Shown here: one piece after another, positions 1 to 64,000 of the stretch
Position numbering within the stretch: the stretch's first letter is position 1
Layout: each line of letters begins with the position of its first letter
Assembly (NCBI GenBank): GCA_951813565.1
Contig: OX638351.1
Coordinates: 1,728,001-1,792,000 of the forward strand
Direction of reading: 5' to 3'
From: an uncultured Poribacteria bacterium
GTDB taxonomy: Bacteria; Poribacteria; WGA-4E; WGA-3G
DNA: 64,000 nt
Notes under the pieces: generated by a model
Database searches by the model: none
Told to the model about the DNA's origin: nothing
What the model saw: the letters and a program-made list of their open reading frames with translations, nothing else
Program-made: the position numbers and the translations under genes

Positions 1-1164
1 ATCAATGCGTTTTTACAGGAAAACATCGTTGGCATGACGACGATGAAACTATTCGCGCAAGAACGCCGAAGCCATCTCCGTTTTAACGAACGCAACCGTA
101 GATATCTCGCTGCAAATTTGAAAAGTATTTTCTATTTTTCGATTTTCCATCCTTTGATTGAAGTAACAGCATCACTTGCTACAGCAGTGATTATTTGGTA
201 TGGTGGGGGACAGATCGTGCAAGGAGCGTTGACTTTTGGTGTGTTAGTGGCATTTATGCGTTATGCCGAACGGTTTTTCTGGCCCATTCGCGAACTCAGC
301 GAAAAATATACTATCTTCCAAAATGCGATGGCATCTTCCGAGCGCATCTTCCATCTGCTTGATACAGAACCGGCTATCGTTTCTACTGCCGAGAAGAGTG
401 GAGTAGAAACGCTAAAGGGTGAGATTGAATTTCGGAACGTCTGGTTTGCCTATAATGATGACAATTATGTGTTGCGAGATGTTTCGTTTACGGTAAAACC
501 GGGTGAAAAGGTTGCACTTGTAGGACATACGGGGGCAGGGAAAACCTCTATCATCAACCTGCTGTGTCGGTTCTATGAAATCAACAAGGGACAGATTTTG
601 ATTGACGGTGTGGACCTCCGAGAAATGAACCTTGAGGAGCTGCGGCGTGCGATTAGCATTGTCCAACAAAATATCTTTCTCTTTTCCGATTCAATTGCGC
701 ACAATATCAGTCTGGGAGATCCGTCAATCTCATCGGAACAGGTGGCAACCGCATCAAAAGATGTGCATTTAGACAGGTTTGTCCAAAAAATGCCCGATGT
801 TTATGGCACAGAGATCAAAGAAGATGGTGGAGGCTTGTCTGTTGGACAGAAGCAGTTGGTAGCGTTTGCGCGTGCCTTAGCTTCCGATCCAAGCATCCTT
901 ATCCTTGACGAAGCCACTTCAAGCGTTGACACAGAAACCGAAATTCTGATAGAAGATGCACTCAGCCGTTTGATGGAAAATCGGACATCTGTTGTTATTG
1001 CGCACCGTCTTTCTACGATCCAAAATGCTGACAAGATTATCGTGATGCATCGCGGGGAAATCCGCGAGACAGGGACTCATAACGAATTGTTACAGAAAAA
1101 CGGAATCTATTATCGGTTGTATCAGTTGCAATATAAAGGGCAGGAAGCAAGGAGAAAAATGTAA
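1..1164 (+). CDS. ABC transporter ATP-binding/permease protein (MsbA/MdlB-like), 5'-truncated by window edge
   Basis: Frame open from base 1; TM segment, Walker A GHTGAGKT, signature LSVGQKQ, Walker B ILILDEATS, H-loop IAHRL. Confidence 0.93.
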   Translation: MNAFLQENIVGMTTMKLFAQERRSHLRFNERNRRYLAANLKSIFYFSIFHPLIEVTASLATAVIIWYGGGQIVQGALTFGVLVAFMRYAERFFWPIRELSEKYTIFQNAMASSERIFHLLDTEPAIVSTAEKSGVETLKGEIEFRNVWFAYNDDNYVLRDVSFTVKPGEKVALVGHTGAGKTSIINLLCRFYEINKGQILIDGVDLREMNLEELRRAISIVQQNIFLFSDSIAHNISLGDPSISSEQVATASKDVHLDRFVQKMPDVYGTEIKEDGGGLSVGQKQLVAFARALASDPSILILDEATSSVDTETEILIEDALSRLMENRTSVVIAHRLSTIQNADKIIVMHRGEIRETGTHNELLQKNGIYYRLYQLQYKGQEARRKM

Positions 1165-1198
1165 GCGTGCTTAAGGCTTTTGGTGTGGACATGTTTAT

Positions 1199-1945
1199 CT
1201 AATTTGACTTTAACAATTCCCGCATTTTCTTCTTTTCGTCTTTATCAAAATACTTTATTGCATTTTCATGGCTTTCCCTTGAAAAGGACTGACGGTATTC
1301 TGCAATAAAATTTATCACTATCTGTTTATCTACCTTTGATAATTCCCGCAATATCCATCCTACTGCTGTTTTAGCAAAACGTTCTTCTCTCTTAATCAGT
1401 TTCGCATTTGATTTCAATAATAGTGATGTGTATTTATTCTCTTTTGTTAATGTGGTAAAAGCAACCACAGAACATCTGGCTTGCCATACATTATTTGCGG
1501 TATGCCATTTAGATATTGCTTCGGCACACTTTCTACCATTGGCTTTTATCATTTGCCGTAACACTTTGGTACAAAACCAATCGCACACACTCCAATCGTA
1601 AATATATCCATTCTCAAAAATTGACTCAAACCTTGAAAGCAACGTTTTGTAATCAACTTTATCATACAGATAAAGTTGCAAGAACAAAATACCCGCAAGT
1701 TTATCTTCAGCATAGTCCTCTTCAAAAAATGAAAGTGCTAAGTCCAACTGCTCATCCAGTGGGAGTTTGTCAATGTTTTCTTGTTTATACCAGTCTTCTA
1801 ATTCGCTTCTAATTGTAGGGATTTCTACGCCACGATATTTGGTATCGTGTTTAATGTAATTTTCGAACCATAATTTTCTTTTTTTATCTGCGAATTTGGC
1901 TATACGGGATTTTAGTTTTTCTTTCAGTTTACTGTTATCTGTCAT
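1199..1945 (-). CDS. DNA alkylation repair protein (AlkD-like HEAT-repeat family)
   Basis: DWSVCDWF, W..R, and KTAVGWILRELSK motifs typical of the AlkD family; AT-rich. Confidence 0.8.
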   Translation of the reverse strand: MTDNSKLKEKLKSRIAKFADKKRKLWFENYIKHDTKYRGVEIPTIRSELEDWYKQENIDKLPLDEQLDLALSFFEEDYAEDKLAGILFLQLYLYDKVDYKTLLSRFESIFENGYIYDWSVCDWFCTKVLRQMIKANGRKCAEAISKWHTANNVWQARCSVVAFTTLTKENKYTSLLLKSNAKLIKREERFAKTAVGWILRELSKVDKQIVINFIAEYRQSFSRESHENAIKYFDKDEKKKMRELLKSN

Positions 1946-1983
1946 AATTATATTTTTTACACACCGAATATCTTCAATTTTCC

Positions 1984-2568
1984 CTAGTCTTCCGGTATGT
2001 CAAACACGACACCGTCCTTTTTCTTTTCGTAAAAAATCATCTTAACTTCTATGGATTCCGCTAAGATTGGCATTGCTTCATAGGTAATGGGCTTAATGGA
2101 ATAGGCATCTTCGCCTACGAACCCATCTATACCTTGAGATTCTTCAGAAGGTTCTGCCAAACGGTAGTCACAGCCTTTTATTTCGGCTAATTTTCTCAGA
2201 ATTGCCTCCTGAAATTTAAGTCCTGTATATGTCTTGACAAGAACCAGATCCTCTACCCATGCTTTAACCATAACCCGATCAATTTTGACGAATGCCTCGT
2301 TGAGTTTGTCTATCATTGTAATTATTTTTTCTGTTGCATCATCAATAGCATCGGGATATCTTTCTTGATACCACGTAACCCATTCGTCAAAAGTTTGTCC
2401 TGGAAATTCTTGTATCAGATCTGTCATTTGTCCAACAAATTTTGGACGTGTTGCTTGCGAATTTTGATTTGCAAGATTTATTAATTGAGTCGTGTACTTA
2501 GGAAATTCGTAAGTATGAGTCTTCACCACATATTCCTGAATCTCAGCATTTTTTAGTTTTATTTTCAT
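1984..2568 (-). CDS. MjaI-family type II restriction endonuclease
   Basis: FPKYTTQLINLANQNSQATRPKFVGQM N-terminus and EESQGIDGF...SIKP PD-(D/E)xK core; lies directly after a methyltransferase. Confidence 0.8.
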   Translation of the reverse strand: MKIKLKNAEIQEYVVKTHTYEFPKYTTQLINLANQNSQATRPKFVGQMTDLIQEFPGQTFDEWVTWYQERYPDAIDDATEKIITMIDKLNEAFVKIDRVMVKAWVEDLVLVKTYTGLKFQEAILRKLAEIKGCDYRLAEPSEESQGIDGFVGEDAYSIKPITYEAMPILAESIEVKMIFYEKKKDGVVFDIPED

Positions 2569-2592
2569 AATAACTCTTTGAGCGATATGAAG

Positions 2593-3735
2593 TCACTGTG
2601 CGTTGAATATATTAAGTTGAGAATGTTTATGGTAAGATTTCGTTTTCTTTCCAAGCAGAGTTTCTGGAGTTTGCTCAAAATCCACAGTTTGCGGTTTCAG
2701 TGAATAGATGACTTCAAAGATGTTGTCTTTGAGTGCTTGGACCTCTTTTAAACCGTTTAGCAAAATAAACTGCTCCTGACTCGCCACCACTGGACAGCCA
2801 TAATGCTTGTTTGTATATTTCAGTGGTGCCGAGTTTTCGATCCGATTTTTGACAAACTCAAAATGTCTTAGCAATCTATCGTGCAAATAATCATTTGAAA
2901 AATTGACAATACTGCATGCAATCGGATGAATCGCCTGTTCAAAACTCTTATCAATTTCAACACCGATGCTACTACGTCCCGATGTCATCGCAGCTGCAAT
3001 CGTGGTTCCCGTGCCTGAAAACGGATCAAGTATTACATCCCCTTTTACAGAGTACATATTGATCAGGCGATAAGGCAGCTGATAAGGAAACGCCGCACTT
3101 CTCAATCGCGACATTTCGTTTGAAAGTTTCTGCTCTGTTCCCTTAATGTCTGTCCAAACATCCGAATACCAGACGTTCCGTTCTTCCCAAAACAGTGCGC
3201 TTTCACGTCTATTTTCTTTTTCTTCCTCTGTTTTAAATTCTCTTTTAGAGCCTTTTCTCACTATCAGAATGTACTCGTGTTCAAGAGTTACATAGGCACC
3301 TGCAGGTAACATCCCTGATCCCATAAATTTGTTAGGAGTGTTGGCCTGTTTTCGCCAGAGGATATCAGGCAGTGCTGAAAACCCGATATTTAAAAGATAA
3401 GTCAAGATTCTCGCGTGGTTCGGATACAAACAGAAATTGCCATTTACCGTCCTTGTCGCATCACCTATGTTAATACAAGCAAATCTGTCGTTCTTTAAGA
3501 CTCTAAATACTTCGTTCCATACAGAATCAAGAATCTCGTGTATTAACGCATAAGCGAGTTTTCCATCTCCGTTAGCTAACGCACTCTGGATGCTTGGATT
3601 CTGATTGCCAAACATTTCATCCCACATCTCAATCATAGGATAAGGTGGCGAGGTAACTATCAGATCAACACTTTCTGACGGTATATTTTTTAAATCGCGA
3701 GAATCTTGAAAAAGAATCTTGTGGGTAGTTTTCAT
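2593..3735 (-). CDS. Site-specific DNA methyltransferase, beta class (N4-cytosine type)
   Basis: Motif IV TSPPY near N-terminus; motif I DPFSGTGTT near C-terminus. Confidence 0.9.
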   Translation of the reverse strand: MKTTHKILFQDSRDLKNIPSESVDLIVTSPPYPMIEMWDEMFGNQNPSIQSALANGDGKLAYALIHEILDSVWNEVFRVLKNDRFACINIGDATRTVNGNFCLYPNHARILTYLLNIGFSALPDILWRKQANTPNKFMGSGMLPAGAYVTLEHEYILIVRKGSKREFKTEEEKENRRESALFWEERNVWYSDVWTDIKGTEQKLSNEMSRLRSAAFPYQLPYRLINMYSVKGDVILDPFSGTGTTIAAAMTSGRSSIGVEIDKSFEQAIHPIACSIVNFSNDYLHDRLLRHFEFVKNRIENSAPLKYTNKHYGCPVVASQEQFILLNGLKEVQALKDNIFEVIYSLKPQTVDFEQTPETLLGKKTKSYHKHSQLNIFNAQ

Positions 3736-4436
3736 AGGAGGTATTGCCTAATTGAATGATATACAGTGCATCTTGCTGAAAATTCAGATAGTTTCGCCTA
3801 AATTATAACATATTTAAGGAAAACCTCCAATAGAATTAGTTTAAGTTGCAGAGGCATTCAATTTTCGTCTAATTATCCGTTTTAGTTGAAAAGTTGGGAC
3901 CTAAAAATCGTTCCGAGATGCACGAATTGATTGTATTTTTCTTCTCATTTTATTGAAATCATCTCCTTAAAAAGTTGCCATACGGTAACTTTTTTCATAC
4001 CGTGGTAACTTTTTGAAATTTGCTATCAGATCAGTATCTATAGGGGTTTATAGACATTTTGTTTAAATTTTATATTTCATCTGCGTTGAGGAACACGGGT
4101 TTCCTTTTGCTGGAGATATTTTATTTTGATAAGTTTTGCGTTGTCGTCTTTGCATTAGAGAGTTACTTTCGATTTTCGGTGTGTTTGGGGATCGGTTTTC
4201 TCTTTTCATACTGATATTATAGCAAGTTCTGTGTAGTGATCAGAGGTTTTTGTGGCGTTAGGAACAATAGATATCCAATATATTGACAATAAGTTTGCAG
4301 GAAAAGTTGGGTTGATACGTTTTTTGCATCTTGGATGCGCGTGCATTTTGTTGTCAGCATGGTGGTTGACGCGATTTTTTGGAGTCTTGGGAAAGAAAGA
4401 AATCATTGGAGAATTGAATGGCTCTGGTTAAGTTGT

Positions 4437-4688
4437 CAGGGCTATTTAGTTTTCGATTTTTATCACAAATGTTAATCTTTTATAATAAGCAGAGAGTGTG
4501 TAAAGTTTGCTACTATGTTGCACTGGATCGTATCTTGTGAAGTATGAAGAAAGATGGTATCCTCTCTAATAAATGATATTTTTAGAAAAAGGTGTCATTT
4601 TTGTATACATTGCAAGATCGCCATTCAGGTCATGTCTGTGACAAAAACTCTATACACCCGTCAACAAAGGTAGAACTATTTAGCCTTC
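4437..4688. mobile_element. Degenerate CAGGGCTATTTAG-type MITE with a nested GxGTGTGTAAAG-type MITE (about 4493-4659)
   Basis: Left end CAGGGCTATTTAGTTTTC at 4437; degenerate right end AACTATTTAGCCTTC; internal GAGTGTGTAAAGTTTG...AAACTCTATACACCC. Confidence 0.55.
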
Positions 4689-4728
4689 AGTTTACGCGTT
4701 TTAGTTAGGACAGAGCGACTTGAAAATA

Positions 4729-5802
4729 TCAGTTGGCAAGGTAATCCTTGAGTTCTTCTAATACTACCGTTGCATAACCACCCGCAGGCAACGTAAAACA
4801 GAGGCGTAACCCCACAACTAAAGACTTAACCTGATGTAATTCCATAAGCATCCGTAGTGGACGACGCGTTCCCGGCAATCGAATTCCAACGACTTTGCGG
4901 AACGCGTCAAATTTCACCCCTTCGGCGGCAAGTAGTTCCACCTCCAACGCCTGTACTTCGCGAGCAGGTTGCCGCATCTTGTAGCCAAAGATCGGACCGG
5001 AAGGACTAATCTCAAACGCATCTGCTCGCGATTGTTCTACCGTAGTATTTTCAACAAGGAAAGGTGCCCCGTTGCTGTGCTTCACCGCAATATCACCATC
5101 CCAGAGTTGTCCTAAATTGGGCAACCGTTTCTCCAGAATACAATTAAACAAATACGCTTGATATGCGGACAAATATAATTTCCGAAGTCGATGCGGAATA
5201 CATGCCACTGCCTTCTCTATTGATCCTTTTTCTTTTTCTCGTTCTACTCGTTTCGCTAATTCACCGAACTGTGTTGTTTCATCTGCAAGCACGTAGCGCA
5301 ACACTGTTTCCCACTCAGCTTTTAGCAACGCCTTTCCTATTAGATGTGAGTCGTGTTTATTGCCGAATCGTTGCGCACCAAACCGATTTGGTACTCCTTC
5401 AGTTGCTAACCGTAGCATATTTTTTTCAATAACCGGTAATGCTGCCTGTGAAACATCACGCAACGTTATCTCAAACCGATTGCCTTGAAGATGTCCTATC
5501 CGCAACTTATGCGCGTGTCGTTCTGCCCACGAAATCTCAATTGCTGGTAGTGTCAACTCCAAAACTTGTTCAGGCGGGATACCTTCCACAGATAAAACCT
5601 GCGTTGTGATAGCCCGTTTATCTTTTAATCCAGCATATCCAAAATCTCTGGAGTTCGCGTGTAATGCTCGTGCGATTTGATTAATTGCTTCCAACGTGCC
5701 AAGATTGTGTTTTCGGATAGCAAAAAACGTGTGCGTGCCTACTCGCGAAGGTTCATACAGTGGTATCTCTTCAACAATAAAATCTTTAGGTTCAATTCTC
5801 AT
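4729..5802 (-). CDS. truD: tRNA pseudouridine(13) synthase
   Basis: DFIVEE, GYAGLKDKRAITTQ, GHLQGNRF, NRFGAQRFG, FTLPAGGYAT motifs. Confidence 0.95.
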   Translation of the reverse strand: MRIEPKDFIVEEIPLYEPSRVGTHTFFAIRKHNLGTLEAINQIARALHANSRDFGYAGLKDKRAITTQVLSVEGIPPEQVLELTLPAIEISWAERHAHKLRIGHLQGNRFEITLRDVSQAALPVIEKNMLRLATEGVPNRFGAQRFGNKHDSHLIGKALLKAEWETVLRYVLADETTQFGELAKRVEREKEKGSIEKAVACIPHRLRKLYLSAYQAYLFNCILEKRLPNLGQLWDGDIAVKHSNGAPFLVENTTVEQSRADAFEISPSGPIFGYKMRQPAREVQALEVELLAAEGVKFDAFRKVVGIRLPGTRRPLRMLMELHQVKSLVVGLRLCFTLPAGGYATVVLEELKDYLAN

Positions 5803-5871
5803 TTTTCACCTGTCTTAATCATAATGCCCTGCTATCCATCTGTCAAGTTTTTAGATCATTTTGATTGAATT

Positions 5872-5966
5872 GGGTGTGTAAAGTTTTTGTAGAAATCCGC
5901 TCTACAGTGGAAAACGCCACGTAATCATTGCAAATTGAACCTATGTAACCAAATATTTACACACCC
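5872..5966. mobile_element. MITE with GGGTGTGTAAA terminal repeats (same ends as the IS at 41249)
   Basis: TIR GGGTGTGTAAA...TTTACACACCC; 8-bp duplication ATTGAATT at 5864-5871 and 5967-5974. Confidence 0.85.
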
Positions 5967-5974
5967 ATTGAATT

Positions 5975-6341
5975 CAGGGTTATTTAGTTTTCTATATTTC
6001 TGACTATTTCTGACGCATTTTATCACATGCATTAATTCTTTATAATAGTATCGTCCGTTGGGTAGAGCGGAGCGAAACCCATAGGTGTCAATTTAGCGTC
6101 CAATCTTTCTTGTGGGAGTGAATCAACGCCAAATGCGCTTTTTGGCATTTGTCGGGTTTTCAACCCCGATTTAACGGCTTGGGTCTCACAAAATCGGGCT
6201 TAGAAAGCCCTCCCACAAGAGAAAACCCAACATTTTTTTCTTAAGTTGACGCTTATGGGTAGAGCGGAGCGAAACCCAACGGACAATATAAACTTTCATT
6301 AACACGCATTAACTGATAATTCTTAAAACTAAATAGCCCTG
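5975..6341. mobile_element. CAGGGYTATTTAG-type MITE containing nested REP, CCATAGG-type MITE and micro-element
   Basis: TIR CAGGGTTATTTAGTTTT...AAAACTAAATAGCCCTG; flanked by CATTGAATT on both sides. Confidence 0.85.
6079..6258. mobile_element. CCATAGGTGTCAATTTA-type MITE inserted in a REP palindrome
   Basis: TIR CCATAGGTGTCAATTTA...TTAAGTTGACGCTTATGG; REP core GGGTAGAGCGGAGCGAAACCC present on both sides (6060-6080, 6257-6277). Confidence 0.8.
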
Positions 6342-6358
6342 CATTGAATTTGTTTCAC

Positions 6359-6387
6359 TTGACATCCCCCTCTGAATATGCTAAATT
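6359..6387 (+). promoter_or_regulatory. Putative sigma70 promoter of mutL
   Basis: TTGACA-17 bp-TAAATT with extended -10 TG. Confidence 0.6.
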
Positions 6388-6445
6388 AAACACATAAATT
6401 CAATATGATGGAGACAGACCACGCCAAAAACCAAGGTAAAAACAC

Positions 6446-8338
6446 ATGCCAAAAATCAAAATACTCTCTGCAGATGTGGCGAATAAAATTGCGGCGGGCG
6501 AAGTCGTTGAACGTCCCGCGTCTGTTGTCAAAGAACTCATAGAAAACGCAATAGACGCTGAAAGCACAAGTATCCGCGTTGAAATTCGTGCAGGTGGAAA
6601 ACGACTCATTCGCGTTTCTGATAATGGCAGCGGCATGGAACGTGAAGACGCTCTCCTCGCTTTAGAACGCCACGCAACAAGCAAAGTGAGCCGCATTGAA
6701 GACCTTGAAAATATCCATACCTTCGGATTCCGTGGTGAGGCGTTGGCGAGTATCGCATCTGTATCTCAGTTTGAACTTCTTACCCGTACTGCTGACGCTA
6801 TACAAGGAACAAAAATTAACGTTGATGGTGGCGTTTTTCGTTCTGTTGAAGAGAGTGGATGCTCACCCGGCACCCATATCTCAATAAACAACCTTTTTCA
6901 TAATGTTCCCGCACGTCTCAAGTTTCTCAAAACTGATACAACTGAGGTGCGCCACATTACTAATCAGGTGACGTGGTCCGCTTTAGCGCACCCGACACTA
7001 CACTTTTCGCTATCACACAACGGAAAATCAGTTTTGGATGTCCGTGCCTGCGATTCATATCTGGAACGTGCGCGCCTCTTATATGGCAAAGAATTTGCTG
7101 ATAACCTGATTGAATTTGCTGAAGAACTACCAGATTTTAAGCTTTCTGGTCTGCTTGGAAAACCCGATTTTACCAAACCGAACCGCGAATATCAGCTCTT
7201 TTTTATGAATGAGCGACCAATCCGAAGCCAAATGATTGGGGCAGCACTAAAAGAAGCACTCGGTGCGACAATTCAGAAAGATCGGCATGCTATTGCTTTA
7301 CTTTTCATGACTCTTGAACCCGATACAGTTGACGTCAACGTACATCCCGCCAAAATTGAGGTGCGGTTTCGTAACGAGCGGACGATTTTCAGCGGCATTG
7401 TCAGAATGATTCGTAACGTTATTCACAAAGAGAAGTTTATTCCGAAGATTGAAACGTCTGTAGAGATTGAACCCACATCTACTCAAGAAGTTGAGGTAGA
7501 AAATAAAGCGACCAGTGCACCACAGCAAATATCTACACCGAAATCCCGTCCACAACAGCCTTTTTCCAAAGATAGAACAGTAGGATCTATTGAAACACCA
7601 CAGCAAAAAGATGTCCCAACGGAAAAAGTTGAGTCTGAACCGCTTGATACACAACCCACAGTAGATGAAGATGTAAAGCCTGCCGCTGAAGTTCCTCGAA
7701 CTGTTGTGCAACCCCCTCAACAGCAAATTCCTGAAGGGGCAATGCTCAAACTGCTTGATTTTGACAATGTTGAACTGAAGACGAATCTCTTTAAGACCTA
7801 TATTGTTGCTGAAGGGGAAGATAGAGTCTTCTTTATAGATCAGCACGTCGCCGCAGAACGCGTGCTTTATGAACGTTTTGTGAACCAGATGAAAGCTGAC
7901 GGCATACCCGTGCAAGGGTTATTACTTCCTGTTACACTTGAAGCGACACCGCAACAGATTGCTATCCTCAAAGTCCACGAAAGCCTTTTCAGTAAAATTG
8001 GGTTTGAGTTAGAGGAATTCGGTGCCAACACGATACTAATTCGGGCAATACCATCGTCACTGCCTACCCGAATCGCCTCTCAGACTGTCACCGATCTGCT
8101 TGATAAGCTCTCCGAACAACCGCATACTGAGGTAGAAATCCCAAAAGCAATTGACGATGCTCTGATAACACTTGCTTGTCGTTCTGCTGTTAAAGCAGGG
8201 GATACATTGGACACCAAAGAGATGACTAACCTCATTCGCGAGTTATCCGAGGCTAAACTTCCGTTCAATTGTCCGCATTCACGTCCTATCATCATTGAAA
8301 TGGGACGTGATGAATTGGAACGCCGGTTCCATCGATAA
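6446..8338 (+). CDS. mutL: DNA mismatch repair endonuclease MutL
   Basis: IAAGEVVERPASVVKELIEN, GFRGEAL, DVNVHPAK, DQHVAAER, ACR, CPHSRP. Confidence 0.97.
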   Translation: MPKIKILSADVANKIAAGEVVERPASVVKELIENAIDAESTSIRVEIRAGGKRLIRVSDNGSGMEREDALLALERHATSKVSRIEDLENIHTFGFRGEALASIASVSQFELLTRTADAIQGTKINVDGGVFRSVEESGCSPGTHISINNLFHNVPARLKFLKTDTTEVRHITNQVTWSALAHPTLHFSLSHNGKSVLDVRACDSYLERARLLYGKEFADNLIEFAEELPDFKLSGLLGKPDFTKPNREYQLFFMNERPIRSQMIGAALKEALGATIQKDRHAIALLFMTLEPDTVDVNVHPAKIEVRFRNERTIFSGIVRMIRNVIHKEKFIPKIETSVEIEPTSTQEVEVENKATSAPQQISTPKSRPQQPFSKDRTVGSIETPQQKDVPTEKVESEPLDTQPTVDEDVKPAAEVPRTVVQPPQQQIPEGAMLKLLDFDNVELKTNLFKTYIVAEGEDRVFFIDQHVAAERVLYERFVNQMKADGIPVQGLLLPVTLEATPQQIAILKVHESLFSKIGFELEEFGANTILIRAIPSSLPTRIASQTVTDLLDKLSEQPHTEVEIPKAIDDALITLACRSAVKAGDTLDTKEMTNLIRELSEAKLPFNCPHSRPIIIEMGRDELERRFHR

Positions 8339-8380
8339 TACCATTTGATGCAATGGTTGGCTTCTTAGGATAAATTTCCC

Positions 8381-8626
8381 ATGAAAATAACCCGTCGATT
8401 TTTCATCACCCTATTTTTAACTTTTACCATATTTCTACCTAACGTATTTGCTCAAGATTACACTACATTGAGTTTGCCTGACGGTGCAATAGCACGTCTC
8501 AGCAAAGGTGAAATCACTGGGAACATCGCTTTCTCTCCAGATGGGAACACTATCGCTACTGGATGGAAGGATAACACGGCACGATTGTGGGACGCAATCA
8601 CAGGACAGCCCAAAGCTACCTTATAG
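8381..8626 (+). pseudogene. Truncated secreted WD40-repeat protein
   Basis: Signal peptide, [19 protein letters not shown], one WD repeat ([21 protein letters not shown]); stop codon falls in a MITE terminus. Confidence 0.8.
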
Positions 8627-8918
8627 TAAATTATACGACTTGTGCCAGTTAACATTTTGTTTTGTTGGTTTTCACATATATTTGCATTTGTGCTATAAAC
8701 ATATCGTCCCTACCAAATCAACGCCAAATACACGTTTGGTATTCAGCCAAATCAACGCAGCATGCGCGTATGGCATGCTGCGGGTATGAATGCCATTTAG
8801 GCATTCCCCGTATGGCATTCACCGCCTACTGGTCAATGTCCGAGGCGCAATGAATTGCGCGACTACAAACACATCAAACCTATAAAGAACTGTCCAGGTA
8901 ATTTTAGATTTCACTATA
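8622..8918. mobile_element. TATAGT-ended MITE with nested REPs and micro-elements
   Basis: Ends TATAGTAAA...TTTCACTATA; related ends at 18176-18335, 20544-20988, 48738-48872. Confidence 0.6.
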
Positions 8919-8932
8919 AATGAAATTATACA

Positions 8933-8975
8933 AGGGTAATCTCGTTCTATCGTTGCGATAAAACAAGATTACCCT
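8933..8975 (-). terminator. Hairpin downstream of the GH127 gene
   Basis: 20-bp stem AGGGTAATCTTGTTTTATCG/CGATAGAACGAGATTACCCT; mismatches are G-U pairs on the minus strand; no long U tract. Confidence 0.5.
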
Positions 8976-8999
8976 GTAGGTTTAATCGGACAAGTCAAT

Positions 9000-10883
9000 C
9001 TAAAACACCCAAACCGCCATTTGTCCTGCTTCACGGTTGCACCACGCATAATACGGAATGGCAGTAATATCCATCCGTTGCAAACTCGGTTTCGGATGGT
9101 AGAGACTATTTTCCCATTCAGAAGCATCAAACACTGTGCCAGTGCTACGGATTAGCGTAATACCGCCGAGGAGTTCACTGTTAAATACGGCTTCAACTGC
9201 CGCGTCATCAATAAGCGATAGCGTCTCAAAAGCACCATCAGGATTGTCTACATCCTCAAAACAGTAAACCAACGGGCCGCGACGTAATGCTGACCGTCCG
9301 AGATTATCTCTCACATAAGGATGTGCATAAATTCGTGCGACAGGCATATCCAAGTTCAATTCCACCGTGTCGTTGGCATGCCACTGTCTAACAATTGAAA
9401 GGTAGCCGTTTGACGTAGCCTTACCACTGTGAGATTCTCCGTTGATGTTCACTTTAAAATTGTTACACCAACTCGGTATCCGTAAATTCAATGCAAACTT
9501 TGCAGGTTTTTCTGGGTCTACTGTTATTCTCACATCTCCCGACCACGGATAGTCGGTTTCTTGTGTTAATTGCAGAGAAACATCTCCTGCTACTGTAGCG
9601 GAAGCGGTGCCGCCAACATAAAGATTAACCCATAAGTCATTTTCAGATTGTGCATAAATGTACTGTCCCAGAGAACCGAGTAGGCGCGCGATATTCGGAG
9701 GACAACACGCACACCCGAACCAAGCATGTCGATGTCTTTCACCACGGCTTGCCAAGGGATTCTGATAGAAGAAGCCTGTGCCATCAAGCGAAATTCCTGA
9801 GAGGGCACCGTTATAAAGGGCTGTCTCCAATACATCAATAAAACGCGACTCGCCTTTCAGCAGAAACATCCGATGTGCCCAAAATATCAATCCAATTGAT
9901 GCACACGTCTCAGCATAAGCGGAGAAATTGGGCAATTCATAATCTTGTGTAAAGCCTTCATTGTGTCCAGACGGGCCTACACCACCGGTAACGTACAGGC
10001 GTTTTTCTACATTCTCCCAAAGTGCGCCAAGGGCGTTTGAAATGTCGGTATCACCTGTTTCAAGCGCAATATCAGCCGCACCAGCATAAAGATACATTGC
10101 CCGTACTGCATGACCGACACATTCAGTCTGCTCTTTTAATGGTTTATGTGCTTGCGAATACGTGCCTTCATATTTTTCATCCCGTGTGTAGTGATGCTGG
10201 TATGCTCCGAGACCACCCGGTAAATCGGGATTTTCTAATTCCTTCTCAAAAACATGGGGAGAATGTCCGCGCTTTGTAACAAAGTATTCCGCGAGAGACA
10301 TGTAACGCGCTTCACCTGTCACACGAGCCAGTTTCACTAATGCAAGCTCAATTCCTTGATGACCGGGCAAACCGTCTCTTTTACCATGTCCAAAAGTGTT
10401 ATCAATCAGATCCGCGAATCGACACGCAACGTCAAGCAGCTTCTGTTTCCCGGTTGCTTGATAATGGGCAACACCCGCTTCAAACAGATGCCCAGCACAA
10501 TATAACTCGTGCATCATACCGAGATTTTGCCATCTCTTTTGCGGTTCAACCAGTGTAAAATAGGAATTCAGATAACCGTCTGCTTGTTGGCTCTTGGCAA
10601 TTGTATCAATAACTTCGTCCAGTTCTGCTTCCCACTCCGGATTAGGATGTGTCTTTAGTGTATAAGATGCTGCTTCCACTAATTTATGGACATCTGAATC
10701 GTTAAAAAAGATGCCTTCAAAGTTACCTTCCATCAAGCCAGCAGCTTTTGCAAAGTTATTAATCCTGCCAGTTGTTCGGCACTGCTCAAGTTCATGCGGT
10801 ATCGTTTTCTCTGAGTTCGTTGTTTGCCGAGGCGACCAGAAACGATCTTTAATAGTAACATCTGTAAAAGGTAGTGCTTTCAA
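9000..10883 (-). CDS. Glycoside hydrolase family 127 (beta-L-arabinofuranosidase-like)
   Basis: HELYCAGH, GHAVRAMY, AYAETCA, CACCPPN motifs; TTG start with SD. Confidence 0.92.
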   Translation of the reverse strand: MKALPFTDVTIKDRFWSPRQTTNSEKTIPHELEQCRTTGRINNFAKAAGLMEGNFEGIFFNDSDVHKLVEAASYTLKTHPNPEWEAELDEVIDTIAKSQQADGYLNSYFTLVEPQKRWQNLGMMHELYCAGHLFEAGVAHYQATGKQKLLDVACRFADLIDNTFGHGKRDGLPGHQGIELALVKLARVTGEARYMSLAEYFVTKRGHSPHVFEKELENPDLPGGLGAYQHHYTRDEKYEGTYSQAHKPLKEQTECVGHAVRAMYLYAGAADIALETGDTDISNALGALWENVEKRLYVTGGVGPSGHNEGFTQDYELPNFSAYAETCASIGLIFWAHRMFLLKGESRFIDVLETALYNGALSGISLDGTGFFYQNPLASRGERHRHAWFGCACCPPNIARLLGSLGQYIYAQSENDLWVNLYVGGTASATVAGDVSLQLTQETDYPWSGDVRITVDPEKPAKFALNLRIPSWCNNFKVNINGESHSGKATSNGYLSIVRQWHANDTVELNLDMPVARIYAHPYVRDNLGRSALRRGPLVYCFEDVDNPDGAFETLSLIDDAAVEAVFNSELLGGITLIRSTGTVFDASEWENSLYHPKPSLQRMDITAIPYYAWCNREAGQMAVWVF

Positions 10884-11064
10884 AGTTTTATCCTTCTTGT
10901 TTATGGTGAAATAAAAATAAGTTAGTTTGACCTAAGCACATATTTGGAAATCCTACACATTTTCCGACAGGCAGCCTTTTATTGCTGGGTTTTGCTATAT
11001 CTATTTGATGAATGTGTCATTGAAAAGCAGCCTTTTCTTGGCAGGTTGAAGAGTTCTTGTTCCT

Positions 11065-11382
11065 CACCGCTCTACCCAACCTACGAGACTGTAAAATCCA
11101 AATCAATGATAAATGCGCCAAATCAAGAAATCAACGGTATGAATCATGGCGAATCATGTAGAATACCAAAAGCGTATTCTACCAAGCGCATTCGTCTTTA
11201 GTCATTCACCGGGTCCGAATGCCATTTAGGCATTCCCCGTATGGCATTCATCGGGTTTTCAATCCCGCTTACCTGTTTGAATCTCACAAAATCGGGCTTA
11301 TAAAGCCCTCCCACAAGAGATAATCTGGTAATTATGTGCTTAAATTGACACCCATGGTTTCGCTACGTTCTACCCAACCTAC
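11065..11382. repeat. Cluster of REP palindromes, nested hairpin micro-elements and a CCATAGG-type MITE end
   Basis: CTCTACCCAACCTAC REP halves, AAATCAACG/GAATGCC..GGCATTC units, TAAATTGACACCCATGG end. Confidence 0.75.
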
Positions 11383-11422
11383 GGACTTGGGTGCCTCACC
11401 CTAAAATTGCGTAAATGTGGTA

Positions 11423-12133
11423 TTAGCGGCTTCTCATGCTAATTTGTTGGAACGTTTCTGGAGGTAAATATTCCCCTAACACTTTCTGAACGTCTGTTTC
11501 CGTGAGTTTTCGCGGTGTGATTAGAACACATTTGTTCCGAGAATTTTTCTTCCAAGATGCCTCAAAATCCTTGTAGGCTAATCTGCGCTTGGTGAGATTG
11601 ATAGGATCTTGAAGAGATACCATGCTTGATTGATCGTTGTATTCGGACAACGGCAAAATCTCTGGAGTTCGTCCTTCAAACGCAACCATTACAATAGGAG
11701 TCCATCCTTTTGCAATAAATGCCTTCAGTACATCAAAGGAACAGTTGGCGATTACAGCGCTATGCCGCACTGTCCTACGCGTCGTCGTGTGAAAATCATC
11801 AAGTGCACTTCTGCTACCAACGCTCGAACGTCGTTTGAAAGCATTCTTAATGTAAGGTAGCTTCTGCAAATCGACAGCAGCAACTTCCGGTAAATTCGCT
11901 GCGCTTTGGGGTGATTTTATTGTCGTCGTCTCTTCAGCGGTGGCGTTTATCGTTTCGGGGTTGTCGGATTGTTCTTTAAGAAGTGCGGGGCCACAACTAA
12001 TTGCCAGAAGTGCCAAAAAAAGCACTACAACACAAGCACTTGTAATTGAATATGAAGAACCACTCAATAATATCTGACGAACTTCCTTTATAATAGACAT
12101 TTGGCGTTTCATGGTTTCGTTCCTCCTTGCCAT
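11423..12133 (-). CDS. Hypothetical lipoprotein with degenerate peptidase C39-like C-terminal domain
   Basis: Lipobox LLAISC; GWTPIVM...LQDP...DFEASW pattern; start codon uncertain. Confidence 0.55.
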   Translation of the reverse strand: MARRNETMKRQMSIIKEVRQILLSGSSYSITSACVVVLFLALLAISCGPALLKEQSDNPETINATAEETTTIKSPQSAANLPEVAAVDLQKLPYIKNAFKRRSSVGSRSALDDFHTTTRRTVRHSAVIANCSFDVLKAFIAKGWTPIVMVAFEGRTPEILPLSEYNDQSSMVSLQDPINLTKRRLAYKDFEASWKKNSRNKCVLITPRKLTETDVQKVLGEYLPPETFQQISMRSR

Positions 12134-12157
12134 GTAGAATGATTTATATGTAGTTTA

Positions 12158-13177
12158 TTAGTCGATTTTAACTGCTACTTCACGTTTTTCCTTGCACGAT
12201 TCCACGATGGCTTCTGTTATCCGCATCGCTTGCAAACCGTCTCGTCCTGTCGGTTCAGGTAGGCGATCATTAAGTAGATCATCCACTAACGCTGCTATGC
12301 GCAGCGCAAAAGTACCATCAAATGCAAGTTGCTCCATTCGAAAAATTGATGGACGGTATTCCTCAACAACCTGATTATCACGTTTCATGAGCGTTGCTCG
12401 ACTTAGGACGTTATCAACGACAATCTCACCCGCAGCACCGCAAATTTCCATGCGTTCAATCGGATGAATAAAATCGCTATCCCAACTCGCCAACAAGGTA
12501 GCGACTATCTCTGTCTCATATCGCACTGAAATTGCCATGCTTGTATAGCATGCGTCCTCACCTTCGCGCGCTTCATGTTTTCTCGGTTTTGCCATCTCAG
12601 CACATACAGCAACAATCTCGCCGCCGAACCACCGCAGCAGGTCAAGGGCGTGGGTTTGTAACTCGTAGAGTAGGTAATACTCACCTTTCCATGTGGAGGC
12701 GGGTCCCCCTTGTGACAATTTCATATCCAGATAATAGGTCTGTCCGATTGCACCAGCGTCAAACCACTTCCTTGCCTGCACATAACCGGGTGCGAATCGG
12801 CGATTATAGTCTATCGCGAGGTGCACCCCTTTCTCTTCCGCTTTTGCCACCATCTGTTCTGCTTCGTCAATATCCAGTGATAGCGGTTTTTCAGAAATAA
12901 CATGTTTTCCAGCATCAAGACATTCCATCACAGGTTCAAAGTGTAAATGGTCGGCAGTTACTACGTCAACGAGGTCACACTCTTCATTCGTAAGCATTTC
13001 TTTAATAGACGGATACCACTTGGCAATACCGAGTTCTTCAGCACGGGCTTGTGCTTTGGCAGCATCAATATCGCACACTGCCACCAATTCTGCCCCTTGA
13101 TGTTGGAGATATCCTCGTTGGTGTAGTAACCCGATTCCCCCGCAACCGACTGCTGCAACTTTCAGCTTTCCAGCCAT
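12158..13177 (-). CDS. Gfo/Idh/MocA family oxidoreductase
   Basis: VGCGGIG, HFE, SEKPL motifs. Confidence 0.92.
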   Translation of the reverse strand: MAGKLKVAAVGCGGIGLLHQRGYLQHQGAELVAVCDIDAAKAQARAEELGIAKWYPSIKEMLTNEECDLVDVVTADHLHFEPVMECLDAGKHVISEKPLSLDIDEAEQMVAKAEEKGVHLAIDYNRRFAPGYVQARKWFDAGAIGQTYYLDMKLSQGGPASTWKGEYYLLYELQTHALDLLRWFGGEIVAVCAEMAKPRKHEAREGEDACYTSMAISVRYETEIVATLLASWDSDFIHPIERMEICGAAGEIVVDNVLSRATLMKRDNQVVEEYRPSIFRMEQLAFDGTFALRIAALVDDLLNDRLPEPTGRDGLQAMRITEAIVESCKEKREVAVKID

Positions 13178-13282
13178 GATCGTGTTCTCCTTGTAATATA
13201 CGGATACAAGTATCAACCCACCTCATTATATTCAATAATAATAAACGATACACAAAAAAATAGCAAGAGAGAATTGTTATAT

Positions 13283-13439
13283 GGGTGTGTAAAGTTTTTG
13301 TAGAAATCCGCACAACTCGTATTGTAGGGGCGGGTCTCCGGGGAATGCCTTTTGGCATTCCCCGGGACCCCGCCCTACAGTGGAAAACGCCGCGTAATCA
13401 TTGTAAATTGAACCTATGTAACCAAATATTTACACACCC
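13283..13439. mobile_element. GGGTGTGTAAA-type MITE carrying a REP with a GAATGCC/GGCATTC palindrome in its loop
   Basis: TIRs as at 5872; 9-bp duplication TTGTTATAT at 13274-13282 and 13440-13448. Confidence 0.88.
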
Positions 13440-13549
13440 TTGTTATATCTTACTACAAAAAATTTGACATACAACACAGTCTATGGTAAGGTATTAAGAA
13501 TAAAATTTCTGTAAGGGCCAATTCGCTAAATTATAGTAAGGACGTCAAT

Positions 13550-16237
13550 ATGCCACGGACAAAACAGACAGAACTTTCCATGATGGAACTCTACAAACAG
13601 GTAAAAAAACAGCATGAAGATGCCATTCTTCTTTGTCGGGTCGGTGATTTCTATGAAGCTTTCTATGAAGACGCTGAGTTAATATCTCGCCTACTTGAGA
13701 TTGCCCTGACATCCAGAAGCCATAAAAACCAAAAAACACCACCGCCACCAATGGCTGGAATCCCGCATCACGCACTTGATTCCTATCTTTATAAATTAGT
13801 TACCGCTGGGCACAAAGTCGCAATTTTGGATCAGACTGAGGATGCGAAAGTTGCGCGTGATGAAAATCGTCTTGTTAAACGCGATGTTGTCCGAATTGTT
13901 ACCCCCGGCACTGTCACTGACCCAAAAGCACTTGAGCATAAGACAAACAATTATCTTATCTCAATCTATCATCAAAAAGAGACTTATGGCATTGCAGTTG
14001 CGGATCTCTCTACTGGAGAATTTCAGGTAACTGAACTCACGGATTTTTCGAAACTCTGGGCAGAGATACACCGATTTTCACCAAAAGAATGTCTTTTTTC
14101 AGAGTCTTTTGAAGATAAAAAAATGTTTGAGCAGCTCAAGGTTGAACTGAAAGCAGTGGTCAATTTTTTGCCTGATTGGCGTTTTGACTTTGATACTGCT
14201 CGAACCGAACTCCTTGAACATTTTCGAACGATTTCGCTTGATGGGTTCGGATGCGAACATCTTCCTACTGCTATCTGCGCCGCTGGTGCACTCATCTATT
14301 ATCTCCATGAAACGCAGAAGCAGGAAGTCGAACATATTCTCTCTCTTCATACCTACACCCTCTCAGATTTTATGGTACTGGATGCGGATACGCAGCGTAA
14401 TCTTGAATTAACAGCTTCTATTCGCGATGGTTCTACAAAAGGTACGTTACTTGAAGTGCTTGATCAAACAGTTACTTCTATGGGAGGACGAAAGCTGCGG
14501 CAGTGCTTGTTGCAGCCGTTGTTAGATGAGAACGCAATTAAAGAACGTCTCAACGCAGTTGACGAACTTAAGACACAGATTAATCAACAAGAGGAATTGC
14601 GGGAAGCACTTGAGCAGATGTCCGATATAGAGCGTCTCATTACCCGCATCAGTCTCGGTTCAGTAAATGGGCGCGATCTACATTCACTCAAGGATTCCCT
14701 TCGTCTTATACCTTCTGTTAAGGAACAACTTCAAAATTGTCAAACATCACTTTTAACCTCTCTGAATACAGAATTAAATCCCATGACAACGTTAGCGGAA
14801 TTGATTGAACATGGGATTCATCCAAACCCGCCTGCGACAATTCGTGAGGGGAGTGTGATTAGCGATGGTTATAATGCTGAACTGGATGAACTTCGACAAA
14901 TTGTGGGACAAGGCAGAGAATGGATGGCTCAGCTGCAAGAAGAGGAACGAAAGCGGAGCGGGATCACATCACTTAAGGTTGGCTTTAACCAGGTTTTCGG
15001 TTACTATATTGAGGTGACGAAACCGAATCTCAACATGGTGCCTGAGCACTATATCCGTAAACAGACCTTGCGAAACTCCGAACGGTTTATCACACCTGAA
15101 CTAAAAGAACAGGAAGCAAAAGTTTTGAACGCGGAAGATCGGATACAAACGCTTGAATATGAACTTTTCTGTGAAATTCGGGACGAGGTGGCGAAATCTA
15201 CAGAGGAAATTCAGAAAATATCAGCAGTTATAGCGATGGTTGATGTCATCGCGAACTTTGCATATTGCGCATCAAAATACAACTATGTGAAACCTACTGT
15301 GGAGAACAGTGAGGAGATTATTATCCGCGATGGTCGGCATCCGGTAGTAGAACAGATATTCACGCAAGAAGGCTTTGTACCTAACGATACGATGCTTAAC
15401 TGTGATGACGAACAACTCCACATCATCACGGGACCTAATATGAGCGGTAAAAGTACCTATTTGCGTCAGACCGCACTGATTACCTTGATGTCACAGATAG
15501 GGTGTTTTGTGCCAGCATCTGCAGCCAAAATTGGATTGGTAGACAGGATTTTCACGCGGGTCGGTGCATCGGACAATCTCGTGATGGGACAGAGTACTTT
15601 CCTTGTAGAGATGAATGAAACTGCGAATATCCTCAACAATGCGACTCGTAAGAGTCTCGTTATTTTGGATGAAGTTGGACGCGGCACGAGTACATTTGAT
15701 GGTCTTAGTATTGCGTGGGCAGTTTCAGAGTATCTGTTAGATGAGAAAAAAATGGGTGCTAAAACGCTTTTTGCAACGCATTACCATGAGTTAGTAGAAC
15801 TTGCAAGTAAGTACAAACGCGCGAAAAACTACAATGTTGCTGTCCATGAAGATGGAGAAAAGGTGACGTTCCTACGAAAAGTTGTACCCGGTGGTGCCGA
15901 CCAGAGTTATGGGATTCATGTCGCTCGACTTGCGGGTTTACCGCACGCTGTGATTTCGCGTGCACAGCAAATTCTTGAAGTTCTTGAGCAACACAATTTA
16001 AGTGTTGAAGCAGATAGTGCAGCAGAAAAACCGCAGAAAACAACCCAGAAAATGCCGCGTCCAAAACGCCGTGTTACTCGAAAAACGCTACAGAAGGATT
16101 CGCTTCAGATGGCACTGTTCACTCCTAAAACACACCCGCTTGTGGAAGAGATCCGACAGATGGAACTTTCCCAAATGACACCTTTAGATGCAGTGAACAT
16201 CCTTTATGATTTAAAAGCGAAGGCAGAAGAATCTTGA
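13550..16237 (+). CDS. mutS: DNA mismatch repair protein MutS
   Basis: GDFYE, TGPNMSGKST, STFLVEM, DEVGRGTS, ATHYHEL, SYGIHVA. Confidence 0.97.
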   Translation: MPRTKQTELSMMELYKQVKKQHEDAILLCRVGDFYEAFYEDAELISRLLEIALTSRSHKNQKTPPPPMAGIPHHALDSYLYKLVTAGHKVAILDQTEDAKVARDENRLVKRDVVRIVTPGTVTDPKALEHKTNNYLISIYHQKETYGIAVADLSTGEFQVTELTDFSKLWAEIHRFSPKECLFSESFEDKKMFEQLKVELKAVVNFLPDWRFDFDTARTELLEHFRTISLDGFGCEHLPTAICAAGALIYYLHETQKQEVEHILSLHTYTLSDFMVLDADTQRNLELTASIRDGSTKGTLLEVLDQTVTSMGGRKLRQCLLQPLLDENAIKERLNAVDELKTQINQQEELREALEQMSDIERLITRISLGSVNGRDLHSLKDSLRLIPSVKEQLQNCQTSLLTSLNTELNPMTTLAELIEHGIHPNPPATIREGSVISDGYNAELDELRQIVGQGREWMAQLQEEERKRSGITSLKVGFNQVFGYYIEVTKPNLNMVPEHYIRKQTLRNSERFITPELKEQEAKVLNAEDRIQTLEYELFCEIRDEVAKSTEEIQKISAVIAMVDVIANFAYCASKYNYVKPTVENSEEIIIRDGRHPVVEQIFTQEGFVPNDTMLNCDDEQLHIITGPNMSGKSTYLRQTALITLMSQIGCFVPASAAKIGLVDRIFTRVGASDNLVMGQSTFLVEMNETANILNNATRKSLVILDEVGRGTSTFDGLSIAWAVSEYLLDEKKMGAKTLFATHYHELVELASKYKRAKNYNVAVHEDGEKVTFLRKVVPGGADQSYGIHVARLAGLPHAVISRAQQILEVLEQHNLSVEADSAAEKPQKTTQKMPRPKRRVTRKTLQKDSLQMALFTPKTHPLVEEIRQMELSQMTPLDAVNILYDLKAKAEES

Positions 16238-16360
16238 TTTATTTTTTGGTGTCGTAGGTATAGAATCTGTTTCTGTAGGTTGGGTAGAGCGTAATGAAAC
16301 CCAACACATGATTACACCGAGAGTGTTTTACATGTTGGGTTTCGCGACATTTATCTATAT

Positions 16361-16680
16361 AACCTAACGGGAGTTTGATAATTAACTGGACAGGCAAAAA
16401 TTGAACAGAGAACGGGCATATTTGCTGAAAAAATCGTTATTTTGGTGTTTTTAACCCCTAAATCCCCCTTATCAGAGGACTTTAAGAGGAAATGTAGAAA
16501 TCCTAACTATTTATCAAACTCACGTTAACCTAAGTTGCTACGGACAAGATTTCAAGCTTGTAGACATTGCTTTTTACTGAAAAACAAGGATTTCCAGCTA
16601 ATTCTTATGCTTTCTTTTCTAAATCGGGGTTAGAAACCCCTCCTACAAGAGCATTCGCGATATAGGTAGCAACTTGGGTT
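16361..16680. mobile_element. AACC(C/T)AAGTTGCTAC-type MITE with an AACGTGAGTTTGATAA-type MITE (16366-16526) inserted in its terminus
   Basis: Inner element flanked by AACCT duplication; outer body 16527-16680 is an inverted near-identical copy of 20991-21144. Confidence 0.82.
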
Positions 16681-16752
16681 ATATAAATGGCCATTGAAAC
16701 TTGATCTCTTACAACTCAGTCCAACCTACGACTACTACAGAAAATCTTGACG

Positions 16753-17721
16753 TTATAATGTTATGGACTTGCCACTCCGCGCACATTCATAAATAGCCAT
16801 GTTAAGTGCAACAGAACGTCTGCCTTCATATCCATCAACTGCTGGTGCAGCATCATCGTGGATCACTCGTAAAACATCTTGAATAACATTACCGGGATAG
16901 GGTGGAAGTTCAATTTCCGGCTCTTTTCCTTCGGGGAACTGCCATACTTCTGGTCCAAGGCCAACGATTCCATGTTCACCGTGGATATGAATCATTGACA
17001 CATTACCTCCAGGATAAGTTGTGGTAGTTAAGACGTGCCCCAGGGCACCGTTTTCAAATTCTAAAATTGCGGAGGTCATATCTTCGGTTTCGCAATTTTC
17101 GTGGTCGTAAACATCAAAGTGTGAACCGATAACTCTTTTGACGGGTCCCATAAACCAGAGCATTAGGTCAATATAGTGTACGCCTTGGTTCATGATAGAG
17201 CCGCCGCCATCAAATTCCCAAGTGCCATGCCAACCGACGTAGTAACTATCTGGGCGTTTCCATTTCATCCGTAGTTCGCACAGAAGAGGTCTACCTATAG
17301 CGCCTTGTTCCAGTGCAGTCTTGATTCGCCGATTATGTCCTCCGTATCGTTCCCCAAAGTCAACGAGTAGTTTGACGTTGTTGTCTTCACAAGTTTTGAT
17401 GAGCGAATTACAATTTTCAACACTGACATCCATCGGTTTTGTGGTGATGACATGTTTTCCGCGGCGTGCTGCTTCCTCACCGAACTTTCCGTGGAGGCCG
17501 CTCGGGGTCATAATCATTGCCACATCAATATCGTCACGGTCGAGCATTTCAAGCGCATCTTCGTGGCTTTCGCACCCGAATTTTTCTTCAGCAGCTTTAC
17601 GTCGATCTTCTTTTAGGTCCGCAACAGCAACGAGTTCAGCACCGTCTGTACTATGAATTACACCTGAACGATTCATGCCCATACCTAAGCCGACAACACC
17701 GAAACGTAGATTATTAGCCAT
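16753..17721 (-). CDS. Gfo/Idh/MocA family oxidoreductase
   Basis: VGLGMG, TPSGLH, TTKPMD, GGGSIMNQGVHYID. Confidence 0.92.
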   Translation of the reverse strand: MANNLRFGVVGLGMGMNRSGVIHSTDGAELVAVADLKEDRRKAAEEKFGCESHEDALEMLDRDDIDVAMIMTPSGLHGKFGEEAARRGKHVITTKPMDVSVENCNSLIKTCEDNNVKLLVDFGERYGGHNRRIKTALEQGAIGRPLLCELRMKWKRPDSYYVGWHGTWEFDGGGSIMNQGVHYIDLMLWFMGPVKRVIGSHFDVYDHENCETEDMTSAILEFENGALGHVLTTTTYPGGNVSMIHIHGEHGIVGLGPEVWQFPEGKEPEIELPPYPGNVIQDVLRVIHDDAAPAVDGYEGRRSVALNMAIYECARSGKSITL

Positions 17722-17885
17722 TAAAATTCTCCTAATAACGTGCCTTTCTCGGATTCTCCTGATGAAAGTACGCAAATAATTCTCACCGCCAGACAAAACT
17801 CAACGAAGGTCTGGCAAAAGTTCAAAACTAATTTTCAGTATTATAGCATATATACGTCCGATGCGATACAAAAAACTGATATTCC

Positions 17886-18335
17886 CAGGGCTATTTAGTT
17901 TTCGGTTTTTCTTCTATATTTTTCACGTTTCCATATAAACCATCTGTAGGTCCAAATCAACGCTGAATGCGCGCATGGCATTCAGCGGGTGTCGCAAGCT
18001 CTACCCATAGGCGTCAATTTAAGGATATACCTTCTTGTGGGAGGGTTAAAAACCCCTCCCACAAGAAGGTATATCCAGCATTTTTTCTTAAGTTGACAGT
18101 TATGGGTGTCGCAAGCTCTACCCGACGGACAATATAAACTTTCAGTAACACGCATTAACTAATAATTCTTAAAACTATAGTAAAACCTATAATTAATGGG
18201 ACACTTCTGTAGCGCAAACTTTTAGTTTGCGTCTCATAAGGCACAAACTAAAAGTTTGTGCTACAACTTCTATTGTCCATTATCTTTCCAAGACAAGTTT
18301 ATCAAAGTGTCCCAATAATTTCAAAGTTCACTATA
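17886..18335. mobile_element. Stack of MITEs and REPs (CAGGGCT-type, CCATAGG-type, TATAGT-type)
   Basis: CAGGGCTATTTAG at 17886; CCATAGGCGTCAATTTAAG...CTTAAGTTGACAGTTATGG flanked by duplicated GGGTGTCGCAAGCTCTACCC; TATAGT element at 18176-18335. Confidence 0.78.
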
Positions 18336-18349
18336 ATTATAATATTGCT

Positions 18350-18520
18350 GATATTCCTTTCAAAGAAGTCAAAAGTGGTTCTGGTTATCTTAGTCAAAAC
18401 GATATGCGGTTGCATTTCGGGTTAGGCGATGCTAAACAAATTAACTCAGTGACAGGCCGACGGCTGTGTGGACATGTTAAGACTTTGAGAAAAATGATGC
18501 GAATCAGATGCTTGTTATAG
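18350..18520 (+). pseudogene. ASPIC/UnbV domain remnant (CRTAC1-like protein C-terminus)
   Basis: KEVKSGSGYLSQNDMRLHFGLGD; no proper start, upstream replaced by MITEs. Confidence 0.75.
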
Positions 18521-18533
18521 AGGGAAGTGGTCA

Positions 18534-19208
18534 TTAAATTCGGTTAAAAAAATGGTCGCAAGATGCCTGCAAACCACATGCTTGACATTCTGGTGTTTTC
18601 TGACATACTCTCGCACCATGCCGAACAATCAAGGCGTGGTATTCGTTGAATAGTTCCACATCGTGTGGTAGGTTATCCATAAATAGCGCGCGGAGTCTTG
18701 CATAGTGAAAGTTTCCCTCAACCCATCCTAATCGACTCAGTAGTCTGTAAGTATAAGTATCAACGACAAAACTCGGTTTTTCTGCGGCATAAAGAATAAT
18801 TGAATCCGCAGTTTCGGGACCAACACCGTAGATAGAGAGTAATTCTTCTCGCAATTCGGGAACGTTTTGCTTGAACATTACCTGCATCGGACGTTCGACA
18901 ATATGTTCCACAAATGCACGCACCTTTTTCGTTTTCATTCGAAAATATCCAGAAGGTCGTAGTAGTTGTTCCAGTTCGTCTTGACTGATAGCGTGTATCT
19001 GTTCAGGTGTAAATGTATCTGCTGCCTTGAGGTTATCAATCGCTTTCACAACGTTACGCCATGCAGTCGCTTGCGTTAAGATAGCGCCAAGAGCAACTTC
19101 AAAAGGTGTATCTGCGGGCCACCACTTAAGCGTCCCGTGTTCCGTTTGGAGTTGATGATATAGGTCAAGCAGTTTTTTATTGAGATTCTCTTCACAAATG
19201 ATTCGCAT
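18534..19208 (-). CDS. Endonuclease III-related HhH-GPD DNA glycosylase
   Basis: GAILTQ, LLSIYGVGPETAD, VVD, CQKTPECQACGLQASC Fe-S motif. Confidence 0.88.
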   Translation of the reverse strand: MRIICEENLNKKLLDLYHQLQTEHGTLKWWPADTPFEVALGAILTQATAWRNVVKAIDNLKAADTFTPEQIHAISQDELEQLLRPSGYFRMKTKKVRAFVEHIVERPMQVMFKQNVPELREELLSIYGVGPETADSIILYAAEKPSFVVDTYTYRLLSRLGWVEGNFHYARLRALFMDNLPHDVELFNEYHALIVRHGARVCQKTPECQACGLQASCDHFFNRI

Positions 19209-19240
19209 ATCGGTATAATTTGTATAATTCCTAATTTAAG

Positions 19241-19592
19241 CTATAGTTTGGACAATTTTTTTCAACATGAATTGATATAAAAAATTGGTTTACCATTTAT
19301 GTTACCAAACCAACACAAAACGTACAAAATAGAAACCTGCTTTGCTCCAGCGGAGCAATATGTTTATAGCCACTGATGAACCGGCATATCCGCTCCAGCG
19401 GAGGGATATGTGATTTCCAACACATAGCACTCCGCTGGAGCGCAAGAATGTGGCATACCGTTTTCTATAGACATAGCACTCCGCTGGAGTGCGGCATTTT
19501 TCGTGGAGTTCCGCTGATATGCAAAACTCGTAAAAAAATAGATTTTCCGTTGAAACTCAACTTTCTTGAGACAAGAATTGTCCAAACTATAG
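19241..19592. mobile_element. 352-bp MITE with CTATAGTTTGGAC ends carrying four CTCC(A/G)GC-type palindromes
   Basis: TIR CTATAGTTTGGACAATT...AATTGTCCAAACTATAG; same-length copy at 33111-33462, partial copy from about 48406. Confidence 0.85.
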
Positions 19593-19618
19593 TCCTATTC
19601 AAACAGTGAGGATAAAAT

Positions 19619-20506
19619 ATGAACATCAGTTTTAGTATCGGTGTTGGCGGTGATGCGTGGAGTCTTGCTGAATGTGCAGCGTGGGCAAAAGCCAACGATT
19701 TTGACGCAATCCGTCCCTACACTACCGGGCTTTTTGAACCGAACCAGATTATACAATCAGGCGGCGAAGAAGTCAAGGAGATTTTGGCTGATACAGACAT
19801 CTATCTCGCGGCTTTAACGGCACATGCTAACCTCTTAGACGATGATACAGAAAAACGAGAAAATGCTCGTGATATGTTGATGCACGCAATTGAAGCAGCA
19901 CACATCCTTGAAATTCCAGTGGTAGTGACTTACGCGGGAAGCCCTGTCAGTTGGCATTTTTATGGACAATTTTCTTCCGAACCGGGTAATCCGGGTGATC
20001 GTTCCGCTGAACTCGTCGAACGATTCAAGGAGATGTGGTCACCTGTGGTTGGGTTCGCGGAAGAGAAAGGCGTAAGGCTCGCGTTGGATTGTGCTGTTCG
20101 TATGGGTAATATCGCTTGTAATCCAGAAATGTGGGAACGTATCCTTGATGCTGTGCCTTCTAACGCTCTTGGGTTATCTTGCGACCCATCGCACTGGCTA
20201 TGGATGGGAATTTTGCCTGCTGAAGACGCTATCCGTATGTTTAGCGGGAAGTGGTATTATGCGGATGTTAAGGATTGCGAAATTAGTCCACGTATGCTTT
20301 TTAGGCAAGGTATTATCGGTAACTGGTGGTGGCAGTATCGGGTGCCGGGACGCGGACAATTAAACTGGGGAACGATTATAGGCGCGTTGCTGGAATCTGG
20401 GTACGATTATGTTCTCTGTGTCGAAAACGAAGACCGTGGGGCACCGGGGTTAGAAGGTTTTGCGATAGGTTGTAGGCATCTCCGCCAATTCTTGTCAAAT
20501 TCTTGA
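19619..20506 (+). CDS. Sugar phosphate isomerase/epimerase (xylose isomerase-like TIM barrel)
   Basis: DPSH, DVKD, RVPGRGQLNW, CVENED. Confidence 0.85.
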   Translation: MNISFSIGVGGDAWSLAECAAWAKANDFDAIRPYTTGLFEPNQIIQSGGEEVKEILADTDIYLAALTAHANLLDDDTEKRENARDMLMHAIEAAHILEIPVVVTYAGSPVSWHFYGQFSSEPGNPGDRSAELVERFKEMWSPVVGFAEEKGVRLALDCAVRMGNIACNPEMWERILDAVPSNALGLSCDPSHWLWMGILPAEDAIRMFSGKWYYADVKDCEISPRMLFRQGIIGNWWWQYRVPGRGQLNWGTIIGALLESGYDYVLCVENEDRGAPGLEGFAIGCRHLRQFLSNS

Positions 20507-20543
20507 GTGCCGTAATATGAACATGAGATTGAATGTTGGGACT

Positions 20544-21144
20544 TATAGTAAAATCTATAATTACTTGGACACTTTGAATCAACGCCAAATGCTCTTATGG
20601 CATTTGGCGGGTGCGGTTAGGAAACCGCACCATAGGTGTCAATTTAAGAAAAGTATTGTAATGTGAGTTTGATAAATCAGATTTTTGGACTCGGTGCGGT
20701 TAGGAAACCGCACCTACCGGGCTTATGAGAATAAGATTTTATGGAAAATGAAGTTCATATATCTATTATCAACTCACGTTATTGTAGGTTGGGTGGAGCG
20801 ATAGCGTAACCCGCTGAATGCCAAAAGGGCATTCACAGCGTTGATTTGAACATGGTAAGTAGGCACGCTCCGCGGGTTTTCGTCCACAAGCAATAGAATC
20901 ACGGCACACGGCATGTGCCTACTACTATGCATTACACTTCTAAACCGCACCTACCAGGGATGTGCACATATTTTTAGATTTTACTATAATAACCCAAGTT
21001 GCTACCTATATCGCGAATGCTCTTGTAGGAGGGGTTTCTAACCCCGATTTAGAAAAGAAAGCATAAGAATTAGCTGGAAATCCTTGTTTTTCAGTAAAAA
21101 GCAATGTCTGCAAGCTTGAAATCTTGTCCGTAGCAACTTAGGTT
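20544..21144. mobile_element. Stack of MITEs and REPs
   Basis: TATAGT element 20544-20988 containing an AATGTGAG...CTCACGTT element at 20660-20780 (ATTGT duplication); AACCCAAGTTGCTAC element at 20991-21144 (ATAAT duplication). Confidence 0.82.
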
Positions 21145-21174
21145 ATAATATTAGGTTTGCAAACTCTCCTACAA

Positions 21175-21218
21175 AAATATTAAAGGGCAGTGCTATAAAG
21201 CACTGCCCTTTAATATTT
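21175..21218. terminator. Intrinsic terminator-like hairpin
   Basis: Perfect stem AAATATTAAAGGGCAGTGC/GCACTGCCCTTTAATATTT downstream of the 21273 gene. Confidence 0.7.
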
Positions 21219-21272
21219 AATAATGATAGATTAGATAGCAACCACTATTATGGTTACTAAACGGATATGGTG

Positions 21273-22472
21273 TTACTTAGCACTTTTTAAGCTGCCCCAA
21301 GTAGTGACGAGTTTACCTTTAGCTTCAACAGGAGTGCCCAAATCAGCAGGCGTTTTATAGGCAGTTTCTACTTCACCTCGAATACCGAAGTGCATGCCCC
21401 AGCCGCCGCCAGCGTCACTGACTTTGACCAGCAACAAGTTGTCACCTTGTATCAGATTAACTGTAAACTCCTCTTGCCATCTGGATCTTCCACGGTTAAC
21501 CGCGTTAGTGAGAACAACTTCACCATTAAGCCAGACTTTGATAGAATCATCGCTTCCAGCAAGCAATGTGACTTCCTTAGTTTCGTCAGCAACAAGTGTA
21601 AGGAGTCCATAAGCTGCTATGTGGTCCAAAGCACCTTCTTCTATTCCTGCTTCATTAACAAGCGTATTGAGGTCACCGTTTTCAGGCAGATCAGCGAGGG
21701 TCCAATCGTAATCGCCGACACTGTCCCCTTCAGATGCTCCAATTGTAGCTATCATCTCTTCGGTAACTACATCCTTGCTTGCAGCTGCCAGTAAATCAAC
21801 GTCGGTGGCAGCTGCTCCACCCTGTCCTTCTTCAGCTTTAGCGATCATCCAAAGCCAATTTGTGTAAATATCTACTACAGGAACATACGGGGTTTCAAGG
21901 ATACCTACGTGCATGCCCCATCCACCACCAGCTTCACTGATTTTGACCATCAAAAAGTTGTCGCCTTGTTTCAGACTAATTCCGAACTCATCTTGCCACA
22001 TGCCACGTCCACGGTTAACAGCATTGGTAAAAACGACTTCACCATTCAGCCAGACTTTGATGGAATCATCACTACCGGTTTTCATTGTCGCCTCTTGTGC
22101 CTTATCCGATACGTACGTATAAAGTGCGTATGAAGTAACGTGATCCAATGCACCTTCTGCCATTCCCGTTTCATTGACAACAGCATTGATGTCCCCGTTT
22201 TCGGGCAATTCAGCGAGTGTCCACTTATAATCCCCAACAGTGTCACCCTCTTTTGCGCCACTTTTAGCCACCATTTCTTCAGTAATTTTATTATCGCTTG
22301 CAACTGCAAGTGAATCGATATCGGTAGAAGCTGCTCCACCCTGTCCCGCTTCGGTTGGTGCGATAATCCAAAGCCATGGACCGAGAATTTGATCTTGCGC
22401 ATCAGCAGTGCGTGGCATAACTGAAAGAATCATCAGAAACGCTAAACCTAATACAAATAATTTCCTGTACAT
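21273..22472 (-). CDS. Secreted protein with two tandem copies of a beta-sandwich domain and a C-terminal KLxTTWGxLK motif
   Basis: Signal peptide; duplicated GQGGAA.TD.D.L...SDDSIKVWLNGEVV...GGGWGMH domain. Confidence 0.85.
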   Translation of the reverse strand: MYRKLFVLGLAFLMILSVMPRTADAQDQILGPWLWIIAPTEAGQGGAASTDIDSLAVASDNKITEEMVAKSGAKEGDTVGDYKWTLAELPENGDINAVVNETGMAEGALDHVTSYALYTYVSDKAQEATMKTGSDDSIKVWLNGEVVFTNAVNRGRGMWQDEFGISLKQGDNFLMVKISEAGGGWGMHVGILETPYVPVVDIYTNWLWMIAKAEEGQGGAAATDVDLLAAASKDVVTEEMIATIGASEGDSVGDYDWTLADLPENGDLNTLVNEAGIEEGALDHIAAYGLLTLVADETKEVTLLAGSDDSIKVWLNGEVVLTNAVNRGRSRWQEEFTVNLIQGDNLLLVKVSDAGGGWGMHFGIRGEVETAYKTPADLGTPVEAKGKLVTTWGSLKSAK

Positions 22473-22742
22473 GAAAAACCTCCATTTAATTTTGTTAACA
22501 AAATAAAGCAGTAACATTTAACGTCATTTATCCTTAGAACGTCAATTTCTGATTTATTTTAAAGGATAAACGTTTATTTCACAATTAGTTTAACAAAAAC
22601 TCGTAATTAAGTCAAACTTAAAAACCCATAAATAATTATACTACAATCAAATTAAAGGGTTTATACTATAACATTTCCTATAAAAATTCTCTTTGAATGA
22701 AGAGAAAACCGAAACACTATTTTGTGAGATATCAGGTCAGAA

Positions 22743-23426
22743 TTACCGGATATTCTTAATTTGTGCCCATTGCGTTGTTAATTTGCCAGCGGGTTCAACA
22801 GGTAGAATAGCGTTAATCTCAGCAAGTTCATAGTCGCCACCTACGCCGAAGTGCATACCCCATCCACCAGTACGTTCGCTGACCTTTATCATGATCAAAT
22901 TGTTTCCCTTTTTTAGATCAACCTTTAAATGATCTTGGAAGGTGTTGTCATTGCCGCGTCCACGGTTTGTTGCGTTGGTATGAACGACTTCGCCGTTAAC
23001 CCAGACCTTAACTGAGTCATCACTGCTGACACCCATCGCTACGTTTGCTTGTGCTCTTTTCGTTCTAAGGACTATTAACGCATAAGATGTTATGTCATCT
23101 AACGCGCCCGCTTCCAAACCTACGTTATTAACAAGAACATTAATGTCTCCGTTATTAGCAAGTGTGCCAGGTGTCCACTCATAATCTCCAACCTCATTTC
23201 CTTCTCTCGCACCGTTTTTGGCGACTTCCTCTTCGGTGACTTCGCCATTGCTGACTTCATCAAGTGAATCAATATTGGTGGAACCAGCACCGCCTTGTCC
23301 ACCGGCAGTTTTAGCAATCATCCAGAGATACGGACCAAGTATTTTTTGCTGAGCCTCAGCAGTCAGCGTCATCACCGAAAGACTCATCAGACAAACTAAT
23401 CCTATTATACACAATTTCCTGAACAT
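22743..23426 (-). CDS. Secreted single-domain paralog of the 21273 protein
   Basis: Signal peptide; SDDSVKVWVNGEVV; C-terminal PVEPAGKLTTQWAQIK. Confidence 0.85.
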   Translation of the reverse strand: MFRKLCIIGLVCLMSLSVMTLTAEAQQKILGPYLWMIAKTAGGQGGAGSTNIDSLDEVSNGEVTEEEVAKNGAREGNEVGDYEWTPGTLANNGDINVLVNNVGLEAGALDDITSYALIVLRTKRAQANVAMGVSSDDSVKVWVNGEVVHTNATNRGRGNDNTFQDHLKVDLKKGNNLIMIKVSERTGGWGMHFGVGGDYELAEINAILPVEPAGKLTTQWAQIKNIR

Positions 23427-23551
23427 TGTATATAACCTCCTACATAATTTTGTAGTAATTCTTAGTATTTGATAATAATATGTAAATAATAATACATTTT
23501 AGGCTATTTTAGCAGAATGATAAAAAAAGTCAACATTTTTCTAAAAAAATT

Positions 23552-24959
23552 CGCAATAAGTAGTTTTGGACTTGCAACAAAATTTTAAAAATCGCTCTAA
23601 ATCCTTGTGTAGACTACATTTTTCGCTTGTTTTAATTGTGAAAATATGATACAATTTAGATAAGAAATTAGAGGGCTGTTAACCCCCTAATTGAACACAA
23701 AAAAGCGAGTTGCTTTTCTGGCATTCTGTCTTATCTAGTTATTGTATCAGAAACCTGTCAGAAAAAGCAACTCCTAAAAAGGAGTTTTCTGATGGATTTG
23801 TTGAAAGTGATGGAACGATTCCCTGATCAAGAGAGTTGTATTGAACATTTAGAGAGTATTCGGTGGAAGGGTAAACCGAAGTGTCCACATTGTGATTGCC
23901 CAAACGCTGCAAGACGAACAGAAACGGAATTGGGACGCATCGGACGCTTGCAATGCCACGATTGCACTGCTACTTTCAAGGTTACTTGTGGCACGGTGTT
24001 TCACGGGACAAAGATAGCACTTCAGAAGTGGTTTTTGGCTATCTCGTTGATGATGAATGCTAAAAAGAGCCTTTCAAGTCATCAGTTGGCAAGAGATTTG
24101 GACTTGGATCAAAAGACTGCGTGGCGTATGGGAACATGTATCCGTGCTGAAATGGCTAAAGATAATATCCTCTTACAAGGTATCATAGAGGCTGACGAAA
24201 CTTATGTCGGGGGTAAACCTCGCAAAGCGAACAAAAAAGAGGACAGGGATCCTGCTAAGCGTGGGCGTGGCACTGATAAAGATGCTATCATCGGAGCGAT
24301 TGAACGCGGTGGGAAAGTTGTGGCAAGACTCGCAAAAGATTTGACGGGACGGACTATCTTAAATTTTATTCGCGAAGTTGTTAAAGTAGATAAATCGCAG
24401 TTGATGACTGATGAGTATAAAGCTTATCTCACACTCGGTAAAGAGATGAAGCACCATATCATTGATCATCAAGAACAATTTGTTGACGGTGATGTCCATA
24501 CCAATACGATTGAAGGCTTCTGGTCACTTCTCAAACGTGCTTGGTATGGAAGTCATCACCACTATTGGACTGAATACACGCCCCTATATGTCGCAGAGGC
24601 GTGCTATAAATACAACTATAGGAGCATTGAGAGCATTTTTGATAAGTTTGTCAATGAGAGTATGAGATGAAGACTCACTCAACGATGGCAGAAGAACTTA
24701 AAGAATAAGGTCTTGACAAGCTGGACCACACTAATATCACAACGGCAAAACGATTAGAAGAATTGTCTGCCGTTGCAAAGTATCTATCAAGCGCGCTCAA
24801 CTTTTATACCGATGTGAGTTGGAGGGGCAGAAGTTCTCGCAGATTAGAGTTAGAAATTAGTCTTCGCCGTTTAGTGCTTTTCCGAATTCTCATACCCTAT
24901 TAAGTATAAATTTCCATAACGCTTAAGGGCTTTTTGCAAGTCCAAAACTACTTATTGCG
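23552..24959 (+). mobile_element. IS1595-family insertion sequence, copy 1 (1408 bp)
   Basis: TIR CGCAATAAGTAGTTTTGGACTT; no matching target duplication. Confidence 0.92.
23792..24670 (+). CDS. IS1595-family transposase
   Basis: Zn ribbon CPHC..CHDC, EADETYVGG, MTDE, HTNTIEGFWS. Confidence 0.93.
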   Translation: MDLLKVMERFPDQESCIEHLESIRWKGKPKCPHCDCPNAARRTETELGRIGRLQCHDCTATFKVTCGTVFHGTKIALQKWFLAISLMMNAKKSLSSHQLARDLDLDQKTAWRMGTCIRAEMAKDNILLQGIIEADETYVGGKPRKANKKEDRDPAKRGRGTDKDAIIGAIERGGKVVARLAKDLTGRTILNFIREVVKVDKSQLMTDEYKAYLTLGKEMKHHIIDHQEQFVDGDVHTNTIEGFWSLLKRAWYGSHHHYWTEYTPLYVAEACYKYNYRSIESIFDKFVNESMR

Positions 24960-24994
24960 TTTTTATTTAACGTAGTAGGATTTTCTCCAGTTCG

Positions 24995-25225
24995 CTAAAG
25001 TTTGGCATTTTGTTGGTTCCCTTCCATTTTTTTGACCCGTCCTGCCTTAATATCAGCACGCAATTTTGGGGCAAGTTGAGCGAGTTGATCTTGTGATTCA
25101 GCAAAAGCCTTATCCCATCGCCGTTCATCTTCAAGTTCTTCAAGAATTATAGTAGCGATGGCATCCTGTTTTTCGGGAGGTAGTTTATATACCTCAATGA
25201 GTACTTTTTCAAGTAGCTGCGTCAA
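24995..25225 (-). CDS. Small antitoxin-like protein with no partner
   Basis: MTQLLEK..KLP..QDAIA..ILEELEDE.RWD..F..S pattern; SD AAGGAGG and TTG start. Confidence 0.6.
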   Translation of the reverse strand: MTQLLEKVLIEVYKLPPEKQDAIATIILEELEDERRWDKAFAESQDQLAQLAPKLRADIKAGRVKKMEGNQQNAKL

Positions 25226-25254
25226 AATATTTTCCTCCTTTATGAATTTTGCAC

Positions 25255-25995
25255 TTATATCACGCGTAGGTCAACATCTATATCAACATCACGCGTAAGC
25301 GTATTGGTCACGGGTGAGGCGGCGAGGGTTTCCTCCCAGAGCTTTTCTAATACTTCGTCATCTGCATCCGATGCGACATAAATTGTGCCGCGAACCTCTT
25401 TGAACCCGCTATGTCCCTCCTGCTCCGTGCCGAGAAAGACAAAGATATTGTCAATCTGACTGCTTAAGGAAATTTCTAACTCATCAATTTCAATCTTCTG
25501 CTGTGATGCGCGAATCTGGAATCCCATCGCCAAACATGCACCAAGCGCACCGAGAACATATTCTACTGCACTCGGTGCAGCATCCTGCACATCAAAACTT
25601 GCGGGTTGTCCCACTGACCATGAATGATTTCTGCAGAAAACTTTTGCCTGGAGACCACCATCCCAATGGATACGTGTCTGCCATCTATAGTCTCGTGCTT
25701 GTTCAAAAGCAGCATCCGCATTCTGTTCTGCTTCGCCGCGCCTCACGAAGTATTTGTTATGCTCTGTTGCGGGGCGCCATCCAAGATAAGGGTTTTCGGT
25801 CATCCGACACCACGCGGGCAAGTCTTCTTTGACGCTAATCTCTGTGCTGCGGATCTCCAACACTTCCCCATCTGGCACTTTTTCCATAGATTTGCGAATG
25901 AGTAATAGCAACCCAGAACCGCAGTCAAGGTTTCCGCCCTCACATATATGAGGGGTTTGAAGTGAGTCAGGAGCTTGTAAATTTTCTTCTCGCAT
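25255..25995 (-). CDS. TusA-like sulfur carrier fused to an OsmC domain
   Basis: GGNLDCGSG...DLPAWC TusA fold; PSAVEYVLGALGACL...SPVTNTL OsmC fold. Confidence 0.82.
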   Translation of the reverse strand: MREENLQAPDSLQTPHICEGGNLDCGSGLLLLIRKSMEKVPDGEVLEIRSTEISVKEDLPAWCRMTENPYLGWRPATEHNKYFVRRGEAEQNADAAFEQARDYRWQTRIHWDGGLQAKVFCRNHSWSVGQPASFDVQDAAPSAVEYVLGALGACLAMGFQIRASQQKIEIDELEISLSSQIDNIFVFLGTEQEGHSGFKEVRGTIYVASDADDEVLEKLWEETLAASPVTNTLTRDVDIDVDLRVI

Positions 25996-26122
25996 TGTTA
26001 TTTTATACCATAAAGATATTCTGAAATCTGGGTTAAGAATCTTTTGTGAAGAAAGTTTTTGTGTGTATTTAGTAGGACTTAGCAATGTGTTTTAGGTAGG
26101 TTATAGGAAATTATATTTTGAT

Positions 26123-27213
26123 CAGGACTTACGCAATAATCAAAAATTGTGTTATACTATTGGATTATGATTTCATTTACACTTCCTGAAAAGAAGCAAA
26201 ACTTACATTCCAACTATTGTCAATTTCTGATAGCAAGTTTCACTAATTTCACACAAACCTATTTCGCAGACCATACTGAGAAGTGGAGCCACGATCAACT
26301 CAATCGATACCTGAGGAACGAAAACATTCCTTCAAGCGAACTCTGGAAATCTGTAAAACCGGACATTGAGTTTGATGAAGATGGATACATTGCCTTTGAT
26401 GATGTCGTTCTCTCTAAGAAGTTTTCAAAACAGATAGAAGCTGTTTACCATCAATGGAGTGGTAGCGACAAAAAAGTTATTCGTGGCATCGGTATTGTCA
26501 CGTGTCTCTATGTCAACCCAAAAACTGGCGAGTATTGGGTCATTGATTATCGCATTTTTGACAAATCGCATGATGGTAAGACCAAAATAGACCATTTACT
26601 GGATATGTTGCATAATGCTGTCTTGAAAAAACAACTCCCGTTTCGGACCGTGTTGATGGATGCTTGGTATGTTTGTATGCAAGTGATGAAAGCGATTGAG
26701 AAACTTTCCAAGGTTTACTATGCGCCTCTGAAACGAAACCGACTTGTGAATGATACGGATGGTGTTGAACCACACCAGCATGTAGAAGATTTATCTTGGA
26801 CACAGACAGAAAAGCAACAGGGGAAACGGGTTCACATCAAAAACTTTCCGAAAGGGCATCAAGTGAAGTTGTTCCGGATTGTATCTGAAAACGGACGCAC
26901 GGAATATATTGTGACAAACGATTTATCTCAATCGGATGCGACTGCGACCAAAAACGAGTGTCGGGTTCGCTGGAAGATTGAGCAACTTCACCGTGAAATC
27001 AAACAGGTTACAGGTATTGATAAATGTCAGTGTCGTAAGTTGCGTGCCCAACGAAACCATATTGCCTGTTGTTTTCAGGTCTGGGTCTGTCTAATGCGTG
27101 CTGCACGGAAAGCCTCTCAAACGATTTACCGACTCAAAGATAGTTTATTGGATGATTACATGCGACATCAACTCTCTAATCCTTCAATAATTTTCAAAAC
27201 TGCGTAAGTCCTG
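26123..27213 (+). mobile_element. IS701-family insertion sequence
   Basis: TIR CAGGACTTACGCA...TGCGTAAGTCCTG; 5-bp duplication TTGAT. Confidence 0.92.
26167..27207 (+). CDS. IS701-family DDE transposase
   Basis: SHDQLNRYL, FDD, LMDAWY, RWKIEQLHRE.KQ.TG. Confidence 0.9.
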   Translation: MISFTLPEKKQNLHSNYCQFLIASFTNFTQTYFADHTEKWSHDQLNRYLRNENIPSSELWKSVKPDIEFDEDGYIAFDDVVLSKKFSKQIEAVYHQWSGSDKKVIRGIGIVTCLYVNPKTGEYWVIDYRIFDKSHDGKTKIDHLLDMLHNAVLKKQLPFRTVLMDAWYVCMQVMKAIEKLSKVYYAPLKRNRLVNDTDGVEPHQHVEDLSWTQTEKQQGKRVHIKNFPKGHQVKLFRIVSENGRTEYIVTNDLSQSDATATKNECRVRWKIEQLHREIKQVTGIDKCQCRKLRAQRNHIACCFQVWVCLMRAARKASQTIYRLKDSLLDDYMRHQLSNPSIIFKTA

Positions 27214-27412
27214 TTGATATGTTATTTTTAGGGTATCTGAAATGAGAAACCCTCCCTGGTAGGTGTGCCATCAAAGTAATGAACATACTCATTAAACTTT
27301 CGTAAGTAAACCTATTCCACAACGGGAGGGAGTCTCTTTGGTCGAGTTTGGGATTCAACCGATCCCATGCGGATGTTTCTGCTGCAGTTAGCAGGAACTC
27401 CTTTTTCCGATG

Positions 27413-27772
27413 TCAATAGGTAATACTGGAGCCGCCAGTGATTAAAAACTCAACAGCTTTAGCACCGCCAACAATTAGGGCACTATCTACCAAGTTGTCT
27501 TCATCAAGATTGCGCTTTTTGAAGCACGGTGAGCAGACCCAAATTGTTCCGCCTACTTCAGCAAAATCTGCCATCAGTTGTTTCAGTGGCGCAAAACCCT
27601 CCTCCTGAATATGATCGGCATAACCGTTCTGTGAAAGATGCACGCCCTCTGTGCTGAGAAACACAACGGTTTCCACACCGGACGCGGCAGAAGCATTCGC
27701 AACAACAAAACCGACAGTTGCTTTGTCGGTATTATCTTTCCCGTGCGTAATGCTTATCATTAGTTTAGACAT
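27413..27772 (-). CDS. DsrE/DsrF-like family protein
   Basis: VFLSTEGV, WVCSPCFKKR. Confidence 0.85.
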   Translation of the reverse strand: MSKLMISITHGKDNTDKATVGFVVANASAASGVETVVFLSTEGVHLSQNGYADHIQEEGFAPLKQLMADFAEVGGTIWVCSPCFKKRNLDEDNLVDSALIVGGAKAVEFLITGGSSITY

Positions 27773-28035
27773 TAAGAATTATCTCCTTTTTTAATATAAA
27801 AATAGGCATTCTCTTCACCGCAACAATCTGCGAGAAGTTCATTGCCTTTCATGTTACACCATGCCGCGATGTCCACAGGCGCGCCTGGGTCCACAGCGCG
27901 GACTTGTGCAATCTGTCCCGATTCAAGCGTTCTCATGGATTTCAATAGTGCAATAATCAAGTCACCACATCCGAGTTCACCTAAATCAAAGGCAGCATCT
28001 GGAATAATATCAGGTAAAATGTTTGTTTCTTCCAT
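27772..28035 (-). CDS. TusA/SirA-family sulfur carrier
   Basis: DLGELGCGD, DPGAPVDIAAWC. Confidence 0.85.
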   Translation of the reverse strand: MEETNILPDIIPDAAFDLGELGCGDLIIALLKSMRTLESGQIAQVRAVDPGAPVDIAAWCNMKGNELLADCCGEENAYFYIKKGDNS

Positions 28036-28196
28036 AAAAATAAGAATACCACAGAATCAATCTCAAGTCAATCCAAATTTTTTGTAATTTACGCCAAGTG
28101 CATTTTTTAGAATCCTTATAAATGCAAGTAGGGTTAGATACATAACCTAACCCTACTAATGCCTGTAAATTGATATGAAAATGGTATGCTAAGTTT

Positions 28197-29066
28197 TTAG
28201 CGTTCAAGCCACCCTGGCAGTCTTACGTTTTCAGATAATTTCCACGCTGTGAGGTAAAGCGATGCTGTCCAACGGACTGCCTCACGCGAGCGATCTTTAG
28301 TAAAATCAAGCAAAACTGGTGATGGCTTCTTTAGGTCTCCATAATCATCTACAAGTTCATAAACACGATCTACCAAACTGTGTCCATCCTTAATCTGTTT
28401 TACAATCGCAGGCATTAAATCTCCAACGATTTTAGCTTGTAGCTCCTTAGCAAGTTCTGTTGGATCAAGTTTCAGCATCTCAACTGAAGCATCAACCTTT
28501 TCATGGATACCGTCGTGTAACTTTGTTCCGTCTTCCTGAACAATTCCGTTGAAATGTACCGTTAGGTGCAAGGGCTGACACATGTCCTGTGCATAGTGTC
28601 CGAGAAACCCTGCATATACATAACACTTGTATTGAATCATAGGGTTATCCGGCCATTTACGATACTCTGCGAAAGCGATAGCGAGTCGTTCCGTCCATTC
28701 CGTCACTGCATAAGGTAGAAATCCAACTTTACTTGGCTCAAGCTCCATCTCTGCGCACAATTTTATAAATGCATCACGATCCGCAGGCACAGGATTTTCT
28801 TTGATAAGTTCAAGATCAAAATAGTGTTCACCGTGTTCGGCAATCCGCGCGTGAGGCATATCACGATTTTTAGATACATCAGGGTCGTAGGCGCAATGTG
28901 CAATCATTTTTTCTGCTGATGCAGAACGGAAAAATTCTGGTAGTTCGTCTGGTAGTGCTTTTACTGATGCTTGTGTTAAGATGTCGTGTCCACCGCCCCA
29001 CCATGCCCACGCGGGAGTGGTAAGGATAAGTGAAAACAAGATCAATATATTAAGGATACGTTTCAT
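28197..29066 (-). CDS. Secreted S1/P1 nuclease or Zn-dependent phospholipase C superfamily protein
   Basis: Signal peptide then WWGGGH; HYFD; GHYAQDMCQPLH; IHEKVD. Confidence 0.75.
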   Translation of the reverse strand: MKRILNILILFSLILTTPAWAWWGGGHDILTQASVKALPDELPEFFRSASAEKMIAHCAYDPDVSKNRDMPHARIAEHGEHYFDLELIKENPVPADRDAFIKLCAEMELEPSKVGFLPYAVTEWTERLAIAFAEYRKWPDNPMIQYKCYVYAGFLGHYAQDMCQPLHLTVHFNGIVQEDGTKLHDGIHEKVDASVEMLKLDPTELAKELQAKIVGDLMPAIVKQIKDGHSLVDRVYELVDDYGDLKKPSPVLLDFTKDRSREAVRWTASLYLTAWKLSENVRLPGWLER

Positions 29067-29104
29067 AATTCTCCTTTCAGAATTGTTTAAGGTAAAGAAA
29101 GATT

Positions 29105-30064
29105 TTAGTCAGCGGCAAGATATTCACCGGACTCAGCATCCTGCCATTGGAACTGGAGTTCAGCAGTTTCATGAGGTTTAAACGCTATAGCAACATCTTC
29201 AACGGGAGGCCCTACAATCTCAATCTGACTAAGATCTGCAGTGCCGCAACCCAATTCATCAGCATAGCGGAATAGCCCAATCTCTAAAGGTTCAAATCCC
29301 ATTGCTTTTGATGTAACAGCGTCTGCTGCAAACACATCACCACTTGCTACTGCAATACCGAGTGGAACAGAATTAGTGCCACCCGGACCGTTGCCTTGCA
29401 ATCCAACAGTCCCATCAATAATTGCAATGTCAGGTTTTAGGTAGCGCGAGAGTCGAAGTAGATTGATATTGAGGGTTTGTGCCTCGCGTGGCAGTTCACG
29501 ATCACCATGACTGTGATACCCGTGCATTTTGATGCGGTCTGCCTTGTGAAGGGTTCCCATTATCATATTCTTCATAGCAAGGGTCACAACACCAGCATCA
29601 TGTGTTTTTGCTATGGCGACAGAAATTGTGCAAGGACAGTCCAACACCGTCTTCGGCATCCTAACTGTCTCCTCTTCTCGCCCAGATAGAAAAACCTTTG
29701 TCTCTACCCATTCAGTTTCTTGGTGTAGATCAACAAGCCGAATCGAGACATCGTATTCTGCCTGCAATGCTTCATAACCGAAGATTTGAAATGCCTCGCC
29801 AGAAAAAGACTCATTCGCCCCTTCTGCGATAATAACCTCTTTTGGCGGTTGTGGTGTGCTTAAAAGGAAGTCAAGCGCGCCGCGCATGACATCAACATGT
29901 GAGGATGCAAGTTGATTTGTGCTGGACAAAAAATTCGGTTTCAACAATACCTGTTCACGGACTTTTAGCGTAAGGTCTTCTCGGATATTGTTTAGTGCTT
30001 CAAAAACGTTAGAACGACGTCTGCCAGTTTTGGCAAGACCAACTTTTGTAGCATTCGTAGCCAT
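29105..30064 (-). CDS. DUF362 domain protein
   Basis: LLKPN, KTH..VTLAMKNM.G, IIDG..G..GNGP. Confidence 0.82.
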   Translation of the reverse strand: MATNATKVGLAKTGRRRSNVFEALNNIREDLTLKVREQVLLKPNFLSSTNQLASSHVDVMRGALDFLLSTPQPPKEVIIAEGANESFSGEAFQIFGYEALQAEYDVSIRLVDLHQETEWVETKVFLSGREEETVRMPKTVLDCPCTISVAIAKTHDAGVVTLAMKNMIMGTLHKADRIKMHGYHSHGDRELPREAQTLNINLLRLSRYLKPDIAIIDGTVGLQGNGPGGTNSVPLGIAVASGDVFAADAVTSKAMGFEPLEIGLFRYADELGCGTADLSQIEIVGPPVEDVAIAFKPHETAELQFQWQDAESGEYLAAD

Positions 30065-30093
30065 AAGGTTCTCCTTTTAAATCAATGGGTGTG

Positions 30094-30993
30094 TTATGTT
30101 TCCATCTGTTTCAAATCATCTAAAATTGGACGTAGAAATCCTTGATGTTTTTCTAAGAGGGCAACAGCATCAGTTCTGTTAATATTTTTTACCAACATGA
30201 CAATTGCTATTTTCGCACTTCCCCTCGCCTGTTTCAACGTGGTGTCGGCAATTGTAGCATCAACCCCAGTAACCGTTTGAACGATTCGGATGCTCCGCTC
30301 AACAAGTTTTATGTTTGAGGCATGCACATCTACCATAAGGTTATTGTAAACTTTGCCTAACTTTACCATAGATATGGTAGTAAGCATATTTAAAACCAAT
30401 TTTGTCGCTGTACCCGCTTTTAAACGGGTTGAACCCGTTATAATTTCAGGTCCGACAATTGGCGTGATGAAATGGCCCACATATTCTTTCAATTCTTCTG
30501 CTGGCGGAACACAAGAGAGGAAAATCGTTTTGACTCCCTTAGTATGTGCTTCCTTAAGAGCACCTAATACATAAGGCGTTCGCCCACTGCTTGCAATTCC
30601 GACAAGCACGTCTTGTGATGTCAGTTGATATTCTCGAACGGCTTGAGCGCCGCGTTCCGGTTTATCTTCTTCGCCTTCTACGGCTTTGCGTAGAGCAACG
30701 TCCCCGCCTGCGATAATACCTTGAACCATCTCTGGCTGAGTGCTGAAAGTTGGCGGACATTCAGAGGCATCTAATACACCCAGTCTACCGCTCGTTCCTG
30801 CACCTATGTAAAATAATCTACCCCCATGATGAAACGCATCAACGATCATCTCAACGGCTTTAGAAATTGCTTCAGATTCAGCTACCACTGCTTCAATAGC
30901 ATTTCTATCTTCCTCGTTAAAAATTTGAACGATCTCTGATATTGATTTTAGATCGATGTTCATTGAGTTTGGGTTTTGTTGTTCTGTAATCAC
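30094..30993 (-). CDS. murQ: N-acetylmuramic acid 6-phosphate etherase
   Basis: TEQQN, GAGTSGRLGVLDASECPPTF, GSTRLKAGTATK. Confidence 0.95.
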   Translation of the reverse strand: MITEQQNPNSMNIDLKSISEIVQIFNEEDRNAIEAVVAESEAISKAVEMIVDAFHHGGRLFYIGAGTSGRLGVLDASECPPTFSTQPEMVQGIIAGGDVALRKAVEGEEDKPERGAQAVREYQLTSQDVLVGIASSGRTPYVLGALKEAHTKGVKTIFLSCVPPAEELKEYVGHFITPIVGPEIITGSTRLKAGTATKLVLNMLTTISMVKLGKVYNNLMVDVHASNIKLVERSIRIVQTVTGVDATIADTTLKQARGSAKIAIVMLVKNINRTDAVALLEKHQGFLRPILDDLKQMET

Positions 30994-30995
30994 AA

Positions 30996-31904
30996 CTATA
31001 GCCGTGCCTTCGCCAATAAAACCGCGCCATACGCTGGTTCGTGTTTCGGAAATATTACGGAACCACCCAGTATTATCTTCTCAATCCATCTTTGAAGTTT
31101 ATCTGCCAAAATAGGTTGATGTAACAAATTACCGCCAGAAAATACAATCCCAAACGGATGTGTAAGTTCCAATTGCATAATCACAGTCTCTACTGCACAT
31201 GCAAGTTCACTGACAGCGGAATCAATTATTTGTGCTGCTCTCTTATCACCAATGTCTGATGCCTTAAACACCATTTCGGTCAACTGTGCAATTTCATCTC
31301 TGCTTGCTGCATGTGTCCATCGAATCAAATTGTTCGGTTCATTCAGCTCAAGTCTATTCAGAATTAGATTTGTCAATTCAGTTGAAGGTTCACGTTTATC
31401 TGCGGCACGCGCGACTGCTTGAAGTCCTTTTAGTGCGATATCGTAGCCGCTCCCTTCATCACCAAGTAGGTAACCCCATCCACCGGCACGTGCTTCTTTA
31501 CCATCCTTGCTAATGCCGTAGACAATAGAACCTGTACCTGAAATGACAATTACGCCTTCCTGTTTCCGAGTACCGCCAACTAACGCGATATGTGCATCAT
31601 GGGTTAGAATACGATCTTTGTTTATTCCTATCTCATCACAAATCTGTCCAATAACTTTTTTGTCCTCAGCACGCCCTAAACCTGCCATACCTAAACAGAA
31701 ACGAATAGTATTTAAAGCTGTGCTACCAACGTTTGCAGAAAGTTGAGAAACAATTTCTTTCAGGACATCATGTGTGCGTTCTATTCCGACTACGTGGTAA
31801 TTTGAAGGGCCAGCCTCTGCTTTAGCAATATATTGACCAGTCTCTGTCGTTAATAGACCGATGGTTTTGGTCCCACCGCCATCAATACCAATGATATAAT
31901 TCAT
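30996..31904 (-). CDS. BadF/BadG-type N-acetylglucosamine/N-acetylmuramic acid kinase
   Basis: GIDGGGTKT, ISGTGS, GGWGYLLGDEGSG; directly upstream of murQ. Confidence 0.88.
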   Translation of the reverse strand: MNYIIGIDGGGTKTIGLLTTETGQYIAKAEAGPSNYHVVGIERTHDVLKEIVSQLSANVGSTALNTIRFCLGMAGLGRAEDKKVIGQICDEIGINKDRILTHDAHIALVGGTRKQEGVIVISGTGSIVYGISKDGKEARAGGWGYLLGDEGSGYDIALKGLQAVARAADKREPSTELTNLILNRLELNEPNNLIRWTHAASRDEIAQLTEMVFKASDIGDKRAAQIIDSAVSELACAVETVIMQLELTHPFGIVFSGGNLLHQPILADKLQRWIEKIILGGSVIFPKHEPAYGAVLLAKARL

Positions 31905-32099
31905 TTGTTCTATCTTTTGCTAAAGAATGGCCTAACACGGAACATACGATTACGTTTCTAAATTCTCTGATCGAAATAAAAAACAATGCCTGCTACATCG
32001 GATACAGGAAAATTCTATTGACAACCCCGCTCGAATCAGTTAAAGTAATTTATCATAATTCAATTGAAAATACAATCAAATTAAACTTGGAGCCTCCAA

Positions 32100-33068
32100 A
32101 TGATCAAGACAAACCCCTTTATCCTAATGATTTTAATCGGAAGTATTGCGTGCCTCGGTTGCTCACAAGATGCATCACAAATTGAGTGGAAACGGATAAA
32201 TAGCGGCACTGACGCACATCTGTACGGTATTCATTTTGTGGATGCTAAACTTGGGTGGGCAGTTGGTACTGATAGTGTTGTTTTGTCCTCAAAGGATGGT
32301 GGTAAAACTTGGAGTGGATTAGATGCAAGATCCATAACTAAAGACACTTTTTTTACCAAAGTTAGTTTTACAACGCCAAATAATGGTTGGCTTGTTGGCA
32401 TAGGAAAAGTGTATTACACAGGTAGCGGTGGGAACTCGTGGAACATTCAACACCAATTACGTCCTGTGGGCATGAGATCTCCTGGTATCTTGGATATTTA
32501 TTTTGTTGATACGACAGAAGGTTGGGCTGTTGGGGGAATCGGTACTGGAGGAATCAGCACCATTCTCTACACCGAGAATGGCGGCACCAAATGGGAAAAA
32601 GTCGTAAATCCCTCGGATAAACATCTGTGGGGTGTGTATTTTGTGGATTCTGAACATGGTTGGGTTGTCGGTGAAGAGGGAGAGATCCTGCATACAAGAG
32701 ATGGTGGGAAACAATGGGTGCGCCAAAACAGTAATGCTGAACAACCTTTATTCGCAGTACATTTTGCGGATCTTATGCATGGTTGGATTGTGGGGACAAA
32801 TGGACTGATTTTGCATACCGCTGATGGCGGACAAACTTGGGGAAAACAGCAAAACCCGACTAAACAGAGCTTACGAGATGTAGCATTCCAAAATGAAAAA
32901 GAAGGTTGGGCAGTCGGAGAGGAAGGCTTAATTTTACATACAACGGATGGTGGTACTACGTGGAATCAATACGCTTCACCTACGACAAATAATTTGCAGG
33001 ATATTTTTCTCTTAAAAAATTCGGGTTGGATTGTTGGTGAAAAAGGTACTGTTCTGCGGAGTTTTTAG
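32100..33068 (+). CDS. YCF48-like beta-propeller (BNR repeat) lipoprotein
   Basis: Lipobox CLGC; repeated F.D...GW.VG..G.ILHT.DGG.TW. Confidence 0.88.
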   Translation: MIKTNPFILMILIGSIACLGCSQDASQIEWKRINSGTDAHLYGIHFVDAKLGWAVGTDSVVLSSKDGGKTWSGLDARSITKDTFFTKVSFTTPNNGWLVGIGKVYYTGSGGNSWNIQHQLRPVGMRSPGILDIYFVDTTEGWAVGGIGTGGISTILYTENGGTKWEKVVNPSDKHLWGVYFVDSEHGWVVGEEGEILHTRDGGKQWVRQNSNAEQPLFAVHFADLMHGWIVGTNGLILHTADGGQTWGKQQNPTKQSLRDVAFQNEKEGWAVGEEGLILHTTDGGTTWNQYASPTTNNLQDIFLLKNSGWIVGEKGTVLRSF

Positions 33069-33110
33069 GATTCATCAGATTTGTAGTGAAAACCACTCGT
33101 ACTATAAAAA

Positions 33111-33462
33111 CTATAGTTTGGACATTTTTTTAAACGTGAGCTGATATAAGAAATTAGTTCACAACTTATTTCATCAAATCAACACACAACGGACAAAACG
33201 GAAACTCTCTTTGCTCCAGCGGAGCAATATGTTTATAGCCACATTATGAAACGACATATCCGCTCCAGCGGAGCGGTCCGTGACTTCCGACACATAGCAC
33301 TCCGCTGGAGTGCTAGAATATGCCATACCGTTTTCTATAAACATAGCACTCCGCTGGAGTGCGGCATTTTTCGTGGTGTTCCACTAATATGCGAAACTCG
33401 TCCAAAAATAGATTCTCCGTTGAAATTCAACTTTCACGAGACAAGAATTGTCCAAACTATAG
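33111..33462. mobile_element. 352-bp CTATAGTTTGGAC-type MITE, copy 2
   Basis: Homologous along its full length to 19241-19592. Confidence 0.85.
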
Positions 33463-33480
33463 TATCAAAAACATATTAGC

Positions 33481-33660
33481 AGTCATACGCCAAGCAAGAC
33501 GCAGCTGCTTGCCAACTATCCGAATCCATTCAATCCTGAAACATGGATACCATATTAGTTAGCAAAACCGAGCGATGTGTTGGTTAGCGTTTATGATGTG
33601 CGCGGTAACGTTGTGCGTCAACTTTATTTGGGACATCAGGCTGCAGGTTTATATCAAATA
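33481..33660 (+). pseudogene. Remnant of a T9SS type A-like C-terminal sorting domain
   Basis: Manual translation TPSKTQLLANYPNPFNPETWIPY*LAKPSDVLVSVYDVRGNVVRQLYLGHQAAGLYQ; internal TAG, no start. Confidence 0.82.
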
Positions 33661-33761
33661 GGCGCGGTATCAAACCGCGCCTATAACGGATGTTCACATA
33701 TTTAGATTTACAAAATATGCTTTATGAATGACTATCCTTGTGGGAAAAGGATTTGTAAATC

Positions 33762-34811
33762 TTACTTTTGTTCTGGGAAGGGGGCGCGGATGTCGTAACG
33801 TCCCTCAACAAACACAGGTAGTTTACCGCCTTCAACTAATAGATCAAGCGGGTTTGGACGTGTTTTTAATGGGAATGTAACAACGTCTTGAATGCGCAAA
33901 GATTCATAAAATGCCATCAAAATCTCAATTGTGCAGAGTCCATGTCTACCAGCATTTCTGTGTTCATCAACTTCACCTTCAATCCAAGCTAACATTTCGC
34001 TAAACTGATTGGGTTCGCTTTGACGAGGTTTGATGGTTTGCCAACCCGTGGCTTTACTGTTCAGGAGTTCAATCGTGCCATCGCCACCACGGCGGAGTTG
34101 ACCATCATCGCCATAAACAGCATCGCCACGGAGTCCAGGTCCAGGTAAATCACTTTCATAGATACCACGTATGCCGCCTTCAAAGCAGATTTCTGCCATA
34201 CACATGTCTTCAGTTCGGACACGGCGTTCCCAGCGGTCGGTTTTACGTGCAACCTGACCGATAAGCCACTGCGGTTCAGGATCACCGAGGATAAAACGCA
34301 TTTCGTCAATTTCGTGTGTTCCACGATTTAGTAATCCGTGTCCGTCACGACGAAGCATCGCTTGGGGTTGACCAATTGCGCCTTCTTGGATAAGCCTGCG
34401 TGCTTCGCAGTTTTGAGAACTAAAACGCCGTTGATGTCCCACAACCAATTTTGTGCCGTTCTTTTCACAAGCGTCCATCATGTCTTGTGCATCGCCAACA
34501 GAGGCAGCCATCGGTTTTTCAGTAATAACACCCAATGCTCCGTTTTCTGCTGCGGCGATTGTGGGTTCTGCCCGCACGCTTTGCCAAGTTGTGATGCTAA
34601 CAATGTCCAGTTCTTCTTTTTGACACATTTCTTCAAAATCAGTGTAATGTGTTGGGAGTGAAAACTCATCAGCAAATTTCGCAGCGGAGTCTGCGCTGAT
34701 ATCTGATGCAGTGACAACTTTAGCACGACCGCTACCCTTCCAACTCCGTGCATGGGCACGTCCCATGCCACCACAACCGATTACGCCAACACGATATGTT
34801 TTTTCTGCCAT
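33762..34811 (-). CDS. Gfo/Idh/MocA family oxidoreductase
   Basis: IGCGGMG, TEKPMA, GHQRRF. Confidence 0.92.
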   Translation of the reverse strand: MAEKTYRVGVIGCGGMGRAHARSWKGSGRAKVVTASDISADSAAKFADEFSLPTHYTDFEEMCQKEELDIVSITTWQSVRAEPTIAAAENGALGVITEKPMAASVGDAQDMMDACEKNGTKLVVGHQRRFSSQNCEARRLIQEGAIGQPQAMLRRDGHGLLNRGTHEIDEMRFILGDPEPQWLIGQVARKTDRWERRVRTEDMCMAEICFEGGIRGIYESDLPGPGLRGDAVYGDDGQLRRGGDGTIELLNSKATGWQTIKPRQSEPNQFSEMLAWIEGEVDEHRNAGRHGLCTIEILMAFYESLRIQDVVTFPLKTRPNPLDLLVEGGKLPVFVEGRYDIRAPFPEQK

Positions 34812-34936
34812 CTTTTACCTCATTATTTAGAATAGATGTTGATTTTAACTTCAAAGTTTAGCAAAAAGTGATACGCAATGCAAGCCAATTCTAACAGAGG
34901 CAAAGAAAGACAATCAAAATAACATGTGTCTATTTT

Positions 34937-35407
34937 AACTCAAGTTGCTACCTACAAGATAATTGACATAAAAAACACCTTTTTAATCGGATAGTTCACT
35001 ATCAGCATAGATTTTGTAGCACGGGGAATGCCATTAAGGCATTCATACCGTTGATAGCACTTTCAGTTTGCGCCCTTATGACACAAACTAAATGAAGATT
35101 AATTTTTTAATTCGGTAATTTCTTGTTAGGTATATTCTGAATATGTCAAACGCTCTTCAGTCCCGACAAATGCCATACGGGGAATGTCAAAAGGCATTCA
35201 TACCGTTGATTTGGCGCATTTGGCGTTGATTTGGTAGGGACGGAATGTTTATAGCAAGAGGTGTTATCTCTTCTCTTAGTCCCGTAGGGACGATATATCC
35301 TTGCAGCACATGGCAACAAACATATCGTCCCTACGGGACTAAGGAAAATACCGAATTTATTTTTTAATCTTCATAAAGTTTGTGCTACATAGGTAGCAAC
35401 TTAGGTT
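34937..35407. mobile_element. AACTCAAGTTGCTAC-type MITE with a nested ATGAAGATTAA-type MITE (35092-35374), REPs and micro-elements
   Basis: TIR ...GTAGCAACTTAGGTT; 5-bp duplication ATTTT. Confidence 0.82.
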
Positions 35408-35555
35408 ATTTTAATACAATTTTCACGTAGTGTTTTTCACTGTACATCTATATTTGTAACAAATACTCCGTTGGCATCGTTTATGCAAGACAATAGATAA
35501 CAACGTTAAAAACTCGATACATACGTTCCGGACAATATTAATCTTAAGGAGAAAA

Positions 35556-36827
35556 ATGCAAAAGTTAATAATCAACGGCGGTACCAGGCTTGAAGGTAAA
35601 ATTCAGATAAGCGGTTCAAAAAATGCTGTTCTTCCTATTGCAGTCGCTGCAGCAATTCTCGGTGACAGTGTCAGCGTACTCCACAATGTTCCAAACCTTA
35701 CAGATGTAAAAACGCTGAGTGCAGTTCTGGAAGGTCTGGGTGCTTCAATCATAAGAAAAAACGGCTCTCTCTATATTGAGCCGATAAACCGTATGGAATA
35801 CGAAGCGCCTTACGATCTGGTGCGACAGATGCGTGCATCTATATATGTTTTGGGGCCGCTTGTTGCGAAGTTAGGACGCGCAAAAGTTTCTTTTCCCGGG
35901 GGATGTGCTATCGGTCCGCGGCCGGTTGATTTACACATCAAAGGTTTAGAGCATTTAGGCGCAGAAGTAGAGGTAAAAAAAGGTTATATTTACGCACAAG
36001 CGGAACGTTTAGTTGGTGCCGAAATGGATTTATTAGGACAGCACGGTCCAAGTGTCGGCGCGACAGCAAACGTGATGATGGCGGCTACATTAGCCGAAGA
36101 AACAACCGTTATACGAGGCGCCGCATGTGAACCCCATATAAGTGATCTTGCCCGATTCCTCAATGCAATGGGTGCTGATATAGAAGGTATTGGCACTTCT
36201 ACCTTGACAATTCACGGTGTCAAACAATTACACGGCACAGAACATACGGTTATTTCAGACGATATTGAAGCGGGGACTTTTATGGTTGCAAGTGCGGTCA
36301 CTAACGGTGATGTTTACGTTGAAGGTGTTACTGCTGAACAAATCCATGCTGTTTCAGAGAAACTAACAGAAGCAGGTGTGCAATTAGATTGGGATGATAC
36401 AGGTGTCCGAGTCACAACACCAGGTCAACTCAAACCGATAGATGTCACGACTGCCCCATTCCCAGGATTTCCCACAGACATGCAGGCGCAAATAATGGGA
36501 CTGCTTACGCTTGCGTCGGGTACAAGTACTATCACCGAAAATGTTCATACTGACCGCTTCATACACGCTGCAGAATTGAATCGAATGGGTGCGGACATAA
36601 GGCTTGAGGGTCGTAAGGCGATAATAAACGGTGTTTCGTTTCTCAGTGGTGCACCAGTGATGGCTTCCGATCTTCGCGCTGGTGCCGTGCTTGTTGTCGC
36701 AGGAATGGCTGCTGCAGGTGAAACCACTGTTTCGCGTATCTATCATATTGACAGAGGTTACGAAGCAATTGAGAAAAAACTCAATAGTATCGGTGCTGAT
36801 ATTCGTAGAGTCAACGACGGTGAATAG
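35556..36827 (+). CDS. murA: UDP-N-acetylglucosamine 1-carboxyvinyltransferase
   Basis: SGSKNA, MRAS, PGGCAIGPRP, PGFPTDMQ, SDLRAG, HIDRGY. Confidence 0.97.
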   Translation: MQKLIINGGTRLEGKIQISGSKNAVLPIAVAAAILGDSVSVLHNVPNLTDVKTLSAVLEGLGASIIRKNGSLYIEPINRMEYEAPYDLVRQMRASIYVLGPLVAKLGRAKVSFPGGCAIGPRPVDLHIKGLEHLGAEVEVKKGYIYAQAERLVGAEMDLLGQHGPSVGATANVMMAATLAEETTVIRGAACEPHISDLARFLNAMGADIEGIGTSTLTIHGVKQLHGTEHTVISDDIEAGTFMVASAVTNGDVYVEGVTAEQIHAVSEKLTEAGVQLDWDDTGVRVTTPGQLKPIDVTTAPFPGFPTDMQAQIMGLLTLASGTSTITENVHTDRFIHAAELNRMGADIRLEGRKAIINGVSFLSGAPVMASDLRAGAVLVVAGMAAAGETTVSRIYHIDRGYEAIEKKLNSIGADIRRVNDGE

Positions 36828-36860
36828 GAAGGTTTCTAAGTATAATTGTAAGGTAATACC

Positions 36861-38162
36861 ATGTTGCGAATTATTGATATACAAACTCCAGAAAGTGAAT
36901 CCTTTATTGCGAAACTGAACGAGCGTGGTAGGTTAATGGATGAAACCATTTTAAAAACTGTGCGCCGTACGTTAAACGATGTGCAAACCGAGGGCGATAA
37001 AGCTGTCATCCGGTATACGCGCAAACTTGATGCACCACGAATTTCTGTAAAGGGACTGAAAGTTCAACAAAGCGAATTTAAACAAGCTTATGCTGAAGTA
37101 ACCCCTGACTTTATTGAGGCAATTGTACACGCAAAGAAGAACATAGAAAGTTTCCATCAAAAGCAGATGCGAACTTCTTGGTTTTCTACTGAGGCAGACG
37201 GTGTCCTGTTAGGACACATAATTCGTCCATTAAAACGCGTTGGTGTTTGTGTGCCTTCTGTCAGCCAACTTCTGGTTTCTTCACTGCTGATGAGCGTAAT
37301 ACCAGCAATTGTTGCCGGCGTTGAAGAAATTGCGGTTTGCATGGGACCAATGCGCAATAGACAGATCAACCCACACATGCTGGTTGCAGCCGTTGAATGT
37401 GGAATTAAAGAAATCTACAAATGTGGTGGTGCACAAGCAGTTGCTGCTATGGCTTATGGCACGGAGACCATCGCCCCTGTTGATAAAGTTGTTGGTCCTG
37501 GAAACCTATATGTCCAACTCGCTAAAAAAGAGGTCTACGGGCATGTTGATATTGATAAATTAGCGGGACCGAGCGAAATCCTTGTCATTGCAGATAGCAC
37601 CGCAGACCCTGATTTTGTGGCTGCTGATCTCATTTCACAAGCTGAACACAGTCCAGAATGTTCTGCAATTCTTGTAACACCATCACGTGGATTTGCTGAA
37701 CAGGTTAAGGCGGCAGTTGAAGTCCAAGCGCAGACCCTCCCTCGACAATATGAACTTGTAAAGGCATTTGAAAATTATGGTGCTGCGTTTGTTGTCAAAG
37801 GTTTAACGGAAGCGATTGCCTTCGCAAACCAGATTGCTCCCGAACACGTTGAACTACACGTTGAAAACCCGCTTGATTGGATCGGAGAAATACGGAATGC
37901 GGGTGCTATCCTCGTCGGACCTTATTCTCCTGAAGCTGTAGCGGATTATATTGCTGGACCAAGCCACATTCTTCCGACAGGCACCGCAGCACGCTACGCC
38001 TCCCCATTGAGCGTTCACGATTTTCTTAAAAAGACAAGTCTTATTTCTTACACCAAAACTGCATTAGAGAAAGTTACACCAGATGTTGTCAAACTTGCAG
38101 AAGTAGAAGGTTTGGAAGGGCATGCTGCAGCGATGAAAATCCGGTTTGAAGATGACGATTAG
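36861..38162 (+). CDS. hisD: Histidinol dehydrogenase
   Basis: GGAQAVAAMAYG, GPGN, AGPSE, SQAEH, APEH, GPSHILPT. Confidence 0.95.
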   Translation: MLRIIDIQTPESESFIAKLNERGRLMDETILKTVRRTLNDVQTEGDKAVIRYTRKLDAPRISVKGLKVQQSEFKQAYAEVTPDFIEAIVHAKKNIESFHQKQMRTSWFSTEADGVLLGHIIRPLKRVGVCVPSVSQLLVSSLLMSVIPAIVAGVEEIAVCMGPMRNRQINPHMLVAAVECGIKEIYKCGGAQAVAAMAYGTETIAPVDKVVGPGNLYVQLAKKEVYGHVDIDKLAGPSEILVIADSTADPDFVAADLISQAEHSPECSAILVTPSRGFAEQVKAAVEVQAQTLPRQYELVKAFENYGAAFVVKGLTEAIAFANQIAPEHVELHVENPLDWIGEIRNAGAILVGPYSPEAVADYIAGPSHILPTGTAARYASPLSVHDFLKKTSLISYTKTALEKVTPDVVKLAEVEGLEGHAAAMKIRFEDDD

Positions 38163-38239
38163 CCTAACACATACTACCTTACCTTGTAGAAGGGCTTTGT
38201 AAACCTGGTTGTTTCATACAAAACCATGACTGTCAATTT

Positions 38240-38899
38240 ATGAACAAAATTACTGGATTATCTCCTGTCTCCACATTTTCAATCGTTGGATATGATCCAA
38301 GCAATGGCGATTTAGGTATTGCTGTCCAATCAAAGTTTTTCGCTGTCGGAGCAGTTGTGCCGTGGGCAGAGGCTGGTGTTGGTGCGATTGCTACACAATC
38401 TTGGGCAAACACAACTTACGGACCCAGAGGATTAGAGCTCCTTAAGATTGGACTTACCGCAAAACAGACCTTAGACCATCTCATCAAAGATGATTCAGGT
38501 AAAAAAACACGACAGGTCGGCATCGTGGATGCGAACGGTGACGTTGCAAACTATACAGGCGAAGAATGCCACAATTGGGCAGGCGCTACTTCTGAAAAAA
38601 ATTATACTGCACAAGGCAACATCCTTGCGGGAGAAGATGTTGTTATGGCGATGGGAACAGCGTTTGAAGAAACAGAAGGCGAATTGGCAAATAAATTGAT
38701 GGCGGCACTCTTTGCTGGACAAGAAAAAGGCGGCGACAAACGCGGACAGCAGTCTGCTGCATTACTCGTTGTGCGGAAAAATGGCGGTTATGGCGGGTTT
38801 AACGACCGTTATATCGACTTACGTGTTGACGATGCTGAGAAACCGATCGAAGAACTCCAGCGACTCTTAGAAATACATAAAAAATTCTATCCTCGATAA
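38240..38899 (+). CDS. DUF1028 family Ntn-hydrolase-like protein
   Basis: TFSIVG, GAIATQS, AQGNIL, GGDKRGQQSAAL, DLRVDD. Confidence 0.88.
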   Translation: MNKITGLSPVSTFSIVGYDPSNGDLGIAVQSKFFAVGAVVPWAEAGVGAIATQSWANTTYGPRGLELLKIGLTAKQTLDHLIKDDSGKKTRQVGIVDANGDVANYTGEECHNWAGATSEKNYTAQGNILAGEDVVMAMGTAFEETEGELANKLMAALFAGQEKGGDKRGQQSAALLVVRKNGGYGGFNDRYIDLRVDDAEKPIEELQRLLEIHKKFYPR

Positions 38900-39093
38900 T
38901 TGATTCCTTTCTTCTTGTAAGTGCGACATCCCGAACGCGATTTCCGACAAAATGGTTAAAACCGATTATATTTTGACTTTTTTCTCAAAATATGCTACCA
39001 TTTTCCAACTACCTACAGTTTAACTGCGTTTCCACATACTATCCTATCAGAATTTCTGCAAGAGTTTCACCTTTAGAACAAATTTAGAGGTAT

Positions 39094-39831
39094 ATGATGC
39101 TAAAACAGAAACGGATCATAGCAATTGTCTTGGCCTATTGCTTGTTACTTTGTGCCTTTTTCGTTTCAAGATATGTGCTTGATTTTTCGAAATCGTTAAC
39201 AAACCGTTTTCAAACAGGGGTCCCGTTAGCGAGTTACCAACAGTTTCACGTCATCGCCCATGATTTAGATGAGATGGGCGACCTCAACGCTGAATGTAAA
39301 GCACAATTAGGAGGTGGAGTGCGGTTAGCCGATTGGAACGATATAGTAGCATTCTACGAAGCAGGCGGTTCATTAGATGACTTCATTTTAGCTCTCAATA
39401 TCTCTCTTAGGAACCCAATGTTTAATCTAATTGATAGACTTGGTGAACCTACTAATGCCCGTGATCCGTCTGTTAAAGATGATCAAGCGTGGAAACCAGA
39501 CCCACTTGGGTACGAATATCGCGTTTCAAAAGATGGAAATCTAAGATGGCAAGGGAGACGACACTATTTCGTTGAGCGGCACGACCACTTTAAACGCCCT
39601 GATTTCTTAGACCACGATAACCTAAATAATCATCAATTGACGCTGGGTTCATGGTTCGGTAAAGGAGGTTATGCACTCTGCTACGGTAAGCCTACAAAGA
39701 CTCCCATTTTTATAAACAAAGTTTTAAAGTTGATTACACCGATTGTTGCTATCTTATTCGTCGGTTGTTTATTACTCAGTTCCGTTCTTGCCGTAATGCA
39801 CATACTCAATATGCGACTGGTTAGTCGGTAG
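39094..39831 (+). CDS. Hypothetical protein with N- and C-terminal TM helices
   Basis: SD GAGG, upstream promoter-like sequence, two hydrophobic segments. Confidence 0.65.
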   Translation: MMLKQKRIIAIVLAYCLLLCAFFVSRYVLDFSKSLTNRFQTGVPLASYQQFHVIAHDLDEMGDLNAECKAQLGGGVRLADWNDIVAFYEAGGSLDDFILALNISLRNPMFNLIDRLGEPTNARDPSVKDDQAWKPDPLGYEYRVSKDGNLRWQGRRHYFVERHDHFKRPDFLDHDNLNNHQLTLGSWFGKGGYALCYGKPTKTPIFINKVLKLITPIVAILFVGCLLLSSVLAVMHILNMRLVSR

Positions 39832-39891
39832 CAGTATTACCGGGTTCAAGTATACTATAGAATGTAGTATGAGTAGTTGCTTTATCTTCCT

Positions 39892-40377
39892 TCACTGTGA
39901 TGTGTCTAACTCTACTTTTGCCTCTAAAACAAGTGGGGGGCGTTTGAATAAACCGCGAATCTTATTGGCTGCTATAAAGACCGTCCGTGAACGAATAATT
40001 CGGCGTGCCAACCGTTTTTTTCCCGGAAAATCGCTGATAATTAATCCAGATAGGATTGTCAATAATCCTTGCCCCGGTATTCCAGGGACTGCCATGAGTG
40101 CGCCCACAATGATAAGCACACCGCCCACCAGATTTTTTAACAAGGAGACAAAAATACGTAAGATCGGGTTTTTGATGTGCTGTCCTTGTTTCGTTTCAGT
40201 AAAATAGTCTGAAGGCAAAAACGTAATCAATACAGCACAACCAACGATACTTAAAACTAAACTTGTCCCTGAGAAGATGCCCACAAATAACCAATGTTCT
40301 GCTATTAGCTGTAAGAGAGCAACACACCACCCGCTAATTACCTGCCAACAAATTTTTAACGCATCAATCAACCACAA
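39892..40377 (-). CDS. PGPGW-family putative transmembrane protein
   Basis: LPSDYF...KNLVG...VPGIPGQGLLTIL.G...DFPGK. Confidence 0.75.
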   Translation of the reverse strand: MWLIDALKICWQVISGWCVALLQLIAEHWLFVGIFSGTSLVLSIVGCAVLITFLPSDYFTETKQGQHIKNPILRIFVSLLKNLVGGVLIIVGALMAVPGIPGQGLLTILSGLIISDFPGKKRLARRIIRSRTVFIAANKIRGLFKRPPLVLEAKVELDTSQ

Positions 40378-40397
40378 GAGATTCTTCTCCTAACACC

Positions 40398-41168
40398 CTA
40401 TCGGCGCGCGACAGCACCACCATCAACCGTCATAATATCTCCACTAATATAGGCGGCATCATCAGAAGCAAGAAACAACACTGCTCCAATATAGTCCCAG
40501 ACTGTCGCACCGCGGTCAAGCGGTGCATCAGGTGAAGCTGGTAATAATTCAGGAAGGTTATCATCGGCAGGAAGATTTTGTGGCGCATTCATACCTGTCG
40601 GAGCACCACCGCCAGGGGCAACAGCATTCACAGTGATGCCGTGTGGACGGAGTTCCAGTGCAAGACTACGGGTTAGTCGATTGACTGCTGCTTTGCTTAC
40701 ACAGTAACTCAAAACTCCAGCATGCGACTCCTCTGCATATATAGACGAATTATTTATAATCCGTCCCCGTATCTCCTGTGCTACCATGACCTTTGCAACC
40801 ACCTGTGCACACAACAGGCACCCTTTAACGTTTACTGCCATCACCCTATCAAACCCCTCTGGTGTTAATTCAAAAAGCGTTTGACGATTGATAATTCCAG
40901 CGTTGTTAAAGAGAATATCAATTCGTTTGAATGTGTCTACCGCTATATCTACAGCTGCCTGAACCTTTACAGGATCAGTGACATCTAACTGCACAGCAAT
41001 CGCATTTCCACCTTCAACTCGAATTTCTGCGGCAACAGCATCGGCATTTCTGCCACCTGCGACAACTACAGATGCACCTTCTCGCGCGAATGCTAAACAC
41101 GCAGCGCGTCCAATACCCAACGGACCTCCACCACCTGTTACAAACGCAACCCGATCTTTAAAACGCAT
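40398..41168 (-). CDS. SDR family oxidoreductase
   Basis: TGGGGPLGIG, NNAG, YCVSK, VDGG. Confidence 0.92.
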   Translation of the reverse strand: MRFKDRVAFVTGGGGPLGIGRAACLAFAREGASVVVAGGRNADAVAAEIRVEGGNAIAVQLDVTDPVKVQAAVDIAVDTFKRIDILFNNAGIINRQTLFELTPEGFDRVMAVNVKGCLLCAQVVAKVMVAQEIRGRIINNSSIYAEESHAGVLSYCVSKAAVNRLTRSLALELRPHGITVNAVAPGGGAPTGMNAPQNLPADDNLPELLPASPDAPLDRGATVWDYIGAVLFLASDDAAYISGDIMTVDGGAVARR

Positions 41169-41248
41169 CTGCTTCCTCTTTCAAAATCGTCTTCTATAAT
41201 TTATTATAGCACAATATGCGATAGATATGAAATGAAATTGTAAGGAAG

Positions 41249-42799
41249 GGGTGTGTAAAGTTTTTGGCATGAATATCACGCTGCTTTTGTGTTTGTATAC
41301 CAATAATTATTCCATGCTTCATTTTTCAACAAACACCTCCACTTCAGCACAGCATTGATACCCGGTTTCTCCCATCTCATAGCAGCTTGTTTGCATCTTT
41401 GTCCGACAACATGTTTACACGCACTTTCAATCACACCACTGCCAATCTGATACCCTTTTTCTCTAAACGCTTTATACTGCATTCGCTTCGCGTGTTTTTC
41501 GAAATACCGCGCTTCTCTTTCTAAAATATCCGATACTTCCGGGGTCTGTGTGTCTAAGCCACGAATGCGTGCGGCTACTTCTGTAATGTTGCCATCATAA
41601 AGGATAGGTTCTGTCGTTTTTACCCAGTCTTGTATCGCCTCTGTTTCAGTCTCTCCGAACGCAACTTTAGCAACATCATATAGATGAGACTTCGCATGCA
41701 TATAATCCACAATCTCTACAGCATTGGGGAAGTATTCATCCGCTAAGTTCCATATCCACGCTGCACCATCACCAAGAAACACAATCTCTTGCGTATCTAT
41801 CGCTTCTTGGTAGATGCCACTATTGGTTGCTAACGCATATAACTCCTTACCAAAATGTGCTGCATCATTACGCGTTGCGACATAACGGATACTTGTCTCT
41901 CTCGCACTTGACACCGCATCAGAACCACATTGTGGATAATCTCTGTAAACACAACCAACTTTTGTCTCTTTCCACCCATCAGGGGAGTTGGTATGACACC
42001 CATCACAACTCACAGGCCATCGCTCATTTTCTGCGAGTTTTTGAGGTGCCACTTGTTCACAGACGCTCAAATCTTCTGACCATTCACTCACTTTGTGTTG
42101 GAGCGTCGTGTGGCTGACTTCTATACCTTGATGCGACAACTCCGATGCCGCTTCTCTATAGTCAAGAAGGGCAGACAGACGACACATCGTTTCAGCAACA
42201 CGACGCGTGTATTGACCCAATAACTTCTGTTTGACCTCCCACGGCGCGTGACGATGTCCTTGTTCACAACAATACACCCAACGATTTACGCTTGTTTTTC
42301 CACAAAGTGTTGTGAAATAACGCGCACGCATACGCAATGGACGACAAAGTTCTTGACACGCTGGACATTCAACTGGTTCACGCTCTTTCTTATTTGACTT
42401 TTTAGAAACACACATTTCTAAAAACTTTTGTTTAAAAGAACAAAATGCTTCGGAAACACGGACTTCAACATCACCTAAAGATAAACCCTCGTCAGAATTG
42501 ATGCCTACATAAAGATCGTTGATCTCTTTTACAAACTCGTTAAAATCTGCTTTGTAATCGTTGCCTTCACAAGGACTTAATGATATACTTGGCATTGGTA
42601 TCCTCTCCTATAATAGTGTGATAATTATTAGGGTAGGATACCATTTATACCAAATTAACGAGAATTGCATTGTTTTCATTGCCGATGGTAAGGGCGGGCA
42701 CAGAGACCCGCCCTTACGATTTAGGGTAATTTGGTATTATATACATTTTCTACAAGAACTCCATTCATTTCAATTTCATGCCAAAAACTTTACACACCC
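41249..42799 (-). mobile_element. ISKra4-like insertion sequence
   Basis: 25-bp TIR GGGTGTGTAAAGTTTTTGGCATGAA; no target duplication seen; a 91-bp MITE is nested at 42647-42737. Confidence 0.85.
41276..42595 (-). CDS. ISKra4-family (UPF0236-like) transposase
   Basis: SCDG, WKETKVG, LGDGAAWIWN, VDYMHA, IGSGVIESACK..V..R.K..MRW. Confidence 0.88.
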   Translation of the reverse strand: MPSISLSPCEGNDYKADFNEFVKEINDLYVGINSDEGLSLGDVEVRVSEAFCSFKQKFLEMCVSKKSNKKEREPVECPACQELCRPLRMRARYFTTLCGKTSVNRWVYCCEQGHRHAPWEVKQKLLGQYTRRVAETMCRLSALLDYREAASELSHQGIEVSHTTLQHKVSEWSEDLSVCEQVAPQKLAENERWPVSCDGCHTNSPDGWKETKVGCVYRDYPQCGSDAVSSARETSIRYVATRNDAAHFGKELYALATNSGIYQEAIDTQEIVFLGDGAAWIWNLADEYFPNAVEIVDYMHAKSHLYDVAKVAFGETETEAIQDWVKTTEPILYDGNITEVAARIRGLDTQTPEVSDILEREARYFEKHAKRMQYKAFREKGYQIGSGVIESACKHVVGQRCKQAAMRWEKPGINAVLKWRCLLKNEAWNNYWYTNTKAA

Positions 42800-43178
42800 C
42801 AGGGTTATTTAGTTTTCTATATTTCTGACGCATTTTATCACATGCGTTAGAAATATAGAAAACTAAATGAGGGGTGTGCATAAATAATTCCGATGTTAAA
42901 TATGCGCTTAAAGGTAGTCCGCACACGCCGTGGGTTTCCGTCCACAAGTTCAAAGAGGCGCAGCATGCCACACGGGGAATGCCATAAGGCATTCGGACCC
43001 GGTGAATGCCATAAGGCATTCATACCGTTGATTTCTTGATTTGGCGCATGCTGCGTTGATTTGGCAATGAATTGCGCGACTACAAACGCATTTCTATAAA
43101 TCAAGCGGCACCTGGCGTCTGTCCCTGTCTGTGTTGATGCGCCAATATTTATGCACACCCCTCAACTAAATAGCCCTG
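42800..43178. mobile_element. CAGGGTT-type MITE with a GAGGGGTGTGCATAAATA-type MITE (42869-43163) nested in its terminus
   Basis: Inner TIR GAGGGGTGTGCATAAATA; 8-bp duplication AACTAAAT. Confidence 0.85.
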
Positions 43179-43195
43179 CTGTATTGATAATCATC

Positions 43196-43224
43196 TTGAC
43201 ATCAGTCCAAAATAATAATATAAT
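43196..43224 (+). promoter_or_regulatory. Consensus sigma70 promoter
   Basis: TTGACA-17 bp-TATAAT upstream of the LamG gene. Confidence 0.75.
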
Positions 43225-43343
43225 TATGTTGATTATATGTGAAAGTTGCGGCAAATTGAAACGGTAACAAAAATTGTTGAGAATATAATTTTCCCTACAA
43301 AACTCTCCTACCACTTATAACTTATAAAAGGAGGCCTCATGTG

Positions 43344-44105
43344 ATGAGAGGTAAAATGTTTAGCAGAAATTTGACCTTGGCGTTTGTGCTTGTTACAGTA
43401 CTCACTTTTATGTGTGCCAATATGGCACAAGCTGCGCTTGTTACTGAAGGTTTGGTTAGCTATTGGAGCTTCAATAAGGCGAGTATACAAGAGGGAACAG
43501 TTAAGGACGTTTGGGGAGAAAATGACGGAAATATCAAAGGTGATGTCAAAATAGTAGACGGAAAATACGGCGAAGCGTTGGAATTTGATGGTGATGAAGA
43601 TTTGGTTTGGATGCCTGATACAGAGTCGCTTCAGATAGATGAAGCAGGTACCATAGAAATGTGGGTTAAAATCGCGGAAATACAAAAATATCAAGGTCTT
43701 TTCATTAAGGCAGGAGCCTGGGCAGGACCTGGATATGTTCTCAGATATAGTTCCCAGTACCAGTTTCAAGGTGGTTGGGAATGGGTTGATTTCCACCAAG
43801 ATGGTGAATTAATAAAAGGGCAATGGTCTCATGTAGCCATGGCCACCGACGGTGAGACAGCATTTCTATACCAAGATGGAAAACTAATAAAAACCCATGA
43901 AACGACTGTTACTGTAGACACTGAACCTCTTTTATTAGGTTTTACTGTAGACGTCTATTGGAAAGGGCTCATTGATGAAGTTCGCGTTTATGATCGAAAT
44001 CTAAATGAAAACGAAGTCAATCAGAACATGAATGCAGAAGGACTGGGTGTCGAAAGTTCTATTGAGAAACTACCTCTTACATGGGGAAAACTTAAGTCTG
44101 AGTAA
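43344..44105 (+). CDS. Secreted LamG (concanavalin A-like) domain protein
   Basis: Signal peptide; GLVSYWSF, GKYGEALEFDG, WSHVA, GLIDEVRVYDR; C-terminal KLPLTWGKLK. Confidence 0.9.
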   Translation: MRGKMFSRNLTLAFVLVTVLTFMCANMAQAALVTEGLVSYWSFNKASIQEGTVKDVWGENDGNIKGDVKIVDGKYGEALEFDGDEDLVWMPDTESLQIDEAGTIEMWVKIAEIQKYQGLFIKAGAWAGPGYVLRYSSQYQFQGGWEWVDFHQDGELIKGQWSHVAMATDGETAFLYQDGKLIKTHETTVTVDTEPLLLGFTVDVYWKGLIDEVRVYDRNLNENEVNQNMNAEGLGVESSIEKLPLTWGKLKSE

Positions 44106-44186
44106 CTTTGGCTTATCGGTACAACTGCTCAATCCATTGGTGCGGTGTTTGGCATCTACATTATCAATAATTTGTCGGGTTCTGTA

Positions 44187-44277
44187 ATACCAAATTAACG
44201 AAAATTACCTTGTTTTAGTGGTGATAGGAGCGGTTAGGAAACCGCTCCTACCGAGACGGATCCCGTTAATTTAGTAT
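44187..44277. mobile_element. 91-bp ATACCAAATTA-type MITE
   Basis: TIR ATACCAAATTAACG...CGTTAATTTAGTAT; same length and ends as 42647-42737. Confidence 0.7.
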
Positions 44278-44306
44278 AAGTCCTGATTTTTATAGAATTG
44301 AAAATT

Positions 44307-45431
44307 ATGAATGCAATAGAATTGACAAAAACTCTTATTGGGTATAACACAGTAAGTCCAAAAAGTAATGTTGAGGTAATGGATTTCCTTACCGGAACGT
44401 TGGAATCTGTTGGTTGCGAAGTGGAACGGGTTGAATATACCGATCCAGCAGGAGTGTTGAAGGTAAATCTGATTGGTCGTAAAGGGCAGAATACAGGTGA
44501 GCGCGGACTTGCACTGCTCGGACACATTGACACCGTGCCTGCGGTCGGTTGGTCAGAAAATCCATTTGAGGCACGGATTGTCGGCGACAAGATGTATGGG
44601 CGCGGCAGCTGCGATATGAAAGGGAGTGTCGCTTGCATGATTGCGGTTGCGTCTCGGTACGATGCTTCTAACTTACATGCCCCGCTCTATATTGTGATTA
44701 CTGCTGATGAAGAGGTAGGCTATTTGGGGGCGAGTGCTGTTGCAGAAAAATCAGAGATGTTTAAACAGCATGGATTTCCACAATACGGGGTTGTTGGTGA
44801 ACCAACCGAATTGAAGGCTGTTTACGCTCACAAAGGGGCAGTTAGGTTTTCCGTCACTGCACACGGACGCGCAGCACATAGCAGCACAGGTGAAGGTGAT
44901 AATGCGAACCTCAAACTCATTCCATTTCTTTCAGAAATGCGCGAAATCCATCAGGAATTGACAACTGATAAGCAATACTTCAATTCTGAATTTACCCCAC
45001 CTTTTACAGATTGGAACATTACAATCAGTGATGGAGAATGTACCGCTAACATCACCGCGCCGCGAAGTGTTTGTAATATTAACTATCGTCCGATGCCCGG
45101 TGATGATCCACAAGTATGGATAGATCGGGGACGCAGTGCTGCGGAAAAATATGGGTTGGAGTTTGACCTATTCATCAATGCCGGTCCTGTACGTACATCA
45201 CCCGATGCTGACATCATCCAAGCAGCACTTGAAATTACTGGAGATACGAAACCGCATACCGTCGCATACAGCACAGATGCAGCGGTCTTTTCTAAGCACA
45301 TGGAAACAGTTATTATAGGTCCAGGAAGTATTCTACAGGCACATACGGTTGATGAATGGATGGCGATGGACCAGTTTGATAAAGGTATCAGTATCTTCAG
45401 CCAGTTTGTGGATCGGTTCTGCGTTTCGTAG
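44307..45431 (+). CDS. argE: Acetylornithine deacetylase (M20 family)
   Basis: GHIDTVP, GRGSCDMKG, ADEEVG, GEPT, AHKG, GPG...QAHTVDE. Confidence 0.82.
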   Translation: MNAIELTKTLIGYNTVSPKSNVEVMDFLTGTLESVGCEVERVEYTDPAGVLKVNLIGRKGQNTGERGLALLGHIDTVPAVGWSENPFEARIVGDKMYGRGSCDMKGSVACMIAVASRYDASNLHAPLYIVITADEEVGYLGASAVAEKSEMFKQHGFPQYGVVGEPTELKAVYAHKGAVRFSVTAHGRAAHSSTGEGDNANLKLIPFLSEMREIHQELTTDKQYFNSEFTPPFTDWNITISDGECTANITAPRSVCNINYRPMPGDDPQVWIDRGRSAAEKYGLEFDLFINAGPVRTSPDADIIQAALEITGDTKPHTVAYSTDAAVFSKHMETVIIGPGSILQAHTVDEWMAMDQFDKGISIFSQFVDRFCVS

Positions 45432-45465
45432 AAACTCCGCAGATAACATTGCGGTATTCAGTCTT

Positions 45466-45792
45466 GTAGGTCGGGTAAAGCGAAGCGAAACCATAAGTGT
45501 CAACTTAAGGATTTATTTCAGGTTGGACGCTATTAAATACAACCTACAAACCTCCCCTTATTGTAGGGCGGGGCACAGAGACCCCGCCCTACAAGGTGTG
45601 ACGGGATTTTCTCGCTAAATTGACGCCTATGGGTAGAGCGAAAGCGAAACCCGACAGATATTCTTGTTTGTAGTCGCGCAATTCATTGCCAAATCAACGC
45701 TGAATACGCTTTTGGTATTCAGCGGGTATGAATCATGGCGAATGCCAAAAGCGCATTCGTCTTTAGGCATTCCCCGTGTGGTATTCGCCATG
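45466..45792. repeat. REP, CCATAAG-type MITE and nested micro-element cluster
   Basis: CCATAAGTGTCAACTTA...TAAATTGACGCCTATGG between duplicated REP halves; CAAATCAACG units from 45690. Confidence 0.75.
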
Positions 45793-45819
45793 ACTTGTCG
45801 CCTCGGACATTTAAACGAG

Positions 45820-46263
45820 TTATGTCCGTTCACGGAGTTCCTTAAAAAAGACAGCGTCCGGTTTGACCCATTCCGCCTCACCGTCTGCCCACACTTCGCG
45901 TTTCCAGATAGGAACAATCTGTTTAAGGCGATCCATGGCATATTGACACGCTTCAAACCCGTCTTTGCGATGCGGAGAAGCAACCGCTACAGCCACACTC
46001 ACTTCACCGATTTCCAGTTTTCCCACACGATGAATCATAGCGACGCGATGGATACCCCACTTTTCCGAAATTTCCGCTGCAATTTCCGCCATCTTCTTTT
46101 CAGCCATCGGCGGGTATGCTTCGTATTCAAGGTGTTTTGTTGGTCTACCATCTGTATTATTCCGAACAGTGCCAAAAAATAGAACCACCGCGCCAGCATC
46201 CGGTGTCTCCACAGCCTCCCGAACCTCTGCACCTGTAATGACTTCAGCGGTAATCTTAAACAT
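45820..46263 (-). CDS. moaE: Molybdopterin synthase catalytic subunit
   Basis: GAVVLFFGTVR, LEYEAY..MA, HRVG.L, HRKDGF, PIWKRE. Confidence 0.95.
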   Translation of the reverse strand: MFKITAEVITGAEVREAVETPDAGAVVLFFGTVRNNTDGRPTKHLEYEAYPPMAEKKMAEIAAEISEKWGIHRVAMIHRVGKLEIGEVSVAVAVASPHRKDGFEACQYAMDRLKQIVPIWKREVWADGEAEWVKPDAVFFKELRERT

Positions 46264-46510
46264 CACTCCCTCCTGTCACTGGCGGAATCAATGCTACTTC
46301 ATCGCCTTCAGCAAGTTCGGTGTTCTCAGTAGCGTATTCCCAATTGACAGACATTTGCATCACTTCATAAAATTCCGCAATTTCGGGCCATTCTTCCTCA
46401 AGTCGTTTTAAAATTGTTTGGACGGTGGCGCCTTCAGGTAGCTGCATCTCCTCTTCGGATCTATCTAACATTTCGTGGCATACGGCAAAGTATTTGACTG
46501 TAACCTTCAT
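46256..46510 (-). CDS. moaD: Molybdopterin synthase sulfur carrier, with GG followed by SDV
   Basis: VKYFA...SVNWEY...GDEVALIPPVTGG-SDV. Confidence 0.88.
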   Translation of the reverse strand: MKVTVKYFAVCHEMLDRSEEEMQLPEGATVQTILKRLEEEWPEIAEFYEVMQMSVNWEYATENTELAEGDEVALIPPVTGGSDV

Positions 46511-46622
46511 TAGGGCTCCTTCGCTATTCTATTCTTAGGTCAAATATAGTTTCTAAAAGTATATCATAACAGCGGAGTGGAGTCAATGGATGCGTGAAGT
46601 TCTCACGGAGCCATTCAATTCT

Positions 46623-46781
46623 TCAGCGTTCTGTCCTCATTATTGAGTCTGCGTTCTCTGCTCTTTGGTCTGCATTTATCCAAGCACTTAAGCTTGGGCC
46701 TGCATAGGATATGTTATTGATAGAAAAGAAAGATAACACACTAACAATAAGCACGATAAAAACTAAACTTCTTGTCAACAT
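46623..46781 (-). CDS. 52-aa signal-peptide-bearing small protein or truncated secreted protein (not in the ORF track)
   Basis: SD AAGGAGG; MLTRSLVFIVLIVSVLSFFSINNISYAGPSLSAWINADQRAENADSIMRTER. Confidence 0.6.
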   Translation of the reverse strand: MLTRSLVFIVLIVSVLSFFSINNISYAGPSLSAWINADQRAENADSIMRTER

Positions 46782-46796
46782 TTGAAATACCTCCTT

Positions 46797-47513
46797 TTAT
46801 TCGGGAACATCAATGAAATCCGGAAAATAGTCTGAAAGGAACATACGTGCCCTACCGTAGCGAGTCATACCACCATAGGGTGTAATTTCACCCGCATCAG
46901 TATGTGTCCACGTTAGTCGCCACAAATCCATCTGACGTGCAGTTACAGGGTCAGCAACAGGATATTGAGCATTAATAGCACGCTTTTGCGATAGATACTC
47001 CAGCGCAACTTTTTGGTATATAGGAGTATCTACCATGCCAATACTTACATAATAGTTCAGAAGATACTGATTTCTGGCATACTCTTGTGCTTCTGTGTCA
47101 TCTGTCGGGAATGGCGATATATGCTCTGCACTCCAGTGTCCGCGTTCTTCTGACTGCAAACGGAGTGCTTTCACGGGGTTTGTTTCAAGCAGTTCCTTGT
47201 GGTATGTCAACGGACCGGTATACGTTACCGCAGGTTCCGCGCTGGGTTCGTGCGGCGTATCTTGCCACACATCAGGTGCGTCAATCGGCACTTCGTGAAA
47301 ATGGTCATCATGTGGCATCCACTTTTTGCCCGGTTCGGCAGGTGGTAGGTTATTTTCTGCAAGGAGGTTACGCTTTTGTTCAAGCAGTTTCGCGTCTTGT
47401 GCAAGCTGTTCTTTGAGCTGCTGCACCTCTGACCACTGGTAATAAATAAAACCACCAGCAGCAATCAGGATTATAATGAGGGCTGCGATGCCCGAATACA
47501 TTTTGCGATTCAT
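46797..47513 (-). CDS. Membrane-anchored protein with coiled coil and HxxHxH motif
   Basis: N-terminal TM; WMPHDDHFHEVP. Confidence 0.8.
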   Translation of the reverse strand: MNRKMYSGIAALIIILIAAGGFIYYQWSEVQQLKEQLAQDAKLLEQKRNLLAENNLPPAEPGKKWMPHDDHFHEVPIDAPDVWQDTPHEPSAEPAVTYTGPLTYHKELLETNPVKALRLQSEERGHWSAEHISPFPTDDTEAQEYARNQYLLNYYVSIGMVDTPIYQKVALEYLSQKRAINAQYPVADPVTARQMDLWRLTWTHTDAGEITPYGGMTRYGRARMFLSDYFPDFIDVPE

Positions 47514-47771
47514 CTAACGATCCTCCTGTTCAAGCTTGTTGTTATTCCTGCTATGCGTTGTTTCCAGTGTGCAGGGCTGTCTCGGACTTGGACAGATCAA
47601 GCCTGGTTTCTGTACCTCTTTTCTCGATGTACATTCGCGTTTGAATTGTTCTTCGCAAGCGGGCGTATCTATCTGCGTAGCATCAATTGTGCCAAACAGC
47701 AATAAACCGCTTCCGATGATGAATGCGAAAGTAAGAATGGAGAGAAGAAGTACTTTGTAGTCTCGTCTCAT
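47514..47771 (-). CDS. Small membrane-anchored Cys-containing protein
   Basis: SD GAGGAGG; TM helix; abuts the next gene. Confidence 0.62.
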   Translation of the reverse strand: MRRDYKVLLLSILTFAFIIGSGLLLFGTIDATQIDTPACEEQFKRECTSRKEVQKPGLICPSPRQPCTLETTHSRNNNKLEQEDR

Positions 47772-47918
47772 CTTGTGCCTCCTCTTTATATAGAGTAGGT
47801 TAATTGTTTTGACAGACTACAGAAATAGGCGGGGAATGCCTAAATAGCATTCATACCGTTGATTAGGTATCTATAAGTTTTAACTATCCCTGTAGAGGCC
47901 GCTGGTCTCTAAAGTACA

Positions 47919-47947
47919 TTGACACTTCAGAAGGTCTATGCTAAAAT
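47919..47947 (+). promoter_or_regulatory. Sigma70 promoter for a candidate sRNA
   Basis: TTGACA-17 bp-TAAAAT with extended -10 TG; no plus-strand gene nearby. Confidence 0.7.
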
Positions 47948-47953
47948 AGACAC

Positions 47954-48063
47954 CAGCGCTGTCAGACTTTTCCTGGCAGTGCTATGGCATCGGCAGTGGT
48001 GCTAACACTGTCGGTGCATTTGAAAAGCACCTCCGACGTAATCCACGCAGGGCGGATTTTTTT
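47954..48063 (+). ncRNA. Candidate cis-antisense sRNA of about 110 nt
   Basis: Promoter; two stems whose mismatches are all G-U on the plus strand; terminal hairpin plus T7. Confidence 0.6.
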
Positions 48064-48077
48064 AACGTCTATAAGGT

Positions 48078-48106
48078 ATTATAAAACTTTTTGCATTTTT
48101 TGTCAA
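48078..48106 (-). promoter_or_regulatory. Consensus sigma70 promoter for the 47771-46623 operon
   Basis: TTGACA-17 bp-TATAAT on the minus strand. Confidence 0.78.
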
Positions 48107-48405
48107 CAACTTTTTTGAATTTTATCAAAAAATATAATTTATTATCAATAACCGAATGGACTTTAAGCAGAACCATTCAGTTTTCCAATAATTTCTACCT
48201 TTTACTTAAACCTCTTCCTGTTGGCATTCCCCGTATGGCATTCGCCATGATTTGTAGCGTTGATTTCTTGATTTGGCGCATTTAGCGTTGATTCACTGGT
48301 CGTGACCCTGTCTTTAATGTTCAGAAAAACGCGAAAACTGAATGGCTATGGAAGTTCTCAAAAGGACTTTGACTTTTTTGATTAAATATGTGATACTTAA
48401 ATAGA

Positions 48406-48872
48406 CTAAACTTTGGACAATTTTTTCAAACGTGAGTCGATATAAGGAATTGGTTCACTAACTTTTTCACCAAATCAAGGAACAACGGACAAAACAGAAC
48501 CCTCTTTGCTCCAGCGGAGCAATATGTTTATAGCCACATTATGTGTCGATATATCCGCTCCAGCGGAGCGGTCCGTGATTTCTAACACATAGCACTCCGC
48601 TGGAGTGCAAGAATATGTGCATACCGTTTTCTATAGACATAGCACTCCGCTGGAGTGCGGAACATATCCGTCATCAAATATGCGATAGCGCGATATTATT
48701 GTGTCGGATTTCTCTAACCTATATGGCGAACTCACGTTATAGTAAATTATGTAAATAAGTTCACATATATTCTGTAGGAGCGATCTCCGAATCGCGACGA
48801 AACCACTAATAGTCGGGAATCGGAGTTCCCTCGGACAGCTCAGATGTCCAGTTAATTGTAGACTCCGCTATA
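48406..48872. mobile_element. Partial CTATAGTTTGGAC-type MITE plus TATAGT-type MITE with REPs
   Basis: Homology to 19241 and 33111 up to about 48660; TATAGT...GCTATA element at 48738-48872. Confidence 0.7.
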
Positions 48873-49101
48873 ATATAGAAACTGCGTGTAAGTTGGTTAG
48901 GGTTGGGAAAACATGGGGTTGAGATTTAAATGGGTAGCCATCTGAGATAGTTGATGTCATTTGCATCATTTCTGCTTGGAAAGCAACATCTTATACCAAT
49001 TCTAAAATACAATGTCCCATTTAACATACTGTAATTTAATGGAATATCAACAGAAAAAAGCATCATAAGTGTATTGGCTGGATTGGACATTATATTCAAA
49101 T

Positions 49102-49461
49102 ATGGACAGTATCATCATAAAAGGTATCCGATTTCACGGCCACCACGGTGTTCCAAAAGCGGAACGGCAGGTTGGTGGACATTACGAAATTGATGCGACA
49201 TTGCGTTGCTCGCTTGTGAACGCTTGCAGGACCGACGCGCTTGAGAACACAATTGATTATGCGAGCGTTGTTGATCTCATTGTTGATATTGGCACACAAC
49301 AGTCGTTTCAACTCATTGAGGCACTTGCAGAGACAATAGCATCAGAGATTTTAACACAATTCCCGATAGATACCGTGCAGCTTACCGTCAAAAAACTTCA
49401 CCCACCGATAGAACAACCGATTGCCTACTTTGCCGTTGAAATCTGTCGTCCAAAGGAGTAA
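49102..49461 (+). CDS. folB: Dihydroneopterin aldolase
   Basis: GHHGV..AER, TIDY, LIEALAE, VKK..PP. Confidence 0.93.
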   Translation: MDSIIIKGIRFHGHHGVPKAERQVGGHYEIDATLRCSLVNACRTDALENTIDYASVVDLIVDIGTQQSFQLIEALAETIASEILTQFPIDTVQLTVKKLHPPIEQPIAYFAVEICRPKE

Positions 49462-49463
49462 GA

Positions 49464-50669
49464 ATGCGATTTATACAGCGGTTGTGCATCATCACATCAT
49501 TTCTATGTCTAATAAGCACCATCGCACAAGCAGATGGGACGAAAACCCAACTTTTTCCTGACCTGTCACCTGGACTCAATGTTTACCGTTACGATTGGGA
49601 TGTTGAAACATGTGTCCTCTATGTTGCTGAGATGACACGAAATAATCCGACACTACACTTTGAGGTTGCACTCGGGAATTCGCAGGTTCTTGGAAAAGAG
49701 ACTGTGCGTTCTATGGCGAAACGCCGCACACAACGGGGTGATCGACGCGTCGTTGTAGCAGTTAACGGAGGTTTTGGTGTCCTCGGTGATATGCGAGGTT
49801 ACGGTGGCGTTTTGGAAAACATACACATCCAAGATGGTGAACTCATCACACAACCAACGGATACTGAAGCATGCTTCGGTGTGACTGAATCCGGTGAATT
49901 CCTAAGCACTCCCGTACAAATGAAAGCGAGCGTCCAAATAGGGACACATACGCTACTGATCGGATGTATAAATCAGCGCAGACTCGATGGATGTAAGGTG
50001 ACACTTTACACACCACGCCTCGGTGAATCAACACACACTAACCGCCGCAGAGGTAAAGAAGTAATACTCAGTGGACTCCCACTCCCTTTGACACCAAACT
50101 ACGCGCGCCCCTATCAAGTAGAAAAGATTTCAAACAATGGAAATAGTCCTATTTCCAAAGATAGTGCTGTTCTCTGGATTAGTTCACAGATAAAAGATGC
50201 TGGGGTCTCACAGTTCAATCCTGGGGCAACTGGTAAACTTACAGTCTCTCTTTCGCCACCCGAGTGGAATCAGGTTCGCCATGCGATTGGAGGACGACTC
50301 CGACTTCTCAAAAATGGGAAAATAAATCAGGAACTTGTGGATACGCATTTAAAAAATAAAAAGAAACATGTTCCCGGAAAACGGGATCAGTTCCTAAACC
50401 TGAGCCATGAACCACGAACAGCACTTGGCTACAATGCCGACACCCTGTTTTTAGTTGTCGCTGACGGACGGCAACCCAAATATAGCACAGGTTTGACTCT
50501 CTACGAACTCGCCAGCATTCTTATTGAACTCGGTGCAACTGAAGCAATCAATCTTGATGGTGGATCCTCAAGTACTTTTGTTGTTAACGATGAGGTTATC
50601 AACAAGCCTTCCGGACAGCAGGAGCGGGAGGTTCTGAACGCAGTGTTTATTACAACGGATGTGGATTAA
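49464..50669 (+). CDS. Secreted phosphodiester glycosidase (NAGPA) family protein
   Basis: AVNGGF, EPRTALG, ADGRQ, AINLDGGSSS. Confidence 0.88.
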   Translation: MRFIQRLCIITSFLCLISTIAQADGTKTQLFPDLSPGLNVYRYDWDVETCVLYVAEMTRNNPTLHFEVALGNSQVLGKETVRSMAKRRTQRGDRRVVVAVNGGFGVLGDMRGYGGVLENIHIQDGELITQPTDTEACFGVTESGEFLSTPVQMKASVQIGTHTLLIGCINQRRLDGCKVTLYTPRLGESTHTNRRRGKEVILSGLPLPLTPNYARPYQVEKISNNGNSPISKDSAVLWISSQIKDAGVSQFNPGATGKLTVSLSPPEWNQVRHAIGGRLRLLKNGKINQELVDTHLKNKKKHVPGKRDQFLNLSHEPRTALGYNADTLFLVVADGRQPKYSTGLTLYELASILIELGATEAINLDGGSSSTFVVNDEVINKPSGQQEREVLNAVFITTDVD

Positions 50670-50692
50670 TCTTAATTTTTTGGAGGTTCAAT

Positions 50693-51736
50693 GTGAAGGT
50701 TCATTTTTCAGTTGTATGCATGCTGTTTCTTACGTTTTTGGTTTCAGACAGTCAGCAAGCAGAAGAAGTTCCCAAGTTATTAAAGGCAGTACCGCTATCG
50801 CAAACCGCGATTCAACTTCAATTTGACGGAAAATTACAAGCGGAGGCTGCTGAAGACTCCTCAGTCTATCAGATTACGCCAAATATAAAAATTGAATTCG
50901 CGTGGCTTGATGATCGTCTGAATCGTGTACTGCTAATTACTTCTCCGTTAGAGATAGGGAAAACTTATCGACTCACACTACAAAATACAAAAACAGAAAT
51001 AGATGTAACGCTCCCTGCCGAAAACGAAATCACTTTCGGCACAGGCGATTTGGTCACATTCTCTGGAGGCTTGCAAGATACGAGCTTAATTGTTAATAAA
51101 GATCGCAAAACACGAAACAACAACGTTGGTGCTGAAACGACCCTCTTATGTAATCCGACAGGAACCGTTTTCTTCGTCGCTTTTGACCTGTTTGAGGCGT
51201 TTGAAGATATGGGTATCCGAGAACCGAAACAGGTATTAGAGGCATCAATAAGCCTACATGCACAGCAATCGGATGCAGATACTGCTCAAACTGTTATTCT
51301 TCGCCGCGTTTTGCTTCCGTGGCGTGAAGGTAGAGGCACTTCAGATCGCGCCGAAGAGAACGAACTTACTTATAACAGCGCATTACATCGCAACCTGCCA
51401 TGGAATAAATCGCCCGCACAAGCCATGTTAGCAGGGATAGATGGTGATAATGAGAGTGATTACAACGGTTCTGAGGATGTCGCACACCGAATTGACGGCG
51501 CTTTTAAGATTCAAGAAGCAGGCAAACGTTATACTTTTAAAGGTGATTTAATCACCGATGCAGTCCGTTTTTGGGTGAAAAATCCTGATTACAACTACGG
51601 TTATCTTTTTGCCATGCGAGATGGTAACGCTCCCTTCATTTTCTCTTCAAAAGAGACAGTAGATGAAAACTTGCGTCCAGTGTTAACAATTCGCTACCAA
51701 ACACAATCGGACGTAGAAACTGCACCGCTTCGTTAG
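50693..51736 (+). CDS. Secreted protein with Ig-like and DNRLRE-like domains
   Basis: Signal peptide; RVLLPWREG, WVKNPDYNYG, FSSKE..LRPVLTI.Y. Confidence 0.7.
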   Translation: MKVHFSVVCMLFLTFLVSDSQQAEEVPKLLKAVPLSQTAIQLQFDGKLQAEAAEDSSVYQITPNIKIEFAWLDDRLNRVLLITSPLEIGKTYRLTLQNTKTEIDVTLPAENEITFGTGDLVTFSGGLQDTSLIVNKDRKTRNNNVGAETTLLCNPTGTVFFVAFDLFEAFEDMGIREPKQVLEASISLHAQQSDADTAQTVILRRVLLPWREGRGTSDRAEENELTYNSALHRNLPWNKSPAQAMLAGIDGDNESDYNGSEDVAHRIDGAFKIQEAGKRYTFKGDLITDAVRFWVKNPDYNYGYLFAMRDGNAPFIFSSKETVDENLRPVLTIRYQTQSDVETAPLR

Positions 51737-51784
51737 TCTATGTTGAGTTTATCTTTCTGTTGAAGCGAGTTGTGCACACAACAT

Positions 51785-53074
51785 TCACATATACTTCCGC
51801 AAATGCGCTAATGTCTGTTCCACAGCACCGAGATTTTCCTCAATTAATTGTTTCCCAATATGTCCAGTCTCTGTTAGTTTTTCTTTATCATTTAGCCATT
51901 CCTTGAGAACATCTGCCATCTGTTGAGGTGTATGTGCTATTTTCGCCGCGCCTCTTTCCAGTAATAAGGACGCTTCATAGGAATTCTGTATAGTAGGTCC
52001 AAAAAGAACCGGTTTCGCCATCGCAGCAGGTTCCATCACATTGTGAATGCTACCGTGAAAACTTCCGCCTACAAAAGCAATGTCCGCTAACTGATACAGT
52101 TTTGCTAAAATCCCCACCTTATCAACGACAAGAACATCTATGTCTTCCAAATTCGCATCACTGTTAAGTTCTGAGAAACAACGGTGTACTAATTTTCGCT
52201 TATTTAGTTCTGCTTGAATTTCGGCTATCCGTTCCGATGTCGGTTCGTGCGGCACTAAAATTAAGTTTGGGTTATGCTCAGGTGTGTCTTTGCAAAGAAT
52301 CTGGGACGCTTCCAATAGGACCTTCTCATCATCCGAGTATGTGCTACCAGCAATGAGGATAGGGCGATTTAAAGTCGCTTGCCCAGGAAAAAATTCTGTA
52401 TTAGATTCAACCGAAATTGCTCGCTTGTAAACCTGTTCATAGCGGGTATCGCCAGTGACAACAACCTGATGTTTTGAAGAACAGAGTTGTTGAAACCGAG
52501 TTGCATCCGCTTCAGAAATGGCACAATGTAACTTAATATGCCGATGCACACTTCTAAAAAAAGACTTTGCGAATCTGCCGAGACGTTTCGATCCAGCATG
52601 CAGTGTTCCAGCGATTACAACGATAGGAATTTTATATTTGGATGCTTTCCAAACGAGGTTGGGCCAAATATCGTATCTGGAAAAAATCAGACACGTAGGT
52701 TTGATGAGATTTATTAAACGTTCTGCATTGCGAGGTGTATCAAAGGGGAAAAAAGCGGCTGCATCAACATAAGGATAGGCATCAACATTTGGCGCAACCG
52801 AAGGGGAGAAGAAAGTTAAAACAATTCGGACATCTATGTAGATCGCTTCAATCAGCGGTTTAGCTTGTTCAAATTCTCCAACAGAAGTGAAATGGAACCA
52901 TGCCGTTTTTTCTAAATTTCGGGCATCGTTGAGTTGACGCTCCAACTTCTCAAATACCTGTCTCCGTCCAATGATACCCTCACGTATTTTGCGATTGCAA
53001 CACGCAGCCAAGTGAAAACCGATAAACATAACGGGAAGTACGAACGTGTTGTAGACAAATCGCCAAAACATCAT
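51785..53074 (-). CDS. waaA: 3-deoxy-D-manno-octulosonic acid transferase
   Basis: WFHFTSVGE, GDTRY, AGST, VPHEP, FVGGSF..HNVMEPA. Confidence 0.9.
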   Translation of the reverse strand: MMFWRFVYNTFVLPVMFIGFHLAACCNRKIREGIIGRRQVFEKLERQLNDARNLEKTAWFHFTSVGEFEQAKPLIEAIYIDVRIVLTFFSPSVAPNVDAYPYVDAAAFFPFDTPRNAERLINLIKPTCLIFSRYDIWPNLVWKASKYKIPIVVIAGTLHAGSKRLGRFAKSFFRSVHRHIKLHCAISEADATRFQQLCSSKHQVVVTGDTRYEQVYKRAISVESNTEFFPGQATLNRPILIAGSTYSDDEKVLLEASQILCKDTPEHNPNLILVPHEPTSERIAEIQAELNKRKLVHRCFSELNSDANLEDIDVLVVDKVGILAKLYQLADIAFVGGSFHGSIHNVMEPAAMAKPVLFGPTIQNSYEASLLLERGAAKIAHTPQQMADVLKEWLNDKEKLTETGHIGKQLIEENLGAVEQTLAHLRKYM

Positions 53075-53182
53075 GCTTTGTTACGAGAAGTAGACTGCAA
53101 GTTTCTAACGCAGTGAAATCCACAGAAGCCTGCCGAAGCGTTATATGCTCCGGCTTAGTCGCTTCCACATAGAAGGGATAGA

Positions 53183-53512
53183 TTAAAGCGCATCCAAGAT
53201 TTTTTTCTTGAGCGCATCTTTAGGCATTGCGCCGACAATCTGATCCGCGACCTCTCCATCTTTAAAGACAAGCAGCGTCGGAATGCTTCGGACACTATAT
53301 TTCATTGCCGTTTGACGGTTGTCGTCCACGTTGACCTTTCCAACTTTGAAAGTGTCCGCATTTTCAGCGGCAAGTTCCTCCAAAATTGGTGCAATCATTT
53401 TGCACGGACCGCACCACTCTGCCCAAAAGTCAACAACGACAGGTGTATCTGATGTAAGCACCATTCCTTCAAACGTATCGTCTGTGATTTCAAAAGTATT
53501 TTCAGCCATCAT
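53183..53512 (-). CDS. trxA: Thioredoxin
   Basis: DFWAEWCGPCK, SIPTL. Confidence 0.95.
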   Translation of the reverse strand: MMAENTFEITDDTFEGMVLTSDTPVVVDFWAEWCGPCKMIAPILEELAAENADTFKVGKVNVDDNRQTAMKYSVRSIPTLLVFKDGEVADQIVGAMPKDALKKKILDAL

Positions 53513-53824
53513 AACTCCTTTTTACTTGAATAATTGAAAATGATTTAGGTATATTCGCTACCACGGTTCCCAACTGTTGTGGTGATTTTTCAGAATGTTA
53601 TTAACGCATCTGCAGCCTTTTGATTTGGCAAGGTCGATAAACAAAACTTTCTTTCAGACGAATCAATATGTTAAATATGTTACCCTATTCCAAAATTAAT
53701 TTCCACATATAATTAACCACTTTCAATTTTAGGTAGGTGCAGCTCGTTTCAATCTAAACTTTTGATACACATAACATACCCATAGATGAAAACCGTCCAT
53801 CAAATTTTCTCTGCTAAGTAACAA

Positions 53825-53853
53825 TTGACAAACACATCTCTAAATTGTATAAT
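53825..53853 (+). promoter_or_regulatory. Consensus sigma70 promoter of the FRG/TPR locus
   Basis: TTGACA-17 bp-TATAAT with extended -10 TG. Confidence 0.75.
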
Positions 53854-54359
53854 CTGATTAAGAACTGGTTGAAAGAATAAAATCAAAACACAACACCAAT
53901 GAGCAACACACCAATTGAGATATTAAGTTTAGCAGAGTACATTAATCGAATAGATGAAATAACCGATCCTGGTGTAAACTATCTATATCGCGGACAAGAA
54001 AACGCAGCATGGCGAGTGACTAGTAGTGCTTACCGTCGCTTGTTAACAGGTCAAACCGATACTGAGACAGGTTCATTGGAAATACAACCTGATAATGAGA
54101 CAAGTTCATTGGAAATACAACCTGATACTGAGACTGAGACAGATTTGTTGCCATATCTGTTTGTAGGTTATCTTAAACAGATTATTGATGAGATTCAACT
54201 AAGGTATCCGTCTACATATAAGGATCTGTTTGCATTAGAGTGCATGGCACATTTGCAACATAATAAAGTCGCTACAGGACTCATTGATTTTACATTCAGT
54301 CCGCTTGTGGCACTTTGGTTTGCTTGTGATAATCAAGAGAACGCAGACGGTAAAGTTTT

Positions 54360-55767
54360 CGCAATAAGTAGTTTTGGACTTTCAAAAAGCCCTTAAGCGT
54401 TATGGAAATTTATACTTAATAGGGTATGAGAATTCGGAAAAGCACTAAACGGCGAAGACTAATTTCTAACTCTAATCTGCGAGAACTTCTGCCCCTCCAC
54501 CTCACATCGGTATAAAAGTTGAGCGCGCTTGATAGATACTTTGCAACGGCAGACAATTCTTCTAATCGTTTTGCCGTTGTGATATGAGTGTGGTCCAGCT
54601 TGTCAAGACCTTATTCTCTAAGTTCTTCTGCCATCGTTGAGTGAGTCTTCATCTCATACTCTCATTGACAAACTTATCAAAAATGCTCTCAATGTTCCTA
54701 TAGTTGTATTTATAGCACGCCTCTGCGACATATAGGGGCGTGTATTCAGTCCAATAGTGGTGATGACTTCCATACCAAGCACGTTTGAGAAGTGACCAGA
54801 AGCCTTCAATCGTATTGGTATGGACATCACCGTCAACAAATTGTTCTTGATGATCAATGATATGGTGCTTCATCTCTTTACCGAGTGTGAGATAAGCCTT
54901 ATACTCATCAGTCATCAACTGCGATTTATCTACTTTAACAACTTCGCGAATAAAATTTAAGATAGTCCGTCCCGTCAAATCTTTTGCGAGTCTTGCCACA
55001 ACTTTCCCACCGCGTTCAATCGCTCCGATGATAGCATCTTTATCAGTGCCACGCCCACGCTTAGCAGGATCCCTGTCCTCTTTTTTGTTCGCTTTGCGAG
55101 GTTTACCCCCGACATAAGTTTCGTCAGCCTCTATGATACCTTGTAAGAGGATATTATCTTTAGCCATTTCAGCACGGATGCATGTTCCCATACGCCACGC
55201 AGTCTTTTGATTCAAGTCCAAATCTCTTGCCAACTGATGACTTGAAAGACTCTTTTTAGCATTCGTCATCAACGAGATAGCCAAAAACCACTTCTGAAGT
55301 GCTATCTTTGTCCCGTGAAACACCGTGCCACAAGTAACCTTGAAAGTAGCAGTGCAATCGTGGCATTGCCAGCGCCCGATGCGTCCCAATTCCGTTTCTG
55401 TTCGTCTTGCAACGTTTGGGCAATCACAATGTGGACACTTCGGTTTACCCTTCCACCGAATACTCTCTAAATGTTCAATACAACTCTCTTGATCAGGGAA
55501 TCGTTCCATCACTTTCAACAAATCCATCAGAAAACTCCTTTTTAGGAGTTGCTTTTTCTGACAGGTTTCTGATACAATAATTAGATAAGACAGAATGCCA
55601 GAAAAGCAACTCGCTTTTTTGTGTTCAATTAGGGGGTTAGCAGCCCTCTAATTTCTTATCTAAATTGTATCATATTTTCACAATTAAAACAAGCGAAAAA
55701 TGTAGTCTACACAAGGATTTAGAGCGATTTTTAAAATTTTGTTGAAAGTCCAAAACTACTTATTGCG
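54360..55767 (-). mobile_element. IS1595-family insertion sequence, copy 2 (1408 bp)
   Basis: Same TIRs as copy 1; 8-bp duplication AAAGTTTT. Confidence 0.95.
54649..55527 (-). CDS. IS1595-family transposase
   Basis: Differs from copy 1 at five amino-acid positions. Confidence 0.93.
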   Translation of the reverse strand: MDLLKVMERFPDQESCIEHLESIRWKGKPKCPHCDCPNVARRTETELGRIGRWQCHDCTATFKVTCGTVFHGTKIALQKWFLAISLMTNAKKSLSSHQLARDLDLNQKTAWRMGTCIRAEMAKDNILLQGIIEADETYVGGKPRKANKKEDRDPAKRGRGTDKDAIIGAIERGGKVVARLAKDLTGRTILNFIREVVKVDKSQLMTDEYKAYLTLGKEMKHHIIDHQEQFVDGDVHTNTIEGFWSLLKRAWYGSHHHYWTEYTPLYVAEACYKYNYRNIESIFDKFVNESMR

Positions 55768-56161
55768 AAAGTTTTTGTGATAGAAAACAATAAGGAGAAA
55801 ATTGAAGAGATAACAACAAAAGATAAACTCCAACAGGAACTGGATGAATTTTTTGGTGTGGATCAAGCACAGTGGCATCTTTGGGCACCAACTCTGGATA
55901 GTTTGGCAGTAGACACGCAACGCATAACGATGCAGCAGTCCGTATTTCTATTTGGATTACCTGAAGTAGATACCGCGATGGTTGTGCAAGAAATTATAAT
56001 TCCTCAGGAACACAAAGAAGGTCTAAGAACGGCATTGGCGAAATTGGGAATCACGGAAAAAACCCTATTCTCAGATCTGCTCGGCTTTTTTGAGAGAAAC
56101 ACACACGCACACCCTTACGATCTCTCACACTTGCCGAACCCTACTATGGAGAAAACCAGCG

Positions 56162-57424
56162 ATGAATGACACGCAGACCAGCACGGACAAGCGTTACTAC
56201 AATTATTTCCAACGTGCAAATTTTAGGTTAGCTTCAAACAAATGCGACGAAGCTATTGAAGATTACAACGAAGCAATAAATCTAAACCCTACCTATGCCA
56301 AATCTTATAAAAATCGTGGTCTCGCTTATTTCACCAAAGGTGAGGTTGACCGTGCTATAAAAGACTATAACAGAGCAATAGAATTGGATCCAGATAATGC
56401 TCATGCCTATAATAACCGTGGCACTGCTTACAGCATCAAAGGTGAGTTTCACCTTGCCATCAAAGACTTCAATAAAGCGATACAACTTAAACCGGACCTT
56501 GCCGAGGCTTACAATGGGCGTGGCCTGACCCACCAGAACAAAGGTGAGATTGACCGTGCTATAGAAGACTATAACAAAGCAATAGAGCTGAGATACGATT
56601 ACGCAAAAGCATATAACAATCGAGGTATCGCTTACAGCCATAAACGCAATGCTGAACAAGCTATTGAAGATATTAGCAAGGCAATAGAATTCCAACCAAA
56701 TCTTGCCGGTGCCTATTGCAACCGCGGTAATGCTTATGTGAGAAAAGGCTTAATAAACCTAGCTCTTAAAGATTATAACGAGGCAATACGTCTGAACCCG
56801 GAACTTGCAGAGGCATATTGTAATCGTGGTGTTGCTTACGAGAACAAGGGTGAACTTGAACTTGCTATTGAAGACTACACAAAAGCGATCGAATTGCAAC
56901 CTGATTATGCTGAGGCGTATAACAATCGCGGCGTAGTTTATAACAAAAAAGACGAGGTCGATCTTGCCATCAAAAACTTTAGCAAAGCGATAGAACTTAA
57001 GTCGGAACTTGCCAATGCCTATTGTAGCCGTGGTTACGCTTTTTGGGTCAAAGGTAAACTTGAACTCGCCATCGCAGACTACAACATGGCAATAAAACTC
57101 AAACCAGACTTTGCTGAGGCATATAACAATCGCGGGGTCACTTACTTCGCCAAAGGTGAACCCAAACACGCTATTGAAGACTTGAATAAAGCGATAGAAC
57201 TGCAACCTGATTATGCTGGGGCATATAACAATCGCGGCGTAGTATGGTCGGGGTTGCAACAATGGGAAAAAGCGAGGTTAGACCTGACTGTCGCTAAAAT
57301 TATAAAAAAAGACAGCATCGTCTCATTCCAACCTATTAACAAGAGCGTCGTGGACTTTGAGCAGATACCCGGTGTTAAACTACCGGATGACATCGCCGCA
57401 ATGCTAACTCCCCCGCAAACATAG
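56162..57424 (+). CDS. Tetratricopeptide repeat protein
   Basis: About 11 34-aa AY(N/C)NRG..Y...G....AI.DY.KAI.L.P repeats. Confidence 0.92.
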   Translation: MNDTQTSTDKRYYNYFQRANFRLASNKCDEAIEDYNEAINLNPTYAKSYKNRGLAYFTKGEVDRAIKDYNRAIELDPDNAHAYNNRGTAYSIKGEFHLAIKDFNKAIQLKPDLAEAYNGRGLTHQNKGEIDRAIEDYNKAIELRYDYAKAYNNRGIAYSHKRNAEQAIEDISKAIEFQPNLAGAYCNRGNAYVRKGLINLALKDYNEAIRLNPELAEAYCNRGVAYENKGELELAIEDYTKAIELQPDYAEAYNNRGVVYNKKDEVDLAIKNFSKAIELKSELANAYCSRGYAFWVKGKLELAIADYNMAIKLKPDFAEAYNNRGVTYFAKGEPKHAIEDLNKAIELQPDYAGAYNNRGVVWSGLQQWEKARLDLTVAKIIKKDSIVSFQPINKSVVDFEQIPGVKLPDDIAAMLTPPQT

Positions 57425-57704
57425 CAGTAAACAAAACTACCCTTTTAGCGGATTGCCTGATGTTATAGGTTCTCGATCTGCGAAATCTGTGTAATCCGTG
57501 CCAATCTGCAATTCAGACAACTCCGTTTGACAAAATAATTACACACCACATTATTAATTTCACTTGATAAAAAAAGTGAAACGTGATAAATTCTACTAAA
57601 ATTAAAGAATATAGACGTTTCTATCTGCGTTGAGTCAAGGAGTATAGGCTTTATATATTTGTTTATTTCGTTATTTAGATATACACCAGCAAGGGAGGAA
57701 AGGC

Positions 57705-58346
57705 ATGTCGGATAAAGATAAAGAGAAAAAGGAAGGCACGAATATTTCGCGTCGGAGTTTTTTGAAAGGCGTAGGGACTGGAACCGTCGCTGCAACCGTT
57801 GCGCCAGCGATCTTAGTCGGTGATGCGGAAACGGCAGAAGCGCAAACCGATGGAGCGGTCTCCACTGCGAAAATTCAGTTGAACATCAATGAGAAGTTAT
57901 ATGAGATTGAAGTTGAAGCACGCACCACGTTGTTGACGGTTTTGCGCGATGGAATTGACACAGGCGGAAACAATGTTGATTTGACAGGTGCTAAGCTAAT
58001 ATGTGATAGAGGTGAATGCGGCGGATGCACTGTCTTGGTTGATGGAAAAGCTGTCTACGCGTGTATGATGCTCGCAATGGATGCACAAGGGAAAAAGATT
58101 AAGACCGTAGAAGGCATTGCAAATGGTGATGACATGCATCCGGTGCAAGAAGCATTCATCCAACACGACGCGATGATGTGCGGATTCTGCACGCCCGGTT
58201 TCATCGTTTCATCAGTGGCACTCTTGAACGAAAACAAAAAACCGACGATCGCAGAGATTAAGGATGGCTTATCGGGCAATACTTGTCGTTGCGGCACTTA
58301 CCCGTTCATATTCGACGCAGTCGAAACCGCTTCAGAGAAGATGTAG
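57705..58346 (+). CDS. 2Fe-2S subunit of a xanthine dehydrogenase-family enzyme, with Tat signal (PaoA/YagT-like)
   Basis: SRRSFLK; CDRGECGGC; CGFCTPG; CRC. Confidence 0.92.
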   Translation: MSDKDKEKKEGTNISRRSFLKGVGTGTVAATVAPAILVGDAETAEAQTDGAVSTAKIQLNINEKLYEIEVEARTTLLTVLRDGIDTGGNNVDLTGAKLICDRGECGGCTVLVDGKAVYACMMLAMDAQGKKIKTVEGIANGDDMHPVQEAFIQHDAMMCGFCTPGFIVSSVALLNENKKPTIAEIKDGLSGNTCRCGTYPFIFDAVETASEKM

Positions 58347-58414
58347 TTTTGACTAAGCAACCTTCATAAGGTTGCTGTCTATGAACGCGTTATGTATTGA
58401 AAAGGAGAAAACAG

Positions 58415-60535
58415 ATGGCATCATGGGGAGAAGCAAGCCAGTCTCGACTTATTGGCAAGCGGATTGCCCGTTTGTCTGGTAAGGAGAAAGTTACAGGAAA
58501 GGCAAAGTATACTTTTGATATTAATCGTCCGGGAATGCTTTATGCACGCATTCTGAGATCTGAAGTTGCACATGCAAACGTGACGGATCTCGATCTGACC
58601 CGTGCGGAAGAATTGCCCGGTGTTAAAGCGGTTATTCCATTAACGGAGGTCGGTAAAAAGCTCCGTTATCAAGGACAGGAGATCGCAGCAGTTGCTGCTG
58701 AAACTGACGACATCGCTAAAGACGCACTGCGGTTAATTTTTGTTGAATTAGAAGAATTGCCCTTCGTCGTTACGGAAGCAGATGCAATGGCAGAAGGCGC
58801 GCCGCAAATTCGGGATGATTGGAAGGGAAATCAGACTAACCCTGGTATTAACGAAGATGGTGATATAGAAGCAGGATTCGAAGAAGCTGCAGTTACAGTA
58901 GAAGCTACTTATCACACACCTGTCCAAACGCATGTCTGCTTAGAAACACACGGGCATGTCACTGAATGGACAGATGAACAGAACCTAACCGTCTGGGCAT
59001 CTACACAGGCAGTTTTCGGAGTGCGTAATGACCTTGCAAGGAACCTGCAACTACCCGCGAACCAGGTCCGAGTCATCACTGAACATATGGGGGGCGGTTT
59101 TGGAAGCAAATTCAATGCTGGCACAGAAGGTCTCGCTGCAGTGCGGTTGTCCCGCATGACCGGAAGACCAGTAAAATTAATGTTGACCCGAAAGGCTGAA
59201 CACCTCGTAGCAGGGAACAGACCTTCAATGACACAGCATGTAAAAGCAGGTGCAACTCGCGACGGACGGCTTATCGCCTACGATATGCGTGGTTACGGTA
59301 CGGGTGGTACCGGTGGTGGGGCAGGTTTCACAGGACCTTATGTTTATCATGTTCCGAATATACGAACCGAACGTTTTAACGTCGCTGTCAATGCTGGCAG
59401 TCAACGTGCCATGCGTGCCCCAGGACACCCGCAAGGCGCTTTTGCAATGGATTCGTTGATGGATGAACTTGCAGAAAAACTGGGAATGAATCCGCTGGAA
59501 TTTCGACGCATTAATGACTCAAGTGAGGTGCGTCAAGCACAATATACCCTCGGTGCACAGGAAATTGGATGGCACAGACGCAACAGTGTAGCTGGTTCCG
59601 GAACAGGCGTTAAAAAGCGTGGTATGGGTGTCGGTAGTGGTCAATGGGGCGGTGGCGGCGGTAGAGGCACGCAAGCACGTGTTACTATCAATTCTGATGG
59701 CACCGTAGAAGCAGTCACTGGCACACAAGATATTGGCACTGGCATTCGCACAGCTATCGCTATAATCGTGGCAGAAGAGTTGGGACTCGCACCTGCGGAC
59801 ATTACAGTAAAAATTGGTGACAGCGGTCCTGGACTACCCTCTGGTGGTAGTGGTGGAAGTCAAACGACCGCATCTGTTGCACCTGTCATCAAAACCGCAG
59901 CTGCAGCGGCGAAACAAAAATTATTTGAACATGTCGCCCCTTTACTGCAGGCACCGGTGGATGACCTACGTGTTGGAACTGGCACTATCTATGTTGCTTC
60001 TGACCGGACCAAGACGGTTACGTGGCATCAGGCAACAGGTCTACTGGGGCAGGAGAGTATTAGCGAAGGCGGAGATTGGGATCAAGAACTCCGACAAGGC
60101 GGTGTAGCGGGCACTCAGTTCGCTGAAGTTGAAGTTGATACCGAAACAGGTCATGTCAAAGTTCTCAAAATCGTAGCTGTCCAAGATTGCGGATTGGCGA
60201 TTAACCGATTAACAACGGAAAGCCAAATAAATGGCGGCGTTATTATGGGGTTAGGGCAAGCACTCTTGGAAGAACGTATCATGGACCCGCAAACAGGACG
60301 GATGCTCAACGCTAACCTTGAGGATTACAAGGTTCCTGGAACTTTTGAAATACCTGAAATCAAGTCAATAGTTTTTGATACGCATCGGAAGGTTACGGGT
60401 GTCGGTGAACCGCCATGTATTCCTACACTCGGTGCCATTGCCAATGCTGTTCATAATGCGATCGGGGTTCGGATTAGAGAATTGCCGATAACACCCGATA
60501 AAGTCCTCACCGCACTTGCTGAGAAAAAGGCATAA
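58415..60535 (+). CDS. Molybdopterin-binding subunit (PaoC/YagR-like)
   Basis: KVTGKAKY, GGGFGSK, MRAPG, GSGGS, GVGEPP. Confidence 0.93.
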   Translation: MASWGEASQSRLIGKRIARLSGKEKVTGKAKYTFDINRPGMLYARILRSEVAHANVTDLDLTRAEELPGVKAVIPLTEVGKKLRYQGQEIAAVAAETDDIAKDALRLIFVELEELPFVVTEADAMAEGAPQIRDDWKGNQTNPGINEDGDIEAGFEEAAVTVEATYHTPVQTHVCLETHGHVTEWTDEQNLTVWASTQAVFGVRNDLARNLQLPANQVRVITEHMGGGFGSKFNAGTEGLAAVRLSRMTGRPVKLMLTRKAEHLVAGNRPSMTQHVKAGATRDGRLIAYDMRGYGTGGTGGGAGFTGPYVYHVPNIRTERFNVAVNAGSQRAMRAPGHPQGAFAMDSLMDELAEKLGMNPLEFRRINDSSEVRQAQYTLGAQEIGWHRRNSVAGSGTGVKKRGMGVGSGQWGGGGGRGTQARVTINSDGTVEAVTGTQDIGTGIRTAIAIIVAEELGLAPADITVKIGDSGPGLPSGGSGGSQTTASVAPVIKTAAAAAKQKLFEHVAPLLQAPVDDLRVGTGTIYVASDRTKTVTWHQATGLLGQESISEGGDWDQELRQGGVAGTQFAEVEVDTETGHVKVLKIVAVQDCGLAINRLTTESQINGGVIMGLGQALLEERIMDPQTGRMLNANLEDYKVPGTFEIPEIKSIVFDTHRKVTGVGEPPCIPTLGAIANAVHNAIGVRIRELPITPDKVLTALAEKKA

Positions 60536-60546
60536 GGAGGTAAACA

Positions 60547-61527
60547 ATGGATAAATTTAGTTACGTCAATGCGACCAGTCTGAAACAGGTTACCTCATTA
60601 TTGAGTGACAGCGGATGGGGCGAAGTGATGATGATAGCAGGCGGAACTGACCTGCTCAGTGAACTCAAGGAATACATTGAAACCCCAAAAACACTGATTA
60701 ATCTCAAGACGTTGCCGGAAATGGATAGCATATCAGCGGACGCATCCGGGTTAAAAATCGGTGCATTAGCTACTGTCGCTGACATTGCAATGCACACTAC
60801 GATTCAGCATCACTACACTGTGCTTGCACAGGCAGCAGCATCCGTGGCAACACCACAGATTAGGAACGTGGGTACACTTGGTGGTAATCTCTGCCAGCGC
60901 CCTCGTTGTTGGTATTACCGAGATGAAACCGTCAGTTGTCTCAAGAAGGGCGGAGACATCTGTTATGCTATTGATGGCTTAAGCAAATATCATGCTATCT
61001 TCGGCGGGGATCCAGTCTATATTGTCCATCCTTCTGACATCGCGCCAGCATTGATTGCACTCAACGCGTCTCTCAAAATTATTGGTCCAGAAGGTGAGAA
61101 GACGTTGAAAGTTGAGGAATTCTTTACCTTGCCAGCGGCAAATCCGTTTCGGGAAAACGTACTTGAACCGAATGAAATCGTTGTTGAAGTTCAGGTGCCA
61201 CAGCCTAAACCGAATACAAAGAGTTTCTACTTGAAAGCGCGTGAGAAAGGCGCACCAGACTTTGCATTGGCGAGTGTTGCAGGTGTTTTTGAGATGATGG
61301 GAAAGACATGTCAAACCGCCAACGTCGTTCTCGGTGGTGTTGCGCCTGCACCATGGCGTTCCGCAGAAGCTGAAACCGCTCTTACAGGTAAGATGATCAA
61401 TGAATCAGTCAGCATGAAGGCAGGCGCGGAAGCAGTGAAGGATGCAGAACCCATGAATGACAACGCATATAAAGTAACGTTAACTCGGAATCTCATCAGT
61501 CGTACCGCTATGATGGCAGTAAGTTAA
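60547..61527 (+). CDS. FAD-binding subunit (PaoB/YagS-like)
   Basis: AGGTDL, ATPQIRNVGTLGGNLCQRPRCWYYR, HPSD, NAYKV. Confidence 0.93.
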   Translation: MDKFSYVNATSLKQVTSLLSDSGWGEVMMIAGGTDLLSELKEYIETPKTLINLKTLPEMDSISADASGLKIGALATVADIAMHTTIQHHYTVLAQAAASVATPQIRNVGTLGGNLCQRPRCWYYRDETVSCLKKGGDICYAIDGLSKYHAIFGGDPVYIVHPSDIAPALIALNASLKIIGPEGEKTLKVEEFFTLPAANPFRENVLEPNEIVVEVQVPQPKPNTKSFYLKAREKGAPDFALASVAGVFEMMGKTCQTANVVLGGVAPAPWRSAEAETALTGKMINESVSMKAGAEAVKDAEPMNDNAYKVTLTRNLISRTAMMAVS

Positions 61528-61533
61528 AGGAGG

Positions 61534-61779
61534 ATGAACATGTTAGAGGGAAAAACACTTCCAATTTTTAGTCGTCCGATATGCCAGGACCTCCGGACAA
61601 AGGCAATTTACATTCCCGGTGGCAACTTGCAGAACCTTGTTGAAGAAAATCCGGGAACACACTATTGGTGCAATTGCACGATGCAGGTGGTCGGTCCCGA
61701 TGACCAGTTTGTGTCGCCCAATGCCTGTAAACAGTCACGTTCCTGTTTCAGTCCAGTCGGTGGAAAACCAGTAGTATAA
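61534..61779 (+). CDS. Small Cys-rich protein at the end of the molybdoenzyme operon
   Basis: SD AAGGAGG directly after the previous stop; C..LRTK...YWCNCT...GPDD...C...RSCF. Confidence 0.75.
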   Translation: MNMLEGKTLPIFSRPICQDLRTKAIYIPGGNLQNLVEENPGTHYWCNCTMQVVGPDDQFVSPNACKQSRSCFSPVGGKPVV

Positions 61780-61798
61780 TTAACGCAAATATAGTTTT

Positions 61799-61856
61799 CG
61801 GTTATCGGTTATCAGTGTTCGGTAAATTTTTCTCTTTCTGATAACTGATAACCGTT
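61799..61856. repeat. Inverted heptamer repeats (GGTTATC/GATAAC)
   Basis: CGGTTATCGGTTATCAG...CTGATAACTGATAACCG. Confidence 0.6.
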
Positions 61857-61880
61857 CTGCCTTTCTTTAGAATCTTGATA

Positions 61881-62336
61881 ATGTTCCTCAAACCTTTGAT
61901 ACAATGGTTACATGTCGGTTCTGTTGTCTTGATGATAGGTGGTTTCTTTTTCTTTCGTGTTGTCCTCATTCCAATTGCCAATCGTCTCCCCGACCCAAGC
62001 ACCCTGATTTCATCCACACTTAGACGTTTTAGTGGCATAGTCTGGACTACTTTATTGACTGTCCTTATATCAGGATTATATAACGTTATCACCTTCTTTA
62101 GAACTGCTCGTATGTCTGCCGCGGAATCTGTTGATGTAGATTACTCACTTTATATACTTATTTTAGGTTTTAAATTCTTTATTGTTTTTTTAATATATAC
62201 CCTTGCAATTATTTTGACGTTCCCCTATCCTGTTTTTGAGGAATTTCAGAAAAGACCCGCACCGTGGCTGAACATCGTCATTATCTTGGGACTGATAGTT
62301 ATATTCTTATCCGCCTTTTTACGCCGCATGGCTTAA
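61881..62336 (+). CDS. CopD-like four-TM membrane protein
   Basis: WLHVGS...IGG, RRFS, SGLYN, K in TM3. Confidence 0.65.
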   Translation: MFLKPLIQWLHVGSVVLMIGGFFFFRVVLIPIANRLPDPSTLISSTLRRFSGIVWTTLLTVLISGLYNVITFFRTARMSAAESVDVDYSLYILILGFKFFIVFLIYTLAIILTFPYPVFEEFQKRPAPWLNIVIILGLIVIFLSAFLRRMA

Positions 62337-62383
62337 TGAAACTAACTTTTCATAACTCTGAGCATTAAAAGGAGCAAGTTCCT

Positions 62384-62597
62384 GTAGGTTGGGTAGAGTG
62401 GAGCGAAACCCATAGCTGTCAATTTAGGGATATATTTCTTGTGGGAGTGAATCAATGCCAAAAGCGCATGCTGCGTTGATTTGGATATAACGGTTTGAGT
62501 CTCAAAAATCGGGCTTTCAAGGTTTCCCTCCCACAAGAGATAAGCCAGCATTTTTTCTTAAGTTGACAGTTATGGGTAGAGCGGAGCGAAACCCAAC
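62384..62597. mobile_element. CCATAG-type MITE in a duplicated REP
   Basis: CCATAGCTGTCAATTTA...TTAAGTTGACAGTTATGG flanked by GGGTAGAG(T/C)GGAGCGAAACCC. Confidence 0.8.
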
Positions 62598-62624
62598 AAA
62601 ATTAAAATTATACGGAGCAAACAA

Positions 62625-63440
62625 ATGGCAGTATTAAGCAAAGAAGACTTAGCTTTTTGGGAAGAAAAAGGTTATGTTGTCATTCCTGATGCAGCGCCAC
62701 CTGAGTTAATCCAGGATGCAGCAAAAGCAGTTTGGGATTTCCTTGAGATGGATGCGGACTCTCCAGAGAGTTGGTATCCCGACCCACCTCGTGGTATAAT
62801 GGTAGAAATCTATCAACATCCTGCCTTGTGGGCGACACGCCAATCCCCACGTGTCCATCAGGCTTTTGCAGAAATCTGGGACACAGAGAAACTATGGGTC
62901 AGTTTTGACCGTGCCAGCATGAGTCCACCCAATGTCCCCGGCAAATATGAACGTACAAGCGTTGGACTTCATTGGGACATGTCCATAGATATTCCCATCC
63001 GATTCCACGTGCAAGGTGTGCTTTACCTGACAGATACCGCTGCGAACCAAGGCGCATTTACCTGTGTCCCCGCTTTCCACAACAGAATTGAGGAGTGGAT
63101 AAAGAGTCTTCCACCGGATGCTGATCCGCGTCAACAAAATTTAGAGGCGTTAGGCATGATTCCTGTCCCCGCAAATGCGGGTGATCTGATAATTTGGCAT
63201 AGTGCTTTGCCGCATAGCGCGGGTATCAATACCGCTGATGCACCGCGCGTTGTGCAATACATCACTATGACACCAACAGGTGAGTCAAATCAAGAAGCAC
63301 GGGAACGCCGCATCAACGGATGGAAAAATCGTATGGCAGGTTTTGGCGGTGAACGTGCAGAGAAAGAGCATCAATCGGGTGAAACCGCAGAGTTAACCGA
63401 GCTTGGGAAAAAGCTGTTGGGACTCGAGACGTGGGGATAA
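62625..63440 (+). CDS. Phytanoyl-CoA dioxygenase (PhyH) family protein
   Basis: LHWD, QGVLYLTD, AGDLIIW, PH..G.N...PR. Confidence 0.9.
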   Translation: MAVLSKEDLAFWEEKGYVVIPDAAPPELIQDAAKAVWDFLEMDADSPESWYPDPPRGIMVEIYQHPALWATRQSPRVHQAFAEIWDTEKLWVSFDRASMSPPNVPGKYERTSVGLHWDMSIDIPIRFHVQGVLYLTDTAANQGAFTCVPAFHNRIEEWIKSLPPDADPRQQNLEALGMIPVPANAGDLIIWHSALPHSAGINTADAPRVVQYITMTPTGESNQEARERRINGWKNRMAGFGGERAEKEHQSGETAELTELGKKLLGLETWG

Positions 63441-63464
63441 AATAGTACTAAATTGCTAAAATCG

Positions 63465-63858
63465 CAGGGGTGGGAGTGAAACCCAACAACTGAGCTTCCG
63501 TCTGTTATCATGTTGGGTTTCACTCCGCTTCTATCCATAGATGTCAATTTAGAAGACAAATCCCGTCACGACTTGTATGGCGGGTCTCTCTGCCCCGCCA
63601 TATCTGATGTATCCAAACAACGGGCGGGCACAGAGACCGGCCCCTACAATGGAGCCGGGATGCTCTGAAATAATATCGGGCTTTGAAAGCCCGATATTGT
63701 GAGTCTTAACCTGTAAAATCGGGGTTAAAAACCCGACAAATCATGTAGAATGCCATGCGCGCATTCTACCAAGCGCATTTGGCGTTGATTCACTCCCACA
63801 AGAAGGTATATCCTTAAATTGACGCCTATGGGGTTTCGCTCCGCTCTAACCAACCTAC
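63465..63858. repeat. REP doublet with CCATAG-type MITE and nested micro-elements
   Basis: CCATAGATGTCAATTTA (about 63535)...TAAATTGACGCCTATGG (about 63831). Confidence 0.75.
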
Positions 63859-63878
63859 GAACTTTTTACATGAGCTAC

Positions 63879-64000
63879 CTATCGCTGTCTTCCAAGCACA
63901 GGATACGCAGGGTCATTATACCCTTTACCGGTATGTTCCCCTGGCGGCACTAACGCATCAATTACCGTTTCATCATCCTCTGTTATAACACAGTCTAAAC
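63879..64000 (-). CDS. 3' end of a probable aldo/keto reductase (starts beyond the window)
   Basis: Manual translation LDCVITEDDETVIDALVPPGEHTGKGYNDPAYPVLGRQR*. Confidence 0.55.
   Translation of the reverse strand, partial: LDCVITEDDETVIDALVPPGEHTGKGYNDPAYPVLGRQR

Follow-up and report, generated by a model that had tools for sequence, protein, structure and literature searches.

How a common repeat comes to hold other repeats inside it, and what put them there, is the question raised by a GTAG-tagged REP in the window, i.e. the whole stretch of 64,000 nt of poribacterial DNA analysed here, in which 104 nt of hairpin-forming sequence separate the two parts of the REP (Table 1). A preliminary description, made from the letters of the window, had regarded this insert as three nested members of a non-autonomous family far below MITE size, which recurs between genes as hairpins with covarying stems, enters without target duplication, in a manner fitting HUH/Y1 (IS200/IS605, RAYT) or IS110-type chemistry, and nests recursively.

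The unit sequence lay where it had been placed. Its head, AATCAACG, was counted 19 times in the window, where 3.48 matches would be expected, and 0 of 100 shuffles reached this number; 17 of the 19 matches start a hairpin unit or composite, and the two at 21794 and 35570, being chance matches in coding DNA, were rejected as units. Throughout the genome 1270 heads stood against about 202 expected from base composition, and the most frequent 10-mer of all was CCAAATCAAC with 562 copies. Only two of 335 strictly validated units lay inside ORFs of at least 200 aa, although such ORFs make up 76% of the genome, and orientation relative to neighbouring genes was unbiased (99 same, 120 opposite). A search of the whole window against Rfam 15 at gathering score gave no match.

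Each unit consists of a ten-base tag, an 8-bp hairpin with a loop of 7-8 nt and a final C, 34-35 nt overall, where the tag reads (C/T)(A/G)AATCAACG, i.e. two variable bases followed by AATCAACG. Covariation of the stems was confirmed: among 51 distinct validated 34-mers 90.9% of the stem cells are paired, whereas 500 shuffles averaged 74% and did not exceed 80%, and the pairs 12:32, 13:31 and 14:30 each alternate between two Watson-Crick types. The top of the stem is common to all modules (ATGC/GCAT or GAATGCC/GGCATTC), and single units folded as single-stranded DNA reach -9 to -10.5 kcal/mol (z about -2.9). The 3' end is exact and the two 5'-most bases vary, with TG or CG preceding AATCAACG only after ...GGAG and similar flanks. 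Such a context-dependent start is not predicted by a simple fixed-end element; old mutated heads in combination with head-to-head deletion may explain it, as is suggested by the 76-nt state of the MITE treated below.

Insertion was examined by excision, in that 34-35 nt from the head onwards were removed and the joined junction was sought elsewhere in the genome, with shifted positions as controls. A known junction was restored for 347 of 1270 heads versus 43 of 1270 shifted controls, which upholds the view of a non-autonomous family entering without target duplication; excised lengths peaked at 34 (149 heads) and 35 nt (158 heads), and the common 5' end of the excised piece was 2 nt ahead of AATCAACG. 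Neither duplicated target bases at the insertions nor terminal inverted repeats in the units were present. Strict iterative peeling of the whole genome, the check that the preliminary description had proposed, restored known junctions for 263, 64 and 8 units in three successive rounds, 335 altogether. The 263 first-round events comprised 163 at C^G (^ marks the point of insertion), 68 directly ahead of a further unit (C^CAAATC) and 31 at G^G, and fell into 56 distinct 8+8 contexts. Their left flanks ended in C in 231 cases (CTGC, GCGC, TTGC, CATC, CTAC, TGTC, GGGC and AATC, among others, with only the last C in common), and 331 of the 335 peeled units themselves closed with C. One identical 34-mer, present in 18 copies, occupied 13 different flank contexts.

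Within the window strict excision validated four units (6119-6153, 8714-8747, 8748-8781 and 35179-35213); the remaining ones have no exact 22-mer empty site. All four empty sites that had been named are present in the window, those at 8842 (a REP 25-mer, 97 genome copies), 45466 (GTAGGTCGGGT, 25 copies) and 35278 (AGTCCCGTAGGGACG, 19 copies) as well as that at 16331, although the last, CATGTTGGGTT, is a weak 11-mer (9 copies) beyond which the flanks diverge. Recursive nesting stood for two clean levels, 29 of the 335 units lying within another validated unit and nine of these on the strand opposite to their host, whereas deeper levels involve other module types; 27-nt headless and 28-nt CAT-headed modules coexist with the tagged units. 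Double heads (CAAATCAAGAAATCAACG) were found in 119 genome copies and tandem hairpin joints of the form TTCACCGGGT(A/C)(T/C)GAATG in 83.

Table 1. Positions of the nest, its carrier and further hairpin units in the 64,000-nt window.
Feature	Positions	Strand	Remarks
104-nt nest	42960-43063	-	one closing stem enclosing two inner hairpins
Outer 34-nt unit, 5' part	43044-43063	-	head CAAATCAACG 43054-43063; arm CAGCATGC 43046-43053; first loop bases GC
Outer 34-nt unit, 3' part	42960-42973	-	remaining loop GTGTG, arm GCATGCTG, final C
Head CAAATCAA of inner 35-nt unit	43036-43043	-	ninth base C at 43027; hairpin 42974-42999
Extra 8-nt head GAAATCAA	43028-43035	-	forms double head CAAATCAAGAAATCAACG; 77-nt state in one copy
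27-nt headless hairpin module GGTATGAATGCCTTATGGCATTCACCG	43000-43026	-	difference between 77- and 104-nt states
Hairpin of inner 35-nt unit, GGTCCGAATGCC-TTAT-GGCATTCCCC	42974-42999	-	
GTAG-tagged target REP (GTAGTCGCGCAATTCATTGC on minus)	43064-43083	-	other half GCCTC (minus) at 42955-42959
297-bp MITE bearing REP and nest	42868-43164		alignment of 32 copies; 34 by anchors
35-nt unit, TG head	6119-6153	+	between CTTGTGGGAG and GGGTTTTCAACCCC; excision-validated; empty junction 26 times
Two head-to-tail 34-nt units	8714-8781	+	8714-8747 and 8748-8781; then headless hairpins to about 8830
34-nt unit at GTAGGTC^GGGT	17953-17986	+	fold -9.1 kcal/mol, z -2.9
34-nt unit, TG head	20575-20608	+	precedes hairpin GGGTGCGGTTAGGAAACCGCACC
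36-nt unit	20813-20848	-	named empty site an 11-mer only
Two-level nest	35165-35233	-	outer unit of 34 nt with CCAAATGC arms, its loop holding a 35-nt unit (35179-35213)
110-nt insert in another copy of the nest's GTAG REP	45690-45799	+	first 34 nt a clean unit
35-nt unit, degenerate head CTAATCAACG	47832-47866	-	
Composite nest	48223-48295	-	TG head, double head, CAT-headed inner hairpin
Unit head to head with decayed copy in CTTGTGGGAG	62448-62483	-	
TG-headed unit, further hairpin in loop	63735-63792	-	adjoins CTCCCACAAG

The 104-nt nest folds as single-stranded DNA with -26.4 kcal/mol (z -5.0), and none of 200 shuffles folds as well. Its target REP contains AATTGCGCGACTAC, which with 238 copies is among the commonest 14-mers of the genome; counted over the whole genome, this REP is empty in 125 copies, filled in 71 in one orientation and in 0 in the other. 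REP and nest together are borne by a 297-bp MITE with terminal inverted repeats TGAGGGGTGTGCATAAATA at 42868-42886 and 43146-43164 and the flanking direct repeat ACTAAA. The same REP is found in all 32 aligned copies of this MITE, and the site is occupied by an insert in 31 of the 34 anchored copies, the fill states being 0 (three copies), 34 (2), 69 (12), 76, 77, 104, 105 (2), 129 (4), 153 (7) and 164 nt. Two copies thus carry the outer 34-mer uninterrupted at the same site, and the twelve 69-nt copies consist of the outer and the inner 35-nt unit. By this ladder of paralogous copies the nest reads 34 + 35 + 8 + 27 nt, and not as three nested units of 34, 36 and 34 nt as the preliminary description had it. 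To regard the inner 70 nt as two clean units fails by one base, and excision of 34-36 nt there leaves forms seen once or twice genome-wide. The 27-nt module, placed at an AAC^GG step, separates the head of the inner 35-nt unit from its hairpin. Not all differences between states are clean insertions, in that net +24 steps swap a few bases, and the 76-nt state corresponds to the 104-nt one less 28 nt, a head-to-head deletion. Because outer and inner unit ride in a MITE of 34 copies, copy numbers overstate insertion events; REPIN-like blocks likewise carry units. Elsewhere in the window, the nest at 35165-35233 lies wholly within a hairpin, GTCCC-TAC^GGGAC.

Among the genomes sampled the family is confined to one genus of Poribacteria, where it was found in all 40 genomes with 9-409 copies (control pattern 0-2). 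The 89 genomes of other genera showed a background of 0-17 copies, and at the places listed the following sequence was unrelated; by their record titles, 78 of the 80 matches listed came from Candidatus Poribacteria. One stem subfamily was counted 121 times here and no more than 15 times in four of 24 congeners. In viral contigs 18-mer scans gave six loci, none with a hairpin behind the head, which were rejected as chance matches, and searches of the Poribacteria literature for repetitive extragenic palindromic or palindromic repeats gave no description of the family, only CRISPR or unrelated items. Presence and absence between related genomes was seen at orthologous sites: at that of the insert 45690-45799 the REP is uninterrupted in G052 and holds a different insert of 58 nt in G006. 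A filled REP is common to G006 and the genome under study (G000), with the deeper nest in G000. Most differences between species are whole repeat blocks present or absent, not single units; orthologous spacers measure 11-22 bp in some species and contain 350-550 bp of repeats in others, and the entire 463-bp spacer around the unit at 17953-17986 is absent from the relative G017. Single-site comparisons are limited by the short synteny of the window with three relatives (43181-54203). Contigs of four public runs covering 42660-54500 all end at repeats (43135, 45534, 45784), none bridges a nest, and their joints derive from paralogous copies and are uninformative on alleles. Forward and reverse heads were about equally frequent in all 20 bins of the genome, of which the cumulative GC skew has no clear origin or terminus; this near-even orientation speaks only for the absence of a strong replichore bias and is no test of strand bias.

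As to the mover, a genome-encoded Y1 HUH transposase (RAYT or IS200/IS605 TnpA) would bind the hairpin, cleave adjacent single-stranded DNA and rejoin it at a short target, in the manner assumed for RAYTs and their REPs and REPINs, and the lack of duplication, the combination of tag and hairpin and the strand-specific insertion into REPs all fit HUH chemistry. Ten matches to PF01797 exist in the genome, five IS605-type TnpA and five RAYT-like (two with a TAG stop), and Y1 genes were found in 36 of the 40 genomes of the genus. Single units even stand about 70-100 nt upstream of the RAYT-like genes at 242089 and 5070893. However, the RAYT-like genes are flanked by GTAG REPs (GTAGGAGCGAGCTCC...) or GCACC..GGTGC hairpins of their own, and in the 400-nt flanks of all ten Y1 matches no unit formed an end or a paired flank. 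Homologues of the RAYT-like clade occur in 25 of the 40 genomes versus units in all 40, and of 30 homologue loci in the genus nine lack even the 7-mer AATCAAC, the rest are without regular flanking and none has units abutting both ends; the clade was rejected as mover. No Y1 gene was found in G023 (1 contig, 119 heads), G001 (4 contigs, 99 heads), G010 and G024, which carry 29 to 119 heads and whose completeness of 73-97% does not prove absence, whereas G009 combines 21 Y1 matches with only 11 heads. Moreover, the target appears to be C^G and no tetranucleotide, and a strong replichore bias is lacking. The proposed IS110 chemistry found no counterpart either, since PF01548 gave 0 matches in the genome under study (control positive in 6 of 14 genomes). 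The HUH/Y1, RAYT or IS110 chemistry of the preliminary description is therefore not sustained, and neither did a gene with the hairpin at its ends or flanks come to light among these matches; we consider a Y1 mover unlikely. For Y2/IS91, PF04986 gave no match, but as its control gave none either this absence carries no weight. ISKra4, IS1595 and IS701, the IS elements present in the window, all belong to DDE types and are as such irrelevant to a duplication-free insert. Forty-three genes have units on both sides, about chance level, and a stretch of 120 kb in G023 with 113 heads and 61 ORFs encodes WD40 proteins, restriction-modification and other defence genes and one phage-type integrase; Pfam indicated no HUH or other obvious candidate there.

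It could also be assumed that no dedicated enzyme is involved, and that a polymerase stalled at a hairpin moves over to another hairpin repeat as template and, after copying it, returns by means of the one or two bases shared at C^G; the units would in this way be copied by replication or repair. The terminal C common to donor and target, the stem top shared by all modules, the few bases replaced in the net +24 steps and the fact that no enzyme family tracks the units can be brought forward for it. Yet one base of homology would be very little for a switch, structure-driven copying gives no reason why the exact 5' end always takes the whole unpaired ten-base tag, identical units stand in many unrelated contexts, and the family respects a genus boundary although hairpin repeats and polymerases are universal. 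Such template switching appears somewhat more doubtful still than a Y1 enzyme.

Very improbable is a third explanation, by which the units are immobile and a few old insertions were spread passively in MITEs and REPIN-like blocks, with recombination and deletion making the patterns. It would account for the shared REP and the frequent insert of the MITE copies, for the whole unit-bearing blocks present or absent between species and for the head-to-head deletion. It does not agree with the three empty MITE copies, the two with the outer unit alone and the other states differing by defined modules at exact points, nor with 56 distinct insertion contexts and a single 34-mer with 13 different flanks, and recombination would not be expected to remove exactly 35 nt with no more than one shared base at the borders. 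An RNA route, in which the unit transcript would be copied by a reverse transcriptase (RT) into a nick at C^G, is hardly credible: two RT genes are present (group-II-intron-like and Drt4-type), and an exact 3' end with two variable 5'-most bases is as in target-primed reverse transcription, but these bases track the target context and are not random, orientation towards genes is unbiased, PF00078 was found in 18 of the 40 genomes and missing from 22, among them the high-copy G049 (409 heads) and the single-contig G017 (222 heads), and the group-II-like RT, rejected as mover, is sporadic, occurring in 7 of 39 genomes of the genus and, in a sister genus free of units, in 17 of 44.

In our reading, the recognisable genes for Y1, IS110 and reverse transcriptase do not include the mover. 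The data show exact ends, absence of duplication, the C^G rule, a fixed REP orientation, nesting, the ladder of fill states and a genus-specific spread, and on balance the family is probably a non-coding, trans-mobilised micro-element, moved as a single strand into C^G steps by an enzyme that reads tag and hairpin. The unit would travel as a single strand, of which the enzyme would recognise the sequence of the tag and the shape of the hairpin; it would nick and rejoin one strand at a C^G step, usually within the loop of another hairpin repeat or at its foot, and set in 34-35 nt with target bases neither duplicated nor lost. Each insertion would create a new C^G at the 3' junction and supply another in its own loop (GC^GT), from which head-to-tail piles and nests would follow; direct-repeat heads may recombine and delete the intervening DNA, and nests would therefore also decay. 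Because no enzyme was found, we infer this central step, i.e. the single-stranded intermediate, copying versus cutting, and the enzyme. For the single strand we think the REP orientation of 71 versus 0, the covarying arms and the single-strand folds count, and a duplex circle of 34 bp is not feasible. Against trans-mobilisation as a single strand count the even replichore orientation, the nine of 29 nested units on the opposite strand, the between-species differences consisting mostly of whole blocks, and the circumstance that only 56 contexts stand behind 263 first-round events. Going further, it is a tentative possibility that single-stranded hairpin modules of 27-35 nt are moved into C^G steps of other hairpins by an enzyme of a kind new to transposition, or by a host factor that the tag has captured, and that this mover is neither Y1 HUH nor DEDD nor RT.

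At 34-35 nt the units rank with the smallest DNAs for which there is good evidence of independent movement, and this evidence is unusually direct, as eight successive fill states are preserved at one MITE-family site in a single genome and identical units stand in many unrelated contexts. Tests of the usual candidate enzymes over 40 genomes of one genus left none that fits, and the sharp genus boundary makes the question of the mover directly testable by comparison of gene content on either side. Since the units remodel intergenic DNA, they bear on assembly, strain typing and regulation of neighbouring genes in sponge symbionts. Should the reading of a new enzyme be true, they would constitute a class of mobile DNA in its own right, following an insertion grammar of tagged, headless and CAT-headed modules, and the smallest mobile DNA with a surviving natural stepwise record, the 0-34-69-77-104-129-153-164 ladder.

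Among known systems, IS200/IS605 elements bear subterminal hairpins that differ between the two ends; their insertion takes place 3' of a defined tetra- or pentanucleotide, and their orientation is linked to replication (e.g. IS608). With them and their hairpin-ended miniature derivatives the units share strand specificity, hairpins as handles and the lack of duplication; they differ in having a single hairpin, an apparent C^G target and no strong replication-linked orientation bias, and in occurring beyond the 36 of 40 genomes with a detected Y1 (the other four being 73-97% complete). Unlike a MITE of a DDE transposon, the units have neither terminal inverted repeats nor target-site duplication, both of which their 297-bp carrier possesses, and unlike IS110/IS1111-type elements they are accompanied by no DEDD transposase match in the genome under study.

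Closer are the small dispersed repeats SDR1-8 of Nostoc punctiforme and its relatives, which are reportedly cyanobacterial and 21-27 nt long. By this reported description they resemble the units in being very small, non-coding, lineage-restricted and without known enzyme, in residing inside other repeats and their own copies, and in forming a hairpin with compensatory changes, and the likeness drawn in the preliminary description is apt with regard to self-nesting, covarying hairpin and residence in other repeats. Compared by description and not by sequence, the units differ in their length of 34-35 nt, their fixed unpaired ten-base tag, their limitation to one Poribacteria genus, C^G insertion and coexistence with 27-nt headless and 28-nt CAT-headed modules. 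Together with these repeats and CGTC-tagged REPs they make up a small group of hairpin repeats that carry a tag and have no known mover.

The SDR work (Elhai et al., 2008, Genome Res 18:1484) is cited in PMC3116915 and PMC3733652. REPs and REPINs, with their RAYT (TnpA-REP), are described in the former as extragenic hairpins tagged by a 5' foot, present in hundreds of copies and thought to move as single strands (Bertels & Rainey, 2011). As far as that account goes, the units agree with them in the short extragenic hairpin, the unpaired tag as 5' foot, high copy number and missing target duplication, and differ in that the tag is CAAATCAACG and not GTAG, that the inserting unit is a single hairpin and not an inverted doublet, and that no RAYT gene flanked by units (REPtron) was seen among the Y1 matches and homologue loci inspected. 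CGTC-tagged palindromic repeats, including the RPEs of Rickettsia, apparently exist without 'a dedicated transposase' (Di Nocera et al., 2013, PMC3733652), and to that extent they match the units as tagged hairpin repeats; since C follows AATCAACG in 58%, G in 24% and T in 8% of all heads, CGTC is a minority reading here, and unlike RPEs and some REPs, the units almost never lie inside genes. The GTAG REPs of this genome are separate families and serve as landing sites for the units, which are not GTAG REPs themselves. The units are a variant of the tagged REP or Nostoc SDR kind.

The head octamer AATCAACG has 19 copies in the window where 3.5 would be expected, and 17 of these copies head a hairpin unit or composite. 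Throughout the source genome (5.43 Mb, a single contig, 43% G+C) 1270 heads were counted against about 202 expected, and CCAAATCAAC is its commonest 10-mer. Directly behind 416 of the 1270 heads stands a perfect hairpin with 6 bp or more, the main arms being CAGCATGC (112), CCAAATGC (73) and CAAATGC (61). When 24–47 nt were cut out per head and the resulting 22-mer junction was sought elsewhere in the genome, an existing junction was restored for 347 of the 1270 heads as opposed to 43 of 1270 control positions shifted 80–300 nt from heads, with excised lengths peaking at 34 nt (149 heads) and 35 nt (158 heads). Nearly all solutions share a 5' end 2 nt upstream of AATCAACG, and the 3' end consists of the 3' arm and one C. 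Insertion without target duplication, as claimed in the preliminary description, was thus borne out by excision junctions and exact unit ends. With these ends fixed, iterative peeling over three rounds yielded 263, 64 and 8 units, altogether 335 with 85 distinct sequences, 331 of them ending in the final C. The arms covary: among 51 distinct 34-mers 90.9% of cells were paired, whereas 500 shuffles averaged 74% and never exceeded 80%, and three stem pairs alternate between two Watson-Crick types. The folding energy of clean units as single-stranded DNA is -9.1 to -10.5 kcal/mol (z about -2.9); two weaker-armed units folded no better than shuffles, and no Rfam family matched in the whole window.

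The 263 first-round events fall into 56 distinct 8+8 contexts, located in the loop or at the foot of other hairpin repeats (Table); 163 lay at C/G, 68 at a C directly before the next unit's head and 31 at G/G. Genome copies of the GTAG-tagged REP were empty in 125 cases, filled one way round in 71 and the other way in 0. Units are rare in genes: long ORFs (at least 200 aa), which make up 76% of the genome, contain 2 of the 335 units. No bias was found relative to neighbouring-gene direction (99 same, 120 opposite), and no strong chromosome-wide bias was seen.

Table: Positions, landing contexts and fill states of the features described (window coordinates unless marked genome)
Feature	Position or context	Details
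104-nt insert	42960-43063	Splits GTAG REP within the MITE
MITE	42868-43164	297 bp; 19-nt terminal inverted repeats TGAGGGGTGTGCATAAATA; flanking ACTAAA repeat
Fill state 0		3 copies
Fill state 34 nt		2 copies; outer unit
Fill state 69 nt	GC^GT	12 copies; 34 + 35-nt unit in outer unit's loop
Fill state 76 nt		1 copy; 104 less 28 nt between two heads
Fill state 77 nt		1 copy; 69 + eight bases GAAATCAA, doubling inner head
Fill state 104 nt	AAC^GG	1 copy (window); 77 + 27-nt headless hairpin
Fill state 105 nt		2 copies
Fill states 129 and 153 nt		4 and 7 copies; net +24 nt each, a 28-nt CAT-headed hairpin replacing about four bases
Fill state 164 nt		1 copy; plus 35-nt unit in opposite orientation
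Landing context, other unit's loop	GC^GT	
Landing context, GTAG-tagged REP	TTGC^GCCTC	
Landing context, hairpin	GTCCC-TAC^GGGAC	
Landing context	GGGAATC^GGAGTTCCC	
Landing context	immediately before GGGTTTTCAACCC	
Second micro-family, examples	11140-11215, 45725-45790	28-nt hairpins starting CATGGCGAAT or CATGTAGAAT
ISKra4-family element	41249-42649	439-aa transposase (242 bits); adjoins nest; 12 other full-length genome copies among matches listed, 90-99.6% identity
IS1595-family element	23543-24960	At least 13 near-identical copies (~99%)
IS701-family element	26122-27213	Three full-length copies, 98-100%; two identical
238- and 85-aa ORFs	46797-47771	No Pfam or NCBIfam match
Whole spacers	45430-45818, 5851-6342, 11090-11404, 17885-18348	Across the genus 11-23 bp vs 350-550 bp of unrelated repeats
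RAYT-like Y1 genes	genome 242089-242412, 3549623-3549949, 5070893-5071213	One with TAG stop
Group-II-intron-like RT	genome 3990667-3992061, minus strand	275 bits, below the 300 cut-off
Unit-dense stretch	G023:C1:4355000-4474999	120 kb; 113 AATCAACG heads (roughly one every kb)

The MITE family, with 33 further genome sites besides the window copy, spans 270–370 bp with a short flanking direct repeat, and since it bears the GTAG REP, the micro-units are ferried around by it. Thirty-four copies anchored on both sides of the insertion site form a ladder of fill states. The 104-nt insert had been described as three nested units; nested hairpin modules are indeed present, but by the ladder they are not three whole units (34 + 35 + 8 + 27 nt). 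The whole nest folds into one closing stem enclosing two hairpins (z -5.0). The double-headed block of 70 nt recurs: its double head has 119 genome copies, and excision of 40–199 nt restored an existing junction in 56 of them vs 5 of 119 controls, with lengths clustering at 68–72, 95, 105 and 119. Heads starting with TG or CG occur only behind flanks such as GGAG, and we read them as old variant heads retained in one REPIN-like family; new hairpins there would arise by tandem insertion and then head-to-head deletion, and the 76-nt fill state shows a deletion of this kind. The second micro-family is found genome-wide, each of its hairpins taking the place of some four bases within another hairpin's loop (net +24 nt ladder steps). 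Elsewhere in the window, the IS1595 and IS701 elements look recently active.

Matches to a unit 18-mer in a public genome collection were titled Candidatus Poribacteria in 78 of the 80 listed. The head pattern was present in all 40 genus genomes (9–409 copies vs 0–2 for a control pattern); each of 89 genomes from the phylum's other genera had 0–17 occurrences, with unrelated downstream sequence among the places listed. Stems vary by species: the CAGCATGC subfamily numbers 121 copies here vs 1–15 in 4 of 24 congeners, and another species carries the CCGAATCC stem in runs with 34-nt spacing. The REP at 45690 is uninterrupted in G052, holds a 58-nt insert in G006 (both relatives) and 110 nt here, all from one start point, and five further species have a mere 17–23-bp spacer. 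Another REP carries one 35-nt unit in G006 vs a deeper nest in the source genome. The spacers near 6117, 11100 and 17953 each shrink in a single relative, to 11, 18 and about 0 bp respectively; other relatives have different repeats there, and G012 and G002 have units of their own. Whole spacers differ so much in length between species that a fast turnover of repeat blocks follows. The 238- and 85-aa ORFs are members of a multi-copy family, of which the source genome and relatives hold several copies at 75–88%, and sit within a 2.5-kb insert missing from the closest relative.

Exact ends, lack of duplication, fixed orientation in an asymmetric target, a compensated hairpin and small size together incline us slightly towards movement by single-strand, site-specific nick-and-join, which tag and hairpin would guide and an enzyme outside the recognisable Y1, IS110 and RT families would perform. 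HUH/Y1 (IS200/IS605, RAYT) chemistry had been suggested, and the source genome has 10 Y1 (PF01797) matches, five IS605-type TnpA and five RAYT-like (two with a TAG stop); their flanks carry their own hairpins and no units. A resident Y1 is an unlikely mover. In assemblies 73–97% complete, where gene absence is not proof, Y1 was not found in 4 of the 40 unit-bearing genus genomes, one a single contig with 119 heads; the most Y1-rich genome (21 matches) holds 11 heads. RAYT-like homologues, in 25 of 40 genus genomes, had no regular unit flanking and were rejected. Two of the three tabulated RAYT-like genes have GTAGGAGCGAGCTCC-type REP arrays as flanks, with seven copies after the gene at 242089. 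The suggested IS110-type chemistry gained no support, PF01548 having no match in the source genome.

Neither Y1 nor RT was found in the congeners G023 and G001 at the stated completeness. The 120-kb stretch of G023 abounds in WD40-repeat proteins, Type ISP and other restriction-modification genes, AbiEii-like ATPases and a phage-type integrase, and has the look of a flexible island accumulating units; among its WD40, restriction-modification and defence genes no candidate enzyme was evident. On viral contigs 0 of 6 motif matches are units. In some lineages the units may be fossils. Still no enzyme family tested tracks the units. Their copying by enzyme-free template switching is quite improbable.

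Hitch-hiking accounts for a large share of the copy number: units ride in MITE copies (outer and inner unit, or more, in 29 of 34 anchored copies, the REP in all 32 aligned) and in REPIN-like blocks, which are gained or lost with their internal units as blocks. Independent events are better gauged by the 56 contexts, by the steps of the ladder and by the variety of flanks around identical units; the 18 copies of one 34-mer, for instance, occupy 13 different 8+8 contexts. That units spread only passively is very doubtful. An RNA route is hardly credible; RT (PF00078), whose absence from an incomplete assembly is likewise no proof, was not found in 22 of 40 genus genomes, including those with 409 and 222 heads. 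The group-II-like RT of the source genome was rejected as mover (present in 7 of 39 genus genomes vs 17 of 44 from the sister genus). The tabulated RT, sporadic in occurrence, has about 130 residues without a match between two RT stretches.

Compared with known systems, the units do not fit MITEs or IS110 nor, inasmuch as Y1 was not found in every genome that carries them, IS200/IS605 miniatures, and they are without the GTAG tag, REPtron and doublet that define REP/REPIN-RAYT. An apparent lack of a dedicated transposase is common to them and to CGTC-tagged REPs, as PMC3733652 reports for the latter. In how they work, the units resemble tagged REPs and the SDRs of Nostoc.
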